The translations under genes were made by a program, and so were the position numbers. A stretch of DNA of 64,000 nt from sequence record PP301342.1. One strand, given 5' to 3'. Every line of letters starts with the position of its first letter. Positions within the stretch are counted from its first letter, which is position 1. Under the pieces are notes generated by a model. That model made no database searches and was not told the DNA's origin. It saw only the letters and a program-made list of their open reading frames with translations. This DNA comes from Escherichia phage UE-M3. Positions 1 through 64,000 of the stretch are shown piece after piece.

Positions 1-4
1 TCTT

Positions 5-2359
5 ATGAACGAAATGTTCTCACAAGGTGGTAAAGGCTCCACTGGTATTCTTACCAACAAACAAGCCATTGCCCGTAAGTTTGGTGTTAAGCAGAATGAG
101 GTTGTTTACTTTGCTGTAGGTGTAGACTTAGGGGAATACAAGGTCATTTATGATAAGACTACCCAGCGAGCTTACTCATTACCTGCAGACCTTGGTTCAG
201 GGGTTACTGCTGTAAGCCTTAATACTGCCGGTGTGTTAGTTCACTCTACTGGTAATGTTGACCTGGGTGCACTAGCTGTTTCACGAGGAGAGTTTATAAC
301 AGTCCCTGGGTCCTTCTCTTTGGGTTATGAGATTAAAGTAAAGAATGAATGTCTTGAATACCAGGGTGGGTTGTATCGATGGGATGGCGCACTGCCAAAG
401 GTTGTAGATGCTGGGTCTGTTCCTGATATTGGTACAGGAAAGTGGCTGAGCGTCGGTGATGCAGCCCTGCGCAGCCAGATTTCAGACCCGGATGGTGCGT
501 CCAGTTACCCTGAATTGCAGATGGCAAGATGGCGTGATGAGGGTGATGTTCGAGGCTGGGGTGCTAAAGGGGATGGTGTAACAGATAGTACGGAGAATAT
601 AGCTGCTTCACTAAATTCTCAAAAAGCTGTCGTAGCATCAGACGGTGTATTCTCTAGTTCTGGTATTAATAGTAATTACTGTAACTTAGACGGTAGAGGC
701 AGTGGTGTACTAAGTCACCGTTCAAGTACAGGTAACTACTTAGTATTTAACAATCTACGCTCAGGTCGCTTAAGTAATATTACGGTAGAAAGTAATAAGG
801 CGACCGATACCACTCAAGGGCAGCAGGTATCTCTTGCTGGTGGCAGTGATGTTACTATAAGTGATGTTAATTTCTCAAACGTTAAGGGCGCTGGTTTCAG
901 TTTAATCACATACCCTAATGATGCACCCTCTGATGGGCTTATGATTAAAGGCATTCGAGGTAGCTACTCCGGCTATGCTACTAATAAGGCGGCTGGATGC
1001 ATACATGCTGATTCCTCGGTTAACTCCCTCATAAATAACGTCATTGCTAAGAACTACCCTCAGTTCGGGGCTGTAGAACTGAAAGGTACAGCCAGTTATA
1101 ACATAGTCAGCAATGTTATAGGGGCAGACTGCCAGCATGTAACTTACAACGGTACAGAAGGGTCAATAGCTCCCTCTAACAACCTTATCAATGGGGTAGT
1201 GGCTAATAATCCTAAATATGCAGCGGTTGTTGCAGGCAAAGGTAGTACCAACTTAATCTCAGATGTGCTTGTAGATTTCTCAATCTCTGACGCTAGTCAG
1301 GCTCACGGTGTTACAGTAGAAGGCTCTGATAACGTAATAAGCAATGTGCTTATGTCAGGATGTGATGGTACTAACTCTTTAGGGCAAGCTCAAACTGCTA
1401 CAATTGCGCGCTTTATAGATACAGCTAATAACAACTATGCGTCTGTATTTCCTAGCTACAGTGCTACAGGTGTTATTACTTTCGAATCAGGTTCTACCCG
1501 TAACTTCGTAGAGGTAAAGCATCCGGGAAGGAGAAACGACCTTCTCAGTGCTACTGGTACTATTGAAGGTGCAGTTACTATTGACGGCACTAGTAATAGC
1601 AACGTAGTGCACGCACCTGCCTTAGGACAGTACATAGGTAGTATGTCAGGTCGGTTCGAATGGCGGATTAAGTCCATGTCACTTCCGTCAGGCGTTCTTA
1701 CCTCGGCTGATAAATACAGAATGCTTGGGGATGGTGCTGTGTCATTAGCTGTAGGCGGGGGTACTTCTTCTCAAGTTCGCCTATTTACTTCTGATGGTAC
1801 TTCTCGGAAAGTATCACTCACCAACGGTAACGTGCGTCTTCCTACCAGTAGCACAGGTTATTTGCAGTTAGGTTCTGATGCAATGACCCCAGATAGTACT
1901 AATACATACGCATTAGGTTCCGCAAGTAGAGCATGGTCTGGCGGTTTTACTCAATCAGCATTCACTGTTGTCTCAGATGCTAGGGATAAAACAGAGCCTC
2001 TTAATATCTCAGATGCTTTACTGGATGCTTGGTCTGAAGTTGACTTTGTGCAGTTTCAGTACTTGGACAGGATTGAGGAGAAGGGTGCAGACTCAGCCAG
2101 ATGGCACTTTGGTATCATCGCTCAGCGAGCTAAGGAGGCTTTCGAACGTCACGGCATAGATGCACATCGCTATGGCTTCCTGTGCTTCGACAGTTGGGAT
2201 GATGTATATGAGGAAGATGCCAATGGCTCTCGTAAACTGATTACACCAGCAGGTTCCCGCTACGGTATTCGTTACGAGGAAGTACTGATATTAGAAGCTG
2301 CGTTGATGCGGCGTACTATTAAGCGTATGCAGGAAGCATTAGCTGTTATGTCTAAGTGA
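5..2359 (+). CDS. Tail fibre/tailspike, probably 5-prime truncated at window edge; C-terminal intramolecular chaperone (peptidase S74-like) domain from ~1973
   Basis: 784-aa ORF; repetitive beta-helix-like Gly/Asn/Ser/Thr-rich core; C-terminal SDARDK...WHFGIIAQRAKEAF motif typical of self-cleaving chaperone domains of endosialidase/L-shaped tail fibres; open frame continues to position 2. Confidence 0.7.
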   Translation: MNEMFSQGGKGSTGILTNKQAIARKFGVKQNEVVYFAVGVDLGEYKVIYDKTTQRAYSLPADLGSGVTAVSLNTAGVLVHSTGNVDLGALAVSRGEFITVPGSFSLGYEIKVKNECLEYQGGLYRWDGALPKVVDAGSVPDIGTGKWLSVGDAALRSQISDPDGASSYPELQMARWRDEGDVRGWGAKGDGVTDSTENIAASLNSQKAVVASDGVFSSSGINSNYCNLDGRGSGVLSHRSSTGNYLVFNNLRSGRLSNITVESNKATDTTQGQQVSLAGGSDVTISDVNFSNVKGAGFSLITYPNDAPSDGLMIKGIRGSYSGYATNKAAGCIHADSSVNSLINNVIAKNYPQFGAVELKGTASYNIVSNVIGADCQHVTYNGTEGSIAPSNNLINGVVANNPKYAAVVAGKGSTNLISDVLVDFSISDASQAHGVTVEGSDNVISNVLMSGCDGTNSLGQAQTATIARFIDTANNNYASVFPSYSATGVITFESGSTRNFVEVKHPGRRNDLLSATGTIEGAVTIDGTSNSNVVHAPALGQYIGSMSGRFEWRIKSMSLPSGVLTSADKYRMLGDGAVSLAVGGGTSSQVRLFTSDGTSRKVSLTNGNVRLPTSSTGYLQLGSDAMTPDSTNTYALGSASRAWSGGFTQSAFTVVSDARDKTEPLNISDALLDAWSEVDFVQFQYLDRIEEKGADSARWHFGIIAQRAKEAFERHGIDAHRYGFLCFDSWDDVYEEDANGSRKLITPAGSRYGIRYEEVLILEAALMRRTIKRMQEALAVMSK

Positions 2360-2437
2360 GTAATACTGGTACGGTTAGATCAGTAGAGTTGGTTAACAGT
2401 AGCCTACGTACTACCAGGCTATTACTTATCTAGGTAT

Positions 2438-2468
2438 AAAACCCCGCTCAGGCGGGGTTTGTTTTTAT
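2438..2468. terminator. Bidirectional rho-independent terminator between convergent genes
   Basis: ccccgc-tcag-gcgggg stem-loop flanked by A-run and followed by tttgttttta. Confidence 0.6.
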
Positions 2469-2484
2469 CTATTAATAATATTTC

Positions 2485-3111
2485 TTATATAGAGTTTACT
2501 GTTTGCATTGCCCTAATTGATACTGCTGTTAGGGTAATTACTTGTCCTGAGATATTAAACATACCTAACTGAATACCGTCTACCATGAAAGGGTCAGTTG
2601 AACCAAGTGTGTAAGTAGCCAGTACGTTATCTCTGTTAGCAATGTCTGTACCCTGTACTTTAACACTAGCATCTGAACCTACTATCGTAATTCCATTGGT
2701 TCGTCTTGTTTGTGTTCTCCATTCCCTTGCTGTACCTGCACCACCTGCAATAATTCCTGATATACGAACACTGAACATTACCTGGGTATTCCTGGTTCTA
2801 ATGGGGAACTTAAGATTTCCTTCTTCAATTGTTAGTGCTGCTGTACCTCCAGGTGATTTAGTTATCCCTGGTAATGAAAAGTAATTGAACCAGGATTGGT
2901 CATTTACTGCCTGGCTCCCGGTCCATGTATACAAGTCCAGAAGAAATGTGTCTTCTAACTCTGTTGGTGGGAAAGGTAGTAGTTCTGGGGGGATCTCTGA
3001 GATGTTATTAGCAGAAACTATTCGTTCCCCATAACTTCCCACGACCAACAATCCCCCCTTCATTTTGCACACAACATCCCTACCACTTTGGAAAATATCT
3101 TTAATAGACAT
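2485..3111 (-). CDS. Hypothetical beta-rich protein, opposite orientation to surrounding late genes (possible tail/receptor-binding accessory)
   Basis: ORF track 2485..3138 starts at GTG; ATG at 3111 has GAGGT Shine-Dalgarno 5 nt upstream; no recognisable motif. Confidence 0.5.
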   Translation of the reverse strand: MSIKDIFQSGRDVVCKMKGGLLVVGSYGERIVSANNISEIPPELLPFPPTELEDTFLLDLYTWTGSQAVNDQSWFNYFSLPGITKSPGGTAALTIEEGNLKFPIRTRNTQVMFSVRISGIIAGGAGTAREWRTQTRRTNGITIVGSDASVKVQGTDIANRDNVLATYTLGSTDPFMVDGIQLGMFNISGQVITLTAVSIRAMQTVNSI

Positions 3112-3235
3112 AGTTACCTCGCAGTTGATACCAGACACTATGTCTGGATGTATCCCATCATACTAAGTATTATCTAAGAGTCATCTTATGATACGACCCT
3201 ATTGGGGTTCTTAACTTTACAACTACGGTAATATT

Positions 3236-3565
3236 ATGAATGAATCGGGCGAACTGCTTCTAGTCAGACTGGAGGAACGATTGAAGACTCTGTTTGAGAA
3301 TCAGACGAGAGACAGACAGGACCGTGAGAAACTGGAGGAAACTCTGGGAGAATTACGGGATTCAATCAATGACATAGGCAATAGACTAAAAAATGTGGAG
3401 GATAGCTTAGCTAAGAATGAACCTACTATTGAAGAGTTCATCACCATTAAGCATAAAGTTGTTGGTGCTGGAATTTTTGGTAAGTGGGTATGGGCTGGAG
3501 CAGGTGCAATTATTGGTGTATTGGCTGCTGCAAGACGGGAGATATTCGCATGGTTCGCAGGCTAA
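3236..3565 (+). CDS. Coiled-coil protein with C-terminal transmembrane segment (lysis-associated? antiholin/regulator candidate)
   Basis: 109 aa; charged helical N-terminus, C-terminal GAGIFGKWVWAGAGAIIGVLAAA hydrophobic segment; directly upstream of holin/endolysin. Confidence 0.4.
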   Translation: MNESGELLLVRLEERLKTLFENQTRDRQDREKLEETLGELRDSINDIGNRLKNVEDSLAKNEPTIEEFITIKHKVVGAGIFGKWVWAGAGAIIGVLAAARREIFAWFAG

Positions 3566-3810
3566 AAAGAAAAGTAGAGTTAGTACCTAACTGGAAAAGG
3601 TGTTGGAAGTGGGCATCCATTCAGATTAGTACACTTGGTTTAGTTCTATTTTCCGCTATAGATATTATCCAACCAATGGTGACAGGATTACCTCGTCACA
3701 TCTTGGAAGATATTCCCCATGGTTCCAATATTGCAATCGCACTGTTTGCCTTAAACATCATAGGCAGATTAATACGATTCCGACCAAAGGAAGATTCACA
3801 TGAAAGCTAA
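3550..3810 (+). CDS. Holin candidate (two predicted TM helices)
   Basis: ATG at 3550 in frame of ORF 3484..3810; hydrophobic segments ISTLGLVLFSAIDII and IAIALFALNIIGRLI; overlaps endolysin start. Confidence 0.45.
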   Translation: MVRRLKRKVELVPNWKRCWKWASIQISTLGLVLFSAIDIIQPMVTGLPRHILEDIPHGSNIAIALFALNIIGRLIRFRPKEDSHES

Positions 3811-4435
3811 ACAGAAACTTGCTGCAAAAGGTGGTGCAGTGGGAGGGGTTATCGCTGCTATTCTGGGGGCAGTGTTCTATATGGAAGGAGGTTATGTAAA
3901 CAATCCTCGTGACCCAGGTGGGGAAACTAATCATGGTATTACCCAATCAGTAGCTAAGACTCATAAAGAAGTTCTGGCTACTGAGTATGGTTGGGATGGT
4001 TCTATGAAGGGTTTATCTAAAGAGATGGCTGCTGAGATATACATTGATGACTATGTACTTAAACCTAACTTCGTAGCCTTCGCTGATATATCTCCTGCTG
4101 TAACGCATAAGCTAGTAGATGCTGGTGTTAATACTGGTGTAACCCGTCCTGCTAAGTGGTTGCAGATGTCTCTTAATGAAATGTCACGTAATGGCAAAGA
4201 CTACCCTAAAATACAGGTTGATGGTAAAGTCGGTACAAGTACTGTTAATGCATATAAAGCATTACAGAAAAAACGGGGCAAAGTTGCAGCATGTCAGGTA
4301 ATGATTAAGCTGCTTGATGCTAAACAACTGAACCACTATACCTCATTAAACATGCCAGACTTTACGTATGGTTGGGTAGCTAACCGAATAGGCAATGTGC
4401 CACTGGAGGCATGTAATGAAGATGCTAATCTCTAA
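3800..4435 (+). CDS. Endolysin, GH108-type N-acetylmuramidase, with Gly/Ala-rich weakly hydrophobic N-terminus (possible SAR signal)
   Basis: GGYVNNPRDPGGETNHGIT motif characteristic of GH108; AAGGAAG Shine-Dalgarno upstream of ATG 3800; size as recalled for N4 gp61 (208 aa). Confidence 0.8.
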   Translation: MKAKQKLAAKGGAVGGVIAAILGAVFYMEGGYVNNPRDPGGETNHGITQSVAKTHKEVLATEYGWDGSMKGLSKEMAAEIYIDDYVLKPNFVAFADISPAVTHKLVDAGVNTGVTRPAKWLQMSLNEMSRNGKDYPKIQVDGKVGTSTVNAYKALQKKRGKVAACQVMIKLLDAKQLNHYTSLNMPDFTYGWVANRIGNVPLEACNEDANL

Positions 4436-4922
4436 AGGTTGGCCTTATCTTCTGGTGGTGGTCCTTGGGGCCACCATTTACTTTTGGGGCAATTCCAATG
4501 GGCAGTCTACTGTTCAAAAGAAATGGGATGCCCAAAAGGTCGAAGACCAAAAGGCAACGCAAAAATTACAGGACAAATACAATGCTCTCCAAAGAAACCA
4601 TAGTTATGAAGTCGGGTTACTCACTTCCCGGTTGCAGACGGCTGAGAGTAATTACGCAAGCGAGCTTGCTCGCGTTAGCAGTGATTACGACAGCCGGATG
4701 CAACAGTCTGAAAGACGAGCATCGGTATATAAACGTCAAGCCGAAGCCGGAACCCTTGAGTGCAGAAGTCTTGCAAGCCATGCAGCCAGACTCGACAATA
4801 GTCTTGAAGAAGGCAGACGTTTGGTTGAAGAACTCCGGGCAACTGTTAGACTCCGTGACAGCCAACTAATTGAGTTGGGTAAACAGATTCAGGCTGACCG
4901 TAAACTTTTTGAACAGGAATAA
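4416..4922 (+). CDS. i-spanin (Rz-like): N-terminal TM anchor then coiled-coil periplasmic domain
   Basis: ATG 4416 with GGAGG 6 nt upstream; [19 protein letters not shown]; Q/E/R-rich helical remainder; position immediately after endolysin. Confidence 0.6.
4606..4869 (+). CDS. o-spanin (Rz1-like) lipoprotein embedded in +1 frame inside the i-spanin gene
   Basis: Frame +1 ORF wholly inside 4416..4922; signal-like [32 protein letters not shown] with lipobox-like TAGC then Pro-rich mature part; alternative start 4582. Confidence 0.5.
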   Translation: MKSGYSLPGCRRLRVITQASLLALAVITTAGCNSLKDEHRYINVKPKPEPLSAEVLQAMQPDSTIVLKKADVWLKNSGQLLDSVTAN

Positions 4923-4924
4923 CT

Positions 4925-7195
4925 ATGGAACACCAAGACACTTTTAAGCCTTTACCAGACCCGGCTCAATCAGAGAAGTTAACGGACTGGAAGAAGGAAC
5001 CAAGTATCCAATTACTGAAGGGTGATTTGGAATCTGCTAAACCTGCTCACGATGCAATCATGGCACAGATTCGTGAGTGGAATGATTTAATGGAAGTAAA
5101 GGGTAAGGCTAAACCCCCAAAGGTTAAGGGACGCTCGCAAGTCCAGCCTAGACTGGTTCGCCGTCAGGCAGAGTGGCGTTATGCTCCATTGTCTGAACCA
5201 TTCCTCTCGTCTAACAAACTATTTAAGGTAACTCCGGTTACTTTTGAAGATGAGTTAGCTGCACGCCAGAATGAGCTAGTTCTTAACTACCAATTCCGTA
5301 CTCAGCTTAATAAAGTAAAACTGGTAGATGATTACGTGCATAGTGTCGTAGATGACGGTACTGGTATTGCTCGTATTGGTTGGGAACGTAAGACAGTTAA
5401 GATTAAAACAGAAACACCAGTCTTCCAGTTGTACCCAATTGAGAACCAGGAACAAGCAGATATTCTTCAGCAGGCTTTGCAGCTTCAGGCAGAGAATCCT
5501 CGTGAGTATGATGAAACGATGCCAGAAGATATTAAGGAAGCTGTTAACTACTTCAATGAAACTGGAGAAGCTACTTATGCAATTCAGACAGGGGTCACTG
5601 AAGTAGAAGTAGAAAAAGCACTGGTTAACAGACCTACCGTTGAAATGCTTAATCCTAATAACGTAGTTATTGACCCAAGCTGTAATGGTGATTTGGACAA
5701 GGCTCTTTATGCAGTCATCTCATTTGAGACTTGTAAAGCAGACCTCATGAAAAACAAGGACCGTTACCACAACCTGGATAAGATTGACTGGGAAAGTTCC
5801 AGTCCTATGACTGACCCAGACCATGAAAGTAAAACTCCAGGTGACTTCCAGTTTAAGGATGCACTTCGCAAGAAAGTAATTGCTTATGAGTACTGGGGAT
5901 TCTACGACATTAACGATGATGGTTCGCTGGAACCAATTGTTGCTACCTGGATTGGTTCTACTCTTATTCGTATGGAGAAGAACCCATTCCCAGATGGTAA
6001 GTTACCATTGGTAGTTGTTCCTTATATGCCTCGTAAACGTGAACTCTATGGTGAAGCTGATGCTGAATTGCTAGGAGATAACCAAGCAATTCTTGGTGCA
6101 ACCATGCGTGGGATGATTGACCTGTTGGGCCGAAGTGCAAATGGTCAACGTGGTTATCCTAAAGGGATGTTAGATACCCTGAACCGTCGTCGATACGATG
6201 ATGGACAAGACTACGAATATAACCCAATGCAGGGCAATCCTAGTCAGGCCATTATGGAACACAAGTTCCCTGAGTTACCCCAGTCGGCAATAGTAATGAC
6301 TCAGATGCAAAACCAGGAAGCAGAAGCACTAACGGGTGTTAAAGCATTCTCGGGTGGTGTAACTGGTGAAGCTTACGGAGATGTAGCTGCTGGTATTCGT
6401 GGTGTACTAGATGCAGCATCCAAACGTGAGATGGCAATCCTTCGTCGATTAGCTAAGGGTATGGCAGACATTGGTACTAAGATTTGTGCAATGAATGCTG
6501 TGTTCTTATCTGAGAAAGAAGTAGTACGTATTACTAACGAGCAGTACGTAGAGATTAACCGTGAAGACCTTAAAGGTAATTTCGACATTGAAGTTGATAT
6601 TAATACTGCTGAGATTGATAACCAGAAATCCCAGGACTTGAGCTTCATGGTTCAAACGTTAGGTAATACGGTTGACCAGACTATTACGTTATCTCTTGTA
6701 GCTAAGATTGCAGAACTTAAACGTATGCCAGACCTTGCTCATGAGTTACGTACATGGCAACCACAACCAGACCCTATGGAAGAACAGCTTAAGCAATTGG
6801 CAATTCAGAAAGCACAGCTTGAGAACGAAGAGCTGCAAAGTAAGATTGCACTCAATATGGCTAAGGCTAAAGAGGCTGCTTCTAGTGGTGACCTTAAAGA
6901 TCTGGATTATCTGGAACAGGAATCTGGTACTAAACATGCTCGTGACATGGAAAAACAAAAAGCACAATCCCAAGGAAACCAAAACCTTCAGATAACTAAG
7001 GCGTTGACAACACCTACTAAAGAAGGTGAAACTACCCCCAACATATCTGCTGCTGTTGGATATAACGCTTTGACTAACGGGAACTCTATACCAGAACGTG
7101 ACTTAGCTGCACAACAAGACCCAGCTTATTCACTTAGTTCCCAATTCTATGACCCTAGCCAAGACCCAGCATCGGCTCTTGGCATGAACTTGTAA
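4925..7195 (+). CDS. Portal protein
   Basis: 756 aa, AGGA Shine-Dalgarno; size and position (upstream of capsid gene) match N4 gp59-like portal as recalled (~760 aa). Confidence 0.75.
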
Positions 7196-7208
7196 GGCAG
7201 ACCTTCAC

Positions 7209-7553
7209 ATGAGTAAAGAATCAACAATCGCTGGACTGGAACATCGACTGGAAGCTGCTAAAGGTGCAGTTGCACACGCAGAAGATGTACGTAAACTTCT
7301 GGAGAATCCACTGTTCCGTAAAGTAATTCTTCGCCAGTTCTGTGTAGAAGATTGTGCACGTTACGTGCAGGAGTCTGGTGACCCACTGCTTGAACCAAAT
7401 AACCGTGCAGATGCACTTAACATGGCTCAAGCTGCTGGTCACTTACGTCGTTGGCTCGACCTCGCCATTCGTATGGGCGAAAACGAAGCTGACGTTATTC
7501 TTCAGGTAGAAGAAGAACTCGATGCAGTTCGTGCTGAACCTGAAGATGAATAA
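7209..7553 (+). CDS. Hypothetical virion-module protein
   Basis: 114-aa ORF between portal and scaffold-like gene, same strand, tight spacing. Confidence 0.5.
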   Translation: MSKESTIAGLEHRLEAAKGAVAHAEDVRKLLENPLFRKVILRQFCVEDCARYVQESGDPLLEPNNRADALNMAQAAGHLRRWLDLAIRMGENEADVILQVEEELDAVRAEPEDE

Positions 7554-7572
7554 TTAACCGGAGATATTTCCT

Positions 7573-8793
7573 ATGACTACGGAAGCTGCAACCACAGCTT
7601 CCGACATTCTCGCAATGTCGGATGATGAGATTCTGAATATGGAAGCCCCAGCAGTTATCGCTGAGGAAGATACTTCCACTCAGAACAACCCAGAAACCAA
7701 CGGCGTACAGACTCCTGATGAAGAAGTTGACCCCTCTGCTGTTGAAGACCTACCAACCGAAGAAACCTCCCCTGAAACCGAACCAGTTGAAGAAGATGCA
7801 GCAAATTCTTTAACTTCTGATAAAGTTGATGATAAAGTTGTTGACACAGAAGTTGATAGTAACGGTAAGCCGATTACTAAAGCTGAACCTTCTACTGCTG
7901 AACCCGGCCAGGAACAGAAAGAAGAAGGCAAACAGTCTGAAGGTCTGCCTGCTGACTTCAACTATAAGGAAGGTTATGAGAAGTTGATGGCTCCTTTTAA
8001 AGCTAACGGCAAAATGATTACTCCCCGTTCACCGGAGGAGGCCATTAGCCTGATGCAGATGGGTGCTAACTATACTCGTAAGATGCAAGAACTTCAGCCG
8101 TACCGTAAGGTAATGCTGATGTTACAGAACAACGGTTTAATGGATGAGGACAAACTCTCTTTCCTGATTGACCTGGATAAGAAGAATCCTGAGGCCATTA
8201 AGAAGTTGCTCAAAGACTCTGGTACAGACCCTCTGGACTTTAACCCAGATGAGGAAATTAACTACCAGGGTGGCAATCACCGTGTTACCGACACCGAAGC
8301 AGATTTTGCAACCGAAATTGACGACTTAAAGTCTACTCAAGAAGGACAAGCTACATTAGGTGTTATTGGCTCGACATGGGATGCTGCCAGTAAAGATGCT
8401 CTTTATCAGAATCGTGGCTTACTCCATACGATTCACGAACAGCGTGAGAATGGTATTTATGACACCATTGCTAACGAAGTGAATCGTCTTCAGATGTTAG
8501 GTCAGATTCCGGTAGGTACTCCGTTTATTCAGGCTTATAACTACGTTGGTAATCTCCTTGCACAACAGGGAGCATTTAACCAAGTAGCTAAGCCTGAACC
8601 GGTACAAGCAGTTAAACCAGCGGTTCAGCCGGTAGTGCGTGTAGCACAACCTAAGCAGACTCTGGCTAACAACGAGCAAGCTAAAGCAGCTTCCCTTAAT
8701 CGGGCTGCTACACGCAAAGCAACACCTATTGTAAACCCACTCGCCATGAGTGATGAAGATTTCGCTAAACTCCCAGTACCGGGTAGTCTTTAA
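7573..8793 (+). CDS. Acidic structural/scaffolding-like protein
   Basis: 406 aa; highly acidic low-complexity N-terminus (E/D/P/T-rich); located immediately upstream of major capsid protein gene. Confidence 0.5.
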   Translation: MTTEAATTASDILAMSDDEILNMEAPAVIAEEDTSTQNNPETNGVQTPDEEVDPSAVEDLPTEETSPETEPVEEDAANSLTSDKVDDKVVDTEVDSNGKPITKAEPSTAEPGQEQKEEGKQSEGLPADFNYKEGYEKLMAPFKANGKMITPRSPEEAISLMQMGANYTRKMQELQPYRKVMLMLQNNGLMDEDKLSFLIDLDKKNPEAIKKLLKDSGTDPLDFNPDEEINYQGGNHRVTDTEADFATEIDDLKSTQEGQATLGVIGSTWDAASKDALYQNRGLLHTIHEQRENGIYDTIANEVNRLQMLGQIPVGTPFIQAYNYVGNLLAQQGAFNQVAKPEPVQAVKPAVQPVVRVAQPKQTLANNEQAKAASLNRAATRKATPIVNPLAMSDEDFAKLPVPGSL

Positions 8794-8809
8794 ACAGGAA
8801 TAATACGAT

Positions 8810-10012
8810 ATGTTAAACTATAACGCTCCAATTGACGGTCAGAAATCTAGCATTGATGGTGCTGGTTCCGATCAGATGAATACCTTTTACTGGCTGAAGA
8901 AAGCTATTATTCAGTCTCGTAAAGACCAGTACTTCATGCCACTGGCTAACACCATTAACATGCCTAAGAACTATGGTAAGACTGTTAAGGTGTATGAGTA
9001 CGTTCCACTGCTCGACGATAAGAACATTAACGACCAGGGCATTGATGCTAATGGTGCTACCATCGTTAATGGTAACCTGTATGGTTCTTCTAAAGACGTA
9101 GGTAACATCACTTCCAAACTGCCTCTGCTGACAGAGAATGGTGGTCGTGTTAACCGTGTAGGCTTTACCCGTCTGTCTCGTGAAGGCTCCATCCATAAGT
9201 TCGGTTTCTTCTACGAATTTACCCAAGAGTCCCTGGACTTTGATTCTGATGATCAACTGAAAGAACACCTGTCTCGCGAACTGATGAACGGTGCTGTACA
9301 GTTGACTGAAGCTGTTCTCCAGAAAGACCTGCTTGCTGCTGCTGGTACTGTATTGTATGCAGGTGCTGCTACTTCTGATGCTACCATCACCGGTGAAGGT
9401 TCTACTCCGTCTGTAGTTTCTTATAAGAACCTGATGCGTCTTGACCAGATTCTTACTGAGAACCGTACCCCGACTCAGACTACTATTATCACTGGTTCTA
9501 AACTGACTGATACCAAAGTACTTGGTGGTACTCGTGTAATGTACGTTGGTTCTGAATTGGTTCCAGAACTGAAAGCGATGAAAGATCTGTTCGGTAACAA
9601 AGCATTCATCGAAATTCAGCACTATGCTGATGCCGGTACTCTGATGAATGGTGAAGTTGGTTGTATCGACAAGTTCCGTATTATCCAGGTTCCTGAGATG
9701 CTGCATTGGGCAGGTGCTGGTGCTCAGGCTACTTCTAACCCAGGCTATCGTTCTACTATGGTTGGTGGTCAGGAACACTACGACGTATTCCCGATGCTGG
9801 TAGTTGGTGATGACTCCTTCTCTACCATTGGCTTCCAGACTGATGGTAAGTCTGTTAAGTTCTCCATCATGACTAAGATGCCTGGTAAAGAAACTGCTGA
9901 CCGTAATGACCCGTATGGTGAAACTGGCTTCAGTTCTATCAAGTGGTACTACGGTATCCTGGTTAAACGCCCAGAACGTCTGGCTATGATTAAGACTGTT
10001 GCTCCTCTGTAA
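8810..10012 (+). CDS. Major capsid protein
   Basis: 400 aa (N4 gp56 recalled as ~401 aa); strong codon bias (long antisense ORF artefact 8813..10030); followed by stable hairpin. Confidence 0.8.
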
Positions 10013-10025
10013 TAGTCCGAAATAA

Positions 10026-10055
10026 AACAAGGGGGACTAATGTCCCCCTCTTAAT
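10026..10055 (+). terminator. Stable hairpin downstream of capsid gene (terminator/attenuator)
   Basis: agggggac-taat-gtccccct 8-bp GC-rich stem; the U-tract is better on the opposite strand, so + strand termination may be partial. Confidence 0.45.
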
Positions 10056-10085
10056 AAAACTGAATGAACCACAGGAAATATGAAC

Positions 10086-10721
10086 ATGAGCATTAACGAT
10101 AAACCGACCACTGACGTAGAAGTGAACGTACAGGGCAACGAAGATACCGTTAACGATATTGCAATGCCTAGCGAACTTGAAGTTCTTAAGCAACGTGCAA
10201 CGTTGATGAATATCAAGTTCTCTAACAACATTTCCGTTGAAAAGCTTCGTGAGAAGATTGAAGCTGCACAAGTAAAAGATGAACCAGTATTAGAAGAAGC
10301 TGCCGTTAATCCGCTGGGTGAAAAACAGGAAGCTGGTGTTAAGAAGATGACTCTTGGTCAAAAGATTCGTGCAGAACAGACTCGACTGATTCGTGTACGT
10401 ATCCAGAACCTTGACCCTAAGAAGAAAGACCTGCCAGGTGAGATTATCACCGTAGCTAACGAATATATGGGTACTGTGCGTAAGTTTGTTCCATTCGGTG
10501 AAGTAACCGACAATGGTTATCACATTCCGTATTGTATCTACGAGTTCCTTAAAGAGCGTAAGTTCATCAACATTACGACCCGTAAAGGTAAGAATGGCTT
10601 ACCGGATATTCGTGCAACTGAAGCACGAGAGTTCTCCATTGAGGTACTGCCTCCGTTGACTGAAGCTGAATTAGCTCAACTAGCTCAGGCACAGATTGCT
10701 GCTGGTAGCCTGAACGATTAA
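10086..10721 (+). CDS. Hypothetical virion protein
   Basis: ORF 10080..10721; ATG 10086 better spaced from AGGAAA Shine-Dalgarno; structural-module context. Confidence 0.5.
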   Translation: MSINDKPTTDVEVNVQGNEDTVNDIAMPSELEVLKQRATLMNIKFSNNISVEKLREKIEAAQVKDEPVLEEAAVNPLGEKQEAGVKKMTLGQKIRAEQTRLIRVRIQNLDPKKKDLPGEIITVANEYMGTVRKFVPFGEVTDNGYHIPYCIYEFLKERKFINITTRKGKNGLPDIRATEAREFSIEVLPPLTEAELAQLAQAQIAAGSLND

Positions 10722-10744
10722 CGTATAAGCTACAGTTCAACACG

Positions 10745-10790
10745 GCTCACTGGGGTAACTCCGTGGGCCGTTTCTTTTTGAACCAAGAGG
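10745..10790 (+). terminator. Imperfect hairpin followed by T-run
   Basis: cacggctcac...gtgggccgt imperfect stem followed by ttctttttg. Confidence 0.3.
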
Positions 10791-10797
10791 AATGATT

Positions 10798-11634
10798 ATG
10801 TCTTGTTCTGCTGAGGTAGAAGCTAACCGACTCCTAGAAGAGTTAACTAAGGGTGATGACTTTACCCTTCCTGATGTTGATATGACTGGCCCCGAATGGG
10901 ATATCCCTGGTGGGGATGCTTCCCCAATCTTTGGTGCTATTGATAAAATATCCAATGAATCACTCACTACCCGTGAAGTTGGTGGTAGTGGTACGTTTGA
11001 TGCATTAATGGAATCTGCACACAATCATCTGAAAGCTGAGTTTAAAGCTAACCGTATTACCGGTGGTGAATATACCAAAGCATACATTGCTATGATGGAA
11101 TCTTGCATGAGCAATGCTGTTCAGTTCTTACTTGGTCGTGACCAGGCATACTGGGCTGCTGCTATGGCACAGATTCAGGCAGTTACTGCTCGTGTTCAAC
11201 TGGCAACGTCTAAAGCACAGTTTGTGCTGGCTAAGATTCAGGCACTGTCTGCTAAGAGTGAGTATGCTCTTACTAAGATGAAGATTGCTACTGAGTCTGA
11301 AACATACTGTGCTGCATTGTTTAATGTTAGTCAGATGTTACCTCAACAGCTTAAATTGCTTACTGAGCAGACTGAAGCACAACGTGCACAGACACTTGAT
11401 ACCCGTAGTGATGGAGCTACTGTTACTGGTTCTGTAGGTAAACAGAAAGAGTTGTACTCACAACAGATTACTTCTTATCAACGTGATGCAGAGGTTAAAG
11501 CATCTAAGCTGTTTACTGATGCATGGATTACTCAGAAGACTATTGATGAAGGCTTGAATCCACCAAATGGTTTCACTAACGCAAGTATTGACACCATTCT
11601 GACCAAGCTGAAGTCTAACAACGGGCTGAACTAA
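10798..11634 (+). CDS. Virion structural protein (N4 gp54-like by position)
   Basis: ORF 10792..11634; ATG 10798 is 7 nt after AAGAGG; structural-module context. Confidence 0.55.
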
Positions 11635-11635
11635 T

Positions 11636-14290
11636 ATGGGCTTATTCAGTGGGAAGACCAAAGTATACGTAGCATCCTCTGTCTATAACATGGCAGGGGA
11701 TATACATAAACGCCCTAACTATATGAAGACTGTAGTTATAGGTAATATTGTTTCCAATACAGGATTCACTATGGCAGATACTATCTCTGATAGTTATCTG
11801 AATGGGCCAGGTATTCGTATGCGACTGTTCTCCAGCTGGAGTAAGAACCACTATGATTCAGTAGTTGGTATGGCTGGTTCTTCATTGGGTGTATTGGCTA
11901 AGATTGACCCTACCGTTATAGAGGGTCAAATTACACCCCCTGCTGGTGAATCAGTCTATGTTCAGGCAGCAGAGATTGGCTTTGCTGACTTTGAGCAATG
12001 GTGTGACCAGTATCTTTATGAGAATGCTCCAAGTCGAATCATGGAACGATTCGACATAGATATTGATGAAGATACTAATGAAATCACTATGACCTCCTTA
12101 GATGGGGGCTCTACTATTACATTCACACCTACTAACTTTGAACCAGGTGCTTTATATCTCTATGCTGATTACTCATTCTATAAGACCCCTTCTACTAATC
12201 CTCCGGTAGTAGGACCGACTACTGTCTATGATGATGAGGATGACTTACCTTCCACTTTGTTATGGACTACCGTCTCAAGTGATACGACGGCTAACACAAC
12301 CAATCTTACTAAGACTATACATACTCATTCTGTTTACTCTGATGGCAGACCGGATGAAGACAGTACTGTCACAGAACCAAGTGTGGATAACTGGAACTCT
12401 TACGTTAAAGTTTATCGTAGAGGATTCACTGAGAAACCTGATGATGTGACTGTAGTTGTATCTGACAGGGTAATGACTCATACAAAATTTGGTGAGATTC
12501 AATCCAGTACTTCTGTAACTACTAATGTGGTTGATATAGGTGGAGGTGTTACTCGTACAGATACAATCACTACAACCACAGAGACACTGGTTCGTAAGTA
12601 CTCATCCCAGACTACCCGTACTGATACCGAGATGACTGCTGTTAGTACACCTAAAATGCTTATTTATAAGCAGAACTCCGGTAACGTTGCACTGGATTCT
12701 TTGTTCGAGACTGAAGCTACTGATAACCGATTCTACCCATTCATTCCAATCAGAAATGATAAGCAATGGGTAGAGAATGACCCAATCTACCCACACTGTA
12801 AGAAAGCCCTTTATAAAGCTACTGGTGGAAAAATTGATAAAGTAGTCACAGAGCTTAAGAAGAATGATGACATAGGTGATATTCAGTACATCTATGGTTC
12901 ATTTGGTGTATCCCTTAATACCCCCGAGGATAGTGCTAAGGAATACATCTATCGTTTCTTTCAGATGGCTACTGAAGCATTCCCACCTGACCCAACCTAC
13001 CCAACACTGGAAGCAGTGATTGCAGGCTATCAGGCAGCAAATGATGCAGTTGACGCATATGTGGAATGGTGGAACAGGACTGAAGGGCATATTATTGGAA
13101 CACCTCCACCACTGCCAGAATACCCAGTTATACCTAAGCGAGAGTTTAGGGTGCATAGTAATAAGCAGTACAAGTACGACATGACTATTGGCTGGAACTA
13201 TGTATCTGAAACTACCCATTCAGGTCAAGCATGGTCTGGTGCTAAGCAGGGGCAACTTCGAGCCAGGTATGCAGGAGATATAACCCTTACTCGTAAGAAC
13301 ATAAGGACAGCTTCCAACTCCGGTTCTGCTAAGAAACTTGAGGTAACATACACATTCTATTCAATGCAGGAATACGAGTTGCTTTGGCAGGATGGTAATA
13401 ATACCTATCGTAAACTTAGAGTACTGGGTCTAAATCACAACAACAGGGTATATAAAAATAAGTCAGTGCACATTGATGTTGCCGAAGCAATGGGTGATGC
13501 AGAGGAGAGTGGATTCATTATTCCACTGCACACCAATATCTACCGTTCAATGTCACTGGTTCGTAGCACTCAGTTATCCACTGCCTGCTCCTACTTAGTG
13601 ATGAACTCATATAAGAAGGTTAAGCAGAAGTGGTATCAGACTGGGGCATTTAAAATTGTTGTTGTAGTGGTAGCTGTAGTTGTCTCTGTATTTACAGCAG
13701 GTGCTGGTGGTGCAGGTATACTTGGGGCATACGGTGCAGTCGGTGCATCACTTGGTTTTGTTGGATTAGCTGCTGTAATAGTTGGTGCTGTAGCAAACGC
13801 CATAGCTGCAATGATTCTGGTATCCATTATTACTAAAGTATCTACTTCACTGTTCGGTGATAAGCTAGGTTTTATCATTGCTGCTATTGCCTCAATGGTA
13901 GCCATGAACGTTGGTACTGCTTTGTCTACTGGTACATCCTTATCCTCTTTAGCTGGTGAAATGATGAATGCTCAAAACATCATGCAACTTACCAGTTCAG
14001 TGGGTAATGGCATTAGTCAGTATATTAATGCATCCACGGCTGCTACTATTCAGAAAGCAGAGAGTGTAATGCAGCAGTACAATACTGATATGATGGCAAT
14101 CAATAAGCAGTATGAAGAGATGTTCGGTACTGCTGGACAGGGTGTGATTGACCCCATGCAATTCGTGTCAATGGAGTCGTTGGATTCATTCTTGTCACGT
14201 ACTCTCATGACTGGTTCAGATATAGCTGACTTGTCTTTAGACATGGTTGGCAACTACTCTGATATGACTCTTAATACTGACCTTGTTTAA
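11636..14290 (+). CDS. Large virion protein with C-terminal hydrophobic Gly/Ala-zipper segment (possible ejection/internal protein)
   Basis: 884 aa; segment FKIVVVVVAVVVSVFTAGAGGAGILGAYGAVGASLGFVGLAAVIVGAVANAIAAMILVSIITKV; start overlaps previous stop. Confidence 0.6.
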   Translation: MGLFSGKTKVYVASSVYNMAGDIHKRPNYMKTVVIGNIVSNTGFTMADTISDSYLNGPGIRMRLFSSWSKNHYDSVVGMAGSSLGVLAKIDPTVIEGQITPPAGESVYVQAAEIGFADFEQWCDQYLYENAPSRIMERFDIDIDEDTNEITMTSLDGGSTITFTPTNFEPGALYLYADYSFYKTPSTNPPVVGPTTVYDDEDDLPSTLLWTTVSSDTTANTTNLTKTIHTHSVYSDGRPDEDSTVTEPSVDNWNSYVKVYRRGFTEKPDDVTVVVSDRVMTHTKFGEIQSSTSVTTNVVDIGGGVTRTDTITTTTETLVRKYSSQTTRTDTEMTAVSTPKMLIYKQNSGNVALDSLFETEATDNRFYPFIPIRNDKQWVENDPIYPHCKKALYKATGGKIDKVVTELKKNDDIGDIQYIYGSFGVSLNTPEDSAKEYIYRFFQMATEAFPPDPTYPTLEAVIAGYQAANDAVDAYVEWWNRTEGHIIGTPPPLPEYPVIPKREFRVHSNKQYKYDMTIGWNYVSETTHSGQAWSGAKQGQLRARYAGDITLTRKNIRTASNSGSAKKLEVTYTFYSMQEYELLWQDGNNTYRKLRVLGLNHNNRVYKNKSVHIDVAEAMGDAEESGFIIPLHTNIYRSMSLVRSTQLSTACSYLVMNSYKKVKQKWYQTGAFKIVVVVVAVVVSVFTAGAGGAGILGAYGAVGASLGFVGLAAVIVGAVANAIAAMILVSIITKVSTSLFGDKLGFIIAAIASMVAMNVGTALSTGTSLSSLAGEMMNAQNIMQLTSSVGNGISQYINASTAATIQKAESVMQQYNTDMMAINKQYEEMFGTAGQGVIDPMQFVSMESLDSFLSRTLMTGSDIADLSLDMVGNYSDMTLNTDLV

Positions 14291-14303
14291 CAGGAGAATC
14301 CCC

Positions 14304-14747
14304 ATGGATTTGTCATTCTTAACAGGCAACCCAACTCCACAGCCAGCTGCTATGTCTTGGATGTCTAATAACAATCAGAACTTTAATACCCCGGCTATGA
14401 ACTATAACCCAGGTGCAACTATTGGTATGGGGGCAAATACAGGAGTAGCCTCCCCTACTTCTTTCCTGTCTGGTTCAGCTGATCAGTTGGGATTGAATGT
14501 ACCTACCTTCCAATTAGGACTGGGTGCACTTGGTTCATTAGCTAATATCTACAGTGGTTTCCAGGCTAATAAGTTAGCCAAAGACCAGTTGAACTTTACT
14601 AAGAGTGTTACTAACACTAACCTGAATAACCAGATTAAGTCTTATAACACTGCACTGGAAGATCGTGCTCGTAGTCGTGCTACAGCAGAGAACCGTGACC
14701 AGTCTACTGCTGATGCTTATATTGCAGCTAATAAATTAACCCGTTAA
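14304..14747 (+). CDS. Hypothetical virion protein
   Basis: ORF 14283..14747 begins at TTG; ATG 14304 has AGGAG 7 nt upstream. Confidence 0.55.
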   Translation: MDLSFLTGNPTPQPAAMSWMSNNNQNFNTPAMNYNPGATIGMGANTGVASPTSFLSGSADQLGLNVPTFQLGLGALGSLANIYSGFQANKLAKDQLNFTKSVTNTNLNNQIKSYNTALEDRARSRATAENRDQSTADAYIAANKLTR

Positions 14748-14759
14748 TAGGAAACCATC

Positions 14760-16724
14760 ATGGCTCAAATTACATGGCGTAATGTTGATGCACCTAACTT
14801 CTCTGGAGTAGGTGACAGCATTCGCACATTTGGCAACATGATTGGTAACGCCACCTCTGGCTTAAGTGATGCACTGGGTAATTTCCAGAACGCTGCCAAG
14901 CAGGAGGCTGGCAATGCCGTCATGATGAATGCTATGCAGTATCAAGATCCTACTGAGTACCGTAATGCTTTGGCATCAGGTGCACTGTTTCAGGGGGTTG
15001 ACCCTTCATTGGTAAACCAGCGTACTCTCCAGAATCTGGATGAGCGAGCAGGTACACTGCTGACTCAACAAGGACAGCAGGGAACCAATGACTACATTGC
15101 ATATCGCTTTGGTCGCTTAAAGGATATTAACTCAGCACTAGATAATGCTTCTCCGGCTATTCGTTTATTGTCTGAGGCTTATCAGTCTGGTGACCAGAAT
15201 CGTATTAATACTGCATTGGGTCAGACTCGTGAGGCATTATCTACGCTCCCAGCTGACCAACAGTTAGAATTGTTAGGTAGTTTACAAGGACAGGGTAGTG
15301 CTGCTATTAATCAGGCGAGCAATCGTTTTGATTTGGGTGTTGCTCAACGTAATGATGCCGATAGTCAGGCAGCTATGGGTGTAATGGCACAGATTACCCG
15401 TGGTGCTGAGAACCCTAATGATGCCCGTCTGTTGGCAGAAGCATACAGTAAGAACCTGTCTCCAGTTGCACAGGCACGCTTGCAGGGATTACTGGCTAAT
15501 GCTTACCCGGGTGTTTACGGTAATGGTGTAGGTGCTACGTCTGCTCCTGGTACTGCTGGTACTCGTCAGGGTTCACCTTACGATGTTACTTATCAGTTTG
15601 CTGGTACATCTACTCCTATTACTCAAATGAGTATTGGTGATGTAATTAAACACCAGGATGGTATGAAATCGAACCAGGGTGCTTCCCCTGTTGGTGCATT
15701 CCAGATTAACCAAGCTACTCTGAAAGACTTCGCTCCCAAAGTTCTTGGTTCAGATTGGCAAAGCCAGCCTCTTTCTGCTGAGAACCAGGATAAGATTGGT
15801 AAGGCTATCTTCGAGTCTCGTAAGAATGGCAACCTTAAAGATACCTGGGCTGCTCTTCCTAACTCTACCCCTGGTGCTTATAAGGATATGACTTGGGAAC
15901 AGATTAAACCTGTTATTGCCCAAGCTGAAGTAGGGGCTGACCCATTCGCTCTGATTCAGAATAATCAAGGAAATCAGGCAGTATCCACTCTGGCTCAGGG
16001 TATGATTGGTACTCGTTCTATGCAGGATAATACCGGTAGTCTTAATACTGACTTCCTTGGTACTGTCACTGATAATACTCCAGTAGGTGAAATTGCTAAC
16101 CGTCTATTAGATGGTGACTTTAAAGGTGCTGACCGTAACTGGGTACTGAACCGACTAACTGATATTTCTCAACGTGGAAATATGTCACCAGCTATGGCTG
16201 CTGCTGTTATGCAGCGTGCACAGACTGGTGTACCGGAAGGTTACATTAGCCGTGCTATTGATGCAGTTAACCCATTCATTACCAACGAAGCCGGTAATGG
16301 TATGCGTCTTAATGACCGTTTGGTAGATCAGTTAATTGAGGGTGTACAACGTGGTGAACCACTGGAAGGCAGTGTGCGTAATCTTGGACGTGCTCAAGCT
16401 ATGCAGAACATTCAGGCAGCACAGACTGCTTATGATGCTGCTGTAGCTGCACTGACAAATACTCAGAACAAGATTAACACCGGACAAACAGGACTTACTG
16501 CATTGTTACCTGCACGTCAGGAAGCTGTTACTAAAGCTGCTGCAATGCTTCAAGCTGCACAAGCCCAAGTGCAAGCAGACCCAGCTAACCTGGCTCCAAG
16601 AGGTTTTCGGTCACAGGTTAGTGTGGACAGAGCACGAGCCAAGGAAGATGAAGAACGTGCTGCACGTTATCTACGTCAGGCACAGGGTTTGCCTGAGTAT
16701 ATGCAACCAAGACAAAATCGGTAA
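14760..16724 (+). CDS. Virion protein with possible lytic-transglycosylase-like motif
   Basis: 654 aa; segment SPVGAFQINQATLKDF resembles the SLT-domain GLMQ(I/V) motif; Q/A-rich coiled C-terminus; adjacent to vRNAP. Confidence 0.55.
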   Translation: MAQITWRNVDAPNFSGVGDSIRTFGNMIGNATSGLSDALGNFQNAAKQEAGNAVMMNAMQYQDPTEYRNALASGALFQGVDPSLVNQRTLQNLDERAGTLLTQQGQQGTNDYIAYRFGRLKDINSALDNASPAIRLLSEAYQSGDQNRINTALGQTREALSTLPADQQLELLGSLQGQGSAAINQASNRFDLGVAQRNDADSQAAMGVMAQITRGAENPNDARLLAEAYSKNLSPVAQARLQGLLANAYPGVYGNGVGATSAPGTAGTRQGSPYDVTYQFAGTSTPITQMSIGDVIKHQDGMKSNQGASPVGAFQINQATLKDFAPKVLGSDWQSQPLSAENQDKIGKAIFESRKNGNLKDTWAALPNSTPGAYKDMTWEQIKPVIAQAEVGADPFALIQNNQGNQAVSTLAQGMIGTRSMQDNTGSLNTDFLGTVTDNTPVGEIANRLLDGDFKGADRNWVLNRLTDISQRGNMSPAMAAAVMQRAQTGVPEGYISRAIDAVNPFITNEAGNGMRLNDRLVDQLIEGVQRGEPLEGSVRNLGRAQAMQNIQAAQTAYDAAVAALTNTQNKINTGQTGLTALLPARQEAVTKAAAMLQAAQAQVQADPANLAPRGFRSQVSVDRARAKEDEERAARYLRQAQGLPEYMQPRQNR

Positions 16725-16731
16725 TACTAAC

Positions 16732-16753
16732 AAAAGCCCTTCGGGGCTTTTTT
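16732..16753 (+). terminator. Rho-independent terminator
   Basis: aagccc-ttcg-gggctt stem-loop followed by ttttttc. Confidence 0.6.
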
Positions 16754-16818
16754 CTTACACTGGCTTACTGTAGAGTAAGCTTTCCATATACGATATAAGT
16801 TTGAACAGGAAACATGCT

Positions 16819-19800
16819 ATGTCAACATTTGACCGTCTGGCAGGTTTCGCAGACAGCATCACTAATGCTAAGCAAGTCGATGTCTCTACTGCAACCTCTC
16901 AGAAGCAAGCTGCACAAGGGCAAAGCCCTTTCCAATTAACCCCAGAGAATGCTTACAATCTCCAAACTGGTCGTGTAGGTAATCTTGGAATCGGTGCATT
17001 CGAACCAGGTTCACTTCAGGCAGATTTCACTCAAGCCTCCCCATTAGAAATTCTTAATAAATACGGTAATGAGCAAGGTCTACAGATTCTTAATAGCCGG
17101 GCTAATGCTGCTGATGCTGTACGTCAGGACTTATCTAAACAACGTACTAACGCAGAAGCATTTGGTGATACTCTTTCTGGTGTTGGTCTTGGTGTTGCTA
17201 ATACCCTTGGGGGCATTGCTGCTCTTGGCACAGGTCTGGTCAATGATAATGCCGGGGCATCCATTGCTTCCGGTATGGATTGGCTGAATGAAGGGGTACA
17301 CAATCTACAGTCTGATGCTCTGAATGCTACCCGTAAGGTTGTTCAGAATCAGAACCAGATTTCTGCACAAAAGAACCAGAGACTCTACGAAGAAGATATT
17401 AAAAATGGTGAGAACGATTTAGTTGCCTCCCTGTCTCGTATTGGTCGTGATGCTTTTGATTCTGTTGCTAATACACTTAATAATGGTATGGCTGCTACTG
17501 ATGGGCTGAGTGAAGGTGTTGGTTCTCTCTTTACCGGTGGTCCATTAATTCGTGGTGTATCTGCACTCGGTAAAGTAATGGTAGGTGGTGATAAAGCTGT
17601 TAAGGGTATTACCTTAGCTGCTGAGTTAGGTTCACGTCCTGCACAGGTTGCATTGTCTGCTGGTCGTGTTGCTGCACCTGCTATTGCAATTGGTGGTATG
17701 GAAGCTGGTGGTGCATACCAACAGACTGCTTCCGAAATCATGAAGATGTCCCATCAAGAATTGGCAAGTAAGTCTCCTGTTTATCAACAGCATATCGCTG
17801 ATGGTTTATCTCCTGATGAAGCACGTCGCCAAACTGCATCTGAAACGGGTATCATTGCTGCTGGCTTAACTGCTCCGGTTGCTGCTGCTACTGGTCCTCT
17901 GGTATCCAAATTTGAACTTAACCCACTTAAGGTAGGTTCGCTGGCTGGTGCTGGTTCTAACATGCTACGTGAAACAGTAGAAGAAGGTATTCAGTCTGGT
18001 ACAAGTCAGTTTGCACAGAACAAGGCAATTCAGGGTAATGTAGATGCTAAGCGTGATTTGCTTAAAGGTGTCGGTGAGCAAGCAGGTCTTGGTGCACTCT
18101 ACGGCTTCGGTAGTGCTGGTGTTGCTCAGGCTCCAGGTACAACTGTTAAAGCTGTTGGTGCTTCTGCTGGGCCTGCTTTACGTACTACTCTGGCTGGTGC
18201 TTCTCTGGTTGGTAGTGCATTAGCAAAAGCTGCCTCTCCTATTACTAACATCCTGGTTCAGCGTGGCGAAGAAGTTGCTAAGCGTAATGAACAAGCTTCC
18301 CCTGTATCTGATGCTACGGTTAATGCTGCTGCACAAGAAGCTACTGCTCAAGCAGAACAAGCACAAGCAACTGTACAAGAAGCAGTAGATGCAATGGATA
18401 TTTCTCCTGAAGATAAAGCTGCTGCTACTCAGTATGCTGCTGACTTAACTCAGGCAATGAAATTTGACCCAGTAGAACTGGAACAAGCTAACCCAGCAAT
18501 CCGTGAAGCTGTTTCTGGTTCCACTAACCGTGTTGAAGCTATTCAGAAGATGGCTGACCTGGTTAATACTGCCGAAGACCCTAACGTTCAAATGGAAGCT
18601 GCAATCCAGATGTATGACAACATCATGTCTATGGATAGCTTCATTAACCGTGATCCTGGTGCTTTAGCTAATCTGGAACAGGGTTCTCCTGCTGCTAATA
18701 TTGTTGACCAGTTCTCCGGCCTGATGGCTAACGTTCAGAATACACCAAAGGTACTTCGTGCATTCCGTGCCATCCATTCTATGATTCAGGAACAGGCTGA
18801 AGCAGGTAAACTGAAAGCTACCGAAGAAGCTAACCAAGCCCAAGCAAACAACATTGCTATGGCTGCTGATATGTCTCCAGAAGTACTGGATGCAGACTCA
18901 GTGAACATGGTTCTGAAACATGCAAGTGAAGGTAAGATTACACTGGGGAATCGTCAGCGTGCTGCCCTGCAATCTGCTGCTGCTCTATTGCAAGGAGCAC
19001 GAGAATTTGACGCTAAAGCAGAAGAACTAGGCTTACGTCCTCAAGACATTGTTAGTAAACAGATTAAAACCGACGAGTCTCGTTCTAATGAAGGTCAGTA
19101 CTCTGCGTTGCAACATGCTAAACGCATTCGTTCTGCGTACAACTCTGGTAACTTCGATTTGGCTTCCGCTTACCTCGACGACTTTATGAAGTTCGCCCAG
19201 CACATGCAGAATAAGGTCGGAGCGTTGAATGAGCATCTGATTTCTGGGAATGCGGATAAGAATAAGTCTGTCCATTATCAGGCTCTTACTCCCTCCCGTG
19301 AATGGGTACGTAGTCGTACTGGTCTTGGTGTTAATCCGTATGATACCAAGTCGGTTAAGTTTGCCCAGCAAGTAGGACTGGAGGCCAAAACCGTAGCTGA
19401 TATTGCTAACGCACTTGCTACGGCTTACCCGGAGCTTAATGTTTCTCATGTGAAGGTTACTCCATTAGATTCACGTCTGGACAAGCCTGCTGCCCAGGTA
19501 GTTAAAGAGTTCCGTCAAGGTGGTCTTGATGCCACTCAGTCTCAACAGACCAATGAACCAGTGAATCAGGTTGATGAAACTCCTGCACCAGCGCAAGAGA
19601 CTACTACTACTGTACAGCCTAAAGCTAAACCAGTGGTAGAAAATAAGACTGTTCCTGTTAAAGAGGCTAGTTCAAAAGCAGAAGAAGTCTCTACTACTAA
19701 GTCTGAAACAGTAGATGCTACCCTCACCAATGAGGATACCACTCAAAAAGTAGCTGAAACTAAAACGGAAATGGAAACAGTTTTCCCTGTCTATAACAAT

Positions 19801-22800
19801 GACAAGACACCGAACCAGTTCCTGAAATCATTTACCCTGCCGGAAGAACCTAAGTCTCGCACCATTGGTTCTGAATCCCCTTTGACTGATATTAAGCAAG
19901 CACTGTCTTCTACTGCACGCTTTGAAGCATTCACTCAAAAAGAAAATAACGCTCTCACAAGTGATGTGATTAAGCGTTATCAGGACTTAATGGGCTTTGG
20001 TGAAACTCTGAAGACTACTCTGTCTGATCGTCTGGCTAAGTTTCTTGCTAATAAGAACGTTGGTAAACGCTTTGCAGAAGGCACAGAGGCTAACCGTTGG
20101 GTAGGTGGTAAGTTACTTAATATCGTAGAGAAAGACGGAGACACCTTTAAGTTCAATGACCAGTTGTTAGAGACTGCTGTACTTGCTGGTCTGCAATGGC
20201 GACTGACTGCTACACAGAATGCTGCTGTTAAAGACATGAAAGATGTAGCTGCTATTACTGGAGTAGAAGCATCCTTGTTACCTGAAGGTATCCTGGCTGA
20301 ATTTGAGAATGCTCAGACTCTGGTTGAAGCTACTAACTCACTGGCTCAAAAGATTGAATCTTACTGGGGATTGAATCGTAATCCTAATGCACCACTGGGT
20401 TATACCAAAGGTATTCCAATGGCAATGGCTACAGAGATTCTGTCTTCTCTCATTGAGATGGGTGAAGTTAAAGAGTCTATGCTTGATGTGTCTGAGATTG
20501 ACCCAGACTCTAATAAGACCGTCGGTCTGTATACCATTGAGAAGCTGGATGATAACGATGCCATTAACAAGTTCCCTACTGCTATCGAGGAAGCTGTTCT
20601 CGTAGAACCAGAAGAGAAAATGTACTTTGGTGATGATATTCCTTCCGTGGCTCAAACTCAGTTACGTAACCCTGCTGTTAAGAATACCCCAGAGCAGAAA
20701 GCTGCTCTTAAAGCAGAACAGGCTACCGAGTTCCGTGTACACATGCCGATGGTTAACTTCTATGAAGCATTAGGTCGTGACAACATTCTGGAACTGATGG
20801 GTGCTGGTACTCTTAATCCTGAACTGCTGAACGTGAACACTGCTAAGTCACTGGAGGGTAAAAACCTGTCAGTGTCTATGGCATATGATTCCCTGTTCGG
20901 TGTAATCAACCAGTTACAGGAACAGGAGAATGGTCTGGATACGCCTATTCACTATGGTTACAACATGACCCGTGTAGGTCGTATGCAGATGTTAGGTAAG
21001 AACAACCCACAGTCCAGCAAGCTGGTTCGTGAAGCAATTCTGCCAACCTTCTCTACTATCGACTTAAGTAATGAAAACAGTCAGACGTTCTCTGATTTCC
21101 AGTTAGGTCTGTCTCAGGCATTAGGTATCAAGGTTCATAATATGTCCCGTGAAGCTATGTCTGAAAAACTGACCAAAGCTCTGGAAGGTAATTTGAAACC
21201 TGCTGTTGATATGATGGTTGAGTTTGATAAGTCCGGGCACTTACCAGCCGATGCAGTAGATATTCTTAAGACATCTCTGGGTGGTGATAAATCATTCGTA
21301 GCTCTTATGGCTCTTATGGAGTATGCCCGTTACCTGAACAGTGATGACCGTGCCAACTTTAATACCCCACTGTACGTTGAAGCCGATGGTGTAACCAACG
21401 GACCAATCAACGCAATGGTATTAATGACTGGTGGTAAGTTCACTTCAGACTGGATTAAGAATACTGCTAAAGGTGGTCTGTTCTTCGGTAAAGCTGGTAA
21501 GACTATGAATGAACATCGTTCACAGGATGACAGTGTTGACCTGTATGAAGCATCTACCAATGGTCTGCAACAAGCACTTAATGAGTTACGTACTACTTAC
21601 CGTAACAACGTTCCGGTTATGAACCAAATGAATCATCTTCAGAAGTTAATGGACCTGTTTATTAAAGACTTTAACCTGAATGAAGACGGTACTCTGGACC
21701 TGAAACGTGGTATCGCTAAAAACCCACTGACCATTACCATCTATGGTTCAGGTGCTCGTGGTATTGCTGGCAAGATGGTTAGTGCAATTACTGACACCAT
21801 CTATGAACGATTCAGTGATGTTCTGCAAGCTCGTGCTGCTGACCCTAGCATTTCCCCAGCTATGGCAATGTTTGGTAAGGAGGCTGCGTCTGAGGCTGAT
21901 GCTCAGGCTATGCTGGATACTTTCCTTACTTCTATGGAAGCACTGACTGGTAATGTTCCAGTTATGCGTAAAGGTGAATTGTCTATTCAACAGGTAGAAG
22001 GTGCTCTGACTGGTAAGTTAGACCCTCAGAAGTTTACCGTATCGGGTAATGCCCTGAAGAACTTACAAGAGAACATGCTTCACCTGTTCGTTGAACCAAT
22101 GCGTACTGGTATCCGGAATACTGTTGGGGAAGGTCTGATGCATTCTACTGAGAACTTGCAGAAGGCTACCCAGATTCAGTCTTTGGTTCTACAAGACATG
22201 TTCCAACAAGCAGTACAGGCTAAGCTGGCAGAAAAAGAAAAAGACCCAACCTGGAAGAAGGGTGATTTCTTAACACAGAAAGAACTGAATGAAATTCAGG
22301 AATCATTGTCTCCACTGGCTCCAATGATTGAGACTGGTTCACAGACTTTCTATATTGCTGGTAGTGAGAATACTGATGTTGCTAACCAGGTACTGGCTAC
22401 CAACTTAGATGACCGTATGCGTGTGCCAATGAGCATCTATGCTCCTTCTCAGGCAGGCGTTGCAGGTATTCCATTTATGACCATTGGCACTGGTGATGGC
22501 ATGATGATGCAGACCCTTTCTACTATGAAAGGTGCTCCGAAGAATACCCTGAAAATCTTTGATGGTATGAACATTGGTATCGACAACATCACTGATGCAA
22601 GTCGTAAAGCTAACGAGGCTGTATACACTTCCTGGCAGGGTAACCCTATCAAGAATGTTTATGAGTCTTTTACTAAGTTCATGAAGAACGTAGACTTCAG
22701 CAAACTATCGGATGAAACCAAACAGGCTATCGCTAAATCTGCTCTGGAATATGACCAGCGTGAAGGTGCTACCGATGACCTGTTACGTGTTGGTGCTGAA

Positions 22801-25800
22801 CAGATTGAACGTAACCTGCGTAATATTGCTCTGGGTGTAGATATTCGTCACAAAGTAATGAACCAGGTACAGACTACTGTTGACCAGATGGCTGCTGTTG
22901 GTGCTCCTTATGTGAACAACGGTAAAATCTCTCTGGAAGGTCTGACCGTAGACCAACAAGTAGCTAAGCTAAATGAACTGTTCGATGCTGAATTAAACAA
23001 ACGTCGTGATGCAGTACGTGCTGCTAAAGTAGAACCAGTGAAAGAAGTGCCAGCAATGGAACAGGTTGGTCGTGTACTGAAGTCTGGTGTACGCCTACTG
23101 TCTAATACTGCTATCTCTAAGCTGGCTAAAGAGATGTCTCCGGAACAGCAAGCAGTACTGAAAGAAGTACAGAAATCCCTTGCTGCTAAAGACTATAAGG
23201 TTGTTTACGGTACACCTTCCCAACTGGATGCTTATGCTATTGAGAAGAATATTACTCGCCCAGCACCAGAAGATATTGAAGCTGCTGAAGCTGGTAATGC
23301 GTATGGTTGGACTAACTTTGAAGATAAGACCATCTACTTAGTTACCCCTTCCTTAGAGACTCTGGTTCATGAATTGGTGCATGCTTCTACTTTTGAATCT
23401 GTACTGGCTCACTATGAGGGTACTCCTAATGAAGCGGTCCAGAACATTGAAGACCTGATGAACCAGTTCCGTGCTCTGGATGTTAAGGATGAATCCCCGG
23501 CAGTTCGGGAAGCATATGCAGATGCTCTTAATACTATTAACGGTCATTTATCTAATGGCTTTATTGAGCCAGCAATGGCTAAAGCTGCTGCACTGAATGA
23601 GTACATGGCATGGGGTTTAACCAACCGTGAACTGATTAGTAAGCAGAAGAAAACCACTGCACTTAAGACTATGGTTCAGGCTGTATATGAAGCAATTAAA
23701 CGTCTGGTATTCGGGCGTAAGAAAGCACCAGCTAATGCAGATGATATGTTCTCTGGCTTACTGTTTAACTCGTCCGTAGTTATGCGTGGGCAAGCTCCTA
23801 CTGCTGCTGTAGCCAAAGATACTACTCTGTTCCATAACAAAACGTATGGTGACAATACTCGTCTGGAAGAGCTAGGGAAAACCTTCGATAAACTGATTAC
23901 TGACTACATTGGTTCTGAACCAGTACAGCAAGTAATTCGTAAAGGTAAGTTCTCTGATGCAGTGGTTAATGCGACTAAAGTAACTCGTGATGTTCAGGCT
24001 CATGGCTTCACTATGAATATGCAGGAACAACGTCTCTTTACTAACATTGTTGCTGCTCTGGCTACTGAGGCTGCTATTAATCCTGCTGCTCTGGCTCGTG
24101 CGCAGGAATACTACACACATGTTACTAAGAACCTGACCGTTGAGTCATTCATGGCTGACCCAGATAGTACTAACCCTGCTGACCGTTACTATGCACAGCA
24201 GAAGTTCGATACCATCATGGGTGCTAACAACATTGAGTTTGATTCACAAGGTCGTTCCTCCTTACTGCCTACCTTTATTGGTCTGGCGATGGTAAGTGAA
24301 GAGGTACGTAAAGTGCTGGCTGATATTCCAGTTATGAAAGTAGACAAGAAATCTGGCAATACCGCTGATGCAATGCTGACTAACATCGGTACTGCTGCAA
24401 TGGCTAGTCTGAATGCTCGTGTAGCAGGAGATACTAAAGCTACCAACGTACAGGAAGGTATGGATGCACTGGCTCAGACAATCATGCAGACCAGTCTTAA
24501 TGCACAATCCTTCTATGATTCCGTTGCTACTCCTACGGGTAATGCTATTGATCGTGCTAACCAGTATCTGGTGGACTCTATTGATGTACTGTCTACCCGT
24601 GCTTTAGAAGGTGCTCGTGAAGTTGCAGCTAATACCAAGAACCCGTTGGTTAAAGGTGCTGCCCATGCTGCACAATTAATAGCTGCTATTGCTACAGAGA
24701 AGAATGGTGCAATCGTAGCCGAAGGTGTTATGGCTGCAATGAACCAAGGTAAAGTATGGCAACCCTTTCACGATCTGGTTAATGACTTAACTGGTCGTAC
24801 TAAGAGTAATGCTTCTGTATATGATTTGATTAAGGCAGTGCGTGCCCAGGTACAGGCTGACCGTCAACAGTTCCGTGAACATCTGCCCACCACTATCGCA
24901 TCTAAGTTCAGCCGTAAGCTGACTAATGATGAGTGGAAAGCAATGCATACCGGTATGGGTAAAACCGACTTAGCTGTTCTGCGTGACACTATGTCTCTGG
25001 GTGAAATTCGTGACTTGCTGACTGACCAAAAGATTGTTGACCGTGAAGTGAATAAGCTGGAAGCAGATTTGCAGAAACAAGCAGGACGTAACTGGCCTTT
25101 GATTAGCCGTAAATCTAAGCAACTGGCTCAGTACATGATTAATGGCACAGTTGGTAATAACTTGCTGCGTAATGCTACTGCAATCTCTCGTATGCTGGGT
25201 GAACGACAGGCTGCACGTTCTACTGTAGACGTAGCTCAACTGGATAAACTGATTACTCTGTATGCACTGGAAGCAATGAGTAAGACTGACCGTGAGATGT
25301 TATCTTCACTGGCTCAATCAGAAGCTGATGGGATTGATTTTGCTACTTCTTATCTGGTTGGACAGCGTAAAGATGAAATGGCTAAAGCCAAATCTGACAT
25401 GCGTGCAACCCTGAACCAGTACAAAGGGTATATTCCTGGTGAGACTAAACAGGGTGTTAACTTGATTGTTGCTGAAGATAGTCAGTTTGCTGATTTGATT
25501 GAGAAGTCCTATGTACGTCTGGGTACTTATCAGGGTAGCTCTGCTAATCGTGGTCCAGCACGTAGCTACTACTTTGCACCGGTACAGGCACAGGCTCCAT
25601 TCTCGCAAGGTATCTTACAGAACGTTCGCAATACTGCTGGTGGTGTAGACCTTGGTACAGGCTTTACGATGGGTACAATGGTAGCTGGTCGTATCACTGA
25701 CAAGCCTTCTGTAGACCGTATCACTAAAGCACTGGCTCGCGGTGAACGTGGTAATGAACCACTGCTGCCTGTATATGATGATAAAGGCAATGTGGTTGCT

Positions 25801-27171
25801 TATGAGCAATCTATTGACCCTAACATGCTGAAGCACATTGAGGGTGAGAACCATCTCGCTCGTGCAATCGGTGTATGGCGTGGTCGTCAGGTAGAGGAAG
25901 CTAAGGCTCAGCGTTTCAACGATATGCTGATTGAGAACCTGCATAGCATGTATAAAAACGACATTAAAATGTCTGCCTCTAACAAGTCACAGTACGTTAA
26001 CCTTCTTGGTTCTAAACTGGACCCAGTAACTGCTGATGCCCTTAAGCTGATGAACAGTGAAACTCGTCAGAAAGCAGAAAGTCTGTTTGGTCCTGGTGAG
26101 TTGTGGGTACGTCGTGACATGCTGAATGATGCACTGGGCTATCGTGCAGCTTCCGTAGGTGATGCCTGGTCTGGCAATTCTCGTTGGTCACCAGAAACAC
26201 TGGATACCTTCAAGAAAGCTATGTTGGGTGTATTCGGCAACCGTGCTTATAAGTATGTAATGGGTGGTGAGAACCTGGTTCAAAACTTAGTTAAAGAAGC
26301 TAAGACTCTGATTGTAGTTAAATCAGTAGTTGTTCCTGCTGTTAACTTCCTGGCTAACCTTTACCAGATGGTTGGTCGTGGTGTACCTGTTAAGAACATT
26401 GCTAAGAGCATTCCACAGAAGACTGCTGAGATTAACCAGTACCTGAAATCTCGTCTGCGTCAGGTAGATGCAGAAGCAGAATTACGTGCAGCTACTAACC
26501 CGAACCAGATTCGTAAGCTTAAGGCTGAAATTCAGTCCATCACTGATAGTCATAAGCGTATGAGTATCTGGCCTCTGTTAGAAGCTGGTGAGTTTTCTTC
26601 AATTGCAGATGCTGGTATTGGACGAGATGACATCCTGATTACTGAAGGTAAACTTCACGAATACATGGATAAACTGGTTGATAAGTTACCTAAGTCTGTA
26701 CGTAATGCTGGACGTTATGCCCTTATCACCAAGGATACTGCTTTATTCCAGGGTATCCAGAAGACGGTTGAGTACTCTGACTTTATTGCTAAAGCAATCA
26801 TCTATGATGATTTGACTCAGCGTAAAGGTAAGACTCGTGAAGAAGCACTTGGACGTGTAACGGAAGAGTTCATTAACTATGACCGTCTGCCTGGTCGCTT
26901 CCGTGGGTATATGGAAAGTGTTGGTCTTATGTGGTTCTATAACTTTAAGATTCGTTCTGCAAAAATTGCAGTATCCATGATTCGTAACAACCCGGTACAC
27001 GCAGCTATGGCTATGTTGGCTCCAACTCCTACCATGTTTGGTAATGTTGGTTTACCTATTCAGGACAACATCTTCAGTATTGCTGCACAAGGCAATCTCG
27101 GTTACTCCTGGGGCTTCGGTCAGGGACTTCGTGCCCATAACCTTAACCCTTGGCTCAATCTAGCTAACTAA
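16819..27171 (+). CDS. Giant virion RNA polymerase (N4 gp50-like vRNAP)
   Basis: Uninterrupted ~10.4 kb ORF (3450 aa from ATG 16819; track start 16801 is TTG); size and position after capsid/virion genes match N4 vRNAP (~3500 aa as recalled); hairpin promoters for such an enzyme found elsewhere in window. Confidence 0.85.
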   Translation: MSTFDRLAGFADSITNAKQVDVSTATSQKQAAQGQSPFQLTPENAYNLQTGRVGNLGIGAFEPGSLQADFTQASPLEILNKYGNEQGLQILNSRANAADAVRQDLSKQRTNAEAFGDTLSGVGLGVANTLGGIAALGTGLVNDNAGASIASGMDWLNEGVHNLQSDALNATRKVVQNQNQISAQKNQRLYEEDIKNGENDLVASLSRIGRDAFDSVANTLNNGMAATDGLSEGVGSLFTGGPLIRGVSALGKVMVGGDKAVKGITLAAELGSRPAQVALSAGRVAAPAIAIGGMEAGGAYQQTASEIMKMSHQELASKSPVYQQHIADGLSPDEARRQTASETGIIAAGLTAPVAAATGPLVSKFELNPLKVGSLAGAGSNMLRETVEEGIQSGTSQFAQNKAIQGNVDAKRDLLKGVGEQAGLGALYGFGSAGVAQAPGTTVKAVGASAGPALRTTLAGASLVGSALAKAASPITNILVQRGEEVAKRNEQASPVSDATVNAAAQEATAQAEQAQATVQEAVDAMDISPEDKAAATQYAADLTQAMKFDPVELEQANPAIREAVSGSTNRVEAIQKMADLVNTAEDPNVQMEAAIQMYDNIMSMDSFINRDPGALANLEQGSPAANIVDQFSGLMANVQNTPKVLRAFRAIHSMIQEQAEAGKLKATEEANQAQANNIAMAADMSPEVLDADSVNMVLKHASEGKITLGNRQRAALQSAAALLQGAREFDAKAEELGLRPQDIVSKQIKTDESRSNEGQYSALQHAKRIRSAYNSGNFDLASAYLDDFMKFAQHMQNKVGALNEHLISGNADKNKSVHYQALTPSREWVRSRTGLGVNPYDTKSVKFAQQVGLEAKTVADIANALATAYPELNVSHVKVTPLDSRLDKPAAQVVKEFRQGGLDATQSQQTNEPVNQVDETPAPAQETTTTVQPKAKPVVENKTVPVKEASSKAEEVSTTKSETVDATLTNEDTTQKVAETKTEMETVFPVYNNDKTPNQFLKSFTLPEEPKSRTIGSESPLTDIKQALSSTARFEAFTQKENNALTSDVIKRYQDLMGFGETLKTTLSDRLAKFLANKNVGKRFAEGTEANRWVGGKLLNIVEKDGDTFKFNDQLLETAVLAGLQWRLTATQNAAVKDMKDVAAITGVEASLLPEGILAEFENAQTLVEATNSLAQKIESYWGLNRNPNAPLGYTKGIPMAMATEILSSLIEMGEVKESMLDVSEIDPDSNKTVGLYTIEKLDDNDAINKFPTAIEEAVLVEPEEKMYFGDDIPSVAQTQLRNPAVKNTPEQKAALKAEQATEFRVHMPMVNFYEALGRDNILELMGAGTLNPELLNVNTAKSLEGKNLSVSMAYDSLFGVINQLQEQENGLDTPIHYGYNMTRVGRMQMLGKNNPQSSKLVREAILPTFSTIDLSNENSQTFSDFQLGLSQALGIKVHNMSREAMSEKLTKALEGNLKPAVDMMVEFDKSGHLPADAVDILKTSLGGDKSFVALMALMEYARYLNSDDRANFNTPLYVEADGVTNGPINAMVLMTGGKFTSDWIKNTAKGGLFFGKAGKTMNEHRSQDDSVDLYEASTNGLQQALNELRTTYRNNVPVMNQMNHLQKLMDLFIKDFNLNEDGTLDLKRGIAKNPLTITIYGSGARGIAGKMVSAITDTIYERFSDVLQARAADPSISPAMAMFGKEAASEADAQAMLDTFLTSMEALTGNVPVMRKGELSIQQVEGALTGKLDPQKFTVSGNALKNLQENMLHLFVEPMRTGIRNTVGEGLMHSTENLQKATQIQSLVLQDMFQQAVQAKLAEKEKDPTWKKGDFLTQKELNEIQESLSPLAPMIETGSQTFYIAGSENTDVANQVLATNLDDRMRVPMSIYAPSQAGVAGIPFMTIGTGDGMMMQTLSTMKGAPKNTLKIFDGMNIGIDNITDASRKANEAVYTSWQGNPIKNVYESFTKFMKNVDFSKLSDETKQAIAKSALEYDQREGATDDLLRVGAEQIERNLRNIALGVDIRHKVMNQVQTTVDQMAAVGAPYVNNGKISLEGLTVDQQVAKLNELFDAELNKRRDAVRAAKVEPVKEVPAMEQVGRVLKSGVRLLSNTAISKLAKEMSPEQQAVLKEVQKSLAAKDYKVVYGTPSQLDAYAIEKNITRPAPEDIEAAEAGNAYGWTNFEDKTIYLVTPSLETLVHELVHASTFESVLAHYEGTPNEAVQNIEDLMNQFRALDVKDESPAVREAYADALNTINGHLSNGFIEPAMAKAAALNEYMAWGLTNRELISKQKKTTALKTMVQAVYEAIKRLVFGRKKAPANADDMFSGLLFNSSVVMRGQAPTAAVAKDTTLFHNKTYGDNTRLEELGKTFDKLITDYIGSEPVQQVIRKGKFSDAVVNATKVTRDVQAHGFTMNMQEQRLFTNIVAALATEAAINPAALARAQEYYTHVTKNLTVESFMADPDSTNPADRYYAQQKFDTIMGANNIEFDSQGRSSLLPTFIGLAMVSEEVRKVLADIPVMKVDKKSGNTADAMLTNIGTAAMASLNARVAGDTKATNVQEGMDALAQTIMQTSLNAQSFYDSVATPTGNAIDRANQYLVDSIDVLSTRALEGAREVAANTKNPLVKGAAHAAQLIAAIATEKNGAIVAEGVMAAMNQGKVWQPFHDLVNDLTGRTKSNASVYDLIKAVRAQVQADRQQFREHLPTTIASKFSRKLTNDEWKAMHTGMGKTDLAVLRDTMSLGEIRDLLTDQKIVDREVNKLEADLQKQAGRNWPLISRKSKQLAQYMINGTVGNNLLRNATAISRMLGERQAARSTVDVAQLDKLITLYALEAMSKTDREMLSSLAQSEADGIDFATSYLVGQRKDEMAKAKSDMRATLNQYKGYIPGETKQGVNLIVAEDSQFADLIEKSYVRLGTYQGSSANRGPARSYYFAPVQAQAPFSQGILQNVRNTAGGVDLGTGFTMGTMVAGRITDKPSVDRITKALARGERGNEPLLPVYDDKGNVVAYEQSIDPNMLKHIEGENHLARAIGVWRGRQVEEAKAQRFNDMLIENLHSMYKNDIKMSASNKSQYVNLLGSKLDPVTADALKLMNSETRQKAESLFGPGELWVRRDMLNDALGYRAASVGDAWSGNSRWSPETLDTFKKAMLGVFGNRAYKYVMGGENLVQNLVKEAKTLIVVKSVVVPAVNFLANLYQMVGRGVPVKNIAKSIPQKTAEINQYLKSRLRQVDAEAELRAATNPNQIRKLKAEIQSITDSHKRMSIWPLLEAGEFSSIADAGIGRDDILITEGKLHEYMDKLVDKLPKSVRNAGRYALITKDTALFQGIQKTVEYSDFIAKAIIYDDLTQRKGKTREEALGRVTEEFINYDRLPGRFRGYMESVGLMWFYNFKIRSAKIAVSMIRNNPVHAAMAMLAPTPTMFGNVGLPIQDNIFSIAAQGNLGYSWGFGQGLRAHNLNPWLNLAN

Positions 27172-27175
27172 ATGA

Positions 27176-27206
27176 AAAAGCCCCTCATTAGAGGGGCTTT
27201 AATTTT
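27176..27206. terminator. Bidirectional terminator between convergent vRNAP gene and minus-strand genes
   Basis: aaagcccctc-atta-gaggggcttt stem-loop flanked by A-run and T-run. Confidence 0.6.
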
Positions 27207-27208
27207 TA

Positions 27209-27709
27209 CTAAACTAACACCCAGTCTTCAGCTAATATATCTGATTGGGATGGGACCCAAGGCATAAACTGGTCATCAACAGTTTTGATTCCTAACCATG
27301 GACGAGGTTTCAATTCATCAGCAAGTCCTGGACGCTCTAAGCTACTGCTATTCCATTCTTGAGCAGCAACGTACTCAATGTACATTCCTTTACCATTCCA
27401 GCCTTTACGGGCTAGTTTGAAGCCGGATTTGAGAAGCTCTACTGCATGACCAAAGGTGCAACCTTTTTCTACGTCATGGTACGCAGTTTCAAATGCAGAT
27501 TTAGGTGACCAGCTAATATAGCCACGGAACTGAGGATGGTTAGACTTAGAGTCTGGGTACTCTACTAAGTAACCTTCTTCTAATGGGTCTTCATTAGCAG
27601 GTACATCCCAGCCACGAAGTTTGCAGTATGTTTCTTTGTTCATTCGGAAACCATTTACACACTTGGTTCCGATATAATTGGTAAAATGGACTTTAATTTC
27701 TTCTGACAT
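27209..27709 (-). CDS. Two-domain conserved phage protein; C-terminal part resembles DUF2829-type motif
   Basis: ORF track start 27736 is GTG; ATG 27709 has GAGG Shine-Dalgarno; motifs KGWNGKGMYIEY and WVPSQSDILAEDWVLV. Confidence 0.5.
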   Translation of the reverse strand: MSEEIKVHFTNYIGTKCVNGFRMNKETYCKLRGWDVPANEDPLEEGYLVEYPDSKSNHPQFRGYISWSPKSAFETAYHDVEKGCTFGHAVELLKSGFKLARKGWNGKGMYIEYVAAQEWNSSSLERPGLADELKPRPWLGIKTVDDQFMPWVPSQSDILAEDWVLV

Positions 27710-27726
27710 AACTACCTCAAATGAGA

Positions 27727-27757
27727 AAGCCCTCACTAGGAGGGCTTGTTTTGTTTT
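27727..27757 (+). terminator. Terminator-like hairpin with + strand polarity inside a minus-strand gene block
   Basis: aagccctc-actag-gagggctt perfect 8-bp stem followed by gttttgtttt on + strand; lies in leader of gene 27209..27709. Confidence 0.35.
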
Positions 27758-27827
27758 GGCTTCATGAGCCTTACCACATGTCGGGTAGTTCAGTACCTTT
27801 CGGTAAAAACTACCTTACACTTTTGAA

Positions 27828-28208
27828 TCAGATTGTACAACCACCACCATCACAGGTGTTGTTTTCTGCAAAGGAAGCCAGAGCTTTAGCAGTCTCTTCT
27901 TTCTCATGCAGTGCCTGACGTAGCAGGTAACCTTCTAATTCCCAAATCTTATTGAATGCATTTTCATATGCATACTGACGGCCTTTTTGCTCATCATAGA
28001 TAGCTGGGTCAACACAGGCAGATACACCTTCAACTTTGAAGCCATTTTCCAAGATGATAATGCAATAGGTTATCAGACCCAGGTTAGCCAAATCATCTGC
28101 CGGGAGTGCAGATGGATCAACAAATGCAGACTTCACTGCATCAGCTCCATTAAAATAGTAGACGCTCTTAATCTTAGCTTCGATTGCTTCTTTACTTACT
28201 GTTGCCAT
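27828..28208 (-). CDS. Conserved phage protein (possibly N4 gp49-like family)
   Basis: ATG 28208 with GAGG Shine-Dalgarno; family assignment from memory of Phage_gp49_66-like pattern, unverified. Confidence 0.45.
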   Translation of the reverse strand: MATVSKEAIEAKIKSVYYFNGADAVKSAFVDPSALPADDLANLGLITYCIIILENGFKVEGVSACVDPAIYDEQKGRQYAYENAFNKIWELEGYLLRQALHEKEETAKALASFAENNTCDGGGCTI

Positions 28209-28377
28209 TATTAGCCTCATAGAGTGGTTTGAGTTTGTACTTAAACATGACTGCGTTGTTATAGGCTACGCTACCTGCAAACACCAAAGACTTGCGTCCT
28301 CGATTATCCGTTACCTCATAGGCATACGGGGTTGAGATTAGGTCAATCATATTGATTATCCAATTATTAATACTCAA
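28192..28377 (-). CDS. Small hypothetical protein
   Basis: 61-aa ORF overlapping downstream gene start; preceded by terminator hairpin. Confidence 0.4.
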   Translation of the reverse strand: MSINNWIINMIDLISTPYAYEVTDNRGRKSLVFAGSVAYNNAVMFKYKLKPLYEANNGNSK

Positions 28378-28380
28378 ATA

Positions 28381-28420
28381 AAAAAGTCCCCCAGAGTGAC
28401 GGCTCCAGGGGACTTAGTAC
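28381..28420 (-). terminator. Hairpin with T-run on minus strand, downstream of tRNA cluster
   Basis: agtcccc...ggggact stem with long loop, A-run on + side (T-run for minus transcripts). Confidence 0.4.
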
Positions 28421-28658
28421 TATTTACCCATAGCTGGGAGGCTTTTGGTTCTTACCACGAAGACAGTCCACGCTGACTAGACTTGGGATTGATAGTCCCG
28501 TTCCTGTGGTAATTACTCAGGCTAGGATTTAAGGAGTTCCTATTCTCCAGCGAAATTCCCGTCGAGGGGAATAACAATACAATAGCAGTCACTGGACTGT
28601 CTTACCAGTGTTGTCTTTAGAGTGCGATGCAATCAGGACTATGTTACTGCTGAATGGG

Positions 28659-28732
28659 TGTCCACTACTGGATTTGAACCAGTGACTTTCCGATTATTAG
28701 TCGGTTGCTTTCCCCGTCTAAGCTAAGCGGAC
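28659..28732 (-). tRNA. tRNA, canonical cloverleaf; anticodon loop CUAAUAA (anticodon AAU, isotype tentative Ile)
   Basis: Minus strand folds with acceptor GTCCGCT/AGTGGAC, D-arm GCTT/AAGC, anticodon stem ACCGA/TCGGA, T-arm ACTGG-TTCAAAT-CCAGT; CCA not encoded. Confidence 0.6.
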
Positions 28733-28738
28733 ATAATA

Positions 28739-28814
28739 TGGTTACCCGGACAGGATTCGAACCTGCGTCCTAGTTGGTTTACTAGTGGGGCTTTACCACT
28801 AAGCCTACCGGGTA
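28739..28814 (-). tRNA. tRNA-like gene with encoded CCA but non-canonical anticodon loop (6- or 8-nt)
   Basis: Acceptor TACCCGG/CCGGGTA, D-arm GGCT-TAGTGGTAA-AGCC, T-arm GCAGG-TTCGAAT-CCTGT, 3-prime ACCA; anticodon region CTAGT-AAACCA-ACTAG cannot form a 7-nt loop. Confidence 0.55.
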
Positions 28815-29115
28815 TTAATAGGTGAGTCATGCCAGACTCTAACTGGCTCCTTCTTCGCAATCCTTACATACCCCTACATAATTATTGCGTTAAGCTTTTT
28901 TGTTTAAGTTTAAGTGAAGGCGTTCTTGCTGACTCATAATTGGGTTGGGCGTTTGACGAATGACTAGTTCGTTACTACCCGTTTGCCATAAGTACCTGGC
29001 GACTTTGGTTTGAGGTGGGAGTCCGAGTCCTGTACAGCCTTACCGTTCACACATTGGCAGCGTATCTAGAGTTGCACTTCCGGCAACTGGATTTAACTGT
29101 TACACCTCAAATAGG

Positions 29116-29215
29116 CAGTGGGGGATGGAATCGAACCATCAGTATTAAGTCTTATTCGTGCACCAAGCACGCTAGTAGATTACTCTACCGGAGGGAATCG
29201 AACCCTATCTACTTC
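29116..29215 (-). other. Two adjacent tRNA-like T-arm motifs with no canonical cloverleaf resolved by eye
   Basis: Minus strand GATGG-TTCGATT-CCATC and TAGGG-TTCGATT-CCCTC plus D-loop-like GGTAGAG; acceptor pairing not found at canonical distance. Confidence 0.3.
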
Positions 29216-29322
29216 ACCAGACCCACCATAATTCTTCCAATTTAGAGTAGCATTGTCACGGTGGGTGCTTTAAATGCCGGGAAACATTTAAATATACAAT
29301 GCTACTTTGAATTGGTTATCAG

Positions 29323-29436
29323 TGAAGGATTCGAACCTCCGGTTGGAGTCTATAGCTTACCGCAGCAGCCCTCCAATCTAGCGGTGTCACACTTAGTCCA
29401 AACTTGAACATGTCAAGCCATCTCGTGCAACTGATA
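29323..29436 (-). other. tRNA-like element with encoded CCA, unusually long (~114 nt)
   Basis: T-arm GGAGG-TTCGAAT-CCTTC, 3-prime ACTGATA-A-CCA; only complementary 5-prime strand TATCAGT lies 110 nt away; internal TTGGAG/CTCCAA stem. Confidence 0.35.
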
Positions 29437-29438
29437 AT

Positions 29439-29504
29439 TGGTTCCGGCGTCTGGACTCGAACCAGAACACTCATGCCGTGCACGACACTAGTACCTACAC
29501 CGGA
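29439..29504 (-). other. tRNA-like element with encoded CCA, unusually short or mis-delimited
   Basis: T-arm TCTGG-TTCGAGT-CCAGA, acceptor TCCGGTG/CGCCGGA, CCA encoded; body too short for a canonical tRNA. Confidence 0.3.
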
Positions 29505-29571
29505 ATTAATTGCCAGGGATTCCACCTGGCTCCATCTGTTTTTATAGTCACTCAGATATCGTCTGGACTGT

Positions 29572-29649
29572 AGGCATGGGTGGGAATCGAACCCACAAAC
29601 CATTCAGCACTGTAGCCTCACGCTCTACCTATTTGAGCTATCACATACC
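29572..29649 (-). other. tRNA-like element (T-arm and D-arm-like motifs, anticodon arm not canonical)
   Basis: GTGGG-TTCGATT-CCCAC T-arm, AGCTCAAATAGGTAGAGC D-arm-like, acceptor GGTATGT/CCATGCC with one mismatch. Confidence 0.35.
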
Positions 29650-30329
29650 ATTGATTAACTCCCCGTTTCTAATACATGGACGGGGACACTCCACGGTCGT
29701 TTGATAATCAGGACGACTCACTCCTGACTGACGCTTGGCTTATTAGGCTGCCATCAGAACAACATCATCGTTTGCATTTATGTTATTGGTTCGTTTCTAA
29801 AAAACCGCATAATCGCTTACGAAAACTATCAAAGAGTACACTAGCTCTGGGCCACGCTTGTGGACATCGGCCTACCTTCCACAGCTAATCAACTAATGCA
29901 CTCACTGATAGCCCATAATAGGGGGGAGGGGACGAATCCTCCCTTTATACCCTATATTGCATGTAAGATCTAACAGTTCGATGTTGTAGGTAGCTAGGCT
30001 ATCCGACATTTAACCCAGCCCATATAGGGGCTTATGTGATTAGAATGCTCAACATTGAGCGGTTAGTTTGATAAGGGATCTGAAGCCTTATCCTAAAGAT
30101 ACTAACCTTTGGGATATAGCCTAAGATTCAGAAATGGCCCCTATAGGGAGAGGCCATTGATTAACCCGAATGTTGCTTTACATTTGCTGTGATAACCAAT
30201 TCTTAAAATAGTCTGTCTGACGGATGGGGGTCCACCCCTAGCGTCAGTGCCATACGGCAAAGATTAAGTTAAGAAAGGTTATGATAGGAGTTCCTATCTC
30301 AAAGGATTCTAACAGAACCCTTCACGATA

Positions 30330-30500
30330 TTAACTACTCTTTTTTAATGCCTTTACTTCACCATCTTTATACCAAGCATATGGTATTAAGATTTTGCAAC
30401 CTTCTGAATCAATGTGGAATGCTTTGTTCCCTTCAACAGGTTCTCCACCCACGAAAGAACTAACCTTTCCATTGAGCCAGTGAATAGTAAATTTGTTCAT
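30330..30500 (-). CDS. Small ORF (56 aa) below ORF-track cutoff
   Basis: ATG 30500 to stop 30330 on minus strand; protein-like composition; weak Shine-Dalgarno. Confidence 0.25.
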   Translation of the reverse strand: MNKFTIHWLNGKVSSFVGGEPVEGNKAFHIDSEGCKILIPYAWYKDGEVKALKKSS

Positions 30501-30731
30501 GTTAACCCTGTTTGAACCAATCCCCTTCAGAGAGTATTAAAGGGGACTGGTTCGGTTGTTGTTATTCTGGCGGCTTGTCACCACCGTGTTTACCACTGCA
30601 TTTCCACAGGATAATGACAGTGATGATAAAAGCTATGTATGGAGCCGACACGTCTATAATCCTGACCAGTAGTAGCATCAGGACTATAAACACTACCACA
30701 CCTAGCAGCAGCTTCTGAGCCACCTACCAGA

Positions 30732-31175
30732 TTAACTACGTTTAAGGCCAGCGAACAGTGAAGGTTTCGCAGCAGGTTTCTCTGCTGGTTCTTCAGCCTT
30801 AACCTCTTCCTGCACAACTTCTTCTTGTGCTTCTGGTTCAGTTACTGCTTCTTCTTCAGGTTCCGGCGTAGAACTCTCGTTCGGACCACCAGTAGAGGTC
30901 TGGATTTCTTCTCCCTTTACCTCTTCAACCACTTCTTCTGGTTCCGGTTCTACCGGACGGTGTTTAGCTTCCTGAGGGTTCTTACGAGAACGACGTGTCT
31001 TCTTCTCTACCAAGGGCGGAGTATCATCGTTATGACTTACCTCTTCGTTAATACCAACGGAGGCTGTACCATCTGCATTGATGACAATACTAATGTCTCC
31101 AGCAAGATTGATTTGATCATCGACATAAGCCTGTACAGCAGCTTCTACTTCGGACTGGTTCAAAATGATTTGCAT
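30732..31175 (-). CDS. Acidic Pro/Glu-rich low-complexity protein
   Basis: 147 aa; C-terminal half E/P/V-rich repeats; adjacent to RuvC-like gene. Confidence 0.5.
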   Translation of the reverse strand: MQIILNQSEVEAAVQAYVDDQINLAGDISIVINADGTASVGINEEVSHNDDTPPLVEKKTRRSRKNPQEAKHRPVEPEPEEVVEEVKGEEIQTSTGGPNESSTPEPEEEAVTEPEAQEEVVQEEVKAEEPAEKPAAKPSLFAGLKRS

Positions 31176-31176
31176 A

Positions 31177-31731
31177 TTACGCCTTTATTAAATTAAGAAG
31201 GTTTTGGAAAGCTGGGAGATTTACACCAGCGTGGATTGCACCGATTGCATCTGCTAAGTGCTCATTCTTATTCAGAAGTTTACCTTTTTTATCTGTGAGC
31301 CAGTTGGCTTCTGGATAGATAGCATGGGCAGCACGAATCATCGTGTCTTTGGATGCAGTTTTATCACCGACCAGTGCAAGTTTATTTTCAATTGGGGATA
31401 CTTCAAAGATTGGACAACCCAATGCACGAAATGCACCAATTAATCCTACGCATACGCCATAGGATTTCATACCGTTAGCAGACTGAGAGCCTACTGGTAC
31501 TTCTACGAATACTGCTTTAGCAGACCGTAACCATTCTTCACAACCAAGAAACAAATCGTGAGCGGCTTGTATATCTTTGGAGTTGGTTCGAACTTGTTTG
31601 TTGTGGTCAACTTCAGTTTGAACCAGTTTAAGTTCGACCTGCTCGAAGACGCCGGACTCAATGTCCAGCATCCCACGAGCTAAACCCCAATTGCGGAGAC
31701 TAATGTCTGCACCAACAATTGGGATTTTCAT
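31177..31731 (-). CDS. RuvC-like Holliday junction resolvase (RNase H fold) candidate
   Basis: 184 aa; N-terminal MKIPIVGADIS and C-terminal ADAIGAIHAG resemble RuvC catalytic motifs. Confidence 0.45.
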   Translation of the reverse strand: MKIPIVGADISLRNWGLARGMLDIESGVFEQVELKLVQTEVDHNKQVRTNSKDIQAAHDLFLGCEEWLRSAKAVFVEVPVGSQSANGMKSYGVCVGLIGAFRALGCPIFEVSPIENKLALVGDKTASKDTMIRAAHAIYPEANWLTDKKGKLLNKNEHLADAIGAIHAGVNLPAFQNLLNLIKA

Positions 31732-32528
31732 TAACGTTTACCGAACAGTGATTTACCACCAGCAGGAGCAGTACCCGTGCCAGCACTTGGTTTAGGAGGC
31801 AAGCCACCTTTGCCATTACCACCAGCAGAACCCTTGGTCTTATCACGGGTTTTACCCTTGTTCTTTTCTAACCATGCTGCATAAAATACAGCCAGTTCTG
31901 GGGTCAGTTCTTTCTCAGCCTTCTCTGCTTCCTGAGCCTCGACGACTGTGACCAGCAGTTCCGGGTGAAACACTTTCTGAATCTCGTTTACTTCACGGGT
32001 TTCACCGGAATCAACGTAACCGTTGTCACCCTTAACCTGCTTAGATTCCAGAACCTTTTCCAGGGCGAAGGTAACAGTCTGACCAACCAGGTCTACTGGA
32101 ACCATGACAGATTTATTAACTTCTGCTTTAGCATCGAAGTCATAGACTTTAACAATCTTCTCTTCGAAGTCAGCTTCAGGCAGTTCCGTACCGGTAGCCA
32201 TCAGCATCATGTCGTTAATGACGGTGTATCCCGGCAGGAAGTATTCTTTACCGTTCTTCTCGTAAGTAGGCTTATTGCCTTTAGAATTACCAGAAGTGAA
32301 GTACACCTGTGAACGGAACTCGCCAGCATCATTACCATCAGAACCTTTCAGGTTTTCAATGATTAACTGCATCCAGTCTGCACCAGAGTCAGCTTTACCT
32401 ACGTAAGCTACTTTTACAGTACCGGTGTAGATATCTGACTCCTTTGCACCGAAGCCACCACCACCAAGGGAGTCTTTTACAGCTTCAACGTTTTTGGTTT
32501 TTTCTTTCAAGTTACTGAACAGTGACAT
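31731..32528 (-). CDS. Single-stranded DNA-binding protein (N4 gp45-like by size and position)
   Basis: 265 aa (N4 SSB recalled as 265 aa); Gly-rich basic C-terminal tail; sits in replication module. Confidence 0.5.
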   Translation of the reverse strand: MSLFSNLKEKTKNVEAVKDSLGGGGFGAKESDIYTGTVKVAYVGKADSGADWMQLIIENLKGSDGNDAGEFRSQVYFTSGNSKGNKPTYEKNGKEYFLPGYTVINDMMLMATGTELPEADFEEKIVKVYDFDAKAEVNKSVMVPVDLVGQTVTFALEKVLESKQVKGDNGYVDSGETREVNEIQKVFHPELLVTVVEAQEAEKAEKELTPELAVFYAAWLEKNKGKTRDKTKGSAGGNGKGGLPPKPSAGTGTAPAGGKSLFGKR

Positions 32529-32568
32529 AATATTTTTCCTAATAAGTGATTAACAACCAGGCAAACGC

Positions 32569-33321
32569 TTAAGCGTAGTATTCAGCCAGATGGTCTAAGA
32601 GTTTCTGGGCATCATTATCAATGTAAGTCTCAGACTTATCGAACATACCCATTGGGGAACGTAGACGTTTACCAACAGACTTCTTGGTTGGGCGAGTCTG
32701 GAATACGTGCTTATAACCTAAGTCACGTTCTTCTTCGGTAATTTCAAGCATCTTGTTGCCATACTTCTCCAGCTCTTTAATGTCTACACGCTCTGCGTAA
32801 ACCACTGTAGAGAAGTAAGCCTCAAGACCATTGTTCTTCAGAGAACCTTTCACTGGGATGAATGTTTTAATCACACCAGCAGCTTCGTCGAGTTCATCTT
32901 TGGCATGGGCAGTAATAATTACTGGCTTACCAAATTTAACAACTTTCTGTTGCAGCAGTATTTTAAAGAACTGTGCAAAATCTCCCCATGCCTTCTGAGT
33001 ATTAGCAGATGGCAGTACATACTGAGATTCCAGCATATCCATCATGAAGGTAGCAGAGTCGATAATGATTCCATCAACATCGTCTGCCATTTCACCACCT
33101 GGGGATGCAACATCAAATGCTTCCCAAATCTGATATGGGTCTTCAATGTTGTAGGTATTGAATTTGTTACGGAAGGGTAGACGTTTGCCCGCTTCAGTAT
33201 TCAGATATAGCCAGCGTTCCTGGTTCCTGATGTTACGCAGTGATGCTGATTTACCACTCGCTGAGAATCCTGCAATCAGGATTAGCTGAGTGTTCATATC
33301 ATTGGAGATTTCTTCGGACAT
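32569..33321 (-). CDS. P-loop ATPase, AAA_24/Sak4-like RecA-fold
   Basis: Walker A GFSASGKSASL and Walker B-like IIIDSATF. Confidence 0.5.
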   Translation of the reverse strand: MSEEISNDMNTQLILIAGFSASGKSASLRNIRNQERWLYLNTEAGKRLPFRNKFNTYNIEDPYQIWEAFDVASPGGEMADDVDGIIIDSATFMMDMLESQYVLPSANTQKAWGDFAQFFKILLQQKVVKFGKPVIITAHAKDELDEAAGVIKTFIPVKGSLKNNGLEAYFSTVVYAERVDIKELEKYGNKMLEITEEERDLGYKHVFQTRPTKKSVGKRLRSPMGMFDKSETYIDNDAQKLLDHLAEYYA

Positions 33322-33377
33322 TATTTTTCCTCGTTTAATTTAGGAGTCCTTCAAACCAAAGAAAGACTCCTGTTTAC

Positions 33378-35531
33378 TTATTTGCCAGCGTAGCGTTTAG
33401 CCACGGTGACCATTACGGTTGCATTCAATTCATCATCTGGTAATGGATTAGCCAGTTTCTTATTGAATGTGTGGACGGCTTGCTGTACTTGAGCAAAGTC
33501 CCAACCACTGTCAACCAATGCCAGTGCGTACTTAATCATTTGATTATTACGATTACCGGAGGCAATACGACTAGCGAACCAACGCTCCAGATTATCCAAC
33601 GACTGTACTTCCTTCATCTGGTTCTGGAACTGCTCGTTCTTACTAGTACGAGGAATAAAGTCACGCACATCTAACAGATTCGCATCAAGATTGTAATGAT
33701 AGGAACCAGTCTCACAGGACATCCACTTCTTGGCTCGTTGGTTAGCAGACTCATCTGTTTCAAATGGTAGCCAAGCCATAACGTTATTCATGAACTCTTT
33801 GTATTCCTCAGTGTCGAGGTGTAACTCATAGTTCATTGGAATAATCAGACGGAAGCGGTTCTCTTCATCAGTATGACGCTTGGTGGTATAGGTCATGAAC
33901 TTATATTCCTTCATTAGTTCATGGCACGTATGCAGGGGTACTCCACCATCACAGTCAATAACAATCATGTTAAATCCTGGGATAACATTTTCTTCAGAAC
34001 GATGCCCATTCTTCATGTGATGGTTTACCCAGTGCATACCGGGAGCTTGGGTTAATACATGCAACTGGTCGAACGGTACACGTTCACCAATGTAGTCATA
34101 AGCAAAGCTATCACTATACGCCACAATCATCTCATTGATGTCTGTCTCTTTAAGAGTTTCACCACGGAAGAACTCAATACCTTCATTGAAGGTCTTCTTA
34201 ATGATGATGTGCTGCTTGTAACCCCATGCTGTAGCAAGAGTCATCATCTCATTACGAGCTGCATTACCACTCTTATAGAATGGTAAAGACTCCACCAAAT
34301 CAGCATGGGTTACTTCTTTACCTACAGAAGCAATGTACTTAGCCAGCTTCACATAAGCCTTCTCACGATTGAGGATTGTCTGAAATGCTGCTCCAGATTC
34401 TTCTACAAGCAGAATTGCTTGTTTAAGGTGGGTCATCTCAATGAATGAACTTTGGTCAACAAACGCCAGTGCACCTGCCAGCTTAAGTGCTTTGAAATAA
34501 CGGTGAGAAATTTCAGCTTTACGAATATCTTCATGGTCAGCCATAGCTTCTGCTTGCTTCTCACAATCAATTTTGTAAGCAATCAGAGCAATACCCACGG
34601 CATCTTCTACAACCATCTTAAAACCAAACAGGTTTGGGTCAGCCAGACTATGGAAATGGTTAGCCCACTTACCAAGAGTCTGTACGTTATCTTGTTTAAT
34701 CAGGTTACGGTAGATTTCTTCCGGGGTTAGTGTTGCATGTGCTCTCTTGTCTAAGTGACCAGTAGCAAACAGACAGCGACGTGCATACCCTATATCGAGA
34801 AAGCCATAGAACTGGTCTTCAGTCTGACCACCATCCAGCAGCTTACTCGGAGTACCGAACAGCAGCAGGTTAGTTGGAGTTTTTCCATCCAATTCTTCAC
34901 CACGAACGCTTTCAGCAGTATTCTTGGTTAGCTTCTGTTTTACTTTTCCCTGGTCATATAACTCCAGGAATAGGGTTAGTACATCCATGTTAGCCAACAG
35001 GTTCGAACCAATTTCATCAATCTGAAGATTGATTGAACCACACCCAGCCATTAACAGCTTATGCCGTAGCTGTTTAACTGCTGGTGGAGTACCAGAGTCA
35101 AACGTAAACGGATATGCCCCGGCACGTTTATACTCTGCTTCAACTTTATCAAACTCTTCCTGCTGGTCAGTACCCTGACGAGCAGAACGTTCGTTAGCAA
35201 TCTTCCATAGACGATCATTTGCAATGACGGGCATGGTGTCTTCCATAAAGCGTTTACGGAAGCCAGACATGAACCCGTCTTCAATGATATTTACTGAGTG
35301 ACCTTTACCGAAACCAGATGTAGCCAACGCTATAGCGTAGATGTTTACCGGCAGGTCACCACGGTCTTTAGTTACAATGGTTGCACCCATGCAGGATGCC
35401 ATTTTAGCCAAGAAGTAGGCTACTTCGACACGGAAGAATCCCCGGTCATTATTCTGGGTTTTATTGCAGAGCACATCTACGATTTCTTCAATCGCCTGAT
35501 GATGCACTACTCCGGTAAGGTCAATACTCAT
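33378..35531 (-). CDS. Primase/helicase-like replication protein
   Basis: ORF track start 35588 is TTG; ATG 35531 overlaps upstream stop (ATGA); P-loop-like GFGKGHS; C-terminal primase-C-like region; N4 gp43-like position. Confidence 0.5.
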   Translation of the reverse strand: MSIDLTGVVHHQAIEEIVDVLCNKTQNNDRGFFRVEVAYFLAKMASCMGATIVTKDRGDLPVNIYAIALATSGFGKGHSVNIIEDGFMSGFRKRFMEDTMPVIANDRLWKIANERSARQGTDQQEEFDKVEAEYKRAGAYPFTFDSGTPPAVKQLRHKLLMAGCGSINLQIDEIGSNLLANMDVLTLFLELYDQGKVKQKLTKNTAESVRGEELDGKTPTNLLLFGTPSKLLDGGQTEDQFYGFLDIGYARRCLFATGHLDKRAHATLTPEEIYRNLIKQDNVQTLGKWANHFHSLADPNLFGFKMVVEDAVGIALIAYKIDCEKQAEAMADHEDIRKAEISHRYFKALKLAGALAFVDQSSFIEMTHLKQAILLVEESGAAFQTILNREKAYVKLAKYIASVGKEVTHADLVESLPFYKSGNAARNEMMTLATAWGYKQHIIIKKTFNEGIEFFRGETLKETDINEMIVAYSDSFAYDYIGERVPFDQLHVLTQAPGMHWVNHHMKNGHRSEENVIPGFNMIVIDCDGGVPLHTCHELMKEYKFMTYTTKRHTDEENRFRLIIPMNYELHLDTEEYKEFMNNVMAWLPFETDESANQRAKKWMSCETGSYHYNLDANLLDVRDFIPRTSKNEQFQNQMKEVQSLDNLERWFASRIASGNRNNQMIKYALALVDSGWDFAQVQQAVHTFNKKLANPLPDDELNATVMVTVAKRYAGK

Positions 35532-36508
35532 GATGGAAAATATCTCTCTCTTTGTTTGCAAATGGATGCGACAGGGCAGTATAAACAACGCTTAACCTGC
35601 CCCTCCACGACCTTGATAGCACCCTTGCCACCTTTTTCAGCCATGAAGATACGAGCAGATGCCATATCGTCAAAGTTTTTGGTACTTCTGGCTCCAGGCA
35701 TATCTACCTTAGAAGCATCAGAGAAGTATTTGAACTGTGGCTCTGTTCGCCACAACTCCTCGTCAGTACATTCAGGAATTTCCTCTTCAGGAGCATCCCA
35801 GTACTTTTCGATGAGATGTATCTTCTCTTCTACCCAACGTTCAGTCTTATCGACAGATAACAACGGAATATCCTTATGCATAATACGATTAGCAGGATAG
35901 TTCGGATTGCTATTAGCCATGTGTTTCATGAAGTCAGTGAAGATGTAGTTAATACGGATTACATCCTCGGTAATGATGTCGTTGTGAATCCAACGGTACA
36001 AGCTACCTTGCATCTTGTGTTCATCATCACGGGAACCAGCAACCCAGGAATAGGTTGAGGTAGACTTAAAGTCTTGCAATAGACCTTCTGTTACGATGTC
36101 GAACTTACCCCCGATAGTCCAACCCTTAACTACCCTGGTTCCACGTTGTTCAATGTAGATTGGGATAAGGTCAGGGTTAGCATCAAAGTCTGCTTTGGTT
36201 GGGTTAATGACTACTGCATCAATTACTCGCTGAGGATAGCCCAGCTTCTTCAATGCAGTCTTATGACCCAGCTTCCAGGCTTTCTCAATAGAATCGTGTA
36301 AGCCAGTACCCATTGATGTGGAGACAAAATCCATAACATCAATTGACTGGTCACTGAGGTCTACACGATGCTTCATGACGATTTGCTTAAGTGGCTTAAG
36401 CAGTGTGGTTACAGACAGATACTTAGGATTGTCTACATAATCATACTCGTCATGTAATAGCCATACAGCCAGGGCCAGCGAGACATCATGGTTGTTGGTT
36501 ATCTTCAT
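35528..36508 (-). CDS. Nuclease-like protein with C-terminal Cys cluster (PD-(D/E)xK / Cas4-RecB-like?)
   Basis: 326 aa; C-terminal CLYCPVASIC; replication-module context. Confidence 0.4.
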   Translation of the reverse strand: MKITNNHDVSLALAVWLLHDEYDYVDNPKYLSVTTLLKPLKQIVMKHRVDLSDQSIDVMDFVSTSMGTGLHDSIEKAWKLGHKTALKKLGYPQRVIDAVVINPTKADFDANPDLIPIYIEQRGTRVVKGWTIGGKFDIVTEGLLQDFKSTSTYSWVAGSRDDEHKMQGSLYRWIHNDIITEDVIRINYIFTDFMKHMANSNPNYPANRIMHKDIPLLSVDKTERWVEEKIHLIEKYWDAPEEEIPECTDEELWRTEPQFKYFSDASKVDMPGARSTKNFDDMASARIFMAEKGGKGAIKVVEGQVKRCLYCPVASICKQRERYFPS

Positions 36509-36975
36509 CAGTAAGTAATCCTGTATCTATGCACCTGGTTCCAACGAATACTCTCTACCTCATCGAAGCTATAGCTGACTATGTTATCTAGTTCACCTTT
36601 GTACGCTACCTCAATGAACTGAAAGTTCACTGTTAGATAAGGCTTTCCATTCCCCGGGTAATGCCAGCATCTCCCAGTAGCAGTGATATCTGTGGCAGGT
36701 AATTCATCTACTAACTTCTCTTTAGTAAGAATACGATTAGCGTAATGAACCAATTTCTCACAGTCATAAACTGAAGTGTTTCCAGGTTTACCATTACCCA
36801 TACGGGCAGCAGCATTTCGCCATAGAGCTTTAAAGGCACAACCTTCATCGAAGGTCATGCCCAGCGCTTGGATAATATCCTCACACTCTGCTTGGTATGG
36901 CTCTTGCTCTTTCCGTTGGGGATTCTTAATTGTAACTACATAGTAGTTATTAAGACCACCGGAGAGCTTAGTCAT
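36508..36975 (-). CDS. Hypothetical protein
   Basis: 155-aa ORF tightly packed in operon. Confidence 0.5.
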   Translation of the reverse strand: MTKLSGGLNNYYVVTIKNPQRKEQEPYQAECEDIIQALGMTFDEGCAFKALWRNAAARMGNGKPGNTSVYDCEKLVHYANRILTKEKLVDELPATDITATGRCWHYPGNGKPYLTVNFQFIEVAYKGELDNIVSYSFDEVESIRWNQVHRYRITY

Positions 36976-37280
36976 TATTCCCCCTTGGGAATCATGTTTG
37001 CCTGGAACTCTGGTTCAGACATCAGGCCCAGGTTGTTAATAGATAGATAAACAATATCTTTCAAATCAACTGAGGTATCGAAACGCTGATCCAGACTAAT
37101 CTTCAGTGAGTGATTGGCACGAGCCAAATCTTTATAGGTCACATGAGGTTCGTCAGTGAGCAGCATTGTGTTCATGGTAAGCAGGGAGCCATCATCAGCT
37201 TTAGGAAGCTGGAAGATTACCTGTGCTGCCACCATCCAATGATACTTTTTGACTACAGTTTCTTTAGTACTTTTGGTCAT
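36975..37280 (-). CDS. Hypothetical protein
   Basis: 101-aa ORF, start overlaps DNA polymerase stop. Confidence 0.45.
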   Translation of the reverse strand: MTKSTKETVVKKYHWMVAAQVIFQLPKADDGSLLTMNTMLLTDEPHVTYKDLARANHSLKISLDQRFDTSVDLKDIVYLSINNLGLMSEPEFQANMIPKGE

Positions 37281-39856
37281 GCGAATGCCTTTTGAATTAT
37301 TTGATGAACTTCTTCTGGGGTAGCGTGATTTGGAATTTCAATCTCGTTAGCCCACGTTGGGTAAAACAAGGATAGTTCCCCACCCAAACCAACTTCTGGA
37401 TGAGCAATATCAGGATGATCCTGCCAGTTAACGGCTTCAACCAAGTGCTTGTTCGTATACTGCAAGGTGTCCATGTTATCGCGAATCATGAAGTATTGGG
37501 CATCATGAATGTGAATACAAGGGCGTATATCTAACCTGAACTCACTGGTTCTGACTTTACGCATAAACTCTGAGCCAGCACGGTTATTCAGTAGACACCA
37601 GCTTTGACCTAATGCGTTACCAGCAGTTCTGCCTTCTGCTTCTGCTTCATATGGAGTCTTACATGTCCCACGTAATACCTGAGCCAGTAAAGGAGTACGC
37701 ACTCTCAAACCAAATGCAGCAGTTACATAACCAGTCTTAGCAGCTTCATCTAGCTTAGCCTGAACCCACATATCACTAACTACATAGAGATCGTGATAAC
37801 GTTTCTCTGTAGTCTTAGCCTTCTCTTCGGAGAAGCCACAGTTTTTCATTAAGCCCATATAAGTACCACCATAGGTAAGTAAGAAGGTTGGAGCCTTCGA
37901 GTCACTACGCAATGATTTGTACTTATGCTGAATGGAGTTAATGGATTCTACTGTGTCTTCAATGTCTGGCATCTGCTCACCAAAATAAGCATATGCGCGA
38001 AGACTATGACCGTCATAACCATCGGTATATACCTTAAGCTTCTGTGGGTCTTTAGTCGTCAGTGCAGAGATTCTGTCTTCCAGCGAGGCGAAATCCAAGC
38101 CGCAAAATATCCAGCCTGGAGGAGCTTCGAAGCATTTCTTAATCTTCTTGGCATATTTAGAGCCGGATGGAATTGTTTGTAGATTTGGCTCTGAAGCCGA
38201 TAACCTACCGGAGACTGTGCCTCCCAGATTGAGGTTACCGAACAGGTAGTGCCAGCCATCTGGTCCCGGTTGGGCATTCCTGAAAGCTGGTATAAAGCTA
38301 GTGATAATCTTATCCACGAGCTTATAGTCGATAAGTGCATTGAGCAGTTCCTTAACATCTTCACTCTGCGTATGTGTACGCAGTGCTTTAATAGTGTCAC
38401 CGTCAGTAGCAGGTTGCTTGCTCTTAGTAAGACCAAGAACCGGTAAGCCGATATAATCAAATAACAACTTCTGTAGTTGTGGACCAGAGTTAGGATTAAA
38501 CTCGATGTCACAATCAGCCAGTGTTACCTGTTTCTTTTTCAACTTAGCATTCTTATCGTCTACCCATTCCTGACGAAGCATCAGGGTAAAGTTCTTCATG
38601 AGGTTAGACTCACGAATAGTTTTCAGAGCCTGGTTCCTGTCAGTTTCCATTTCTTCAGCTACTTGGTTAACGGTTTCCATATTCATGGGCATACCGGTTA
38701 ACTGCATCTGAATAATGTCTTCACAGGCTGGTTTAAAGATGTTGTTGTAAACATCTAGTTGGTCATCGGCAATGAGAGTATCCCAGTGCTTCTCATAAGT
38801 GTACCAAGTACACAATCCATCAATGAGGTTGTAGCGTAGCAATTGCTCATTGGGTATAAGACGTATGTCTTTAATATCATCCTGAGCATAGTTACCAGCA
38901 TATTCCTGAGCCTGGTCTTTCAGACTAAGGTGATTACCAGCACAACTGTTAGTAGCCAAGTAGGTAATTAACTTAGTACAGTCCCAATTGCGTAGCATGA
39001 TCTCCATGCCGTGCAGTAAGCCTTCCGTATCAATCAGGTTATCCATGAACAGCTGATAGATAAGTATGTACACGTCATAGCTAATGTTGTGATACATCTG
39101 CCGTTGGGTGTACTTAATGAAGAACTCACGCAGAAGGTTTCGAACAATATCATTACGGTTGATACGCCCGTATGGTGCTTCTGTAGCCCCAGGAATTGGC
39201 TCGTAGTCCACATTAAAGGCTATGCCTTGTGTCTTACTCCAACAGAATGTAATTGTTCCTATACCAGCGTTATAATGCTTTAAACCGAATGCTTCGATGT
39301 CTATAGCCAAAGGCTTATTCATCTCAAGCAACTGGTCTAACCAGGCTTTAATCTTCTCAGGAGTATCTGGATAGGCTTCAAACTCAATGATTCCCTGACC
39401 TGGTTCAGCATACTGCCCACGTATATGGTTGAGTAATGCATCCATACCCTGAGCAATCTTGGATTTCACTACAGGTGGGTCATAAAATACCTGCCTGTAG
39501 CTAGGCGTATAGATAACCTTCTGCTTACCCCATACTGAGTCACAAACATAGCCGAGGTTAGCCTCTGCTTTAGCTTCCTTAGTCAGTATTTTAAAGTAGT
39601 CAGAATCGGTACAGATAATGTATTGAGTTTCCGCATCATCCAGTACTTGTTGCAGTTCCTGCTGTATGAACTCCTTAATCTCCCTTGCAGGAGTCTTCTT
39701 CTTGCCTGGAGCAGAATGAAGTTCAATGAAGATGAAGTCTTCCATGCTTAGGTCATAAGGCAGCAGGTAGGTTTTAATCATCTCCTCCCTTCGGATTTGA
39801 TGACCGAGGATAGCAATAGGATACTTACCAGTATCCTGAGAGGTGATGTAACGCAT
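37277..39856 (-). CDS. DNA polymerase, family A, with 3-prime-5-prime exonuclease domain
   Basis: 859 aa; Exo I LAIDIEAFG; motif A LDFASLEDRISA; motif B KAPTFLLTYGGT; motif C IHIHDAQYF. Confidence 0.9.
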   Translation of the reverse strand: MRYITSQDTGKYPIAILGHQIRREEMIKTYLLPYDLSMEDFIFIELHSAPGKKKTPAREIKEFIQQELQQVLDDAETQYIICTDSDYFKILTKEAKAEANLGYVCDSVWGKQKVIYTPSYRQVFYDPPVVKSKIAQGMDALLNHIRGQYAEPGQGIIEFEAYPDTPEKIKAWLDQLLEMNKPLAIDIEAFGLKHYNAGIGTITFCWSKTQGIAFNVDYEPIPGATEAPYGRINRNDIVRNLLREFFIKYTQRQMYHNISYDVYILIYQLFMDNLIDTEGLLHGMEIMLRNWDCTKLITYLATNSCAGNHLSLKDQAQEYAGNYAQDDIKDIRLIPNEQLLRYNLIDGLCTWYTYEKHWDTLIADDQLDVYNNIFKPACEDIIQMQLTGMPMNMETVNQVAEEMETDRNQALKTIRESNLMKNFTLMLRQEWVDDKNAKLKKKQVTLADCDIEFNPNSGPQLQKLLFDYIGLPVLGLTKSKQPATDGDTIKALRTHTQSEDVKELLNALIDYKLVDKIITSFIPAFRNAQPGPDGWHYLFGNLNLGGTVSGRLSASEPNLQTIPSGSKYAKKIKKCFEAPPGWIFCGLDFASLEDRISALTTKDPQKLKVYTDGYDGHSLRAYAYFGEQMPDIEDTVESINSIQHKYKSLRSDSKAPTFLLTYGGTYMGLMKNCGFSEEKAKTTEKRYHDLYVVSDMWVQAKLDEAAKTGYVTAAFGLRVRTPLLAQVLRGTCKTPYEAEAEGRTAGNALGQSWCLLNNRAGSEFMRKVRTSEFRLDIRPCIHIHDAQYFMIRDNMDTLQYTNKHLVEAVNWQDHPDIAHPEVGLGGELSLFYPTWANEIEIPNHATPEEVHQIIQKAFA

Positions 39857-39865
39857 AGCTTTACC

Positions 39866-40396
39866 TTAGAAAATCAGATGGGAAGCTGCATAGTACTCAA
39901 TAGAAGGCAGAATCTTCTCATACTGCTTAATTGCCATAGCATCACCAGCAAGTGTCCAGGCTGCTTCACGAATACGTGGCAGTTCCTTGTACTTACCAGT
40001 CTGGTCTTGGGCTACCAGACACTCAGGTAAAGCATCACGTACATCCTGATAGGACATACAACCACGAACCAGACGATATACAGTCTGGTTCACAAGGTGT
40101 ACTTCCATAATCAAACGACTGGAGGCTTTCAGATACTTGTCCATTGCAGGCCATAGTTCTGGATTAAGAGTTAGCCGCTCACCGTAGGTGGGAGGTCTGG
40201 TAGCATTAGAACGCTGATAGAACTCTCCCTGGTGAAGGAATCCAGCCGATACATCTACACCGTTAATACGGTCATTCTTATCAATAATACTGTTTAACAC
40301 ACCATCAAGACGAACCAGTTCTGCTAAGAACAGATGCTTGACTATCTCGCTACTATTGGCAACCTGACCAATAGTCGCTGAACCAATCTGAGGCAT
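39866..40396 (-). CDS. Hypothetical protein
   Basis: 176-aa ORF between polymerase and helicase genes. Confidence 0.5.
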   Translation of the reverse strand: MPQIGSATIGQVANSSEIVKHLFLAELVRLDGVLNSIIDKNDRINGVDVSAGFLHQGEFYQRSNATRPPTYGERLTLNPELWPAMDKYLKASSRLIMEVHLVNQTVYRLVRGCMSYQDVRDALPECLVAQDQTGKYKELPRIREAAWTLAGDAMAIKQYEKILPSIEYYAASHLIF

Positions 40397-40406
40397 ATAT
40401 CCTCCC

Positions 40407-41717
40407 TTAGAAAGTTAGACCACCGTACTTACTGGCAAGATTGCCATAGAACACTACTCGCTTACGGGCACGAGACACAGCGACGTAAAGCAGACGGGCA
40501 ACCATATCTGGTTGGCGACAGCTTGAGAGGTCATTTGCATCAATGAAGATTGTGTCGTAAGTAGAGCCTTGTGATTTATGGACAGTACATGCATGAGTAG
40601 CACGCAGGTCTGGAATGGTTTCTTTAAGACGGAAGTAAGGTTCCCAGTTCTTCTCCTTACCTAACCACTTAACCAAACGGTTGAAGTAGTCTGGGTCAGT
40701 AGGTACTGGAACTTCACTTACAATGCCACCATAGCCTAGGTCAAGAGTACTATCACGAACTTCCAGTTCCAGGTCACCTGTAACCTTAATCATGCGAGTA
40801 CTACTATCCTGGTCAATGAGTTTTACGTCCTGTTCAATAGATAAACGATTATCCACACCCAAGCGAACAGCAGAGTTAGAAACTAACTGTTCACCGATGG
40901 AGTATTCACCCACATAACCGTTAGCTTCACGAATGTAGTTATTGTAATTAATAACCTGGTCATTTGTGTAAGCAACAATACGGCTGTTGGTAGGTTGAGT
41001 GAAGTGACTGAGAACCAATTTCTCCATCTCTTCCTCCTGTACCCAGTCAATGATACCTGGGATACATTTAATTGGCAGGAAGCCTGTCTTACCTTCCACC
41101 GTATCACGCAATTGCTGGTGCAATACTTTAAGTTCCGGTGCATCAGTACGCATCTGTTCAGTCAGATAGTGTGTTGGGATATTACCTGCGTATACCGGAG
41201 ACTTATTCTCTTTAACAGGCAAAAGCTGAGAAGCATCACCTACAAATACCAGTTTGCACTGGTGAGTACCTTCACGAGCATACTTAAGTAACTGACGGTC
41301 AATCATGGATGCTTCGTCTACGAAGATGATTTTGTTCTTCTTAATATTGAATGATTTAGATGGTACGACATTAGCCTCGCCAGTCTTAAAATCATTCTTA
41401 ACAATCAGACCCTGGAAGGAGTGATAGGTAGATGTTGGACGTCCTGTAGCTTGAGCCAGAACTTCAGCAGCTTTGTTCGTGGTCGCAGTCATGACGACTT
41501 CGTTATACAGGGGCTTGGTTCCCATGAGAGAACAAGTTTCCATGTATGCAGGCATAGTGTCATCAATGAGGTGCGACATCAGGAATGTCTTACCAGTACC
41601 ACCTGGGCCTGAAATTCCAAATTCGGTAGCATTAGGGTCGAGCAGGAAGTCGAAGAACTCCTTCGCAACCGCTTCTTGCCCCTTGTTCAGTGGGGCTTTG
41701 GTAGGTTTGGAAAACAT
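40407..41717 (-). CDS. SF1 DNA helicase (Dda/RecD-like)
   Basis: Walker A GPGGTGKTF; Walker B FVDEASM; C-terminal TVHKSQGSTYDTIFI motif. Confidence 0.85.
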   Translation of the reverse strand: MFSKPTKAPLNKGQEAVAKEFFDFLLDPNATEFGISGPGGTGKTFLMSHLIDDTMPAYMETCSLMGTKPLYNEVVMTATTNKAAEVLAQATGRPTSTYHSFQGLIVKNDFKTGEANVVPSKSFNIKKNKIIFVDEASMIDRQLLKYAREGTHQCKLVFVGDASQLLPVKENKSPVYAGNIPTHYLTEQMRTDAPELKVLHQQLRDTVEGKTGFLPIKCIPGIIDWVQEEEMEKLVLSHFTQPTNSRIVAYTNDQVINYNNYIREANGYVGEYSIGEQLVSNSAVRLGVDNRLSIEQDVKLIDQDSSTRMIKVTGDLELEVRDSTLDLGYGGIVSEVPVPTDPDYFNRLVKWLGKEKNWEPYFRLKETIPDLRATHACTVHKSQGSTYDTIFIDANDLSSCRQPDMVARLLYVAVSRARKRVVFYGNLASKYGGLTF

Positions 41718-41750
41718 TAAAATCTCCAGTAAAAAACCCTCCGTAGAGGG

Positions 41751-42212
41751 TTAGATGTAAGGGGTTAAATCCGGGGGAGTGTAGTCTTTCCCCTTCATGA
41801 CTTTCTTATTCTCATTGAAGACAGGTTCCCCATCTTCAAACTTAGAATAGTTAGAGCGATTGACTTCATTCAATGCTCCAGGGACATTCATCCCAAGGAA
41901 AGTACCGACGCCGGTTGCTGTAACAATCTGGTCAGCAAGACTATCAAGGATAGCTAAACGATGGCTGTTCGGTGCATATACCTCTTTGTCATCTTTTTTC
42001 ATTAAATCAGACAATTCGGTTAATGCTGCAATGGCATTGTGAAGAATATCGTAAGCATCTTCTGAGTTAGCGTATAACTCGTCTAGCATCTCTACTACTT
42101 CTTCCAGATGACAACCAATCTGGGTACTAATATTCTTACTCGTCGGATTTGGTACTGCTTTCCGGAACCAGGCTTCCGTATTTGCCAGCGTACAAACGGA
42201 TGAACTTGTCAT
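41751..42212 (-). CDS. Hypothetical protein, possibly MazG-like all-alpha NTP pyrophosphohydrolase; start uncertain
   Basis: EEVVEMLDEL acidic helix motif; track start is GTG at 42218 and overlaps upstream gene by ~80 nt. Confidence 0.35.
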   Translation of the reverse strand: MTSSSVCTLANTEAWFRKAVPNPTSKNISTQIGCHLEEVVEMLDELYANSEDAYDILHNAIAALTELSDLMKKDDKEVYAPNSHRLAILDSLADQIVTATGVGTFLGMNVPGALNEVNRSNYSKFEDGEPVFNENKKVMKGKDYTPPDLTPYI

Positions 42213-42561
42213 GCTCACTCTCTTGGTTAAGGTGGCGATTATTATATGCCTCCAGAATTAAGTCTCTTACGTATGAGCGAATCTCATAAGCAGGACCAAC
42301 TTGTTCTGATAGCCAATCAGCCACATGGGTTGGTAAAGGACGTAATACGTTTTCCATGAATGTCCGACGTGTGTCGGCTGGTTCAATGTTTAAAGAACGC
42401 AATCGCAAAGTAACCGTAGTGGGGTGAACCCCCAACGTCTTAGCGATAGTTGCGAGGGATAGCCCAACAGCATTCATACGAATGATGTCTTCATCAGTTG
42501 CTTTGCGATTACTTCTGAATACTTTACTCATAGTACAATTCCTCTTCAAATTTACCCTCAC
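42136..42561 (-). CDS. Helix-turn-helix DNA-binding protein
   Basis: NAVGLSLATIAKTLGVHPTTVTLRLRS HTH-like segment. Confidence 0.45.
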   Translation of the reverse strand: MRVNLKRNCTMSKVFRSNRKATDEDIIRMNAVGLSLATIAKTLGVHPTTVTLRLRSLNIEPADTRRTFMENVLRPLPTHVADWLSEQVGPAYEIRSYVRDLILEAYNNRHLNQESEHDKFIRLYAGKYGSLVPESSTKSDE

Positions 42562-42593
42562 TTTATTACAAGTGAGGGCATTTGAACAGGCTA

Positions 42594-44654
42594 TTACTTA
42601 ACTGCTTTAACCAGCTTGGTAGCTAATTTAGCTTCTTCTTCAGTCAGACCCATTGCAGTGAATGACTTCTTAGCATGACGTTTATAGTCTTGCAGAGCAT
42701 GGCCTTTCTGATAGTCAGAATATGACGTATCGTTCAGGATGCTACGCAGATTATCAACGTGTTTACCAGAAGGAGCTACTTTAGAAGCAGCAGCAGAACG
42801 TGTAGGTTTAACTGTCTTATCCTGCTTAACAGCTTTAGGTTTACCAATAGGCTTAATTGTATAGGTAGCACGTACATCAGCAATCTTAGCTACCACGTCA
42901 CTACCTACATCAAATGCAGCCCAAGGCTTACGAGCTTTGGAACGCAGTTCTACCAGAAGGTCAGCAGCAGCTAACTTATCTTCTGGTGTTGTTGCATTAA
43001 GGAACTCTTTAACCAGTTCCTGGATTTGTTCTTTCACAGTAGGAGCCTTCTTAATAACGGGTTTAAGGTCAGTAGCCTTCACTGGTTCAGCAGCTACAGC
43101 TTCATTCAGTGACTCTTCCATGTCCAGTGCTTCTTTGCTAGCAACTGTACGGAATTGTTCTACAGAACCAGATGTGAGATTGGTGTATTTGAGGTTAGTA
43201 CCACGATGTCCACCAACCATAATAAGTGTGGTAGGTGAACTATGGTTCCCAACGATGGCATCATTAAGTAGTTTCTTACCTACTTCAGTTTTAGACAAAT
43301 AGATACCACTGTTAACGTTATTACGTTCCTCTTCCGGCAGTTCAGCAATAATGTGATACGCAGATACACGCATCTTATTAGTGCTGTACTGAGGAACAGC
43401 AAATACATCTTCTGGTGCTACTTTACCAAGGATAGTTACGTTACCACCGAAGCTACGAATATAGCTCATGGATGCTACATGCAGACCGTTAGAACAGTCC
43501 TGACGACGGTCAGGATCTACCAGGTCTTCCCGTACCTGCACTTTACAGCCTACCCACTGTTTGATGTTACCTGAGTGACAGTCAACGAATACACGTTTAC
43601 CATCTTCTTTCCCTTTATACTGAAGGCGTTTAAGGAACAGGATTGAACCATCATCAGCGATAGGCAATTCAGCAGTTTCCATGAACTTCATCAGGTCTTC
43701 TACTGAGTGCAGACGGTCTTTAATAACCGGAGCCAGACGCTCAAGGAACTTAGTGAAGCCCTTGTAGTCTTTCAACTTGGCAGACTGACGTAAGTGACGT
43801 TGCAGGTTCTCAACTCCAGGGATAACCCCATCGTTGGTAACAGCAACAACCACTTCATCTTCCTTCACATCAGTGTGAAAGTTAGCGTTATCAGTACTAA
43901 TAGCACCTAATGCAGCTAATTTCTCGGATGCAGCAGCCAGCTTATCCTGGTTCGTAGTTTTAGCTACTTCAATGTAAGGTGGTGGGGTATGTTTACGGCT
44001 GGTAAATACAATATGTACACCTTTGATATGCTTGGCTTGTTTAGCAAACTCACCCATTTCATCATCGGATACTGCACGAACTGCAACAGGCCATTCCTGT
44101 CTGAGCATGGTGTTGGTTTGTTCATACCCCCAACCCATTACGTCGTTAATAAAACGAACCAGTGCAGGATAGTTATGGTCCTTATCCCAGCCAGTAATCC
44201 ACATCAGATTGTCACGTCTGTCGTAGCAACCATCTGATACTGTTACTTCTGGTTCATTAGCTTGTACAGCCAGGAATGTATCCATAGCTTTAGATACTAA
44301 TGTCTTGGTGGGATTGCCTAGCTTAATATCAGAAACGGCTTGGGTAGGTTGAACATCTGTACCATCCTGGAAGAACTCTTTGAGTTTAGCTTTAGCTACC
44401 TTGAAGAAACGGACGAATCCATTAGTGTTCTTCTCTGCTTCCAGATACTCATTACGCAGTGATACTTCTGGTGCAATGTTTACTTCTATCAGGTCTTTGG
44501 TAATTCCCAAGCCTTTGGTTTGTGCTTCAGATACGATACGAGCAACCCGTGGGTCGCTCTGTGGATATACAATTGTGGAGCCATCAGGCTTCCACAATGT
44601 TAAGTTTCGACTGTCAACTGCCAGTGCGATGATAGAAATCAGTTCGATTTTCAT
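42594..44654 (-). CDS. rIIB: rIIB-like protein
   Basis: 686 aa immediately downstream of rIIA-like gene; assignment by synteny and size only. Confidence 0.45.
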   Translation of the reverse strand: MKIELISIIALAVDSRNLTLWKPDGSTIVYPQSDPRVARIVSEAQTKGLGITKDLIEVNIAPEVSLRNEYLEAEKNTNGFVRFFKVAKAKLKEFFQDGTDVQPTQAVSDIKLGNPTKTLVSKAMDTFLAVQANEPEVTVSDGCYDRRDNLMWITGWDKDHNYPALVRFINDVMGWGYEQTNTMLRQEWPVAVRAVSDDEMGEFAKQAKHIKGVHIVFTSRKHTPPPYIEVAKTTNQDKLAAASEKLAALGAISTDNANFHTDVKEDEVVVAVTNDGVIPGVENLQRHLRQSAKLKDYKGFTKFLERLAPVIKDRLHSVEDLMKFMETAELPIADDGSILFLKRLQYKGKEDGKRVFVDCHSGNIKQWVGCKVQVREDLVDPDRRQDCSNGLHVASMSYIRSFGGNVTILGKVAPEDVFAVPQYSTNKMRVSAYHIIAELPEEERNNVNSGIYLSKTEVGKKLLNDAIVGNHSSPTTLIMVGGHRGTNLKYTNLTSGSVEQFRTVASKEALDMEESLNEAVAAEPVKATDLKPVIKKAPTVKEQIQELVKEFLNATTPEDKLAAADLLVELRSKARKPWAAFDVGSDVVAKIADVRATYTIKPIGKPKAVKQDKTVKPTRSAAASKVAPSGKHVDNLRSILNDTSYSDYQKGHALQDYKRHAKKSFTAMGLTEEEAKLATKLVKAVK

Positions 44655-44658
44655 CAGA

Positions 44659-47226
44659 TTAGTTACCTTTCAGTTTATTTAGACGATTACGGTAGAGGGA
44701 CTTAAACCCAGGAATATCCTCTGGATTTTTCTTGAGGTGTTTAACTAAACTCCCCAAGTCCAGACTCTGTAGTATGTCACCAGCACTCCAGCTATAGCTG
44801 AATAACCCCTTGTACTGATTAAGTATTTCAAAGTACTTATGATTACGCGGATTAACCATCATTGTATATGGCTCTAAGTCATCAACTGACTTAATACAAC
44901 CCATTTCAACAAGTTTTTCTTTGTTGTTATGTGGTCGATTCCGTAGAAAGTCATATGCCCATTCATACTCTGGTTTAAAAATCAGATTCTGTAATGGTTT
45001 GAATGTTAGACCAAGAATATCGAGGATTTCCCAGTATTCCCTGTCATCTAATCCTACATATTCCAGAATACCAATACGGTGTTCAGTAACATATTTCTTG
45101 AAGCCTTTGCTGGTAATAACTGGCATCAGCTCCATAAAACGAACGTCATCAATGTGAATAGCACCACGTCGTTTAGCTTTGTTAGCTTCAATTTGATTGC
45201 GACAGACAACAGTCTCTGCTTTCATCTCGTCAGATAACTCATACCATTTCCACATGGTTCCAATCCGAGCAGTTACAGGACTACCAGAACTAACCTGATT
45301 GGCTAGTACGTAGTACTTAGGCTGTTCCACTTCAACGAAACCGTACTTCTCATGGAAGCTTGGGTCAGTAAAATCCTTGTCAATGTACGGCTTAGAATCC
45401 CAATCCCCACTTTTATTTCGTACAGGAGTAGTACCGAGAACTGCATTCAACGAAATCAGAGCATTAGTTTTACCCCCTGCTTTGGTTTTATTGGCAGCTA
45501 TCGTCTTAGCTCGTTTCTCAGCAGCTATCTTAGCTTGTTCTCTGCGGTAGTTAGTTGGTTTGTCCCACTCATTATATTGAGTGAGGTCAATTACCCGATA
45601 ACCCATAGCAGTGAACTTAGCTACAGCTTCTTCTGCTGCACCCTTTTTAGGACTAACGACGTGAACAAAAGCTGTACGCTCCAGGTCACCTCGGTTGTAC
45701 TCAGGGAAGTATGAGAAAGAGTCTGCACAGTCAGATAAACGTCGAGTAACTACAACGTTCTTGGTAGTGAATATACCAATACTCTGGTGGGAGTTATGGT
45801 ACATCTTAAAGTAGTCAGTAAGTTTGCCTTTTATCAGGTCTACAAAGTTACCCTGGTTCATTATGTAACCAGACCATTTAATGCCAGTAGCTTTTAAATC
45901 AGCAAGCTGAGGTAAGTGCAGATGACGATATACTAATTCCTGGAATGAGGAATATGTATTTGCTTCACGAGTATCCTTAAGGGCACGCATAGCCTTACCA
46001 TACAACTTCTTAAGACCTGCATATTCGGGACGAGCTAGTAATGCTTTGTTAGATAAGTTACGCCAGTGCTTGATGTGATGCTTACGTTGCTTAGCCCATA
46101 AACTAGAGGACATATAACTTTGAACAATTGGGTCTGTAACAGCAAGTAGGAAAGATGGATACTCCCAAAAGCGAGTAGAGGATTTAGAGGCGTATTCTTC
46201 AACCTGCTTAATAGCTTCAGGAATTTTAGCCCTAATCTCTTTCTCCATACGGTCTACTAAATCTACACACAGAGTAGTAATACCATCGTCAGTTAACTTC
46301 TGGTTAGACAGTGTTTCTCGACTAGGAGCAATAGCTAGAGTATCAGGTGCAGCCTGAACCACCAGATTAGAAGCACCAATGATATTCATAAAGTTGAGGA
46401 TAAGACCTACAGCCTCTTCACTAGCTGGGCTGGATACAATTGGGTACATTACGTTACCGTAACGAACGAATATGTTACTGTTACCCATATAGCCTTGATA
46501 CCATCTATCAGACATATCGTATGAACCAGGTTCAAATGACATTCCTAGTGTATTCAGTAGAGTGTAGTCACCTTGCTGAATACTATTACCTTCTTCTGTT
46601 TTAACGAGTTTAGGGATACTAAGTTCAGCTTTAATCTCACCGTTAAATACTATTGATGTGATGTAATGTACAAAGGTATTTAAATCATGCTTGCCTAACT
46701 GGAATTTAACTTCCAGCCCAGATTCCTCAGTAGGAATATTAGTAACAATAGGAACAATGCCTGGTTTACCGTCATTCTCAATCGCAGCTTTAGCTACGTT
46801 ATATACCGACATCTTTCCCTGGTTCCATGAAGTAACCTGGAAGCTATCTGTATAAGCGAACGGGGATTTACATCCCAGACCAAAACCACCAGTAACACTA
46901 CTGTTGGCTTTCTTAGTAGATGCACCATAGACACCATAAATGGAACCAATGAGTTCATCGGGGATGCCATTACCAAAGTCACGGAAGGTAATAAAGTTGT
47001 CTGTATCAATAGTGATACGAATAGGGGTATCAGTCTTACCTGCTTCAATATGAGCATCCCAACTGTTACAGATAGTCTCACGGACTACTGCCAGAGTAGG
47101 ATTGTTATATAAGGAAGTACTTAATACATGGAAGAATGCCGGGTCATCAGAGATGCCAAAGGCAATTGTTTCTTTGCCACCCAGTGTCGCTGAGGTAGCT
47201 ACTTCATTGGTATCTGCAACTAACAT
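44659..47226 (-). CDS. rIIA: rIIA-like protein with N-terminal GHKL-type ATPase fold
   Basis: 855 aa; ICNSWDAH and GGFGLGCKSPFAY motifs of histidine-kinase-like ATPase domain. Confidence 0.6.
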   Translation of the reverse strand: MLVADTNEVATSATLGGKETIAFGISDDPAFFHVLSTSLYNNPTLAVVRETICNSWDAHIEAGKTDTPIRITIDTDNFITFRDFGNGIPDELIGSIYGVYGASTKKANSSVTGGFGLGCKSPFAYTDSFQVTSWNQGKMSVYNVAKAAIENDGKPGIVPIVTNIPTEESGLEVKFQLGKHDLNTFVHYITSIVFNGEIKAELSIPKLVKTEEGNSIQQGDYTLLNTLGMSFEPGSYDMSDRWYQGYMGNSNIFVRYGNVMYPIVSSPASEEAVGLILNFMNIIGASNLVVQAAPDTLAIAPSRETLSNQKLTDDGITTLCVDLVDRMEKEIRAKIPEAIKQVEEYASKSSTRFWEYPSFLLAVTDPIVQSYMSSSLWAKQRKHHIKHWRNLSNKALLARPEYAGLKKLYGKAMRALKDTREANTYSSFQELVYRHLHLPQLADLKATGIKWSGYIMNQGNFVDLIKGKLTDYFKMYHNSHQSIGIFTTKNVVVTRRLSDCADSFSYFPEYNRGDLERTAFVHVVSPKKGAAEEAVAKFTAMGYRVIDLTQYNEWDKPTNYRREQAKIAAEKRAKTIAANKTKAGGKTNALISLNAVLGTTPVRNKSGDWDSKPYIDKDFTDPSFHEKYGFVEVEQPKYYVLANQVSSGSPVTARIGTMWKWYELSDEMKAETVVCRNQIEANKAKRRGAIHIDDVRFMELMPVITSKGFKKYVTEHRIGILEYVGLDDREYWEILDILGLTFKPLQNLIFKPEYEWAYDFLRNRPHNNKEKLVEMGCIKSVDDLEPYTMMVNPRNHKYFEILNQYKGLFSYSWSAGDILQSLDLGSLVKHLKKNPEDIPGFKSLYRNRLNKLKGN

Positions 47227-47269
47227 TTATTTACTCTCCAGATTAAATGTTGCTTCTTGGTTATGACTA

Positions 47270-47464
47270 TTAAGAATCTAATGCTGATTTACAGGCTTCA
47301 AAGATTACTTTACGTAATTCCCGTTCTTTTTCCGGTTCCTCGTGGGGACTGTAACCAAAGGGACTGTTTTGCATAAAACTAGCCAGAATTAGTAAATCTT
47401 CTTCAGATAGACCATCAATAGCGATGGAGTATTGGTTTTTGCTTTTTACTGTAGCGTTAGCCAT
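47270..47464 (-). CDS. Small hypothetical protein
   Basis: Track start 47494 is TTG; ATG 47464 has GGAGA Shine-Dalgarno. Confidence 0.4.
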   Translation of the reverse strand: MANATVKSKNQYSIAIDGLSEEDLLILASFMQNSPFGYSPHEEPEKERELRKVIFEACKSALDS

Positions 47465-47771
47465 TTCGTTTCTCCGCCATTGCTTGTAGTACAAATACTA
47501 CAGCATCTGAAATTTGGTCATCGGTTGGTTCAACTAATTGACCATTCTCATCATACATTTCTTTCAGAAGTGCATTCAGTTCAGCCATACCAGCCAATAC
47601 CATTTCCTTACTTGGTTCCAGCCATAACTTACGTTCCTCTGCCAATGCAGCAATGCACATACACAGGGACGCAATATTTGCTGGGCAAGCAGCAATATCA
47701 CCAGTTACCACAATTTCACTAAGTGGAACAGCTTTACCGGTTTTACTATGAATAACTTCAGGATTAATCAT
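47457..47771 (-). CDS. Small hypothetical protein
   Basis: ATG 47771 with GGAG Shine-Dalgarno, 2 nt after upstream stop. Confidence 0.45.
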   Translation of the reverse strand: MINPEVIHSKTGKAVPLSEIVVTGDIAACPANIASLCMCIAALAEERKLWLEPSKEMVLAGMAELNALLKEMYDENGQLVEPTDDQISDAVVFVLQAMAEKRNG

Positions 47772-47976
47772 GGATTTGCTCCAGGTTATGAGCAGGAATA
47801 GGGAAGCATGGATAGTCACCGGTAGGGTCCAGTGTTACTGATACATGCAGTGTATTTGTCATTTGGGTTAACATCAGAGCAGCATTGAAATCGTCCTGGA
47901 TACAGGCATATACAATGTCACCCTTCTCTCCCTCACACATTACAGGTGTGTCTTTGATACGGTATTTAGCAGGCAT
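47764..47976 (-). CDS. Small hypothetical protein
   Basis: ATG 47976 with AGGAGG Shine-Dalgarno 5 nt upstream. Confidence 0.45.
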   Translation of the reverse strand: MPAKYRIKDTPVMCEGEKGDIVYACIQDDFNAALMLTQMTNTLHVSVTLDPTGDYPCFPIPAHNLEQIHD

Positions 47977-48002
47977 ATGCCCTCCTAAAAGAGTTAATAG
48001 AA

Positions 48003-48030
48003 TCAAAAAAAGACCTCCCGGAGGAGGTCT
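48003..48030 (-). terminator. Rho-independent terminator (minus strand)
   Basis: agacctcc-cgga-ggaggtct stem-loop with A7 run on + side. Confidence 0.55.
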
Positions 48031-48035
48031 TAGGT

Positions 48036-48275
48036 TTACTTACGACTTCCTTCTACGAAAAGTCGTATTTGTTTTTTCACTTCTTCTTTCTCACGTATTG
48101 CTTCGTAGTCACGAGCAAAGTAGTAAACACACCATAATCCAATTTCACTTACAAAGAACAGAATACTAGCTCGAATGAACTGCATATCTGTTTCTACTAC
48201 AAAGGCAACTTTGTATGCGTAGGTAAGTGTTAATAGGGTACTAATTAGCATTGCGTACAGAGCTAGTTTTTTCAT
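48036..48275 (-). CDS. Small membrane protein (two TM helices)
   Basis: 79 aa; hydrophobic segments ALYAMLISTLLTLTYAY and ILFFVSEIGLWCVYYF. Confidence 0.45.
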   Translation of the reverse strand: MKKLALYAMLISTLLTLTYAYKVAFVVETDMQFIRASILFFVSEIGLWCVYYFARDYEAIREKEEVKKQIRLFVEGSRK

Positions 48276-49216
48276 TCAGTAATAGTCTCACCAGGAATTA
48301 ACTTACGGAATTGGATAAAGTGAAGCAGGTTACCTGAGTACAGATTCCCTTCTTTATCCATGGATGTAACACCTTGTTCCCATGTAACTGGGTTCATGTT
48401 ATTTACATACTTCTCACCAAGGTTCATAGGTGTAGCCTGATGTTCCGTTGGGGAAGCATGAATAGGTTGGTTTTCCACTAACTTAGCGAATAAGCCAAGG
48501 TCTTCCTCGATAGTAGATGGTCGTCCTTCGAAGTTGTTATAGGAAGCACGAGCACAGCGTGCAGCACTTACTTTGAGAAGTAGTCCATGCACTTCTGCAT
48601 CACTTGGTTCATCGCGTGTAACTCGATTGCGTTTGCAGAAATTGTAAGCCCCAACACGGTCAATATGAGCAATATATGGCAGATGCCATTGCCCATATGG
48701 TAATGCTCTCGGTGTACTTTCTTCCTGTGCCTTACGCATTGCTTGAGCCAGTTCACGAATCTCTGGTTGTGCATCTTTGTGGTCACGCAGTCCATAGAAA
48801 TTAGCCCAGCTGGTTGAAGTTACCACTACACGAATATGCGTGAATGGTTCCAGAATACGGTTAACAATCTGCTTATGTACTTGCCCACGTCGTAGCTGTT
48901 CTGCATACACAGCAGCAGCAGATGCAGCGTTATCCCAGATAAACTTAGCATCCTCAATCTCCATAGGAGTGAGTTCTTCTTCTGCTTGCATACCTTTCTG
49001 GTTCTTGCCCCAGTGACTAGGCATCACTGGTTCATTACGAACTTGTTCGATGAACTTAGCCGTGGGAATAGCACGACTGCTTGAGGCATTACGGTTGAAT
49101 ACACGGTGGGTCATAAACTCACTGTGAATGAATCGGGGATAAACCAATTCAAAGGTAGTAATACGAGTTCCTGTTTCTGGGTGAACGGAATCTGCAATGA
49201 CAGTTGCCTTAATCAT
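48272..49216 (-). CDS. thyX: Flavin-dependent thymidylate synthase (ThyX-like)
   Basis: 314 aa; HRVFNRNASSSRAIP resembles ThyX RHR...S signature (imperfect). Confidence 0.5.
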   Translation of the reverse strand: MIKATVIADSVHPETGTRITTFELVYPRFIHSEFMTHRVFNRNASSSRAIPTAKFIEQVRNEPVMPSHWGKNQKGMQAEEELTPMEIEDAKFIWDNAASAAAVYAEQLRRGQVHKQIVNRILEPFTHIRVVVTSTSWANFYGLRDHKDAQPEIRELAQAMRKAQEESTPRALPYGQWHLPYIAHIDRVGAYNFCKRNRVTRDEPSDAEVHGLLLKVSAARCARASYNNFEGRPSTIEEDLGLFAKLVENQPIHASPTEHQATPMNLGEKYVNNMNPVTWEQGVTSMDKEGNLYSGNLLHFIQFRKLIPGETITE

Positions 49217-49659
49217 TAGAATGACCTTAGATAGTTGGTGATACCACTACGGTTTTCTGTAATTTTCTTAACCTGAACATATACCAGCTTAAACTCACTA
49301 CGGGGTAGTTCTTGTAATACTGCTACACCTTCAGTAAGGGCCACAGAACACGCTACAGCGGTTTCTTTTTTAAAGGAGTATAAGTCTTCATACATGAGGG
49401 CTTCATACTCCCTGCGGAGCATACAGAGAGCATCTCTTGCCTTATCACTTACTTCTTGTGAACCAGCAGACATAGCTAAGCTGTATATGATAAAGATTTG
49501 TTCAAAAACAAAGTCCAGTAATCTATCAGGATTGTTAGTCCCCATGAATAATTTTGATGTGTAGGAACGGGCTTTACGGTTGAGTTCATACTCATCCTCT
49601 ATGCCTTTATTGTAAAGAACAGGATTTCGTTCCCTTTTCCGTAGGAATGGGATACGCAT
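49216..49659 (-). CDS. Hypothetical protein
   Basis: 147-aa ORF, start adjacent to upstream stop. Confidence 0.5.
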   Translation of the reverse strand: MRIPFLRKRERNPVLYNKGIEDEYELNRKARSYTSKLFMGTNNPDRLLDFVFEQIFIIYSLAMSAGSQEVSDKARDALCMLRREYEALMYEDLYSFKKETAVACSVALTEGVAVLQELPRSEFKLVYVQVKKITENRSGITNYLRSF

Positions 49660-50048
49660 TAGTATTTACTACCTCTTCTATACCAAGGGTAATGATGGGT
49701 AGTGCTCTTGCCTTTGAACACATCCTTAGTACGAGGATTCTTTTGTATTTGAGCCAGGTAAAGATGCATTTCGTCGTAACACGGACTAAGCCAGAACTTA
49801 TCTATGATTCGGTCTACCTTAGATTTCAGATGAGGTTCTGGTGGAATATATGAAGAAGTATTAAAAGGTTTTCTAGTAGTCCAATTCTTCATAATAATAT
49901 TTTGCATTACTGCATAAACATCAGGACCAATTCCATTCTCTTCTACTTGATCATGGATAGTTTTACCCAAAGTAAGCATTGCAGTTTGTTCCAGCTTACT
50001 TAAGTCCAGTCCTTGCAGGATAGACTTACCATTTTGTCTGCTTGACAT
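49659..50048 (-). CDS. Hypothetical protein
   Basis: Track start 50150 lies upstream of a terminator hairpin; ATG 50048 chosen downstream of it. Confidence 0.4.
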   Translation of the reverse strand: MSSRQNGKSILQGLDLSKLEQTAMLTLGKTIHDQVEENGIGPDVYAVMQNIIMKNWTTRKPFNTSSYIPPEPHLKSKVDRIIDKFWLSPCYDEMHLYLAQIQKNPRTKDVFKGKSTTHHYPWYRRGSKY

Positions 50049-50061
50049 AAGAGTACCTGTA

Positions 50062-50090
50062 AATAAAAAAGCCCACGGGTTAGGTGGGCT
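50062..50090 (-). terminator. Rho-independent terminator (minus strand)
   Basis: gcccac-gggttag-gtgggc hairpin with aaataaaaaa on + side. Confidence 0.5.
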
Positions 50091-50165
50091 TGGGTTAGGA
50101 GATGGATAAGCAATGAGCTGGAAGTAACTTCCGCAAGCACCACTATGCAATGATGCTTAGGTTAG

Positions 50166-50444
50166 TTACTCTGCTTTACTGCCACCATTGGTTTGAACAA
50201 CAGTTACGTTTGTAACTTGGTTCTGACCTTTGTTGGACAGTGACCAAATCAGTGCTACTACCCAGAAGACTAAAGACCAGCCTAATACAATATTAAGCAC
50301 ACCAATGCCCCACTTGGAGGCATGGCCTCGTGCAAAAGCAATGATAGTAGGGATGAGGTATACAGCTAATACAAACAACATAACAAGGATTGCTGCTAAA
50401 GATTCCATGATGGTTCCTATGTGAGGTTGAGTTAGTTTCTTCAC
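50166..50444 (-). CDS. Small inner-membrane protein resembling superinfection-immunity (Imm-like) family
   Basis: 92 aa; motif YLIPTIIAFARGHASKWGIGVLNIVLGWSLVFWVVALIWSL. Confidence 0.45.
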   Translation of the reverse strand: MKKLTQPHIGTIMESLAAILVMLFVLAVYLIPTIIAFARGHASKWGIGVLNIVLGWSLVFWVVALIWSLSNKGQNQVTNVTVVQTNGGSKAE

Positions 50445-50481
50445 AAATAGCCCAACTATGCTGGGCTATTTAGGCAGCTAC

Positions 50482-50691
50482 TTACTCAGCATCTTTGCTT
50501 GCAGGAGCAAGAGCTTTCTTCAGGTAATTGCGTACTGAACGATAGGTTTCTTTAGTATCCATAGCACTATCATTTACGAAAGTGATACGTGCACAATCAG
50601 ACAGCGGAATCTGCTCCACTGCAATTACATTTGCAGCATTAATGGTTACACGTACATCTGAGGTTGCATGAGTTACTTGAAATACTGACAT
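50482..50691 (-). CDS. Small hypothetical protein
   Basis: 69-aa ORF. Confidence 0.4.
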   Translation of the reverse strand: MSVFQVTHATSDVRVTINAANVIAVEQIPLSDCARITFVNDSAMDTKETYRSVRNYLKKALAPASKDAE

Positions 50692-50721
50692 GTTGTTTCC
50701 TTAATTAAGCCGGATAGCCTT

Positions 50722-51228
50722 TTATTTTGAAGGTCTAGCAGCTACTGGTTTGTTTTCCTGATTCTGATACTTACCATTGTAATTAGCAGGTTCTTGAACC
50801 AGATGAAATAATACTTGAGCTATCCCAGCACCAGCCGGGATATGCAATTTCTTACGACCGTGATAGACCAGTTCGAGGGTAAGATACCCTTTCCATCCTG
50901 GTTCTATTACGGTATTGAACACTGATAATGCACGTCTTGCCCATGTAGACTTATCGTGAACGATTGCTACACAGGACGGGGACATGTTGAACTTCTCAAT
51001 TGCTGAGGCCAAGGCGAACTTACCGAGATGGCGTGATACTTGATTTCCATCAACGACTTTCACCATTGGAATCAGCCCAAATAAGCGATAGAAGGTAATA
51101 TCTTGTTTGATACGAATATCATAACCAGCTTCACCTAATCCATAGCTTACACCATGCTCTGATACCTTATGGTCTGGGACATCCAGCAACTGAGATGAAC
51201 GGTATAGAGAATTACCATTAACAACCAT
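50722..51228 (-). CDS. dCTP deaminase / dUTPase-fold protein
   Basis: 168 aa; IEPGWKGYLTLELVYHG matches dCTP deaminase (V/I)DPGY.G.LTLEL motif. Confidence 0.65.
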   Translation of the reverse strand: MVVNGNSLYRSSQLLDVPDHKVSEHGVSYGLGEAGYDIRIKQDITFYRLFGLIPMVKVVDGNQVSRHLGKFALASAIEKFNMSPSCVAIVHDKSTWARRALSVFNTVIEPGWKGYLTLELVYHGRKKLHIPAGAGIAQVLFHLVQEPANYNGKYQNQENKPVAARPSK

Positions 51229-52403
51229 TATTTCATTCCTTTAGGGATATGAACTACCTCCCCAAAAGGTACGGTAGCATTGGGATTATTCAGAACACAC
51301 CAGATGATAGGAATATCAAATGGTAATTCTTCCATTGGACGAACATACATATCGGAGAATATGATTGCAGCGGTTGGTTTATTCTTAATAATCCACTCGC
51401 GTACTGGTTCCAGGTTTGTACCACCACGACCGGTAATCTTAATCTCTTCAAAAGTATCTTCTTCAGTGATGTCTATCTCTTCTTGGATAATATCGTCGAA
51501 GGTAATTAAGGACATCTTCTTAGGATTGAACTGGCTCTTAACGTAGGCAACCTCTGAGTTAAAACGCAGAGAGTCAGCACTACTAATAGAACCAGATACA
51601 TCCTCAAAGTAGGCTAAGTGTCGTAAGCGTCCTTCATCATCTTCCATGGAAGGTAGATAGATGTCAGTAAAACGACGGTTAGGTCTGGCCCACGTATAAT
51701 GAGTATCGTCAATGTCGGTAAAGAAGTTCATGAGGACTTCCTGCCATGGAACCACTGGTTTAAGGAATTGGGTAATAACCTCTTCCATACGACCAGCACC
51801 CTTACCGGGCATCTGTCCACCAGCCATTTTCTGGCTCTGCATTGCTCGTACTACGTTGTTGACGACAGCACCCTGGGACTGCCCCGAAGTGGGGGATTTC
51901 ATGTCGCCAGCAAGACCTGCTCCAGCACCCCCTGACGGCTTCTGCCTTTTCTGAGGGTTCTTCATCAGGTCATCGTAGATGTCTTCTTCGACCCATCCTT
52001 TATATTGAGGGTCTTTGCAAATACCTTTATCAATGCCAGTGAACTTATAACCATCTTCTTCTAACTGAAGGTTAATGAAGTGGTCACACGCCTGGTTCCA
52101 GATTTCTGGGTCACGGCTTCCACGACGGATGCCATGCAGATATGCCACATGCCAAAGTTCATGCATTAACACTGTTTCTCTGGCATCTGGACACATCCAG
52201 ATAAAGAAATCTGGATTGAAGTGAAGTTCTATCCCATCAGTACATGCAGTGGGACAATTCTCACGTTTCCATGAGAACTTAAGACTACATAGTAATGAAC
52301 CAAAGAACGCAGCACTGCGTCCGAGAAATGCGTTGGCCTGTATTCTATCGTATTCCCTCATTAACTGTTCATCAGTGAGGTTATGTGGTGGTATGTTATT
52401 CAT
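51228..52403 (-). CDS. vWA-domain protein with N-terminal HExxH metallopeptidase-like domain (DUF2201-like)
   Basis: 391 aa; HELWHVAYLH motif; C-terminal vWA-like SGSISS...GRGGTNL...IIFSDMY; partner of adjacent MoxR-like ATPase. Confidence 0.55.
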   Translation of the reverse strand: MNNIPPHNLTDEQLMREYDRIQANAFLGRSAAFFGSLLCSLKFSWKRENCPTACTDGIELHFNPDFFIWMCPDARETVLMHELWHVAYLHGIRRGSRDPEIWNQACDHFINLQLEEDGYKFTGIDKGICKDPQYKGWVEEDIYDDLMKNPQKRQKPSGGAGAGLAGDMKSPTSGQSQGAVVNNVVRAMQSQKMAGGQMPGKGAGRMEEVITQFLKPVVPWQEVLMNFFTDIDDTHYTWARPNRRFTDIYLPSMEDDEGRLRHLAYFEDVSGSISSADSLRFNSEVAYVKSQFNPKKMSLITFDDIIQEEIDITEEDTFEEIKITGRGGTNLEPVREWIIKNKPTAAIIFSDMYVRPMEELPFDIPIIWCVLNNPNATVPFGEVVHIPKGMK

Positions 52404-52879
52404 TAAGATGCTCCATGATTTATATGGTAACCCAATAATTTTTCTGCTTCCTTTCTGGCTGTAATGGCCTCTTGTTTACTGTTAAACTTTCCTAAGTAAA
52501 TTTGTTTACCATTATCATTTATATGGGCAGCCCAGATTTTATCTCGGGTGTGCCAGTAAACTCCTGTCACACCTGATGTATTTGTAATTCTCTTGGTTTG
52601 ATTTTTGCAATTAATCGAGTTTGTTACTAAACGGAAATTGCTTGGGTAATTATTTAATCTATTATGGTCAATATGGTCTACCTGCATACCGTCAGGAATT
52701 GGTCCAATCTCCATTTCATAAATTATGCGGTGAACTAAATGCATTTTCTTGTTACATTTAACACGCAAATACCCACTGTTATCCAAACAACCGGCAATGG
52801 CACCTGCTTTTACGCAGCCCCTGCTTACTTTCCAGTAGAGGGAACCATTGCTATAAACAAATAGTTCATGCCAATTCAT
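52403..52879 (-). CDS. HNH homing endonuclease with AP2-like DNA-binding domain
   Basis: 158 aa; VDHIDHNRLNNYPSNFRLVTNSINCKNQ HNH motif; SGVTGVYWHTRDKIWAAHI AP2-like; inserted between AAA ATPase and vWA genes with 1-nt overlap. Confidence 0.75.
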   Translation of the reverse strand: MNWHELFVYSNGSLYWKVSRGCVKAGAIAGCLDNSGYLRVKCNKKMHLVHRIIYEMEIGPIPDGMQVDHIDHNRLNNYPSNFRLVTNSINCKNQTKRITNTSGVTGVYWHTRDKIWAAHINDNGKQIYLGKFNSKQEAITARKEAEKLLGYHINHGAS

Positions 52880-52883
52880 TATT

Positions 52884-53936
52884 TTATCCGTGAATGTAAC
52901 GAGAGATATTAGCAGCAGCCTTACGCCATTCAGGTGTAGCCTGAAGTTCTGGCAATGCTCTGCCTACTGTACGGAAGTACAGAATCTTATGGGTGAACGT
53001 TTTAAAGCGTTCAATGTACTGAAGAACATCAGAGAAGTTTTCTTCAGTAGTTTTGTTAGCCAGGTGGTTAACAGTAGCCCAACACAGGTTGTTATCTTCC
53101 GGTAGTGCACAGCCCAGAGGGTCTTTGACTACTTTCTCAATCGTAATCATACGATTGTATACCTGAGTGAATTGAACAAACTCTGTAGCCTTACCAGCAG
53201 TAACATGTCCTGCGTAGTAGATAGAATCTTCATCTGGCAGAGCACCTTCAGGACGGTTCTTGAGGTCTTTGTTAACAAAGTCCCAGGTGCGTGGGCAACA
53301 GAACGTTTTGTTCTTATGGGCTGGGTCGAAGTCATGCAGATAACCTGGGTTAGCATGTAAGAATGCAACCAGACGTTCATCCCATTCTTGTGGAATCATT
53401 ACATCTTCAACAAAGATGTCGAAGTTAAGTTCCATTTCGAAGTGAACCACGCGAGACTGCATTGCAGTGCCCAGTGGGTTAACAATGGCACGGTCAGTAG
53501 CTTTGTTACCAGCACATATAATCATCACATTAGGATGGAGTTTTTTCTGACCAGTCATACGGTCCAGAATCAGTTTGTATGCAGCAGCTACTACTTCTTT
53601 TCTGGCTGAGTTGAACTCATCAAGGAACAGGAGCCAACCATTATATCCTTCCGGTATCTCATCCCCCTCAATAGGGAATAAGTCAGCGAATGGGATAAAC
53701 TCTGCACGGTCACCATTACGGAATGGTAGACCAGACAAATCCTCTGGGGCAGAAGTAGACAGACGATGGTCTATCAGTTTCATACCAAATTCTTCTGCAA
53801 CAGAGCGAATAATTGCAGATTTACCCATTCCCGGTGATGAAGTCAGGAACGGTACGTTACCTGCTTGCAGGGCACGGATAATAAAGTTACGGGCCTGACG
53901 TGTATTACATATGGTCAGTGAGTCAATGCTCGCCAT
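52884..53936 (-). CDS. AAA+ ATPase, MoxR-like (AAA_5)
   Basis: 350 aa; Walker A SSPGMGKSAI; Walker B LLFLDEFN; arginine finger region. Confidence 0.7.
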   Translation of the reverse strand: MASIDSLTICNTRQARNFIIRALQAGNVPFLTSSPGMGKSAIIRSVAEEFGMKLIDHRLSTSAPEDLSGLPFRNGDRAEFIPFADLFPIEGDEIPEGYNGWLLFLDEFNSARKEVVAAAYKLILDRMTGQKKLHPNVMIICAGNKATDRAIVNPLGTAMQSRVVHFEMELNFDIFVEDVMIPQEWDERLVAFLHANPGYLHDFDPAHKNKTFCCPRTWDFVNKDLKNRPEGALPDEDSIYYAGHVTAGKATEFVQFTQVYNRMITIEKVVKDPLGCALPEDNNLCWATVNHLANKTTEENFSDVLQYIERFKTFTHKILYFRTVGRALPELQATPEWRKAAANISRYIHG

Positions 53937-53970
53937 TTACTTACTCTCCTAAAGTTAATGGAATTACTAA

Positions 53971-54297
53971 TTAAGATTTAATACATGGGTAGGCTGTATC
54001 AATTGCCATCAGAACCATGTCTGATGGTACTTTTACTGCATTAACCTTTCTGTCATACAGAATAATAGTGGCTACTTTGTCAAAGACATTTCCTAACTTC
54101 AAACTATCTGGTACGCAGTTCTTACCTGCTTCTACACCCATAGTAACCATGCCCATAAAGTAACCCTGGTTCACAAAGTTTGCATTATTGGCTTTGTAGT
54201 CAGCAGCAGCGTCTAACAGAGTTTCACGGCTGGATGCTTGAGCATTGAATGACAGAACTGATAAAGCTACTACAGCAACAGCAATTAAAGTTTTCAT
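53971..54297 (-). CDS. Small secreted/periplasmic protein with signal peptide
   Basis: 108 aa; N-terminal MKTLIAVAVVALSVLSFNAQA-S signal-peptide-like with AXA site. Confidence 0.5.
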   Translation of the reverse strand: MKTLIAVAVVALSVLSFNAQASSRETLLDAAADYKANNANFVNQGYFMGMVTMGVEAGKNCVPDSLKLGNVFDKVATIILYDRKVNAVKVPSDMVLMAIDTAYPCIKS

Positions 54298-54483
54298 TTA
54301 GTTACCTTTTAACTCGTTGAGTTGAAGTACTCCAGTAGGGGTTAATGACCACCCAAGACCAGCATTGAACTGCACTAAGCCCAGTTTCTTAAGAGACTGT
54401 GCGGTTTTATTATTGCGGTTGCTGGTGGCAGAACCACCTTGAACCATACGAAGGAAGATTGCTTGGGACTGGGTTAATTTCAC
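54298..54483 (-). CDS. Small hypothetical protein
   Basis: 61-aa ORF, abutting neighbours. Confidence 0.4.
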   Translation of the reverse strand: MKLTQSQAIFLRMVQGGSATSNRNNKTAQSLKKLGLVQFNAGLGWSLTPTGVLQLNELKGN

Positions 54484-54740
54484 TCATCTTCTCCTTCATC
54501 TGGGAGTGGTGATAAATCTACACATAAATGCTCAAAGCGTTTTTCTAAGACAGCAATTCTCTTTTGATAAAATGACAGCAGTTCAGGAAGTATTCTTGTA
54601 CGAGCTTGCGGTCCTAAATCCGTACCATTGAATGATACTTTCACCATATGTGGTGACTTCTTCAAACTAGCTAATTGCTGTCGGTTGTCGTTGTATTCTT
54701 CGTACAGTTTCTCAACCAAACGTAGATTGTGGATATTCAT
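54480..54740 (-). CDS. Small hypothetical protein
   Basis: 86-aa ORF with 4-nt overlaps typical of translational coupling. Confidence 0.4.
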   Translation of the reverse strand: MNIHNLRLVEKLYEEYNDNRQQLASLKKSPHMVKVSFNGTDLGPQARTRILPELLSFYQKRIAVLEKRFEHLCVDLSPLPDEGEDE

Positions 54741-54925
54741 TTTTTCTCCGGTACGAACTGCATTACACAGTTTTGATTACGAGGGATATTCAATTCACAT
54801 TCATGCTTGAGGGTTTGTGTTACAGAATTTGGAGTAGAACCAAAGTAGGTATTAGAAATAGCTACAAATCCTGCACCTAATAAACCGCCTAGTAAGAATG
54901 AGAAAAATGCAATCTCTTTATACAT
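54737..54925 (-). CDS. Small membrane protein
   Basis: 62 aa; N-terminal hydrophobic FFSFLLGGLLGAGFVAI. Confidence 0.4.
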   Translation of the reverse strand: MYKEIAFFSFLLGGLLGAGFVAISNTYFGSTPNSVTQTLKHECELNIPRNQNCVMQFVPEKK

Positions 54926-54949
54926 TTCCTGGCTCCAGAATGTTTAAGT

Positions 54950-54980
54950 CAAAAAAAGACCTCCCTTCATCTGGGAGGTC
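54950..54980 (-). terminator. Rho-independent terminator (minus strand)
   Basis: gacctccc-ttcatct-gggaggtc stem with A7 on + side. Confidence 0.55.
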
Positions 54981-55030
54981 AAGCTTGGGAGTTTTATATC
55001 AGGGTTTACAACCCCAAATAAAGGCTACCT

Positions 55031-55864
55031 TTATTCTACAACAGTAATAGCGATGGTTACATCGACCTTACCGTTGGTAACTACTACAGAAGTAGCTTCA
55101 CCAGCAGCCACTGGTTTAACCGTCAATACGTTACCGGCAATGGTAGCCGTAGCACGGGCAGAATCTGGGGTAGTCTTAATAGACAAAGTACCAGCAGATG
55201 AACCAACAGGCATAGCAGCAATGGTTACAGTCTTACCGGCAGCAGTATCATCAGCAACAGACAGAGCCAGTGAATCAGGAGTAGCTACCAGTGAGCTTGC
55301 TTCATAGTAGCCTACTGCCAGCAACGACGTATCTTCTACAGTGGTTCCATTGGCATCAGTAACAATCACTTTATAAGTACCAGCAGAAGCAGCGGTTACG
55401 TCATTAAGGGTTAATGTTGCAGTAGCAGCAGATGGGTTAGTACTAGAGCTAATATCAGTGAATGCTGCACCAGCAGTATCAGCTTTGAACTGCCATTTAT
55501 AAGTAAATGGTGCTTTACCGCCTGCTACATCAACATGCCAGTTAATATCTTCGCCTTCGATAGCAGAGATTACACGAGGCAGTTTAGTAGCAACAGTCAG
55601 TCGTGGAGTAGCTTTCATGTCAATAGAGATGGCTTGCATATCCACGATGTTGTTAGGCCAGAAGCCTGCTTCAGCAGGGTTTTTAGCAGAACGTTTATAC
55701 AGCAGATCACGTACACCGTGAAAGATAACTAAACTATCCGGGTAAGTGGCATCCGGATGCACAAAAGTACCTACCTCTACGGAACCACCCGGGATAGAAC
55801 CCCCTGCATCCAGTACAGTTGCAACATTGGTGGTTTTGTTAAAACCTACTTTTAAAGTTGGCAT
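55031..55864 (-). CDS. Ig-like domain protein, probable capsid decoration protein (N4 gp17-like by position)
   Basis: Track ORF to 55993; ATG 55864 preceded by GAGGA; Thr/Ala/Val-rich beta-strand repeats incl. FTYKWQFK...AGTYKVIVTD Ig-like. Confidence 0.55.
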   Translation of the reverse strand: MPTLKVGFNKTTNVATVLDAGGSIPGGSVEVGTFVHPDATYPDSLVIFHGVRDLLYKRSAKNPAEAGFWPNNIVDMQAISIDMKATPRLTVATKLPRVISAIEGEDINWHVDVAGGKAPFTYKWQFKADTAGAAFTDISSSTNPSAATATLTLNDVTAASAGTYKVIVTDANGTTVEDTSLLAVGYYEASSLVATPDSLALSVADDTAAGKTVTIAAMPVGSSAGTLSIKTTPDSARATATIAGNVLTVKPVAAGEATSVVVTNGKVDVTIAITVVE

Positions 55865-55911
55865 ATGAATTTCCTCATAAGTAAATAGCAGGATTAGTAT
55901 ACATGACATGT

Positions 55912-55940
55912 AAAAAAATAAACCCTCCGTTAAGAGGGTT
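55912..55940 (-). terminator. Rho-independent terminator (minus strand)
   Basis: aaccctc-cgttaa-gagggtt stem with A-rich run on + side. Confidence 0.5.
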
Positions 55941-56136
55941 AGTTGTTTACACAGTAGATAGCAAAAGCTATCCATCCTGCCATTACAAAGCATCCTAGTG
56001 AGTATGCTCCATAGTAGCAGTAAGCAAACTTAGACTTGTGGGCACGAACTATCGTAGCCAGAATCAGTACAGATAAAACTATCAGTATTAGCTGAGAGAT
56101 TACTTCAAAATTGATAAGCATAGTTGCTACCTCCAA
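55939..56136 (-). CDS. Small membrane protein
   Basis: 65 aa, two hydrophobic segments. Confidence 0.4.
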   Translation of the reverse strand: MEVATMLINFEVISQLILIVLSVLILATIVRAHKSKFAYCYYGAYSLGCFVMAGWIAFAIYCVNN

Positions 56137-56179
56137 GCAAAAAATAAAGCCCCACTCCCGAAGGAATGAGGCTAGTTTA

Positions 56180-57397
56180 TTAACTTAATGCATAATCTGT
56201 TTCTAGAATGTCTTGCCAGAGGCTGTCATCCAGCTTACCAGCAGAGAACTCTTGTCCCAGTACTTGAGACAGAATGAAGCCCAGTAAGTCACTCTTAGCA
56301 ATGTCAGACAGAATCTGATTGTACTGACGACGCAGGTCATTACCATAGTTAGGGTGGCAACGGAAGCAATCATGTACAGTCATTACAGGGAATGGTTTCT
56401 TAGGCATAGTGTCGATCATATCTGCTACTACTTGACGGTCTACCAATGCAATAGTATTCGGGTCAAGGAAGTCTAGGATAGACAGCGACAGGAATCCTGA
56501 CCTTTCATAATGATTCCAGATTTCCATAGTCTTCTCTTGGTTCCCCTCAATAACGGGGTATTCACTTGGCCCGATATCGCACAGTTCCCGTACATAGGCA
56601 ACCAGTTTAGGGTCGAAGTTACAACGACGTAGCATCTCACGTACTACCATCCCATCAATAGAGTGAGTGATGTTAGCAGAGAGCATACGGGTCTTCTCTT
56701 CAGTACCCTGAACCATACGAGTGATGTCAAATGGTTTACCCAAGAAGTTAACAGTCTGTACTTCAAGAACCATGACTTTAATGACAGCATGGAAGTTGTC
56801 AGGGAGTACCCATATGTAACGGTTAGCATCCGGGTTACCACATTGCAGTAAGAACTTGTTAAGTGCCCAAGGACCACTTGCAACTGTTTCCATTACATTT
56901 TCAAAAGTCTTGAGACGGATACCTTCCCCGAATACTTCTTTAGGTTTGGCTTCTGAACCGTAGAATGCAGTCATAACTGCCTGCTTGGTATCACTACGTT
57001 TAATACGGGATGCTTCACCAAGGATGTCCAGCATCTTGTGATATATAACTGTATAAGCATCACGTCGTAATGGCTTACCATTCTCTCCCATGTAATTAAC
57101 TACGTTACACAGTTCAGCAGCAGAGCGGTCACCAGTCAGGCAGGCCAGTAACTGCAAGCCTGATGATGTAGCATCCAGGGCTACGGCATATCCGATAGGC
57201 TTACCAGCTTTCATATCTTTCCATGCGTTTACACCAGCATAGAACAGTGCAGATTCCTCAGCTTCATCTACCAGATTAAGCAAGTTAGCTTCATTCTCAT
57301 CGAACCAAGCAATACGCTCATCCCAGGTCTTTTTATCCAGACCATAGTTATTGGCGATGTCTACTTTCAGGTATTCTTTAGCGGTTAACAGTTGCAT
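56180..57397 (-). CDS. Phage RNA polymerase II catalytic subunit (T7-like single-subunit RNAP palm/fingers)
   Basis: Track start 57478 overlaps HNH gene; ATG 57397 has AAGGA Shine-Dalgarno giving 405 aa (N4 p7 recalled ~404 aa); motifs VALDATSSGLQ, KQAVMTAFYGS, TVHDCF. Confidence 0.75.
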   Translation of the reverse strand: MQLLTAKEYLKVDIANNYGLDKKTWDERIAWFDENEANLLNLVDEAEESALFYAGVNAWKDMKAGKPIGYAVALDATSSGLQLLACLTGDRSAAELCNVVNYMGENGKPLRRDAYTVIYHKMLDILGEASRIKRSDTKQAVMTAFYGSEAKPKEVFGEGIRLKTFENVMETVASGPWALNKFLLQCGNPDANRYIWVLPDNFHAVIKVMVLEVQTVNFLGKPFDITRMVQGTEEKTRMLSANITHSIDGMVVREMLRRCNFDPKLVAYVRELCDIGPSEYPVIEGNQEKTMEIWNHYERSGFLSLSILDFLDPNTIALVDRQVVADMIDTMPKKPFPVMTVHDCFRCHPNYGNDLRRQYNQILSDIAKSDLLGFILSQVLGQEFSAGKLDDSLWQDILETDYALS

Positions 57398-57443
57398 TTT
57401 ATGTTCCTTAGCGTCTGAGCCATTTGGCTCGCATAGTGGGTAG

Positions 57444-57950
57444 TTATTGACCGTGACGGTTAGTATAGCCAGCACCATTCTGGTTCAAGGCTTCTAACAT
57501 GTCGGCTCGTGCATCACATGCTTGTTGGAATGCGAACTCGTAGCCGTATTTCTTAACTGAGAATACTTTACACCTCTGTTTCTTTGTGATGTTGTCCGTA
57601 CATGTAGCACGCCAGAATAACCCCTTTGGTGAATCCCATAGAGATACACCAGTTACCCCAGATTTATTGTCTGAACGTTTAGTAGAGTTACGCAGGTTGA
57701 CTACAATGGGAACACATCGCAAGTTACACCAGCGGCAGTCCGTTCTGATACCGTTGATGTGGTCAATTGTATAACCAGCAGGGATAGATCTATGCTTCAT
57801 TTCCCACAACCAACGGTGAAGGTATAAGATTTTATTTCCACGAGAGATGCGAATGTACCCAGTGGCACTATTCGCTGCCTCCGGTGGATGGGCTACAGCA
57901 AGTTCATCAACTGACTTGTTCCAGTAGCCCATTGGCATACGCTCTTTCAT
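57444..57950 (-). CDS. HNH homing endonuclease with AP2-like domain, inserted between the two RNAP II subunit genes
   Basis: 168 aa; IDHINGIRTDCRWCNLR HNH motif and SGVTGVSLWDSPKGLFWRA AP2-like; start overlaps upstream stop. Confidence 0.75.
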   Translation of the reverse strand: MKERMPMGYWNKSVDELAVAHPPEAANSATGYIRISRGNKILYLHRWLWEMKHRSIPAGYTIDHINGIRTDCRWCNLRCVPIVVNLRNSTKRSDNKSGVTGVSLWDSPKGLFWRATCTDNITKKQRCKVFSVKKYGYEFAFQQACDARADMLEALNQNGAGYTNRHGQ

Positions 57951-58768
57951 TAATCCTCATTAACAAGTTCTTTTTCTGCAAATTCTAGGACTGCTTTATT
58001 CCAAGAAGTCCCTTGGTAGTTACAGTGATAGCCCTGAGCGTAAGTACGCCCACGTTTGTCATATTTGTGACCCAGTGAGAAGTTATTACCTTCTTTGGTC
58101 ACTAACTCCATTACTTCCTTAGCAGTACGGCTGTACTTCTCAAAGGCTTTAACACGTTTCTCATATTCCTGACGGGTTTCACCCTCTTTGGGCTTATCCA
58201 TATTAGGACGAGAGTCTTTTACATAGTTAGCAACGTCCCAGTTGATACTTAGACGCTGATTATTCATACGGTTGATGTGATCAAGACAGACATCCATCTC
58301 ATGATGGTTCTTCTTGAGGATGATACTTCCCCTGCTCTCGTAGTAACCTGTATCACGGTTACACAGAACAGGCTTAGGAGCACTTACGATAGGTAATGGA
58401 TACTGGAATGCTTCCAGTTCCATCTGAACATCTTCACTAATCTCGTAGATAACACCGAACTTGTCGATGGTAGGGTCATAGTTGAAGCAGTCATTCTCTG
58501 CCATCTTATACAGACAGTCAGCGATGTACTGAGCATCATCTGAATGGCTCATAAGAGAGCCAATCATAGTCTGAAGGTCAGCACGTTTATGTAGGGCAAT
58601 CTGCACCATTGCATCAATGAGCAGCTTATAATCAATTTCCAAATAGGCAGCGAATGCCTTAAAGTCAATTTCTTCGGAGTCCTCAAATTCCTTCCTCATG
58701 CGAGGGAGTAATTGATTTTTGTTGAAAAGAATTTCGAGTTGCTTCTGATGTTCAATGGATGAGTACAT
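57950..58768 (-). CDS. Phage RNA polymerase II small subunit (N-terminal-domain-like)
   Basis: 272 aa (N4 p4 recalled ~269 aa); AGGAGA Shine-Dalgarno; directly downstream of hairpin promoter. Confidence 0.55.
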   Translation of the reverse strand: MYSSIEHQKQLEILFNKNQLLPRMRKEFEDSEEIDFKAFAAYLEIDYKLLIDAMVQIALHKRADLQTMIGSLMSHSDDAQYIADCLYKMAENDCFNYDPTIDKFGVIYEISEDVQMELEAFQYPLPIVSAPKPVLCNRDTGYYESRGSIILKKNHHEMDVCLDHINRMNNQRLSINWDVANYVKDSRPNMDKPKEGETRQEYEKRVKAFEKYSRTAKEVMELVTKEGNNFSLGHKYDKRGRTYAQGYHCNYQGTSWNKAVLEFAEKELVNED

Positions 58769-58790
58769 CGCTTATTCTCCTAAATGTGAT

Positions 58791-58816
58791 TAATAACCAA
58801 AAGCTGCGGAGCAGCT
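58791..58816 (-). promoter_or_regulatory. Hairpin promoter of N4 virion-RNAP type (P3-like), driving the RNAP II operon
   Basis: agctgc-GGA-gcagct 6-bp stem / 3-nt GGA loop preceded by aaccaaa; 34 nt upstream of gene start 58768. Confidence 0.6.
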
Positions 58817-58821
58817 ATTAC

Positions 58822-59082
58822 CTAACGTTTAGTCCAAAAGGTAATACGAATACTGTTCTCTTGACCAAGGTAGTCAATACGTACATATAAACCATTACCA
58901 CTAAACTCGTTATTTTTCTTCTGGTAAGGCCATACCAGACTACGCATAGGTATTTTAATTAAACCAGATATGTGACCTAGTTTAGTACGATCCTTTAGTT
59001 CGTTTTGTAATGCACAATAGATATCATGCCGTGTAAGTGCTCTGGCTCTGACTTGAGCAGTCCACAGTTCTTCATAAGTCAT
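58822..59082 (-). CDS. Small early hypothetical protein
   Basis: 86-aa ORF. Confidence 0.45.
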   Translation of the reverse strand: MTYEELWTAQVRARALTRHDIYCALQNELKDRTKLGHISGLIKIPMRSLVWPYQKKNNEFSGNGLYVRIDYLGQENSIRITFWTKR

Positions 59083-59084
59083 TA

Positions 59085-59435
59085 TTAACTCCAGTAGTTG
59101 TAAGCATCGCCTAAGTGTTTACGCCATGCTTCGGGTAACAGTACATTTCCGGTTACATTAATGAACTGGTATGGGTCCAGGTAGTCATTACTCATGACTT
59201 TGAAATCCCATTGTGGATTGGCAGATGCATAAGCAATAAAGCCCTCAATGAAGCCATAGATAGCACCCTCTTTGATACGGTTACCATTGCCATCTCTTAC
59301 TGGAATAGCAAAGCTATTACCATAATGACCATAGGCCATACCCCAACGAGCACCATGCTTCTTATAAGCTAACTTGGCAGAAGCATTGGTATGTTGTCCT
59401 AGTGTATTGGTAGTGAATACGAATATTTCTTTCAT
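59085..59435 (-). CDS. Early hypothetical protein
   Basis: 116-aa ORF. Confidence 0.45.
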   Translation of the reverse strand: MKEIFVFTTNTLGQHTNASAKLAYKKHGARWGMAYGHYGNSFAIPVRDGNGNRIKEGAIYGFIEGFIAYASANPQWDFKVMSNDYLDPYQFINVTGNVLLPEAWRKHLGDAYNYWS

Positions 59436-59438
59436 TAG

Positions 59439-59819
59439 TTACCCCTTTGGATTCTCCACAAAGTAGTTATACATAGCTTTTACTAGCTTCTCTTTAATAA
59501 CCTCACCATGACATGGTTTCGGATAACAGAAGCACTGTAAGGCCAACCCTTTCTCATCAATGGCTTTATTACCAAGACGATTAAGTTCATCCAATACAGC
59601 TTGATTCTTCCTCATGATTTGTTCATTAAGCCATACTCGATATTTGGTTATAACCTGTTCTCTTGAACCGTCTTTACCAATAACGAATGGATTTCCTAAT
59701 GGTGAACCACGTCCGATATACTCACCGGATTTACCGTGATGTTTATTAACAATGATAATTGGACGTGCAGCTACACCCAGCAAAGCATTGGTGTCGTCCC
59801 CTAATGTAATAGTCTTCAT
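59439..59819 (-). CDS. DUF4326-like protein (GNPF and C-x-P-x-x-CHG motifs)
   Basis: 126 aa; GRGSPLGNPFVIG and CYPKPCHG. Confidence 0.45.
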   Translation of the reverse strand: MKTITLGDDTNALLGVAARPIIIVNKHHGKSGEYIGRGSPLGNPFVIGKDGSREQVITKYRVWLNEQIMRKNQAVLDELNRLGNKAIDEKGLALQCFCYPKPCHGEVIKEKLVKAMYNYFVENPKG

Positions 59820-60058
59820 GGTTTTAATGCCTCAATAGATGTACTTACTTTACATACAGTAGTTCCTTCTAATGCGTCTATTTTGTAAGCTAACCCTCTT
59901 GTTAACATTACCCCGTTCATTACTTTATTAACCTCTTCTAGGTTAGGTACAGAAAATGCTTCATTTAATACGGGAGTTGTATGCCAATCTATATAATCAT
60001 CCGGCATAGCTATAAAATCATCCCCCTTTTTGAATACATAATATTCTTCATAAATCAT
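59816..60058 (-). CDS. Small early hypothetical protein
   Basis: 80-aa ORF, 4-nt overlaps both sides. Confidence 0.45.
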   Translation of the reverse strand: MIYEEYYVFKKGDDFIAMPDDYIDWHTTPVLNEAFSVPNLEEVNKVMNGVMLTRGLAYKIDALEGTTVCKVSTSIEALKP

Positions 60059-60369
60059 GGCTTAAGTACCTGGAATGCGAACACAGGACGTTTACTACGC
60101 CACTGGTTCATAGCTAGTTCACTAGTTTCAGAACCATCATGTAAGTCATAAATGAATGAGATTACATAGTCTGGTTCTTCCGGGAAGTTCTCTGTAGAGA
60201 ATGGTAGACCTGATTCTTTAAGGATAGGAACCAGTGGAGATTCAGCATTGCAGTAGAGGGTAAATTCTTCATTGAATGCCTGGCTTGTTTGAGATACATA
60301 ATCAATATTACGCATCATTTTATCTACATCTGTAAATGTAGAATCATGAACTACTAGAATAGTTTTCAT
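60055..60369 (-). CDS. Early hypothetical protein
   Basis: 104-aa ORF, coupled overlaps. Confidence 0.45.
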   Translation of the reverse strand: MKTILVVHDSTFTDVDKMMRNIDYVSQTSQAFNEEFTLYCNAESPLVPILKESGLPFSTENFPEEPDYVISFIYDLHDGSETSELAMNQWRSKRPVFAFQVLKP

Positions 60370-60620
60370 ACCTTTCTCAATGTCCCATAGATGTTATTAT
60401 CGACAATACTCAAATCACAAAAACCAATTTCTTCTTGTCTCCCAGAGGATACCCAGATATTGTTTTCTGTTAGCTTAGGCTTCTTAGAGAATCCTATTAA
60501 TGAGGTATTAGCACTTTTATATTGACGTGGTAATAAAGCTATATACTTAACCCAGTGAGGTACTTGAATGGTGTGCTTCATATATTCCACAGTCTTGCCT
60601 GTAGGATATGTAATAATCAT
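60366..60620 (-). CDS. Early hypothetical protein
   Basis: 84-aa ORF. Confidence 0.45.
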   Translation of the reverse strand: MIITYPTGKTVEYMKHTIQVPHWVKYIALLPRQYKSANTSLIGFSKKPKLTENNIWVSSGRQEEIGFCDLSIVDNNIYGTLRKV

Positions 60621-60977
60621 TTAGTACCTCACAACGTATACGGGTTTATTAAGCCTATACATGATATCAATCATGTGCTTGGTTCCTTTGGAATTACCAT
60701 CCCAGAAACATACAGCAGCATCTGCAAATTCACCCATTTCCAGGTTACGTTTATAACCAGCACATTTACCATGTTTATCCCAGTTTGCTGGGAAATTATG
60801 AATAGGCATTTTGTTATTAGCCCATAGACTATATGCAAGCATATCTGCTCCACGAGCCATACCACATACTAATTCCGGACATTCAGGTATATTCCCTGAA
60901 TTTACTAACTTCTGTAATTCCTCAATCATAAGATTGGTATTTACGAAGTCTCTTCCACCAGCTACGATTAGTCTCAT
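60621..60977 (-). CDS. SLOG/DprA-like Rossmann-fold protein (DUF2493-like)
   Basis: 118 aa; LIVAGGRDF...LVCGMARGADMLAYSLWA resembles DprA/LOG-like nucleotide-binding loop. Confidence 0.4.
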   Translation of the reverse strand: MRLIVAGGRDFVNTNLMIEELQKLVNSGNIPECPELVCGMARGADMLAYSLWANNKMPIHNFPANWDKHGKCAGYKRNLEMGEFADAAVCFWDGNSKGTKHMIDIMYRLNKPVYVVRY

Positions 60978-61195
60978 TTCTGATACCCCTGTATATAGTT
61001 AATACGGCGAATACGTTGAGTAGATGCCTTAACAGCCATCTGTTGATTTTCTTCTTTACGCTGGTTTTCCAACAGCTTATCCCATTCTTTCTGGTTCCGT
61101 TGTTTCTGTAATATACGACTACAACGCTTATGATTAGCAACTCCTTTACGTTTGTTACATACAGGGCAAACACCATAATCAGTTGAGTACATCAT
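60974..61195 (-). CDS. Small basic Cys-containing protein (possible zinc ribbon)
   Basis: 73 aa; CPVCNKRKGVANHKRC. Confidence 0.4.
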   Translation of the reverse strand: MMYSTDYGVCPVCNKRKGVANHKRCSRILQKQRNQKEWDKLLENQRKEENQQMAVKASTQRIRRINYIQGYQK

Positions 61196-61196
61196 T

Positions 61197-61442
61197 TTAG
61201 TTGAATCCGTAATAGTTAAAGTAAGGAGCCTTTCTGTCTTCAGTTGATTTGATAATCACTGATTCATCTAGAAAGTACATCTCATTATTAATACGTACTT
61301 CTCTGTAAGATAACTTACCAAAGTTACGTATATATACCTTTCTAACATATACCTTACGGGTATGCTTTAGCATGAACCAGGCATACCCTTTGGGATTTAC
61401 TAATATTGTTTTATCTACGATGACATCACTAAGATTGTTCAC
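61197..61442 (-). CDS. Small early hypothetical protein
   Basis: 81-aa ORF. Confidence 0.45.
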   Translation of the reverse strand: MNNLSDVIVDKTILVNPKGYAWFMLKHTRKVYVRKVYIRNFGKLSYREVRINNEMYFLDESVIIKSTEDRKAPYFNYYGFN

Positions 61443-61743
61443 CGAGTGCCTCCATCAGTATTTTACGAATAACGTTAACATCAGATTCAGTACCAATTAA
61501 ACCAACAGGTTTACCTGTACTATCAGTTACAAAGCCAGCAATCCTTTCCATCTCTGCTGTAATTAACTTGTCACCATTAATAAGACGATTACGAAGGTAA
61601 GCTTCATAAGCTACCTCTATATCTTCTACTGTGGTTCTTTCATTACGAGCAAATGGATTACTTAATGGGAATGGTAAATGTACCCGTATATTCCTGTCAG
61701 CTACTTTAGCTTGGTGAGGAAGTATACATACTATTTCATTCAA
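61429..61743 (-). CDS. Early protein with NPF motif resembling N-terminus of the DUF4326-like protein
   Basis: 104 aa; PFPLSNPFARNERTTVEDIEVAYEAYLRNRL parallels GSPLGNPFVIGKDGSREQVITKYRVWLNEQI of 59439..59819. Confidence 0.4.
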   Translation of the reverse strand: MNEIVCILPHQAKVADRNIRVHLPFPLSNPFARNERTTVEDIEVAYEAYLRNRLINGDKLITAEMERIAGFVTDSTGKPVGLIGTESDVNVIRKILMEALGEQS

Positions 61744-61779
61744 GATTATTTCTCCTATTTAAATACATATCTAACTATT

Positions 61780-61818
61780 CAAAAATAAAAAATAGGAGCC
61801 TCCTATTGGAGGACTCCT
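61780..61818 (-). terminator. Rho-independent terminator (minus strand), imperfect stem
   Basis: aggagcctcc-tatt-ggaggactcct with A-rich run on + side. Confidence 0.45.
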
Positions 61819-61820
61819 TA

Positions 61821-61949
61821 CTATTTGATACATGGATGATTGTAAGTAACAATCTTACGTACTGGTTCAGATGTCTGTTGCTTAGCAGCCAGACGTTCCT
61901 TCATCTTCTGTACGTCAGCTTTGGTTCCCATGATTAATGACTTACGCAT
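61821..61949 (-). CDS. Small ORF (42 aa) with Shine-Dalgarno, below track cutoff
   Basis: ATG 61949 with GGAG 8 nt upstream; basic peptide MRKSLIMGTKADVQKMKERLAAKQQ...; just downstream of tandem repeat. Confidence 0.3.
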   Translation of the reverse strand: MRKSLIMGTKADVQKMKERLAAKQQTSEPVRKIVTYNHPCIK

Positions 61950-61992
61950 GTTTGGTACTCCACATAAAGTTAAAAGGCTTGTTGTTGTTACG

Positions 61993-62102
61993 TACAATTC
62001 TTACAACCATTTGATAGCCATTGAGTTGTACAACACCATAGTGTCGTTACAATTCTTACAACCATTTGATAGCCATTGAGTTGTACAACACCATAGTGTC
62101 GT
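61993..62102. repeat. Perfect 55-bp tandem direct repeat (2 copies), each containing palindrome gttgtacaac
   Basis: 61993-62047 identical to 62048-62102 (tacaattcttacaaccatttgatagccattgagttgtacaacaccatagtgtcgt). Confidence 0.85.
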
Positions 62103-62169
62103 TTCTGTACACCAGTGTGATATCTACGAAAGATACATTCTTCAATGGCATCCTCAATGTTAGTGAATA

Positions 62170-62388
62170 TCACTGGTTCCTCTTTGCAAACTCTTCTGCT
62201 TCTTTAGCCCAGAGTTGCTTACGTACCTCTTTAGCTATGATGGAAGCAAACAGACACTTAACGAATACAACTGGTAACTTACAAATAAGTACCAGCTTAG
62301 TTCTTACCCACTTGGCTCCATTGAGAATGTAACCACGTAGGCGATACAGCACATAACAGAGTATTACAAACGCAATGAAGTCCAACAT
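62170..62388 (-). CDS. Small membrane protein
   Basis: 72 aa; hydrophobic N-terminus LDFIAFVILCYVLY. Confidence 0.35.
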   Translation of the reverse strand: MLDFIAFVILCYVLYRLRGYILNGAKWVRTKLVLICKLPVVFVKCLFASIIAKEVRKQLWAKEAEEFAKRNQ

Positions 62389-62392
62389 AGTC

Positions 62393-62578
62393 TTACACCT
62401 TATGAAGTTTACGGATTTGTTTACGAGTAGGTTTAGCTACAAAGAAGTGGTCATAATGCTGACCATTCTTATCTTCTACAGATACCTGCCAACGAGCATT
62501 AAGAGACATCTTACTACCCCAAGGTTGTAACATAACAATCAACTTTTGTGAGTTATAACGGTTACATACTGTACGCAT
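62393..62578 (-). CDS. Small hypothetical protein
   Basis: 61-aa ORF. Confidence 0.35.
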   Translation of the reverse strand: MRTVCNRYNSQKLIVMLQPWGSKMSLNARWQVSVEDKNGQHYDHFFVAKPTRKQIRKLHKV

Positions 62579-62680
62579 AATGGTTACTCCTTCATCTAAT
62601 ATAAATCTATATCTATCTGGTTACTGTTTCAGTACCCTTCGTCTAAAGATACTCAAAAAGTAGAAATAGATTATCGTCTA

Positions 62681-62712
62681 GTTAAAAATAAAAGACTCCC
62701 CGAAGGGAGTCT
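62681..62712 (-). terminator. Rho-independent terminator (minus strand)
   Basis: agactccc-cgaa-gggagtct stem with gttaaaaataaa on + side. Confidence 0.6.
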
Positions 62713-62721
62713 AGTGGTTGA

Positions 62722-63105
62722 TTAGAAAGTCAGTTTACGAGCATATTTATTCTCGTCTGCTGGGATGTCAGCAGCCTCTGCTTTCACACGACGAAGTTGA
62801 ACTTGCAGGTTAATGATACCTTCTTCACCAGGTTCCAGGTTCTGAGCATATTCAATTAACTGTTCCAACAGGTCGTTCTGTGCACAACGCATAGCACGGA
62901 AGTCAGCATTGCTGCTATTAGTAGGCAGCGGCTCCTGAGTATCCAAAGGAATACCAGTAGGCAATGAGATGAATTTCTCATCATCAGAGCCTTCATTAGC
63001 TACATAACCAATGTTCAGCCAGAACTGAGCTTTAGGCTTATCAGTTTTAGCAGTAGAAGTAGCAGCAGCGTTAGATTGACCGAAAGTGAATTTTTGAATA
63101 GACAT
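62722..63105 (-). CDS. Early protein, first gene downstream of P2-like hairpin promoter
   Basis: Track start 63204 lacks Shine-Dalgarno; ATG 63105 has GGAGAG 6 nt upstream; 127 aa, acidic C-terminal half. Confidence 0.5.
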
Positions 63106-63210
63106 TTTGTACTCTCCAGATAAATGATTGTTTGATTTATGGGTTTGTCCGTCGGTGACTAAACCCAAGAAAAGACTTAAGATTTCAATGATTAGTGGAT
63201 GCATTTAAAT

Positions 63211-63234
63211 CATCCATAAGACGCGGAGCGTCTT
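63211..63234 (-). promoter_or_regulatory. Hairpin promoter of N4 virion-RNAP type (P2-like)
   Basis: catccat-aagacgc-GGA-gcgtctt: 7-bp stem, GGA loop, conserved CCATAA flank; closely resembles recalled N4 early promoter CATCCAAAAGAAGCGGAGCTTCTT. Confidence 0.65.
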
Positions 63235-63238
63235 GGTT

Positions 63239-63442
63239 TTAACTGTTATTAGGTCGGTGCTGTTTGATAGCTTTAAGCAAGGCTATCATGTCATCAATTT
63301 CTTTCTCGTTAAGTTTCCATAATATGGAATCCCCATCAGGGTAACCTTTAGCGGAACCATGATTCACGAGAACTACCCCGTCTACAATTGCTCCAAATAG
63401 TTTTCCTCTTTGGATAGCAATCTTCTCTATGTTAAATGCCAT
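63239..63442 (-). CDS. Small early hypothetical protein
   Basis: 67-aa ORF ending 5 nt before the P2-like hairpin. Confidence 0.45.
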   Translation of the reverse strand: MAFNIEKIAIQRGKLFGAIVDGVVLVNHGSAKGYPDGDSILWKLNEKEIDDMIALLKAIKQHRPNNS

Positions 63443-63498
63443 AAATAGGATTCTCTTAAAGTAGAATAACTATCTACTTTTGACTATCTATCTAATGT

Positions 63499-63527
63499 TC
63501 AAAACAGGAGACTCCGAAGAGCCTCCT
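63499..63527 (-). terminator. Imperfect hairpin terminator (minus strand)
   Basis: ggagactc-cgaa-gagcctcc with short A-run on + side. Confidence 0.4.
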
Positions 63528-63534
63528 AGGTGAC

Positions 63535-63858
63535 TTAGTTTTTAGTCAGGATGTCAATTACTTTTGAATATTCTGCGTTATAGATACGAGCGTTTTCTTT
63601 ATCCTTGCAGAATTCTTCAATACTTTTCTTACGCAGAGTCTCAGTCATAGCTGTCTCCTCTGCCAGTTTATTAACAAAGGTATGCATTTCTAATTTAGTA
63701 CGGATGGCTTGTTTCTCTGCCATAGTACTTACATATGAATTAAGCATACCTACTGCTTTAGTTGCTGTACCGAATGTATCTGCAACAGTAGTAGCAGCTG
63801 AGTTAACAGTACCAAGTAAAGTTCCTGCGGTCATACGTACAGTAGCTTGAGTAGTCAT
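63535..63858 (-). CDS. Early protein, first gene downstream of P1-like hairpin promoter
   Basis: 107 aa; ATG 63858 with GGAG 8 nt upstream; 43 nt from hairpin. Confidence 0.5.
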   Translation of the reverse strand: MTTQATVRMTAGTLLGTVNSAATTVADTFGTATKAVGMLNSYVSTMAEKQAIRTKLEMHTFVNKLAEETAMTETLRKKSIEEFCKDKENARIYNAEYSKVIDILTKN

Positions 63859-63890
63859 GATGATAGCTCCAATAGTTGATGATAGGACGA

Positions 63891-63915
63891 CATGTCCATA
63901 ACATGCGGAGCATGT
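63891..63915 (-). promoter_or_regulatory. Hairpin promoter of N4 virion-RNAP type (P1-like)
   Basis: catgtccata-acatgc-GGA-gcatgt: 6-bp stem, GGA loop, CCATAA flank. Confidence 0.6.
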
Positions 63916-64000
63916 GTAACGTGTAAGGTGGGGTAGGGTAGTGGCTACACCGTCAACATACCGGGGGGGCTAGTTGAGTGTAAGGGTGTAGCCCCAGCCA

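Follow-up and report, generated by a model that had tools for sequence, protein, structure and literature searches.

A mosaic tailspike gene encoding a predicted K5 capsule lyase with a C-terminal S74 chaperone domain in an N4-like Escherichia phage

The open reading frame at 5..2359 in the stretch of phage DNA analysed here (64,000 nucleotides, referred to as the window) raises the question of which receptor-binding protein it encodes, and of how this protein would be processed, attached to the particle and acquired. A first-pass annotation had read it as a tail fibre with a probable depolymerase beta-helix and a self-cleaving S74 chaperone domain. We report that this interpretation is supported and can be sharpened to a tailspike and a lyase with K5 specificity. 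Specifically, the gene product is very probably the distal K5-capsule-lyase tailspike of an N4-like podovirus, which would shed its own C-terminal chaperone. The defining features that can be looked for in a sequence were found for all three families concerned: the S74 chaperone domain, the KflA-type K5 lyase and the gp63.1-type distal spike. For cleavage, lyase activity and docking the support comes through homologues at 92-100% identity, and the cleavage, docking partner and substrate of the tailspike are accordingly worded below as predictions from these close relatives.

The gene and its catalytic body

The gene starts with ATG (ORF list and translation) and its features are listed in Table 1. 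Escherichia phage UE-S5a (PP175015.1; Schitoviridae, Enquatrovirinae, Gamaleyavirus, N4-like) matches the first 2400 nt of the window and the following 21.6 kb at 100% identity, with window position 1 at record position 9877 and the match that covers the tailspike gene at 9877-12276. In GenBank PP175015.1 labels the gene UES5a012 'K5 lyase', and the describing paper lists the K5 lyase as one of the proteins detected in purified virions (PMC11927229). Since the gene is already annotated, published and discussed (PMC11927229), and its kind is known, the novelty is low.

Table 1. Features in and next to the tailspike gene (window coordinates)
Feature	Coordinates	Strand	Basis and remarks
Complete tailspike gene	5..2359	+	784 aa and a stop codon; same sequence as UES5a012 ('K5 lyase') in UE-S5a
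N-terminal particle-binding head (aa 1-~165)	5..499	+	PDB matches, Pfam PF18668
Crossover zone between head and K5-lyase cassette (aa ~146-171)	440..515	+	Identity shift; encodes the conserved neck motif SVGDAALRSQIS
Mature catalytic body (aa 184-657), right-handed beta-helix and intertwined C-terminal stalk of K5 lyase	554..1975	+	phmmer against 2x3h
Proposed active site: Glu358 (nt 1076-1078), Lys360 (1082-1084), Tyr381 (1145-1147)	1076..1147	+	Equivalence with KflA
Predicted autoproteolysis site: Arg642 (folding sensor), scissile or nucleophilic Ser657 (nt 1973-1975), Lys662 (nt 1988-1990)	1928..1990	+	Alignment
C-terminal intramolecular chaperone (Peptidase_S74; aa 657-784; 14.8 kDa)	1973..2356	+	PF13884, PDB matches
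Intrinsic-terminator-like hairpin, AAACCCCGC-TCAG-GCGGGGTTT followed by a T-run	2439..2470	+	Consensus scan and sequence; pattern match alone

The homology and the domain boundaries are observed directly. Searching the PDB with phmmer, aa 184-657 matched the K5 lyase KflA (2x3h) along the whole catalytic beta-helix and stalk with E 3.7e-278, and over aa 186-657 the identity is 92.4% to KflA and 94.5% to the orthologue of Kayfunavirus IME177. Moreover, 9vvr, a 2026-era PDB entry for a tail spike of 843 aa, is near-identical over aa 102-784. E-values from 0 to 1e-278 rule out a chance match. KflA is described as a trimeric, beta-helical lyase in which a beta-prism or triple beta-helix follows the central helix (PMC8822698). 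The beta-helix-like repeats noted in the first-pass annotation are real; the pattern N-x-[LIV]-I-x-[ND]-V recurs at aa 340 (NSLINNV), 392 (NNLINGV), 415 (TNLISDV) and 442 (DNVISNV), with a spacing of 23-52 residues. The profile search against pectate-lyase-like folds that it had proposed came out negative, in that no Pfam beta-helix, pectate-lyase or lyase model matched the central part at E <= 1, which leaves the solved homologue as the basis for assigning the fold. Single-sequence AlphaFold2 prediction of the full tailspike protein gave no usable model (pLDDT 32.9, pTM 0.28); solved structures at 92-99% identity to it exist.

KflA numbering equals tailspike numbering minus 152, and Glu358, Lys360 and Tyr381 correspond to Glu206, Lys208 and Tyr229 of KflA, all three being invariant in a three-way alignment of the tailspike, KflA and the IME177 protein. 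We take these KflA residues to be the catalytic ones, a role that was reportedly assigned to them by Thompson et al. in 2010; a literature text search for KflA together with the three residues returned nothing relevant. On the cell, the beta-helix would bind the K5 capsule (heparosan, -4GlcA-beta1,4-GlcNAc-alpha1-) and cut it by beta-elimination at the Glu358/Lys360/Tyr381 site, and this cleavage may let the virion tunnel through the capsule as far as the outer membrane. The earlier suggestion of a capsule-degrading enzyme is thus borne out by the KflA homology and now narrowed, with support from the sequence comparison for a K5 heparosan lyase that would act by beta-elimination and not by hydrolysis. 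Likewise, its receptor-binding tail protein with a depolymerase beta-helix stands, whereas the term 'fibre' has to give way to tailspike.

Could the spike be an adhesin that binds its polysaccharide and lacks lyase activity? A precedent is the tail fibre protein of phage ES17, which binds heparan sulfate and, despite a structural likeness to K5 lyase, showed no lyase activity (bioRxiv 10.1101/2020.07.20.212829). However, ES17 is a kuravirus and its protein is remotely similar to KflA (HHpred E 4e-12; bioRxiv 10.1101/2020.07.20.212829), and we rejected it as a relative of the tailspike on these two grounds. The phage moreover forms clear plaques with haloes on its UPEC O25:H4 host (PMC11927229). 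Given also the 92% identity to active KflA and the intact Glu358, Lys360 and Tyr381, a binding-only role appears extremely improbable.

It is likewise improbable, if somewhat less so, that the spike has kept the KflA fold but now targets, in place of K5 heparosan, a related or modified polysaccharide of the UPEC hosts: it shares 92-94% identity with enzymes whose K5 specificity is known, and the presumed catalytic residues are all conserved. Strains of the O25:H4/ST131 type are, in addition, known to bear K5 among other capsules (PMC10866875). What speaks for such a drift are 16 lineage-specific substitutions in the beta-helix, at which neither KflA nor the Kayfunavirus orthologue has the residue of the tailspike; one is His334, where all relatives have Leu. 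Moreover, three otherwise near-identical UE phages differ in the tailspike protein only at residues 334, 385 and 602, the first two of which are, in sequence, no more than about one beta-helix rung away from the catalytic strand, and the host ranges of the UE phages differ (PMC11927229; the isolation host is typed there as O25:H4 and its capsule type is unreported). We retain K5 heparosan as the probable substrate.

The chaperone domain and its predicted cleavage

The first-pass annotation had placed an S74 chaperone domain in the C-terminal ~130 residues, and 128 residues separate Ser657 from the end of the protein, both included. The profile search agrees: PF13884 (Peptidase_S74) matched aa 657-717 at 52.9 bits, well above its curated cut-off of 22, and with E 4.7e-14. 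In the PDB the domain matched the GA-1 neck appendage (3gud, E 2.5e-22), the K1F endosialidase (3gw6, E 3.2e-19) and T5 pb1 (4uw8, E 4.9e-09), and it is 95% identical to the C-terminal domain (CTD) of KflA and 100% identical to that of IME177. The SDxRxK signature was correctly spotted as well, and is present as S657-D-A-R-D-K662; W700-HFGIIAQRAKEAF-713 is also there, with the second signature motif WHFGIIAQRAKEAF at aa 700-713.

In the mechanism described for K1F and T5 pb1, the Ser owes its activation to the Lys at position +5, and the folding sensor is an Arg that the neighbouring chain contributes from the preceding triple beta-helix (PMC4690869). The tailspike has the same arrangement of a Ser, a Lys at +5 and an Arg approximately 14 residues upstream (Arg642 sits 15 residues before Ser657). 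The conservation of these key residues is observed: Ser657, Lys662 and Arg642 are invariant in KflA and IME177, and they align with R...S-NGEK-K (R...S-x4-K) in the K1F-type endosialidase of the same phage.

For KflA itself, the deposited mature chain (2x3h) stops exactly at the Ser equivalent to Ser657, and the calculated mass of residues 1-504 is 52.1 kDa out of 66.9 kDa in total. The recombinant K5 depolymerase is reported as 52 kDa 'after proteolysis' (PMC5696595) and a review table lists the K5 enzyme as '67 / mature form 52' (PMC5380687). The chain end in 2x3h and, independently of it, the agreement of the calculated 52.1 kDa with the reported 52 kDa put the KflA cut at the equivalent of Ser657. 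For the tailspike we predict a corresponding processing of the 82.9 kDa protein to 68.1 kDa and 14.8 kDa. In the proposed sequence of events three chains would fold into a trimer, with the S74 domain (aa 657-784) nucleating the intertwined C-terminal stalk; when the triple beta-helix has formed correctly, the neighbouring chain would complete the site with its Arg642, and Ser657, activated by Lys662, would cut the chain, such that the 14.8 kDa chaperone is freed and a kinetically stable 68 kDa spike is left.

A CTD that stays in the virion as the distal tip, instead of being cleaved off, would fit with the Val that precedes Ser657 where KflA has Thr, and with the 9vvr entry, which gives the full 843-aa sequence. 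Nevertheless, the Ser, Lys and Arg are intact, the CTD does not differ at any residue from that of the Kayfunavirus orthologue, and KflA is processed to 52 kDa with its mature crystal chain ending at the Ser; retention therefore seems very unlikely to us, and release of the chaperone is the reading that we follow.

The N-terminal head and the mosaic origin of the gene

The N-terminal ~165 residues form a docking head of the G7C gp63.1 / CBA120 TSP type, which had been absent from the first-pass annotation. Over aa 1-160/204 the PDB matches are CBA120 TSP1 (4oj5, E 2e-70), 'Gp48' (9d84, E 5.4e-59) and G7C gp63.1 (4qnl, E 2.4e-57), and CBA120 TSP3 and TSP4 were matched too; in Pfam, Tail_spike_N (PF18668) covers aa 91-152 (nt 275-460, E 8e-12). 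According to tblastn the head is present in 824 phage records, chiefly of Kuttervirus and Gamaleyavirus, and its nearest relative outside the UE phages is 72% identical.

In the record, the genes for the terminase, the adaptor and a gp66-like 'endosialidase' of 1215 aa precede the tailspike gene in this order. Residues 1-376 of the 1215-aa protein match gp66-type N-termini (9d80_D, E 3.6e-148; 9d83_D 'Gp49', E 1e-135). Two features that define the branched gp66/gp63.1 adsorption apparatus of G7C-like phages, a gp63.1/TSP-type head on the distal spike and an adjacent gp66-type fibre gene, are found here. A literature search for papers citing PDB 9D80, 9D83, 9D84 or 9VVR returned unrelated results only. 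The gp63.1 of G7C attaches to the XD3 domain of gp66, which gives a two-branched complex (PMC8825819, citing Prokhorov 2017). By homology, we infer that the K5 lyase is the distal branch of the adsorption complex; the head would bind the gp66-like protein and dock the trimer onto an XD3-type branching domain of this upstream fibre, which itself bears a K1 endosialidase.

That the module to which this gene belongs is often exchanged horizontally had been proposed in the first-pass annotation, and the breakpoints in nucleotide identity demonstrate such an exchange directly. Comparing sliding 30-nt identity and megablast HSPs, we found nt 5-~95 to be 100% identical to Gamaleyavirus PBM-3, as a continuation of homology (98% on average) from the upstream adaptor and gp66-like genes. 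The diverged head domain (nt ~105-440) is 50-87% identical to PBM-3 or Bp4 and has no close relative in the phage collection, the best being a Kuttervirus at 73.7%. In 30-nt windows, the gene shares 63-77% identity with that of IME177 over nt 440-500 and then, over nt ~515-2375, 90-100%; the corresponding megablast HSP spans 442-2375 at 93.7% overall and reaches 16 nt past the stop codon. As a whole, the K5-lyase cassette is 93-100% identical to T7-like Kayfunavirus genes, and K5A kflA has 92% nucleotide identity over 581-2363. Downstream, the backbone homology restarts at nt 2426 (pSb-1), nt 2481 (Bp4) and nt 3138 (PBM-3).

The mosaic origin of the gene is accordingly an observation, and a Kayfunavirus (T7-like) lineage is the likely donor of the cassette. 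In G7C-like phages gp63.1 and gp66 are documented to retain their N-termini and to exchange the enzymes at the C-terminus (bioRxiv 10.1101/542787; PMC10743462), and the tailspike mosaic fits this habit. The combination of head and K5 lyase is present in only three phages, all UE, among 50,697 phage records, and a scan of IMG/VR gave no N4-like contig that joins the tailspike head with a K5 lyase. With respect to the surroundings, the terminator-like hairpin of Table 1 lies at 2439-2460 between the tailspike gene and a convergent ORF on the - strand (2485..3138). This ORF matches phrog_17779 (unknown function), its sole PDB match has E 0.015, and no informative family was found for it.

Pairing with a K1 endosialidase and comparison with known systems

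The upstream fibre is a genuine K1 endosialidase. Residues 396-1061 match endoNF (1v0e/3gvl) with E = 0, Pfam identifies End_beta_propel and End_tail_spike together with an S74 domain of its own, the gene has 82.8% nucleotide identity to gene 17 of K1F, and it is found in five Pakistani Gamaleyaviruses. Phage K1-5 bears a pair of K1 and K5 depolymerases (PMC5380687); the upstream K1 endosialidase and the K5 lyase therefore form a K1/K5 pair like that of K1-5, here on an N4-like chassis.

The variable positions form a mutational hotspot in the lyase: aa 334 is His in UE-S5a and Leu in the other two UE phages, aa 385 is Glu, Val or Lys among the three, through two different mutations in one codon, and aa 602 is Lys in UE-S5a and UE-M6 and Thr in UE-S5b; besides these there are one or two synonymous changes. 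From the sequence periodicity, residues 334 and 385 would lie approximately one beta-helix rung either side of Glu358. In our estimate the chances are evenly balanced for a joint reading of these observations: in UE-S5a and its sisters the proximal gp66-type fibre would bear the K1 endosialidase and the distal gp63.1-type spike the K5 lyase, so that the dual K1/K5 host range of the SP6-like K1-5 would have been re-created independently on a Schitoviridae chassis, and rapid diversifying selection at 334/385, next to the catalytic strand, would tune the host range. The paper describing the phages (PMC11927229) makes neither the point on the K1/K5 pair nor that on selection at 334/385.

Nothing here is new in kind, as the structure and biochemistry of K5 lyase tailspikes and of S74 chaperone domains have been characterised. 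The locus is of modest value as a clean, dated case of a receptor-binding module that moved between phage families, out of Kayfunavirus into Gamaleyavirus, with a conserved neck motif as the site of exchange. If K5 specificity is confirmed, it would also provide a ready-made capsule depolymerase against ST131-type UPEC, and the K1 and K5 pairing on an N4-like chassis could interest phage host-range engineers.

Among known systems, the closest are KflA of coliphage K5A (2x3h; Y10025.2) and ORF46 of K1-5, with 92% amino acid identity over aa 186-657 and 95% in the chaperone, the same Ser/Lys cleavage pair and the same Glu/Lys/Tyr site. The N-terminus of KflA, however, comprises only ~30 residues that plug into an SP6-like adaptor, whereas the UE tailspike, on an N4-like chassis, begins with a two-domain gp63.1/TSP-type head of 165 residues. 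The Kayfunavirus K5-lyase spikes (IME177, QYC97309; 9vvr, 843 aa) share 93.7% nucleotide identity from nt 442 and a CTD that is 100% identical, but have an N-terminal adaptor of the T7 gp17 type in place of the Gamaleyavirus head. Conversely, the distal tailspikes of Gamaleyavirus, G7C gp63.1 (4qnl) and its Alt63 allele, occupy the same genomic position and have a homologous head, likewise combining a conserved head with a swappable C-terminal enzyme; the enzymes differ, being an O-antigen deacetylase in G7C, an O-antigen depolymerase in Alt63 and a predicted capsule lyase with an S74 chaperone in the UE phages. Finally, the K1F endosialidase (3gw6), T5 pb1 (4uw8) and GA-1 (3gud) have in common with the tailspike the S74 domain with Ser-x4-Lys, the upstream Arg and the terminal helix, while the CTD of the endosialidase of the same phage is only 31% identical to that of the tailspike, and the two chaperones are for this reason not interchangeable copies.

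Variable codons of the K5 lyase tailspike

Among the three near-identical phages UE-S5a, UE-M6 and UE-S5b, the amino acid differences in the tailspike (the K5 lyase with an S74 chaperone domain) are confined to residues 334, 385 and 602 (see the table). By sequence, residues 334 and 385 flank the putative catalytic strand (Glu358/Lys360) at a distance of approximately one beta-helix rung each, a pattern that suggests host-range selection.

Coordinates of the features discussed (L001, a stretch of PP175015.1 (UE-S5a); L004, phage PBM-3)
Feature	Coordinates	Strand	Remarks
Spike codon 334	window 1004-1006		H/L
Spike codon 385	window 1157-1159		E/V/K; two distinct nucleotide changes within the single codon
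Spike codon 602	window 1808-1810		K/T
217-aa ORF	window 2485-3138	-	convergent with the spike gene
109-aa coiled-coil protein	window 3236-3565	+	directly 5' of the holin gene
Embedded ORF	window 4465-4869	+	different frame, within spanin gene 4395-4922
gp66-position fibre, 1215 aa	L001:5173-8820 (PP175015.1 6049-9696)		directly upstream, outside the window
PBM-3 gp63.1-position protein	L004:4501-7179		annotated 'endo-N-acetylneuraminidase'

Genes downstream of the spike

The UE records label the product of the 217-aa ORF 'G-9 protein' or 'tail needle knob', and it has been reported to be virion-associated. Its sole match was phrog_17779 (unknown function), with no Pfam match and no meaningful PDB match; counterparts are present in Bp4 and pSb-1 and absent from PBM-3, and approximately 280 nt are shared with phages of ~155 kb at ~90% identity. 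For the 109-aa coiled-coil protein, which has a hydrophobic C-terminus, the UE-S5a annotation reads 'tail needle protein gp26' and that of Bp4 and PBM-3 'tail length tape-measure protein'; both names look unsupported, since the Pfam matches are weak and sub-threshold and the PHROG families are of unknown function. At the spanin locus, where 'Rz-like spanin' is the only entry in the UE-S5a record, the embedded ORF overlaps the Rz-like i-spanin gene, carries a lipoprotein-box-like LAVITTAGC and looks like an unannotated Rz1-type o-spanin.

Endosialidase names and the K1 fibre

In the PBM-3 protein at the gp63.1 (distal tailspike) position, the only recognisable parts are a gp63.1-type head and an S74 domain, while the central region gave no PDB or Pfam matches; its name probably stems from the S74 chaperone domain alone. 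The 1215-aa fibre at the gp66 (proximal fibre) position combines an N-terminus of the gp66/'Gp49' type, a region (aa 396-1061) matching endoNF structures with E = 0 and an S74 domain of its own, and is, judged from its sequence, a genuine K1 endosialidase. This same fibre is also present in UE-S5b, UE-M6, PBM-2 and PBM-3. With the endosialidase fibre and the K5 lyase spike in one phage, UE-S5a would thus carry a K1 plus K5 pair, as does phage K1-5, from which it differs by its N4-like chassis.

Follow-up and report, generated by a model that had tools for sequence, protein, structure and literature searches.

A lone minus-strand gene in the late region of N4-like Gamaleyaviruses encodes a predicted jelly-roll knob that may be anchored on the capsid

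Introduction

Why does one gene in the late region of an N4-like phage run against all of its neighbours, and where does its product act? The window, by which we mean the whole stretch of 64,000 nucleotides from Escherichia phage UE-M3 (PP301342.1) that was analysed, is 100% identical over its first 8 kb to PP175015.1, the genome of Escherichia phage UE-S5a, with window position 1 corresponding to record position 9877. UE-S5a belongs to the Schitoviridae (Enquatrovirinae, Gamaleyavirus) and has an N4-like genome plan: late genes, terminase through virion RNA polymerase, on the plus strand, then replication, middle and early genes on the minus strand. A sequence-only reading of the window had singled out one inverted gene inside the late module, and had proposed that it encodes a separately regulated tail accessory or receptor-binding protein or, alternatively, a moron-like acquisition.

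Results

The reversed gene and its neighbours

In PP175015.1 the gene, UES5a013, is the only minus-strand gene from the small terminase gene to the virion RNA polymerase gene, which bears out its isolated polarity. Its GenBank label is ‘hypothetical protein, gene 9’ and its product is the ‘G-9 protein’ of a published study (PMC11927229). On its left lies the tailspike gene (5–2359, plus strand), which encodes 784 residues with Tail_spike_N and Peptidase_S74 domains. On its right, also on the plus strand, are the genes for a gp63-like protein of 109 residues, a holin, a GH108 endolysin, Rz and the portal, so the gene does sit between a tail-fibre gene and the lysis cassette, as had been described. 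In phage N4, gp63, gp64, gp65 and gp66 lie on one strand, with neither a reversed gene nor a counterpart at this position.

The coding sequence (2485–3111, minus strand; 208 residues; PHROG 17779) runs from the ATG at 3111 to the stop codon at 2485–2487. A mechanical ORF call extends to a GTG (2485–3138, minus strand; 217 residues), but the true start is the ATG, because a Shine-Dalgarno sequence, GAGG, lies 5 nt upstream of it and 21 of 21 aligned homologues begin there with a common MS(I/L)KD opening. The GAGG (3117–3120, minus strand) was read from the sequence and is kept in Bp4, pSb-1 and the metagenomic relatives L010 and L011.

The tailspike gene and the reversed gene converge on a GC-rich stem-loop with a 9-bp stem (2439–2460), a predicted shared terminator. 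The stem is followed by the T-run GTTTTTATCT on the plus strand and by UUUUAUAC on the minus strand, where the stem-loop has z = -3.4. The bidirectional role suggested earlier is plausible, though the case for it is weaker on the minus strand.

History of the gene

The reversed gene is under strong purifying selection (dN/dS ~0.1), with values of 0.07–0.15 against four homologues (Bp4, pSb-1, L010 and L011). The protein is 83% identical to its relative in L010 and 76% identical to that in L011, at dS of 1.2–1.7. The gene is intact in nine Gamaleyavirus genomes of the phage collection. Six others (ECBP1, EC1-UPM, ZQ2, PD205, PE007 and PW8) keep both ends and have an internal deletion from approximately the start codon to approximately codon 175. 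In St11Ph5, U1G, PGN829.1, PBM-2/3 and HK2, homology to the window begins only at 3132–3138 and continues rightwards; the two of this group that were aligned, St11Ph5 and U1G, retain a short 3′ remnant of the gene. Because ECBP1, EC1-UPM, St11Ph5 and U1G keep these deletion scars, the gene is ancestral in this lineage and its absence reflects repeated loss, not gain elsewhere. The alignments indicate at least three distinct, independent internal deletions among the Gamaleyaviruses and, with them, a gene that is dispensable.

This history bears on the proposal of a moron-like acquisition. A recent moron would fit the gene's own promoter and terminator, which are consensus matches only, and its position between operon genes at a place where N4 has no such gene. 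Composition does not support it, as the GC content of the gene (0.40–0.43) equals that of its flanks, and neither do the remnants of both gene ends left by deletion in the gene-less relatives that were aligned.

The 3′ end of the gene is also found outside the family. An unannotated fragment that corresponds to the last 82 codons, with ~90% nucleotide identity, is present in myoviruses of the Ackermannviridae (A221, PC3, SKML-39 and others). In A221 the fragment adjoins a tailspike gene whose product is 81–85% identical to Gamaleyavirus tailspikes over its N-terminal 187 residues. We interpret the fragment as the footprint of a tailspike-cassette exchange between the two families.

The upstream region

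Alignments define a near-invariant non-coding block of ~45 nt upstream of the gene (3141–3184; GTCTGGATGTA...CATCATACTAAGTATTATCT...GTCAT). The block is kept in L010 and L011 despite the saturation of synonymous sites at their distance, and relatives that lack the gene keep it as well. It contains the sole sigma-70-like match on the minus strand (3157–3184), composed of a -35 element ATGACT (3184–3179), a 16-nt spacer and a -10 element TATGAT (3162–3157); this consensus match agrees at 9 of 12 positions and predicts a start at ~3150. Since the block persists where the gene is gone, the late promoter of the gp63-lysis-portal operon probably lies within it too, and 3141–3184 would then probably comprise overlapping divergent promoters with two -10 regions a few base pairs apart. 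No second copy of the block or of its 9–10-mers is present in the window, which excludes a phage-specific repeated promoter, for example of the middle RNAPII type. With a conserved promoter-like block and a terminator of its own, the gene appears to be a self-contained unit. To this extent the idea of a separately regulated accessory gene holds; its assignment to the tail is probably wrong, as the N-terminus of the protein resembles gp45, a capsid protein (see below).

Between this promoter-like element and the gene lies a perfect inverted repeat, CCAGACA-CTA-TGTCTGG (3131–3147), with a 7-bp stem and a 3-nt loop, 20 nt before the ATG. The repeat is exactly as first reported, but it had been placed in the promoter region; the promoter-like element lies further upstream, which puts the repeat in the leader. 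On the minus-strand RNA it would form a 5′-proximal stem-loop (-9.0 kcal/mol) at about +4 to +20 of the predicted transcript, between the -10 element and the Shine-Dalgarno sequence. This location, just before the Shine-Dalgarno sequence, is typical of stabilising 5′ stem-loops such as that of the ompA leader. Most plausibly, the repeat is a 5′ stem-loop that stabilises the mRNA or tunes expression, although it is about equally likely to be part of a plus-strand promoter or to have no function.

The latter possibility, that the repeat serves the plus-strand late promoter region of the gp63-lysis-portal operon or is a functionless or recombination-prone palindrome at the edge of the conserved block, is a serious contender that we consider somewhat doubtful. 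One arm lies inside the conserved block (GTCTGGATGTA on the plus strand) and is invariant in all Gamaleyaviruses, gene-less ones included, and the other arm varies. The homology that resumes at 3132–3138 in the St11Ph5 group does so inside the repeat, and the hairpin survives in the gene-less St11Ph5 and ECBP1. Perfect hairpins of this size are also only about twofold enriched in the window (9 against 4.75 ± 2.0 in Markov-1 simulations); ~0.009 would be expected in the 124-nt spacer, a comparison that is post hoc. On the other hand, U1G has lost the hairpin and kept the late operon, and different partner sequences preserve a stem-loop across lineages: the stem has 7 bp in Bp4 and pSb-1, a 6-bp core in L010, and a shifted register, ATCCAG-ACCTA-CTGGAT, in L011. 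These stem-loops fold at -7.4 to -9.0 kcal/mol, and in four of the five lineages the predicted fold of lowest energy is the 5′ stem-loop, a pattern that, like the position at +4 to +20, argues for a role in the leader. The 13 loci available in IMG/VR are too few for hairpin covariation statistics.

In the window sequence itself, the fold of lowest energy has the hairpin's 5′ arm and loop paired with the start codon and the Shine-Dalgarno sequence buried (-19.5 kcal/mol, z = -2.7). This alternative fold is probably incidental, because it is not conserved in Bp4, pSb-1, L010 and L011, whose minimum-energy folds keep the local hairpin; a translational switch was rejected on the same ground. Changes in EC1-UPM that look compensatory are most simply explained by a secondary deletion of ~20 bp in the remnant, as shown by ECBP1.

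The geometry of the repeat also recalls the promoters of the N4 virion RNA polymerase, which have a 5–7-bp stem and a 3-nt loop. Their rule is a GC-rich heptamer centred at -11, with -11G, -10G, -9C and -8G on the template (PMC4496689). The core of the repeat reads ACA-CTA-TGT or ACA-TAG-TGT depending on the strand, and the hairpin lies in the late region, not ahead of the early genes at the genome end that is injected first. Thus, geometry fits such a promoter but sequence determinants and location do not, and we discarded this assignment. Separately, hairpins with a GC-GGA-GC core at 63218–63234, 63901–63915 and 58802–58816 match the early-promoter consensus and are candidates only.

Architecture of the protein

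A Pfam scan of the 208-residue protein returned no family, PHROGs assigned it to phrog_17779 (function unknown), and no membrane segment or enzymatic motif was seen in the domain scans or the AlphaFold2 model. The label ‘protease’ on Salmonella homologues was unsupported by any search run. The AlphaFold2 monomer model (51 sequences, mean pLDDT 88) confirms the beta-rich product expected from the sequence. An N-terminal anchor module (residues 1–45; 2977–3111, minus strand), in which residues 1–33 form a small alpha/beta unit, is followed by a Pro-rich linker (residues 46–55, LPFPPTELED...; 2947–2976, minus strand), the lowest-confidence part of the model (pLDDT 61 for residues 41–50). Residues 56–205 (2497–2946, minus strand) are predicted with high confidence (pLDDT 90–98) as a ten-strand jelly-roll beta sandwich, the fold of the TNF/C1q-like superfamily and of the tips of phage fibres and spikes.

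Structural matches to the knob include the tail-needle knobs of Sf6 and HS1, which are the best, cyanophage tail-fibre domains, the PRD1 vertex spike P5, BclA, C1q/TNF and TNF-like lectins. Phages that infect Salmonella, Aeromonas, Klebsiella and Providencia, as well as prophages, encode homologues that share the knob alone, at 45–55% identity. The homologues' N-termini are of many kinds, several with collagen-like repeats (PF01391, detected in P0053, P0067, P0068 and P0074), and in distant homologues these repeats occupy the position of the linker. N-termini of the type KISEMP...VQGG in some distant homologues presumably resemble tail-fibre N-terminal motifs. Because the knob is paired with such varied N-termini, some of them collagen-like, it is likely to be a portable distal domain of trimeric fibres. 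Collagen repeats imply trimers, and every structural relative of the knob is trimeric and sits at the far end of a fibre, spike or collagen stalk; by analogy we infer that the knob forms a homotrimer.

The N-terminal module is shared with a capsid decoration protein

In contrast to the knob, the N-terminal module is rare and points to a specific relative. A profile built from the Schitoviridae members had a single match in the PDB at E ≤ 1: residues 1–48 of 9d82_J, ‘B2 Dec Gp45’, of Shigella phage B2 (E = 1.2e-8). The broader family profile found the same chain at E = 0.05. By pairwise BLASTP, gp45 and the 208-residue protein are 41% identical (E = 5e-8), and PHROG 17779 matches residues 1–46 of gp45. 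Phage B2 also encodes gp46, a homologue of the 208-residue protein (52% identity) whose gene is directly downstream of that for gp45; within B2, the two proteins are 49% identical over their first 45 residues (E = 1e-14). The 208-residue protein carries the ~45-residue motif of the module, MxY..I..IL.DGKD...K..GG..VVG..GE.ILAAKD..ELP, of which G20, G28, A34, E39 and P41 are invariant. In an exhaustive profile search the module was found in only 10 clusters among 1.84 billion representatives, in two full-length architectures only, one of ~100 residues (gp45-like) and one of ~205 residues (knob type). The exhaustive search was used for these counts; a word-indexed search with the N-terminal profile had returned only five short fragments.

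gp45 is a 99-residue capsid decoration protein, modelled as a homotrimer in the cryo-EM map of B2 (PMC11654681). Within gp45, similarity to the phi29 head fibre is confined to residues 55–99, which align with its distal C-terminal end (PF11133 positions 233–277). As only this part matches the distal end of the fibre, the shared N-terminal module is likely to be the base. Neither the 208-residue protein nor B2 gp46 matches PF11133; the C-terminal Ala/Thr-rich helical segment is replaced by the jelly roll. These alignments suggest that the module is a capsid-proximal base and that the 208-residue protein is a knob-tipped version of the decoration protein. They also link the family PHROG 17779, sometimes mis-annotated as ‘protease’, to a decoration protein of solved structure. 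UE-S5a has no separate gp45 gene, and its major capsid protein shares 58% identity with the B2 protein, a likeness that lends indirect support to a capsid location.

Head, tail or neither

Because residues 1–45 match a capsid decoration protein and not any tail adaptor, a location on the capsid is likelier than one on the tail; on this comparison, the protein probably belongs to the head. Genomic context gives evidence in both directions. The loci covered were those of Bp4, L010 and L011 (Gamaleyavirus), TR2 (Triduovirus), SP-058, B2 and L012 (Ithacavirus) and a fourth type, L014. In all Schitoviridae loci examined, which span these four lineages, the gene is adjacent to and convergent with a Tail_spike_N tailspike gene. 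In the Chaseviridae, the homologue follows four tail-fibre genes and precedes the lysis genes. Both arrangements weigh against a capsid location. By contrast, in the epsilon15-like phage PAT1 and in Aeromonas phage Gekk3-15 the knob homologues belong to the head module, with the portal gene on one side and the protease/capsid genes on the other. A further point for the capsid is a Hoc-like decoration gene (55031–55864) that is also on the minus strand; its position indicates that decoration genes of these phages lie outside the late operons.

A tail-associated receptor-binding or ‘tail needle knob’ protein, the annotation given in the UE-S5b GenBank record, would explain the invariable tailspike synteny, the Chaseviridae neighbours and the best structural match of the knob to Sf6/HS1, together with the cyanophage tail-fibre matches and the KISEMP...VQGG N-termini of some distant homologues. 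It would also give an identity to the weak unidentified tail-tip density reported for B2. The same density, however, is seen in Moo19. Moo19 probably lacks the gene, since no Moo19 record is among the tblastn matches, from a collection that possibly does not include Moo19. Moreover, a needle of the P22 gp26 type has a long coiled coil and a hub-binding tip. Neither is seen in the AlphaFold2 model or by Pfam, and the N-terminus is instead a B2 Dec-type module. No sequence homology to gene 9 or gp26 proteins was detected, with PDB profile searches significant for 9d82_J only, and the protein has no similarity to the tailspike adaptor domain PF18668. The knob is 45–55% identical across phages of E. 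coli, Salmonella and Aeromonas, which is unusually conserved for a receptor-binding tip, and the gene has been deleted repeatedly without replacement. We consider a tail location unlikely.

Virion data are divided. ‘G-9 protein’ was detected by LC-MS/MS among the particle-associated proteins of all four UE phages and was treated as receptor-binding (PMC11927229). This detection is weak evidence, because 44–56 of ~89 proteins per phage were called particle-associated in that study, including lysis and replication proteins (PMC11927229). The virion mass-spectrometry table of B2 includes gp45 but omits gp46, and no extra density was reported (PMC11654681), which counts against display on the capsid.

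A different explanation, with which the B2 result agrees, is that the protein is non-structural. It could act inside the cell as a moron product does, for example in superinfection exclusion, or be linked to lysis, for example by setting its timing, or be secreted as a lectin. Host RNA polymerase would express the gene from its own promoter, and its detection in particles would then be contamination, as the low specificity of the UE proteomics allows. The dispensability of the gene and its autonomy, with a sigma-70-like promoter, a terminator and a polarity opposite to that of the late genes, agree with such a function. So does its place in an operon with holin, endolysin and spanin genes in Ithaca- and Triduoviruses; in the Salmonella and Shigella genera this operon consists of holin, holin, lysozyme, spanin, gp44, gp45, gp46 and gp47 and runs opposite to the structural genes. 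Operon membership says little, however, as gp45, a proven capsid protein, is in the same operon and is there co-transcribed with the lysis genes; the gp46-type gene directly follows the gp45-type gene, in one operon, in B2, FSL SP-058, TR2 and a metagenomic relative. As noted, no membrane segment or enzymatic motif came to light in the scans or the model; the composition is not foreign, the gene is ancestral in the lineage, and displayed virion appendages share its layout of anchor, tether and trimeric knob. A non-structural function seems improbable to us, whereas a virion appendage of some kind, whether on head or tail, is probable.

Discussion

Among the specific roles considered, we tentatively favour a capsid-anchored trimeric TNF-like knob, or head fibre, that acts as a dispensable auxiliary adhesin, a reading that falls a little short of probable. 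Transcription would start at the gene's own sigma-70-like promoter, on the early/middle strand and without dependence on the late operons, and would end at the terminator shared with the convergent tailspike gene; the stem-loop at the mRNA 5′ end may protect the message or tune its expression. Three chains would trimerise through the knob, and the three anchors would dock on the N4-type T=9 capsid. With its knobs thus presented on the head, the protein would serve as a lectin-like auxiliary adhesin. Such an adhesin would help under some conditions and not be needed for infection, and a protein that is useful but not required would account for the repeated deletion of its gene.

One of the closest known systems is B2 gp45. 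Both phages are Schitoviridae, the N-terminal ~45 residues are homologous, and in B2-type phages the gp45 gene adjoins that of the knob homologue. The distal parts differ, with a phi29-like half in gp45 and a Pro-rich linker and a 150-residue TNF-like knob here, and capsid binding has been demonstrated for gp45 alone. The Hoc-like protein (N4 gp17, Moo19 gp28) offers a second comparison: it is of the non-essential capsid-surface type, as predicted for the 208-residue protein, and both genes lie on the early/middle strand, apart from the late operons. The fold of the Hoc-like protein is Ig-like and its sequence unrelated. The Hoc-like protein of the Enquatrovirinae phage Moo19 and B2 gp45 were both placed at quasi-sixfold capsid sites, and the former may occupy the site that gp45 has in B2 (PMC11654681). 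This weighs against a capsid location in UE-S5a, where the Hoc-like protein may compete with the 208-residue protein for the quasi-sixfold site.

Likeness to other knob proteins is more limited. The Sf6/HS1 tail-needle knob (C-terminal domain of the gene 9 protein; 3rwn, 4k6b) shares a jelly-roll knob at the C-terminus, at 15–19% identity and with no HMM-level homology. In Sf6 the knob tops a needle, a long coiled coil of the gp26 type that plugs the tail, whereas only a 33-residue alpha/beta unit and a linker precede the knob here. PRD1 P5 (1yq5, 1yq8) comes from the Tectiviridae, an unrelated lineage, has no sequence similarity and is carried on the penton at the five-fold vertices. BclA, ExsFA/BxpB and C1q have a TNF-like knob on a collagen stalk, and the N-terminal domain of BC2L-C and PLTL are TNF-like lectins; all of these are bacterial or animal proteins. 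The 208-residue protein combines domains in a new way but stays among decoration and fibre proteins of kinds already known in phages.

A broader scheme is conceivable, though we think it doubtful in its entirety. It would be a plug-in head-fibre system, in which the distal domains borne by a single capsid-docking peptide of ~45 residues can be exchanged, gp45 having a phi29-like fibre end and the 208-residue protein a TNF-like lectin knob, and in which many copies of the knob on the head of UE-S5a provide a second adhesin for a conserved glycan. The host-type promoter would have a -10 element that overlaps, and may compete with, an N4SSB-dependent late promoter on the other strand, and the 3′ end of the gene would act as a homology arm that moves tailspike cassettes between N4-like podoviruses and Ackermannviridae myoviruses.

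The finding refines annotation and leaves basic concepts unchanged. UE-S5a and its relatives are under development for the therapy of uropathogenic E. coli, and the protein is counted among their four ‘receptor-binding proteins’ on a fold match alone. If it is indeed a capsid-displayed knob, it would be irrelevant to primary host range. Even so, it may influence how particles are retained on surfaces or mucus and how immunogenic they are, and it may offer a natural scaffold for display in which a short anchor could carry any trimeric domain. The 3′ remnant of the gene is, in addition, a marker for tracing the exchange of tailspike cassettes between phage families.

The lysis cassette and its leader

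The plus-strand late operon to the right of the knob gene (the lone minus-strand gene at 2485-3111, encoding 208 aa) opens with a gp63-like protein of 109 aa (3236-3565; PHROG 5211, function unknown), the first gene of the lysis cassette. Depending on the record, this protein is labelled 'tail needle protein gp26' or 'tail length tape-measure protein'. Judged by eye, its sequence is coiled-coil-looking in the N-terminal part and hydrophobic in a C-terminal stretch, VVGAGIFGKWVWAGAGAIIGVLAAA. The tail annotations look unfounded. Within the operon leader we observe a small second hairpin, GACCC-TATTG-GGGTT (3195-3209), whose pairing is preserved across divergent loci despite changes on both sides: one metagenomic Gamaleyavirus-like contig (L010) has GACTC...GAGTT, and another (L011) is different again. 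This hairpin may represent a conserved structure in the 5' UTR of the late mRNA.

Further into the cassette, an ORF at 4465-4869 is embedded, in a different frame, in the Rz-like spanin gene (4395-4922). The predicted peptide has a lipobox-like motif, LAVITTAGC, and the ORF appears to be an embedded Rz1 o-spanin. In the UE-S5a record, only one spanin is annotated.

Other elements of the genome

Three hairpins carry the core GC-GGA-GC on the plus strand: AGCTGC-GGA-GCAGCT (58802-58816), AAGACGC-GGA-GCGTCTT (63218-63234) and ACATGC-GGA-GCATGT (63901-63915). They fit the early-promoter consensus of the N4 virion RNA polymerase: the heptamer is GC-rich, the template strand carries the GGA loop, and early minus-strand genes lie downstream. 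All three are candidate promoters.

Two adjacent hairpins (16732-16751 and 16763-16780) immediately precede the virion RNA polymerase gene: a terminator-like hairpin, AAAAGCCC-TTCG-GGGCTTTT, followed by a 7-bp/4-nt hairpin, GCTTACT-GTAG-AGTAAGC.

Among the middle genes, a Hoc-like head decoration gene is found on the minus strand at 55031-55864 (phrog_2973, E=3e-99). In the particle proteomics of four UE phages, its product was found in particles of UE-S5a and UE-M6 only (PMC11927229).

Compared with the matching UE-S5a record, PP175015.1, the window is identical up to ~62048 and is then offset by ~346 nt (about 62048-64000); its final 55 nt match positions 347-401 of that record. Together, the offset and the terminal match suggest that the window is a differently permuted or terminally collapsed form of the PP175015.1 genome.

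The knob gene neighborhood in other phages

In L010 (4636-4845) and L011 (912-1121), the knob gene is followed on the same strand by a 69-aa ORF (phrog_16160, function unknown), which is absent from the window. In the Ithaca- and Triduoviruses, Schitoviridae genera with knob-gene homologues, a 106-aa DUF7740 protein holds this position.

A knob-gene remnant is also present in the Ackermannviridae. In Escherichia phage A221, an unannotated fragment at 4975-5253 of the locus corresponds to the last ~82 codons of the gene, with ~90% nucleotide identity to pSb-1; PC3, PH4, RPN242, SKML-39 and fGh-Ecl02 carry the fragment as well. In A221 it adjoins a tailspike gene whose N-terminal adaptor is 81–85% identical to Gamaleyavirus tailspikes. 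The fragment and the neighboring adaptor, taken together, suggest that a tailspike cassette was transferred between a podovirus family and a myovirus family.

Follow-up and report, generated by a model that had tools for sequence, protein, structure and literature searches.

The five tightly overlapping genes on the plus strand at 3236–4922 of Escherichia phage UE-M3 (PP301342.1; the window is the whole stretch of 64,000 nucleotides that was analysed) raise the question of whether they make up a lysis cassette and, if so, which of the two small membrane proteins encoded upstream of the endolysin is the holin. The features are:

3236..3565, plus strand: predicted gp63-like pinholin, 109 aa (orthology to N4 gp63)
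3550..3810, plus strand: gp62-like membrane protein with two transmembrane domains (TMDs), DUF7940, 86 aa (orthology to N4 gp62)
3800..4435, plus strand: predicted SAR endolysin, 211 aa, GH108 N-acetylmuramidase plus PG_binding_3 (Pfam, orthology)
4416..4922, plus strand: i-spanin (Rz-like), 168 aa, N-terminal TMD and helical periplasmic domain (PHROG 6197)
4606..4869, plus strand: o-spanin (Rz1-like) lipoprotein in the +1 frame of the i-spanin (lipobox, orthology to N4 gp60a)

Gene content and conservation of the cassette

The window showed 0 mismatches to Escherichia phage UE-S5a (PP175015.1), an N4-like Gamaleyavirus, over the 49,924 bases compared. The products of the five genes are orthologues of N4 gp63, gp62, gp61, gp60 and gp60a, with conserved order and 69, 67, 71, 57 and 60% identity, respectively, and the genes overlap by 16 nt (gp63-like and gp62-like), 11 nt (gp62-like and endolysin) and 20 nt (endolysin 3' end and i-spanin). 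The N4 cassette has the same five genes, order, overlaps and embedded o-spanin at 57–71% identity (bioRxiv 10.1101/2025.11.12.688109), and the Receiver segment and TMD of gp63, the SAR segment of gp61 and the EGGY and GGETNHG motifs are common to both phages. The upstream neighbours differ, being tailspike genes and a divergent ORF in the window and gp64 in N4. Genes resembling gp63, gp61, gp60 and gp60a were found in this order in all 26 fetched loci, with the gp63-like gene always at the head of the cassette, upstream of the endolysin. With the exception of Meara, the gp62-like gene lies between these two; it was lost to tblastn in three distant loci of the 26 (Ea9-2, HN04 and Meara), and in Ea9-2 and HN04 a DUF7940 ORF is present at the gp62 position despite the tblastn miss.

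The first-pass annotation had proposed a lysis cassette at 3236–4922, which is borne out by the orthology of all five genes to the experimentally dissected cassette of N4, and each sequence feature that it described was found where it had been placed. The locus is very probably a lysis cassette of Gamaleyavirus composed of an N4-type pinholin, a SAR endolysin and a two-component spanin. The gene structures, motifs, orthology and conservation were established here, and from the N4 orthologues we infer the functions in the UE-M3 phage. This kind of cassette is already known, and there is no departure from the known system. In a promoter scan of positions 2300–5100, no sigma-70-like site was found on the plus strand ahead of 3236; the total number of sites was lower than in shuffled sequence and the scan is uninformative, since N4 late promoters are atypical.

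The two membrane proteins upstream of the endolysin

The product of 3236–3565 shares 69% identity over 107 aa with N4 gp63 and is near-identical to it from residue 63 onward, including the conserved 'Receiver' segment PTIEEFITIKHK (aa 63–74) and the stretch PTIEEFITIKHKVVGAG.FGKWVWAGAG. This C-terminal half is near-invariant across Schitoviridae, T64 and T70 included, which correspond to T65 and T71 of N4 gp63 and lie inside the identical PTIEEFITIKHK. A single, weakly hydrophobic, Gly/Ala-rich TMD was found near the C-terminus (about aa 75–98), and residues 33–60, to which the heptad repeat is confined, form a perfect repeat with L, I or V at 8 of 8 a/d positions, in agreement with the coiled-coil protein with a C-terminal TM segment seen in the first pass. 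The single-sequence AF2 model, used for helix content only, was all-helical with low confidence (mean pLDDT 53). The flanking charges (N-flank net 0, C-flank +1, N-terminal domain net −5) leave the predicted topology ambiguous, and the N4 authors likewise report conflicting topology predictions for gp63 (bioRxiv 10.1101/2025.11.12.688109). No family in Pfam or NCBIfam matched the protein, it belongs to PHROG 5211 ('unknown function'), and the 120 matches listed in a large protein search were close relatives only, without a Pfam domain.

The product of 3550–3810 shares 67% identity with N4 gp62 and has a strongly basic N-terminus and two TMDs (aa 22–40 and 59–77). It matches Pfam DUF7940 (PF25612; E = 3e-14, 53.6 bits against a gathering cut-off of 27 bits), a family also present at the matching position in N4, Ea9-2, Paxi, phiAxp-3 and HN04, and falls into PHROG 1356 ('holin'). 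Its ATG at 3550, preceded by a GGGAGA Shine-Dalgarno sequence, was preferred over a longer form (GTG 3484 or ATG 3490; 108 or 106 aa), which was rejected. The upstream extension of 22 codons is a by-product of conserved gp63 codons, the long-form starts and the preceding TAA being forced by the codons for G-K-W-V-W; it is rich in Cys, Trp and His, lacks a Shine-Dalgarno sequence and is interrupted by a stop in 2 of 10 relatives.

GenBank, PHROG and the first-pass annotation assign the role of true holin or pinholin to 3550–3810 and that of antiholin or accessory timing regulator to 3236–3565. This reading draws on the class-II-holin-like topology of the gp62-like protein (two TMDs, basic N-terminus), its PHROG label, the position of its gene immediately upstream of the endolysin and, in N4, the triggerable lethality of gp62 and its slow release of SAR and soluble endolysins (bioRxiv 10.1101/2025.11.12.688109). 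However, N4 gp62 complements neither S105 nor S21 at a normal pace and displays hole-forming activity that is slow and late only, the gene is non-essential, its deletion leaves lysis unimpaired, and no gp62 mutant was recovered among more than 60 rapid lysers in a rapid-lysis screen (bioRxiv 10.1101/2025.11.12.688109). N4 gp63, on the other hand, behaves as a pinholin, complementing S21 and failing to complement S105; it is lethal upon triggering with CCCP, is conditionally essential and yields the rapid-lysis alleles T65I and T71A (bioRxiv 10.1101/2025.11.12.688109). The comparative data point the same way, as Pseudomonas phage Meara has no gp62-like ORF, its gp63-like gene abutting the SAR endolysin gene, and as conservation in the TMD and Receiver region of gp63-like proteins far exceeds that of the gp62-like proteins. 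The assignment of the holin role to 3550–3810 is therefore unlikely, and 3236–3565 most likely encodes the pinholin rather than an accessory protein, which reverses the roles given earlier: the holin candidate at 3550–3810 is, by homology, probably an accessory regulator of lysis whose holin-like activity comes late, and the suggestion that 3236–3565 encodes an antiholin does not hold, whereas the alternative suggestion of a lysis-timing regulator was right in spirit, as gp63 sets the time of lysis. Some of the gp62 and gp63 deletion phenotypes in the N4 work, a preprint, were not complementable (bioRxiv 10.1101/2025.11.12.688109).

GenBank places the start of the gp63-like gene at an in-frame TTG (3281) with a GGAGG Shine-Dalgarno sequence, giving a product of 94 aa; the ATG at 3236 is supported because the ARLEER motif upstream of the TTG is conserved in distant relatives. 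The alternative start of N4 gp63, Met17, is TTG in the UE-M3 phage. A dual start, with ATG 3236 and TTG 3281 producing a holin/antiholin pair of the lambda S107/S105 type, was considered and rejected, since the internal start lacks conservation: G7C and an IMG/VR contig (3300024308) do not have it, and in KP8-like phages it falls on a different codon without a Shine-Dalgarno sequence. The GGAGG before TTG 3281 is part of the codons of the conserved L-E-E-R. Nothing supports a dual start as a feature of the family; in the window phage itself one may still be in use.

Unlike the C-terminal half, the first 62 residues of the gp63-like protein have diverged strongly from N4. Compared with close relatives, this N-terminal half is saturated at synonymous sites, against near-identity in the remainder of the cassette; it moves together with the neighbouring tailspike (host-range) module, and in an unrelated Phapecoctavirus it occurs as a truncated scar beside a tailspike fragment. 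Positive selection on the N-terminal domain was rejected (synonymous sites saturated, pN < pS), and the pattern fits an old recombining module rather than diversifying selection. That this coiled-coil half serves as a swappable sensor module of the pinholin is a rather improbable reading.

The linkage to the tailspike genes, which the gp63-like gene adjoins and with whose module its N-terminal half co-varies, could also be taken to support the view that the product of 3236–3565 is a structural or receptor-binding protein of the virion. Public records call it 'tail needle protein gp26' or 'tail length tape-measure protein', and in the UE-S5a paper it was analysed as a receptor-binding protein. 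It was detected by LC-MS/MS in UE-S5a phage preparations, but so were all annotated UE-S5a products (UE-S5a paper), among them the holin, endolysin, spanin, primase, SSB and other non-structural proteins, and such detection is therefore no proof of virion membership. No Pfam, PHROG or NCBIfam match to a tail-needle or tape-measure family was found for the protein, which has a conserved TMD and whose N4 orthologue has holin activity. A virion role is thus extremely unlikely, and the tail-needle and tape-measure labels of 3281–3565 are propagated annotations.

The predicted SAR endolysin and the embedded spanins

The endolysin matches GH108 (PF05838; E = 7e-20, 71.8 bits against a cut-off of 21.2 bits) and PG_binding_3 (E = 9e-8, 32.6 bits against 24.6) and carries GGETNHGIT at aa 40–48 (nt 3917–3943), in line with the GH108 endolysin reported earlier on the basis of this motif. 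It scored 57.7 bits against the NCBIfam equivalog NF040573 (holin-associated N-acetylmuramidase), below the curated cut-off of 240 bits; it is related to this equivalog and not a member of it, which leaves GH108 membership unaffected. The best PDB relative was Sen1395 (6v3z, E = 5e-27). TtsA and Sen1395 (PDB 6v3z, 6v40) share GH108, PG_binding_3 and the pattern EGGYVN.P.D.GG.T..GIT with the endolysin, but are bacterial proteins, and the phmmer alignment to 6v3z begins at residue 24 of the endolysin, with the Gly/Ala-rich N-terminal segment outside the aligned region.

This N-terminal segment, flagged as SAR-like in the first pass, is uncharged from G11 to M28 (aa 11–28, nt 3830–3883) and flanked by K10 and E29, the latter being the first residue of EGGY (aa 29–32), which directly follows it. 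Its best 19-residue window (aa 7–25) has a KD value of 1.79 and 58% G/A/S/T, like the SAR domains of P1 Lyz and R21. A basic stretch followed by a hydrophobic one would also fit an ordinary cleavable Sec signal peptide, or the segment could be a permanent anchor. Against this, no AXA-type cleavage site was found in the endolysin N-terminus, and the conserved EGGY begins one residue past the hydrophobic stretch, so that cleavage at the usual distance would be expected to remove it. The N4 orthologue gp61 (71% identity), whose first description is credited to Stojkovic and Rothman-Denes (2007, J Mol Biol 366:406), is membrane-associated, makes up for a defective endolysin behind a large-hole holin as well as behind a pinholin, leaks slowly when alone, and causes rapid lysis upon charge insertions in its SAR segment such as G12E (bioRxiv 10.1101/2025.11.12.688109); G12 corresponds to G15 of the window endolysin. 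A signal peptide or permanent anchor is thus very unlikely, and Sec export, membrane tethering and depolarisation-dependent release of the window endolysin are predicted from gp61.

The same logic is known from S21 and R21 of phage 21, in which small holes depolarise the membrane and free a tethered endolysin, although these have no sequence relationship to the window proteins. S21 has two TMDs, one of them being a SAR domain, in contrast to the single TMD of the gp63-like protein, which lies C-terminal to a helical domain of about 74 residues, and R21 is a T4-lysozyme-type (GH24) enzyme whereas the window endolysin belongs to GH108. N4 gp63 and gp61 complement S21 and R21 defects (bioRxiv 10.1101/2025.11.12.688109).

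The i-spanin was assigned to PHROG 6197 ('Rz-like spanin', E = 1.5e-77), shares 57% identity with N4 gp60 and has its TMD at aa 3–21. Its ATG at 4416 has a GGAGG Shine-Dalgarno sequence, unlike the start of the longest ORF (4395, 175 aa), which was rejected. The o-spanin ORF lies wholly inside the i-spanin gene, starting at ATG 4606 (alternatively ATG 4582) and ending with a stop at 4869. A regular expression identified the lipobox TAGC, on which the first-pass reading of the embedded frame had been made to depend, with the lipidated Cys (codon 4699–4701) following a 31-residue signal peptide; the mature protein is 56 aa, a length conserved between N4 and the window, has Asn (non-Asp) at +2 and shares 60% identity with N4 gp60a. 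This o-spanin is unannotated in PP175015.1 and annotated in G7C and ShWW44. An embedded lipoprotein with a mature length of 54–59 aa was recovered in 10 of the 11 Schitoviridae loci examined, from six host genera (Escherichia, Klebsiella-like, Achromobacter, Erwinia, Pseudomonas and Stenotrophomonas). Moreover, the excess third-codon variability of the i-spanin gene collapses to 0.048 in the overlap, compared with 0.147 and 0.133 in the flanks, which is a dual-coding signature beyond chance. The claim of an o-spanin embedded in the +1 frame of the i-spanin is thus confirmed.

The arrangement is like that of lambda Rz/Rz1, where the i-spanin gene likewise encloses the whole of the o-spanin gene in its +1 frame. 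As in Rz, an N-terminal TMD of the i-spanin is combined with a helical domain in the periplasm, and the o-spanin resembles Rz1 in being short, in containing Pro and in carrying at +2 a residue for outer-membrane sorting. The window spanin family (PHROG 6197, N4 type) is nonetheless different from that of lambda. Lambda Rz1 forms intermolecular disulfides; these are impossible in the same way in the mature window o-spanin, as its lipidated Cys is the sole Cys. N4 gp60 and gp60a complement lambda RzRz1 amber mutants (bioRxiv 10.1101/2025.11.12.688109), suggesting that the window spanin pair would disrupt the outer membrane.

A working model of lysis and its bearing on annotation

Judging from N4, in which the gp60–63 cassette takes about 25 min to lyse E. 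coli (bioRxiv 10.1101/2025.11.12.688109), the five proteins would be made late in infection from a single translationally coupled block. The GH108 muramidase would be exported by Sec and, through its weakly hydrophobic, Gly/Ala-rich N-terminus, would stay tethered and inactive in the inner membrane, with the EGGY motif right at the membrane face, while the gp63-like protein would build up in the inner membrane via its C-terminal Gly/Ala-rich TMD and, triggering at a set time, open small holes that collapse the membrane potential. Depolarisation would then free the SAR endolysin around the whole cell for degradation of the murein. The i-spanin in the inner membrane and the o-spanin, an outer-membrane lipoprotein, would have pre-formed a periplasm-spanning complex which, once the murein is gone, would fuse both membranes. 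The DUF7940 protein (3550–3810) would be accessory, its slow late holes modulating the timing or providing a back-up route. According to the N4 preprint, which cites earlier work, the Gamaleyavirus relative G7C does not show the lysis inhibition of N4 (bioRxiv 10.1101/2025.11.12.688109), and regulation may therefore differ from N4. On the improbable sensor-module reading, if the N-terminal domain of the gp63-like pinholin received the signal that times lysis, or were periplasmic, the timing of lysis would be adjusted along with the host range, and such coupling could explain why lysis inhibition occurs in N4 and not in G7C-type phages.

The locus adds little new biology, the exact sequence being already in GenBank and the functions of the family having been worked out in N4, and its practical value lies in annotation repair. 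The probable pinholin goes under the names 'tail needle protein', 'tape-measure protein', 'RIIB lysis inhibitor' or 'hypothetical' in PP175015.1 and in dozens of related phages, the label 'holin' sits on the accessory protein, and PP175015.1 has no entry for the embedded o-spanin. These labels would mislead the engineering of therapeutic UPEC phages and the mining of such genomes for lysis timing or endolysins.

Composition of the cassette and its relation to phage N4

Megablast with the cassette region matched 88 phage records; for 57 of these the match spanned 80% or more of the region. Window 3100-5000 was a 100% match to Escherichia phage UE-S5a (PP175015.1), and window 1-49924 corresponded to positions 9877-59800 of that record with 0 mismatches. 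This phage belongs to Gamaleyavirus (Schitoviridae, Enquatrovirinae) and is an N4-like podophage of the G7C type that infects uropathogenic E. coli. The first-pass annotation had described a lysis cassette at 3236-4922, and its sequence description was accurate: all five plus-strand genes and the described features were found, as follows (TMD, transmembrane domain; SAR, signal-anchor-release).

3236-3565, plus strand: gp63-like protein, 109 aa, with a heptad repeat and a Gly/Ala-rich TMD
3550-3810, plus strand: gp62-like protein, 86 aa, DUF7940, PHROG 1356 'holin', two TMDs
3800-4435, plus strand: endolysin, 211 aa, GH108 and PG_binding_3 domains, SAR segment
4416-4922, plus strand: i-spanin, 168 aa, PHROG 6197 'Rz-like spanin', N-terminal TMD
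4606-4869 (alternative ATG 4582), plus strand, +1 frame of the i-spanin: o-spanin, lipobox TAGC

The gene overlaps of 16, 11 and 20 nt point to translational coupling. All five products are orthologues of the N4 lysis proteins gp63 (69% identity), gp62 (67%), gp61 (71%), gp60 (57%) and the embedded gp60a (60%), and the gene order is the same as in N4; judged by sequence, the cassette belongs to the N4-type family. The five-gene order was kept across 26 loci, among them members of several Schitoviridae subfamilies; in this set tblastn missed the gp62-like gene in three distant loci, two of these carrying a DUF7940 ORF at that place. The arrangement is more than chance. The N4 cassette has been dissected experimentally; E. 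coli lysed about 25 min after its gp60-63 block was induced (Awuah et al., bioRxiv 10.1101/2025.11.12.688109). Neither the sequence, the cassette nor its mechanism is new.

Endolysin and embedded spanins

The endolysin matched GH108 (E 7e-20) and PG_binding_3 (E 9e-8) in Pfam, carries GGETNHGIT at residues 40-48, and has Sen1395 (PDB 6v3z, E 5e-27) as its closest solved structure. The segment G11-M28, bordered by K10 and E29, is uncharged (best 19-residue window, aa 7-25: KD hydropathy 1.79, 58% G/A/S/T). The Pfam match, this uncharged Gly/Ala-rich segment and the orthology to N4 gp61 bear out the earlier reading of a GH108 endolysin with a SAR-type N-terminus. As the EGGY motif (E29) begins one residue past the SAR segment, we infer that membrane embedding would hold the active-site region against the bilayer and that cleavage of the N-terminus by signal peptidase is implausible. 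N4 gp61 is a SAR endolysin that rescues endolysin defects behind lambda S105 and the phage 21 pinholin and causes slow leakage when expressed alone; its two rapid-lysis changes, one of them G12E, each add negative charge to the SAR segment (Awuah et al.). N4 G12 aligns with G15 of the window protein. By 2015 the literature already classed the N4 endolysin as a SAR N-acetylmuramidase. The score against the NCBIfam equivalog NF040573 was 57.7 bits, under the 240-bit cut-off, which means only that the endolysin is not that specific equivalog; all other defining features of the cassette that sequence can show were found, the activities themselves being predicted.

The i-spanin gene has a GGAGG Shine-Dalgarno before its start, and its product matched PHROG 6197 with an E value of 1.5e-77. 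Entirely within this gene lies the +1-frame ORF, with possible starts at ATG 4582 and ATG 4606 and its stop at 4869, whose lipobox TAGC (Cys codon at 4699) would leave a mature protein of 56 residues with Asn at +2. The embedded lipoprotein of relatives has a lipobox and a mature part of 54-59 residues, shares the core NVKP..PL...L.AMQP.ST.L..KAD.W..NS..LLDSV, and was recovered in phages whose hosts are Escherichia, Klebsiella-like, Achromobacter, Erwinia, Pseudomonas and Stenotrophomonas; Burkholderia phage HN04, with an o-spanin homologue by tblastn, was not included in this tally. In a set of 12 distinct close relatives, the excess variability at third codon positions of the i-spanin was 0.147 and 0.133 in the flanks outside the overlap and 0.048 over the mature o-spanin region, a drop expected where the position also serves as a constrained second codon position in another gene. 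With this conservation and dual-coding signature, the proposal of an o-spanin embedded in the +1 frame of the i-spanin was upheld. N4 gp60/gp60a fully complement lambda RzRz1 amber mutants (Awuah et al.); the window pair parallels lambda Rz/Rz1 functionally, without sequence relatedness.

Assignment of the probable pinholin and accessory roles

Residues 33-60 of the gp63-like protein form a perfect heptad repeat in which all a/d positions are L, I or V and core hydrophobics (L/I/V/M/F) are absent from the other positions; a single-sequence AF2 model was all-helical at low confidence (pLDDT 53). The single, weakly hydrophobic TMD, rich in Gly and Ala (about residues 75-98), has about balanced flanking charges, and the N-terminal domain is negative overall (net -5); for N4 gp63, topology predictions conflict (Awuah et al.). 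The stretch PTIEEFITIKHKVVGAGIFGKWVWAGAGAIIGVLAAARREIFAWFA, comprising the Receiver (the segment adjoining the TMD) and the TMD, differs from N4 by only three changes, all conservative, and the C-terminal half hardly varies from host to host (11 sequences share 19 invariant columns). N4 gp63 acts as the pinholin, complementing S21 but not S105; it is conditionally essential, its triggering by CCCP is irreversibly lethal, and its rapid-lysis alleles, including T65I and T71A, cluster in the Receiver beside the TMD (Awuah et al.); T65 and T71 align with T64 and T70 of the window protein.

The gp62-like protein has a strongly basic N-terminus and matched DUF7940 in Pfam (E 3e-14). N4 gp62 is dispensable, yielded no mutants among more than 60 rapid lysers screened, forms holes only slowly and late, and was termed a 'lysis regulator' (Awuah et al.). 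The first-pass annotation had made this two-TMD protein the holin candidate and 3236-3565 an extra, regulatory protein; these roles are most likely reversed, 3236-3565 being the pinholin and 3550-3810 the accessory. An independent comparative point for the reversal is Pseudomonas phage Meara (L024 2420-3345), in which the gp63-like gene is directly followed by a SAR GH108 endolysin gene and no gp62-like/DUF7940 ORF was found in any frame between or across the two. The reversal is also favoured because the C-terminal half of the gp63-like protein is so conserved whereas gp62-like proteins are hard to detect, falling below tblastn detection in three distant phages and being recognisable in two of these only via the Pfam profile. 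Meara carries a naturally 'minimal' cassette.

For the gp63-like gene, ATG 3236 is the supported start, since the (L)ARLEER motif upstream of the alternative TTG 3281 is kept in distant relatives. TTG 3281 is used by the GenBank UE-S5a record and about half of public gene calls (94-aa product), is preceded by a perfect GGAGG, and is the counterpart of the N4 alternative start Met17. However, G7C and others do not keep this start codon, and the GGAGG merely encodes the conserved L-E-E-R, so a dual-start holin/antiholin arrangement remains speculative. For the gp62-like gene, the supported start is ATG 3550 with GGGAGA. A Cys/Trp/His-rich 22-codon extension (3484-3549, from GTG 3484 or ATG 3490) was rejected: it lacks a Shine-Dalgarno, is interrupted in two of ten relatives, and arises from the G-K-W-V-W codons conserved in gp63, whose other-frame reading is TAA-(A/G)TG-GGT-ATG. 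In the window this suggests a frame artefact, not a conserved dual start; the equivalent N4 extension gives the 109-aa gp62 length of the preprint (Awuah et al.).

In the proposed mechanism, the gp63-like pinholin would build up in the inner membrane and then trigger, depolarisation would free the SAR-tethered GH108 muramidase, murein would be broken down, and the spanin complex would fuse inner and outer membranes, the DUF7940 protein possibly modulating timing or serving as back-up. The pinholin and SAR-endolysin system of phage 21 is a functional parallel with no sequence relatedness. Elsewhere in the window, large rIIA-like and rIIB-like genes (42594-47226, minus strand) are annotated 'lysis inhibitor', and GenBank annotates three tRNAs (Ile, 'OTHER' and Cys; 28659-29650, minus strand).

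Mosaicism, expression and annotation

A mosaic boundary lies within the gp63-like gene near nt 3421 (codon 62/63). Compared with G7C, N4 and three IMG/VR contigs, synonymous sites of codons 1-62 were saturated against all relatives (pS 0.77-0.96); codons 63-109 gave pS 0.21-0.54 and dN/dS 0.02-0.14. Protein identity to G7C was 96-99% for the endolysin and spanins and 71% for the gp63-like protein, so the N-terminal half of the latter appears to travel and recombine together with the adjoining tailspike module. Consistent with this, the tail genes of Phapecoctavirus vB_Ec-G1 (L027 4001-4749; PQ433349.1 65661-66409) include a truncated gp63-like ORF (87% identity over aa 1-83, then out-of-frame unrelated sequence, without the TMD), followed by a fragment of 102 aa that matches the window tailspike (5-2359) at its N-terminus; the two look like a recombination scar of tailspike-module exchange. 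Similar partial matches occur in SKML-39, ZCKP1 and AV101. Between the K5-lyase-type tailspike and the cassette lies a divergent 208-217-aa ORF (2485-3138, minus strand; PHROG 17779, 'gene 9' or 'G-9 protein'), whereas in N4 this position holds gp64 on the same strand; this ORF is separated from the convergent tailspike gene by a strong GC-rich hairpin with a T-run after it (2439-2460).

LC-MS/MS of UE-S5a preparations found the gp63-like product, as 'tail needle protein gp26', together with holin, endolysin, Rz-like spanin and many non-structural proteins (PMC11927229). These genes are therefore translated in UE-S5a; virion membership of the gp63-like protein does not follow. That study analysed it as a receptor-binding protein (PMC11927229). 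For the 3281-3565 product, 'tail needle protein gp26' and 'tail length tape-measure protein T' are widespread labels, and individual records give 'RIIB lysis inhibitor' or 'virion RNA polymerase'; PP175015.1 carries no annotation for the o-spanin (4606-4869). The value of these assignments lies in annotation repair: the probable pinholin is labelled as tail needle or tape measure, 'holin' stands on the likely accessory protein, and the predicted o-spanin is missing.

Follow-up and report, generated by a model that had tools for sequence, protein, structure and literature searches.

Positions 16819–27171 on the + strand of Escherichia phage UE-M3 hold one very long open reading frame, which raises the question of what its product is and what each part of so large a protein does. 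Here, we analyzed this gene within a window of 64,000 nucleotides (record PP301342.1). The product is almost certainly a Gamaleyavirus virion RNA polymerase (vRNAP), encapsidated and injected, and the orthologue of gp50 of phage N4. Gamaleyavirus phages are N4-like members of the Schitoviridae.

The open reading frame and its relatives

The vRNAP coding sequence (16819–27171, +) is a single uninterrupted frame that runs from an ATG to a TAA at 27169–27171, which gives exactly 3450 aa plus the stop, as read from both the ORF listing and the sequence. With about 5% stop codons per random codon, the chance of 3450 open codons is in the order of e^-160. Counted from the first TTG, the listed ORF extends over 16801–27171 (+). 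The ATG at 16819 is nevertheless the likely start, since the Shine-Dalgarno sequence AGGAA (16807–16811, 7 nt 5' of the ATG) falls within the TTG extension and since the protein would then begin with MSTFDRLAGFADS, a match to the start of N4 gp50, MSVFDRLAGFADS. Antisense ORFs within the gene had no PHROG match and were treated as spurious. The gene closes the + strand block of late and structural genes. In this respect, the initial annotation, which had described an uninterrupted frame of 3450 codons at the end of the structural module behind its own terminator and Shine-Dalgarno, was exact: the frame has these very limits, the gene is the last of the + strand late block, and a hairpin (16732–16751) and the AGGAA are both present.

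At the DNA level, the gene was 100% identical to positions 26695–37047 of PP175015.1, annotated as ‘RNA polymerase’, in Escherichia phage UE-S5a (Gamaleyavirus, Schitoviridae). The matching gene, UES5a_027, has been named as the large vRNAP (PMC11927229) and is given there as 3456 aa (TTG start) vs. 3450 aa in GenBank (ATG). While the gene itself is free of differences, one 55-nt tandem duplication distinguishes the window from PP175015.1 outside it. About 50 other Gamaleyavirus (G7C-like) records showed 92–99% DNA identity to the vRNAP gene. The gene is therefore already deposited, named and published in UE-S5a, and is a known hallmark of N4-like phages.

At the protein level, PHROG 2206 (‘virion RNA polymerase’) was matched at E=0 over aa 25–3449, and the full-length gp50 structures 11GP and 9PNR at E=0 over aa 1–3449. 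BLASTP against N4 gp50 (YP_950528) gave 66% identity end to end with 2% gaps, distributed as 60% in the N-terminal domain (NTD), 71% in the polymerase (Pol) domain and 69% in the C-terminal domain (CTD). The match in size to N4 gp50 that had been claimed thus holds across the full length, and the claimed synteny was confirmed by gp51 and gp52 homologues directly upstream. The same uninterrupted frame was found in 61 records that span 80% or more of the gene, as well as in 11 divergent phages, where it encodes 3240–3677 aa. A protein homologue search with the Pol domain returned only two fragmentary proteins, from a database evidently without giant proteins.

As read from the sequence, the polypeptide is built of three parts: a helical, Gly/Ala-rich NTD, a linker with the RNA polymerase core, and an HExxH domain followed by a helical C2 domain.

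The polymerase domain

The RNA polymerase (mini-vRNAP) domain, supported by Pfam, PDB and the N4 alignment, spans aa 985–2070 (19771–23028, +). Its four N4-vRNAP Pfam matches (PF21894, 5e-101; PF21867, 1e-58; PF21769, 5e-56; PF21624, 3e-28) lie far above the gathering scores and include the plug, helical and vRNAP_dom sub-domains. PDB entries 3Q0A and 2PO4 were matched at E=0, with 71% identity between these central ~1086 aa and the crystallized mini-vRNAP.

The key residues of the domain are R1388 (motif T/DxxGR), D1523 (motif A), R1630, K1634 and Y1642 (motif B) and D1915 (motif C). All six are shared without exception by 12 vRNAPs, among which identity falls as low as 20%. The promoter-contacting tryptophan W1094, which stacks on -11G, was compared with N4 only and is conserved. 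The N4 numbering of the catalytic and tryptophan residues, which reportedly goes back to Kazmierczak in 2002 and Murakami in 2008, was checked only by the presence of the expected residue type at each position.

The T/DxxGR, A, B and C motifs are collinear with those of T7 gp1 (NMDWRGR alongside NMTRVGR, FDGSCSG alongside ADGVTNG, HD alongside FD), and the R-x3-K-x7-YG spacing of motif B is identical to that of T7. General searches reached T7 RNA polymerase marginally at best: Pfam returned no match to PF00940 at E<=1; the best BLASTP segment, on the T/DxxGR motif, had E=0.11; and a 12-sequence profile aligned to T7 with hhalign had P=0.016 and a probability of 2.8% over 226 collinear columns that include three motifs. 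Because generic profile searches fall short of T7 RNA polymerase, the relationship to T7 is drawn from the motifs together with the solved structures of N4. The right-hand palm, fingers and thumb fold would follow from these structures at 71% identity; they have been described as a canonical fold (PMC13492108, PMC13434306). Accordingly, the initial proposal of a minimal T7-like polymerase in the central domain stands on the four N4 Pfam domains and the T7-order motifs, whereas the profile comparison suggested along with it succeeded against the mini-vRNAP (E=0) and was marginal against T7 RNA polymerase (PF00940 absent, BLASTP E=0.11, hhalign P=0.016).

The N-terminal domain, linkers and C-terminal domains

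The flanking regions had been called poorly understood, a description that recent work has outdated (PMC5512222, PMC13434306, PMC13492108). The NTD (aa 1–901; 16819–19521, +), 60% identical to that of N4, is alpha-helical and rich in Ala and Gly, and it has two hydrophobic Gly-rich segments (aa 119–140 and 344–362); in N4, this domain is the membrane-inserting injection module (PMC13434306). Linker 1 (aa 902–984; 19522–19770, +) is of low complexity, rich in T, E, V, A, K and P, approximately 20 aa shorter than its N4 counterpart and the least conserved part of the protein. Relatives of the PhAPEC5 type have an insert of ~121 aa in this linker, for which neither Pfam nor PHROG gave a match. 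Flexible linkers lie on both sides of the Pol domain.

CTD-C1 (aa 2082–2335; 23062–23823, +) is, by its profile and the N4 description, a zincin-like metallopeptidase (MPTase) domain. It carries the motif H2184-E2185-x-x-H2188 and, in the block ALNEYMAWGL, E2261; these four residues were invariant in 12/12 vRNAPs and align with the same residues of phiKMV gp37. A single-sequence PDB search with this domain found N4 only, while a 12-sequence profile matched phiKMV/LUZ19 gp37 (PDB 9SFN_G, identified as such by tblastn) at E=8.8e-12. Weak matches were obtained to Spartan/SprT in the PDB profile search (E=0.08) and, in Pfam, to SprT-like (4/12), Tox-MPTase4 (3/12), WLM (1/12) and M91 (1/12), with best E values of 0.017–0.085. 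The N4 CTD-C1 has been described as an MPTase with an HHpred P=4e-4 to lethal factor (Iyer 2017, PMC5512222). We had considered the HExxH motif of the CTD as a new observation and rejected this: PMC13434306 mentions it in a single sentence and PMC5512222 treats it in full. CTD-C2 (aa 2336–3450; 23824–27168, +) is a large alpha-helical domain with 71% identity to N4, where it lies against the palm and fingers, holds the polymerase in an autoinhibited state and is required for encapsidation (PMC13434306, PMC13492108).

The presence of this module bears on the hypothesis of Iyer et al. 2017 (PMC5512222) that the vRNAP is a ‘polyvalent protein’ cleaved by its own zincin-like domain, either within the head or once injected, into NTD, Pol and CTD, so that a fragment would be the functional polymerase. 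The invariance of the HExxH and the downstream Glu in 12 vRNAPs and the flexible linkers around the Pol domain would suit such processing, as would the description of the MPTase as the hub domain in polyvalent proteins that are injected (PMC5512222) and the finding that the CTD is released or disordered in cryo-EM promoter complexes. However, the N4 vRNAP was reported to be packaged unprocessed (PMC5512222), the recombinant full-length N4 protein remained intact and showed no sign of degradation (PMC13434306; mass spectrometry in PMC13492108), both N4 structure papers leave bound zinc and proteolysis unmentioned, and the similarity to characterized zincins is weak (E 0.02–0.09). Taken together, we regard self-cleavage as improbable.

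Signals flanking the vRNAP gene

A terminator-like hairpin separates the gp51-like and vRNAP genes (16732–16751, +). It reads AAAAGCCC-TTCG-GGGCTTTT followed by TTCTT, or AAAAGCCC-UUCG-GGGCUUUU and a U-run as RNA. N4 has the identical 26-nt core, nine IMG/VR relatives retain the hairpin, and the annotations of PhAPEC5 and Pokken place a terminator at the same site. The stretch from this hairpin to the vRNAP ATG showed no sigma-70-like promoter. The hairpin is probably a leaky attenuator.

RNA folding revealed a second hairpin at 16762–16781 (+), with an 8-bp stem and a GUAG loop. Alignments showed that its shape, not its sequence, is kept in N4 and relatives: the differing sequences of the counterparts in N4 and in relatives L011–L013 still pair, and one T-G wobble among the counterparts pairs on the sense strand only. 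Further downstream (16792–16811, +), the GATATAAGTTTG block (16792–16803) and the Shine-Dalgarno sequence were invariant in 11/11 aligned sequences, N4 included. On the other side of the gene, the sequence has a bidirectional intrinsic terminator (27177–27200, either strand) between the vRNAP gene and convergent - strand genes.

The ejection operon and the hairpin promoters

Upstream of the vRNAP gene lie genes for a gp52-like ejection protein of 147 aa (14304–14747, +; 60% identity to N4 gp52, E=1e-49) and a gp51-like ejection protein of 654 aa (14760–16724, +; 49% identity to N4 gp51 over 614 aa). In N4, gp52 is located in the tail lumen and forms an outer-membrane complex (PMC13434306), and gp51 forms a periplasmic tunnel. 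The gp52-gp51-gp50 order was also found in 10 other Schitoviridae.

We also searched for the targets of the polymerase with the pattern NNNGC-TYC-GCNNN-TTWTGG, a hairpin being defined by a 5–7 bp stem, a 3-nt loop and the conserved flank. In N4, used as a positive control, the pattern found exactly P1–P3, and 300 resamples gave 0 matches. The window contains three vRNAP hairpin early promoters, all on the - strand, ahead of early genes and at positions syntenic with N4: a P1-like one (63896–63914; CATGC-TCC-GCATG-TTATGG) upstream of a gp1-like ORF, a P2-like one (63214–63232; GACGC-TCC-GCGTC-TTATGG) upstream of a gp2-like ORF, and a P3-like one (58797–58815; GCTGC-TCC-GCAGC-TTTTGG) upstream of the RNAPII small-subunit gene, a gp15-like ORF. 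The last is identical to N4 P3.

These promoters weigh against the idea that the vRNAP serves chiefly as a structural ejection or ‘pilot’ protein, like T7 gp16 or phiKMV gp37, with a vestigial polymerase core. The protein does occupy the operon slot of the largest podophage ejection protein, has a C1 HExxH module with a homologue in phiKMV gp37, and is devoid of cysteine, as are gp16 and gp37. Yet the three cognate promoters ahead of early genes are intact, the catalytic residues are all invariant across the family, the tryptophan is conserved relative to N4, and the Pol domain is among the best conserved parts (71% identity to N4). Moreover, the two roles are not exclusive, as N4 gp50 performs both. 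A vestigial core is thus very unlikely. That the long frame is a product of chance or mis-assembly, for instance of genes fused by a sequencing error, can be dismissed despite a 1453-aa ‘virion RNA polymerase’ in the entry of Shigella phage pSb-1 and some records mislabelled ‘DNA polymerase’ or ‘translation initiation factor 2’, as it is excluded by the homologous records and divergent phages in which the frame is uninterrupted, by the gp50 structures and by collinearity with the experimentally purified 3500-aa N4 protein.

With regard to the vRNAP reading, nothing found contradicts it.

Proposed course of infection

The following scheme is taken from work on N4 (PMC13434306, PMC13492108). The vRNAP gene would be transcribed late, at the end of the ejection operon gp52-gp51-gp50, and the conserved upstream hairpin would probably lower the vRNAP dose; the N4 virion contains 4 ± 1 vRNAP copies vs. 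12 each of gp51 and gp52 (PMC13434306). Encapsidation would require the CTD, and inside the head the protein may be held loosely folded, as ‘beads on a string’. At infection, an envelope-spanning conduit would be assembled from gp52 and gp51, and the vRNAP would be threaded via the tail channel of ~30–35 Å, with the NTD anchoring in the inner membrane. The Pol domain is then expected to recognize the three DNA-hairpin promoters extruded from supercoiled DNA and to transcribe the early genes, including those for RNAPII, and transcription may help to draw the genome in. Before early transcription, and again after it, the CTD would keep the vRNAP autoinhibited.

Virion proteomics bears on one step of this scheme. 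The initial annotation had held that absence of the protein from purified virions would speak against its assignment. The LC-MS/MS analysis of UE-S5a lists ‘RNA polymerase’ among 54 particle-associated proteins (PMC11927229), which answers the point loosely: the protein is on the list, but the list includes many non-structural proteins and is therefore weak proof of specific encapsidation.

Comparison with known systems

N4 gp50 (PDB 2PO4, 3Q0A, 9PNQ-9PNW, 11GP/11FW/11GO) has the same NTD/linker/Pol/linker/C1-HExxH/C2 layout, and shares with the UE-M3 protein the catalytic and -11G-stacking residues, the gp51 and gp52 partners and the upstream hairpin. The three hairpin promoters are of the same type and placement in both phages; the stem sequences of P1 and P2 differ. 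Host recognition differs as well, with endosialidase and K5 lyase tailspikes in UE-M3 vs. gp65/gp66 in N4.

With the T7 RNA polymerase or single-subunit superfamily (T7 gp1, mitochondrial RNA polymerase), the vRNAP shares the order of T/DxxGR, A (DG), B and C (xFD/HD). In contrast, pairwise and Pfam similarity to T7 RNA polymerase did not reach significance, and profile similarity was marginal. Additional insertions in the plug, wrist and palm set the vRNAP apart; its promoters are single-stranded hairpins instead of duplexes, and the enzyme is embedded in an injected protein of 3450 aa.

Like the vRNAP, phiKMV/LUZ19 gp37 and T7 gp16 are the last and largest products of a three-gene ejection operon, are threaded through the tail and contain no cysteine. 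The HExxH...E module is common to the vRNAP and gp37 (E=8.8e-12), while T7 gp16 lacks the MPTase module, its sole HExxH standing in a different context. Both of these Autographiviridae proteins are without a polymerase domain and ~1300 aa long. By description, gp66 of crassvirus phi14:2 is also a giant, encapsidated and ejected RNA polymerase that starts early transcription, with an unrelated two-barrel fold related to RNAi polymerases (PMC13434306).

Cysteine exclusion and implications

No cysteine was present in the 3450 aa of the UE-M3 vRNAP, nor in the ~41,800 aa of the 12 vRNAPs together. The gp51- and gp52-like proteins of UE-M3 had no cysteine, and 13 gp51/gp52-like proteins were likewise free of it (0 in 5,613 aa), as were T7 gp15 and gp16 together with phiKMV gp35–37 (0 in 4,481 aa). 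In other proteins encoded by these phages, cysteine made up 0.3–1.2%. We tentatively propose, with slightly less than even confidence, that podophage proteins which are threaded out of the capsid in an unfolded state, via the tail and the oxidizing periplasm, may have been selected to exclude cysteine totally, and that this trait may mark such proteins irrespective of family. A discussion of it was not found in the ejection-protein literature searched; it may be noted elsewhere.

The vRNAP belongs to an enzyme class studied for 50 years, with full-length cryo-EM structures in 2026, and the gene is useful as a clean positive control, since size, synteny and signals from the raw sequence gave the right answer. 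For UE-M3, a complete enzyme-plus-targets system can now be annotated, consisting of the polymerase, its three hairpin promoters and the gp51/gp52 conduit. If the proposal on cysteine is true, the combination of large size, a late-operon position and absence of cysteine could serve as a predictor of ejected proteins for uncharacterized phages, and one engineered cysteine pair should block ejection in a DsbA-dependent manner. Cysteine avoidance in unrelated ejection proteins would then represent a simple, testable constraint on the threading of megadalton-scale proteins through a 30–35 Å channel.

The virion RNA polymerase gene and its flanking signals

The virion RNA polymerase (vRNAP) gene of phage UE-M3 (window 16819-27171, + strand) lies in a single open frame that runs without interruption from the first TTG at 16801 to 27171. 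From the ATG at 16819 it comprises 3450 codons and closes with a TAA at 27169-27171, exactly as stated in the initial annotation, and a frame of this length cannot be due to chance. The Shine-Dalgarno sequence and terminator ascribed to the gene were also found, the former being AGGAA at 16807-16811 and the latter a terminator-like hairpin at 16732-16751 (+), which reads AAAAGCCC-UUCG-GGGCUUUU followed by a U-run. Since the Shine-Dalgarno lies 7 nt before the ATG and the N terminus, MSTFDRLAGFADS, agrees with that of N4 gp50, the start is likely to be ATG 16819 rather than TTG 16801, from which the 3456 aa given in the UE-S5a paper were counted (PMC11927229). On the 3' side, a bidirectional terminator (27177-27200, both strands) precedes convergent - strand genes. 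Antisense ORFs within the vRNAP gene gave no match to PHROG-type phage protein families.

This exact gene sequence is already known: its 10,353 nt are 100% identical to positions 26695-37047 of Escherichia phage UE-S5a (PP175015.1; Schitoviridae, Enquatrovirinae, Gamaleyavirus), where it is annotated as 'RNA polymerase'. The product, UES5a_027, was named as the phage's large virion-associated RNA polymerase, and 'RNA polymerase' appears in the LC-MS/MS list of 54 particle-associated UE-S5a proteins (PMC11927229), which is loose evidence of specific encapsidation because many of the 54 are non-structural. At the DNA level, at least 80% of the gene was covered in 61 phage records, and at the protein level a relative of the polymerase (Pol) domain was present in 248. 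The same gene is misannotated as 'DNA polymerase' in UE-M6, PBM-2, PBM-3, U1G and ST4, as 'translation initiation factor 2' in phi G17 and as 'hypothetical protein' in IME11 (JX880034).

Beyond the convergent terminator, ARAGORN found tRNA-Ile(aat) at 28655-28733 (-) and, at 28739-28814 (-), a second tRNA-like gene whose anticodon was called abnormally, with 2 bases; in PP175015.1 the latter is 'tRNA-OTHER'. A tRNA-Cys is listed there as well, at ~29571-29650, where ARAGORN made no call.

Homology to N4 gp50 and relationship to T7 RNA polymerase

The interpretation of the product as a virion RNA polymerase is supported. Its assignment to the N4 gp50 class, previously based on size and synteny, agrees with a BLASTP alignment collinear end to end with N4 gp50 (66% identity, 2% gaps) and with gp51 and gp52 homologues directly 5' of the gene. 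Using the N4 domain boundaries given in the 2026 cryo-EM papers, identity was 60% in the N-terminal domain (NTD), 49% in linker 1, which is shorter here, 71% in Pol and 69% in the C-terminal domain (CTD). PHROG 2206 ('virion RNA polymerase') matched over aa 25-3449 (E=0), solved full-length N4 gp50 structures (11GP, 9PNR and others) over aa 1-3449 (E=0) and mini-vRNAP crystal structures over aa 997-2069, while four Pfam families built from N4 vRNAP sub-domains matched within aa 1292-2025, far over threshold. The N4 positions that we take to be essential (W129, R424, D559, R666, K670, Y678 and D951, mini-vRNAP numbering) each hold the expected residue type, the conserved counterparts being W1094, R1388, D1523, R1630, K1634, Y1642 and D1915. 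W1094 aside, these six catalytic residues were invariant in all 12 aligned vRNAPs, which were drawn from nine host genera with identity down to 20%.

As for the T7-like central domain proposed initially, the motifs were borne out, but the relationship is barely visible to generic tools. The Pfam search gave no PF00940 match in vRNAP, the best BLASTP HSP with T7 gp1 (E=0.11) sits exactly on the T/DxxGR motif, and when the 12-sequence Pol profile was aligned with T7 by hhalign, 226 collinear columns that take in T/DxxGR, motif A and motif B scored P=0.016. Read side by side with T7, the four T7-type motifs are unmistakable in the protein sequence, with the motif B spacing R-x3-K-x7-YG identical to that of T7 gp1. 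The right-hand fold of this vRNAP is presumed from the solved N4 structures (PMC13492108, PMC13434306).

The ejection operon and the leader of the vRNAP gene

The genes directly 5' encode homologues of N4 gp51 (49% identity) and gp52 (60% identity), the other ejection proteins, which form, in N4, a periplasmic tunnel and an outer-membrane complex, respectively (PMC13434306). The order gp51-like gene, vRNAP gene, convergent genes was found in 10 of 10 other Schitoviridae examined. In the gp51-like protein (14760-16724), the central aa ~300-360, GASPVGAFQINQATLKDF, are strongly conserved with N4; elsewhere in Schitoviridae such neighbours are annotated as 'cell wall hydrolase' in R7L and as 'peptidoglycan hydrolase' in ZC08.

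The hairpin between the gp51-like and vRNAP genes shares its 26-nt core with N4, the flanks being different; nine IMG/VR relatives retain it, and the PhAPEC5 and Pokken records give it as a terminator. Given this retention and the N4 virion stoichiometry of ~4 vRNAP vs. 12 gp51 and 12 gp52 (PMC13434306), it is a reasonable inference that the hairpin is a putative leaky attenuator of the vRNAP gene. A second hairpin (16762-16781) lies between it and the Shine-Dalgarno; N4 and relatives preserve the pairing but have other sequences, and a T-G wobble points to an RNA structure on the sense strand. Between this hairpin and the Shine-Dalgarno, the 12-nt block GATATAAGTTTG (16792-16803) was invariant in 11 of 11 sequences.

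Hairpin early promoters and the early-gene end

Early promoters were sought with the pattern NNNGC-TYC-GCNNN-TTWTGG, whose stem was required to be complementary and which was seeded with N4 P1 (read from the genome) and a P2 oligonucleotide (PMC13492108). As a positive control, N4 nt 1-6000 contained exactly three sites, 5' of gp1, gp2 and gp15. The window likewise yielded exactly three, each on the - strand with loop TCC: at 63914-63896, 5' of the gp1-like ORF; at 63232-63214, 5' of the gp2-like ORF; and at 58815-58797, 5' of the RNAPII small-subunit (gp15-like) ORF, the last identical to N4 P3. In 300 Markov resamples there were none. Both the vRNAP and its predicted promoters are thus present and intact. 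None of the three is annotated in the stretches of PP175015.1 inspected.

Whereas gp15 and gp16 adjoin in N4, in the window an HNH homing endonuclease gene (57444-57950, -) separates the RNAPII subunit genes RNAP2 (56180-57478) and RNAP1 (57950-58768), and is probably a mobile-element insertion. At 61993-62102, a 55-nt unit is perfectly duplicated in tandem (2.0 copies, 100% match). PP175015.1 contains the unit once, and record and window are therefore not byte-identical; the duplication frameshifts the C-terminal part of the small early ORF UES5a081, giving a 61-aa ORF at 61988-62173 (-). On its right side, the window stops where the record itself physically stops. The - strand of 63940-64000 resembles the N4 left terminus (tggctggggctacaccc vs. 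tggtggggctacacccc), which places the genome's early-gene end at this side of the window.

Terminal domains and the HExxH module

The description of the terminal thirds as poorly understood is dated, since roles for both have now been published in N4. Membrane-spanning helices are predicted in the NTD, which inserts into nanodiscs and has been proposed as the inner-membrane anchor of the enzyme (PMC13434306); the CTD is needed for encapsidation, packs on palm and fingers, and keeps the motif-B loop and plug autoinhibited (PMC13434306, PMC13492108).

At the start of the CTD, H2184-E2185-x-x-H2188 and E2261 were invariant in 12 of 12 vRNAPs. A profile of this sub-domain (window 23062-23823, aa 2082-2335) matched residues 420-564 of PDB 9SFN_G (E=8.8e-12), identified by tblastn as the largest ejection protein of phiKMV/LUZ19, gp37, and gave weak matches to SprT/Spartan, WLM, Tox-MPTase4 and M91. 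Reciprocally, the gp37 fragment matched N4-like vRNAPs and a Serratia phage Parlo protein ('DarB-like antirestriction'). The HExxH module thus connects, by homology, the large proteins that unrelated podophages eject. The module is not new: aa 2130-2448 of N4 gp50 were defined by Iyer et al. (2017) as a zincin-like MPTase and described as the hub domain in injected 'polyvalent proteins' (PMC5512222), and Bellis et al. give the motif one sentence (PMC13434306). The accompanying proposal that vRNAP is autoproteolytically processed by its own MPTase domain carries low weight, as N4 vRNAP was reported to be packaged unprocessed (PMC5512222) and to be intact on purification (PMC13434306, PMC13492108).

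Among the vRNAPs of the family, linker 1 varies in length between about 58 and 283 aa. The PhAPEC5-type Gamaleyavirus vRNAPs (3571 aa) carry in it an extra ~121 aa (aa ~968-1103) that resemble a folded domain, gave no Pfam or PHROG match and are lacking in this ORF, where the site corresponds to window ~19720-19770.

Absence of cysteine from the vRNAP and other large ejection proteins

The vRNAP (16819-27168) contains no Cys, against 15-34 expected from averages of 0.99% in the other window ORFs and 0.45% in the other late ORFs (P(0) between 2e-7 and 1e-15). The same was true of all 12 vRNAPs (about 41,800 aa), of the PhAPEC5 vRNAP and of 13 gp51/gp52-like proteins totalling 5,613 aa (the window's own, 14304-14744 and 14760-16721, and 11 more). 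T7 gp15 and gp16 and phiKMV gp35-37, largely unrelated in sequence, also lack Cys, the exception being T7 gp14 with one, while portals, capsids, tail proteins and terminase of T7 and phiKMV have 0.3-1.2%. The text of the N4 ejection paper (PMC13434306) contains neither 'cysteine' nor 'disulfide', 'cysteine' did not show in the search hits for most of the other ejection-protein papers retrieved, and the absence was not found discussed in the ejection-protein literature searched.

The likeliest explanation, we infer, lies in the need for these chains to remain thread-like in the extracellular particle and to cross the oxidising periplasm, Cys being avoided because disulfides would block that passage. 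Autotransporter passenger domains show a similar Cys bias. This pattern is the sole item of the vRNAP analysis that might repay follow-up.
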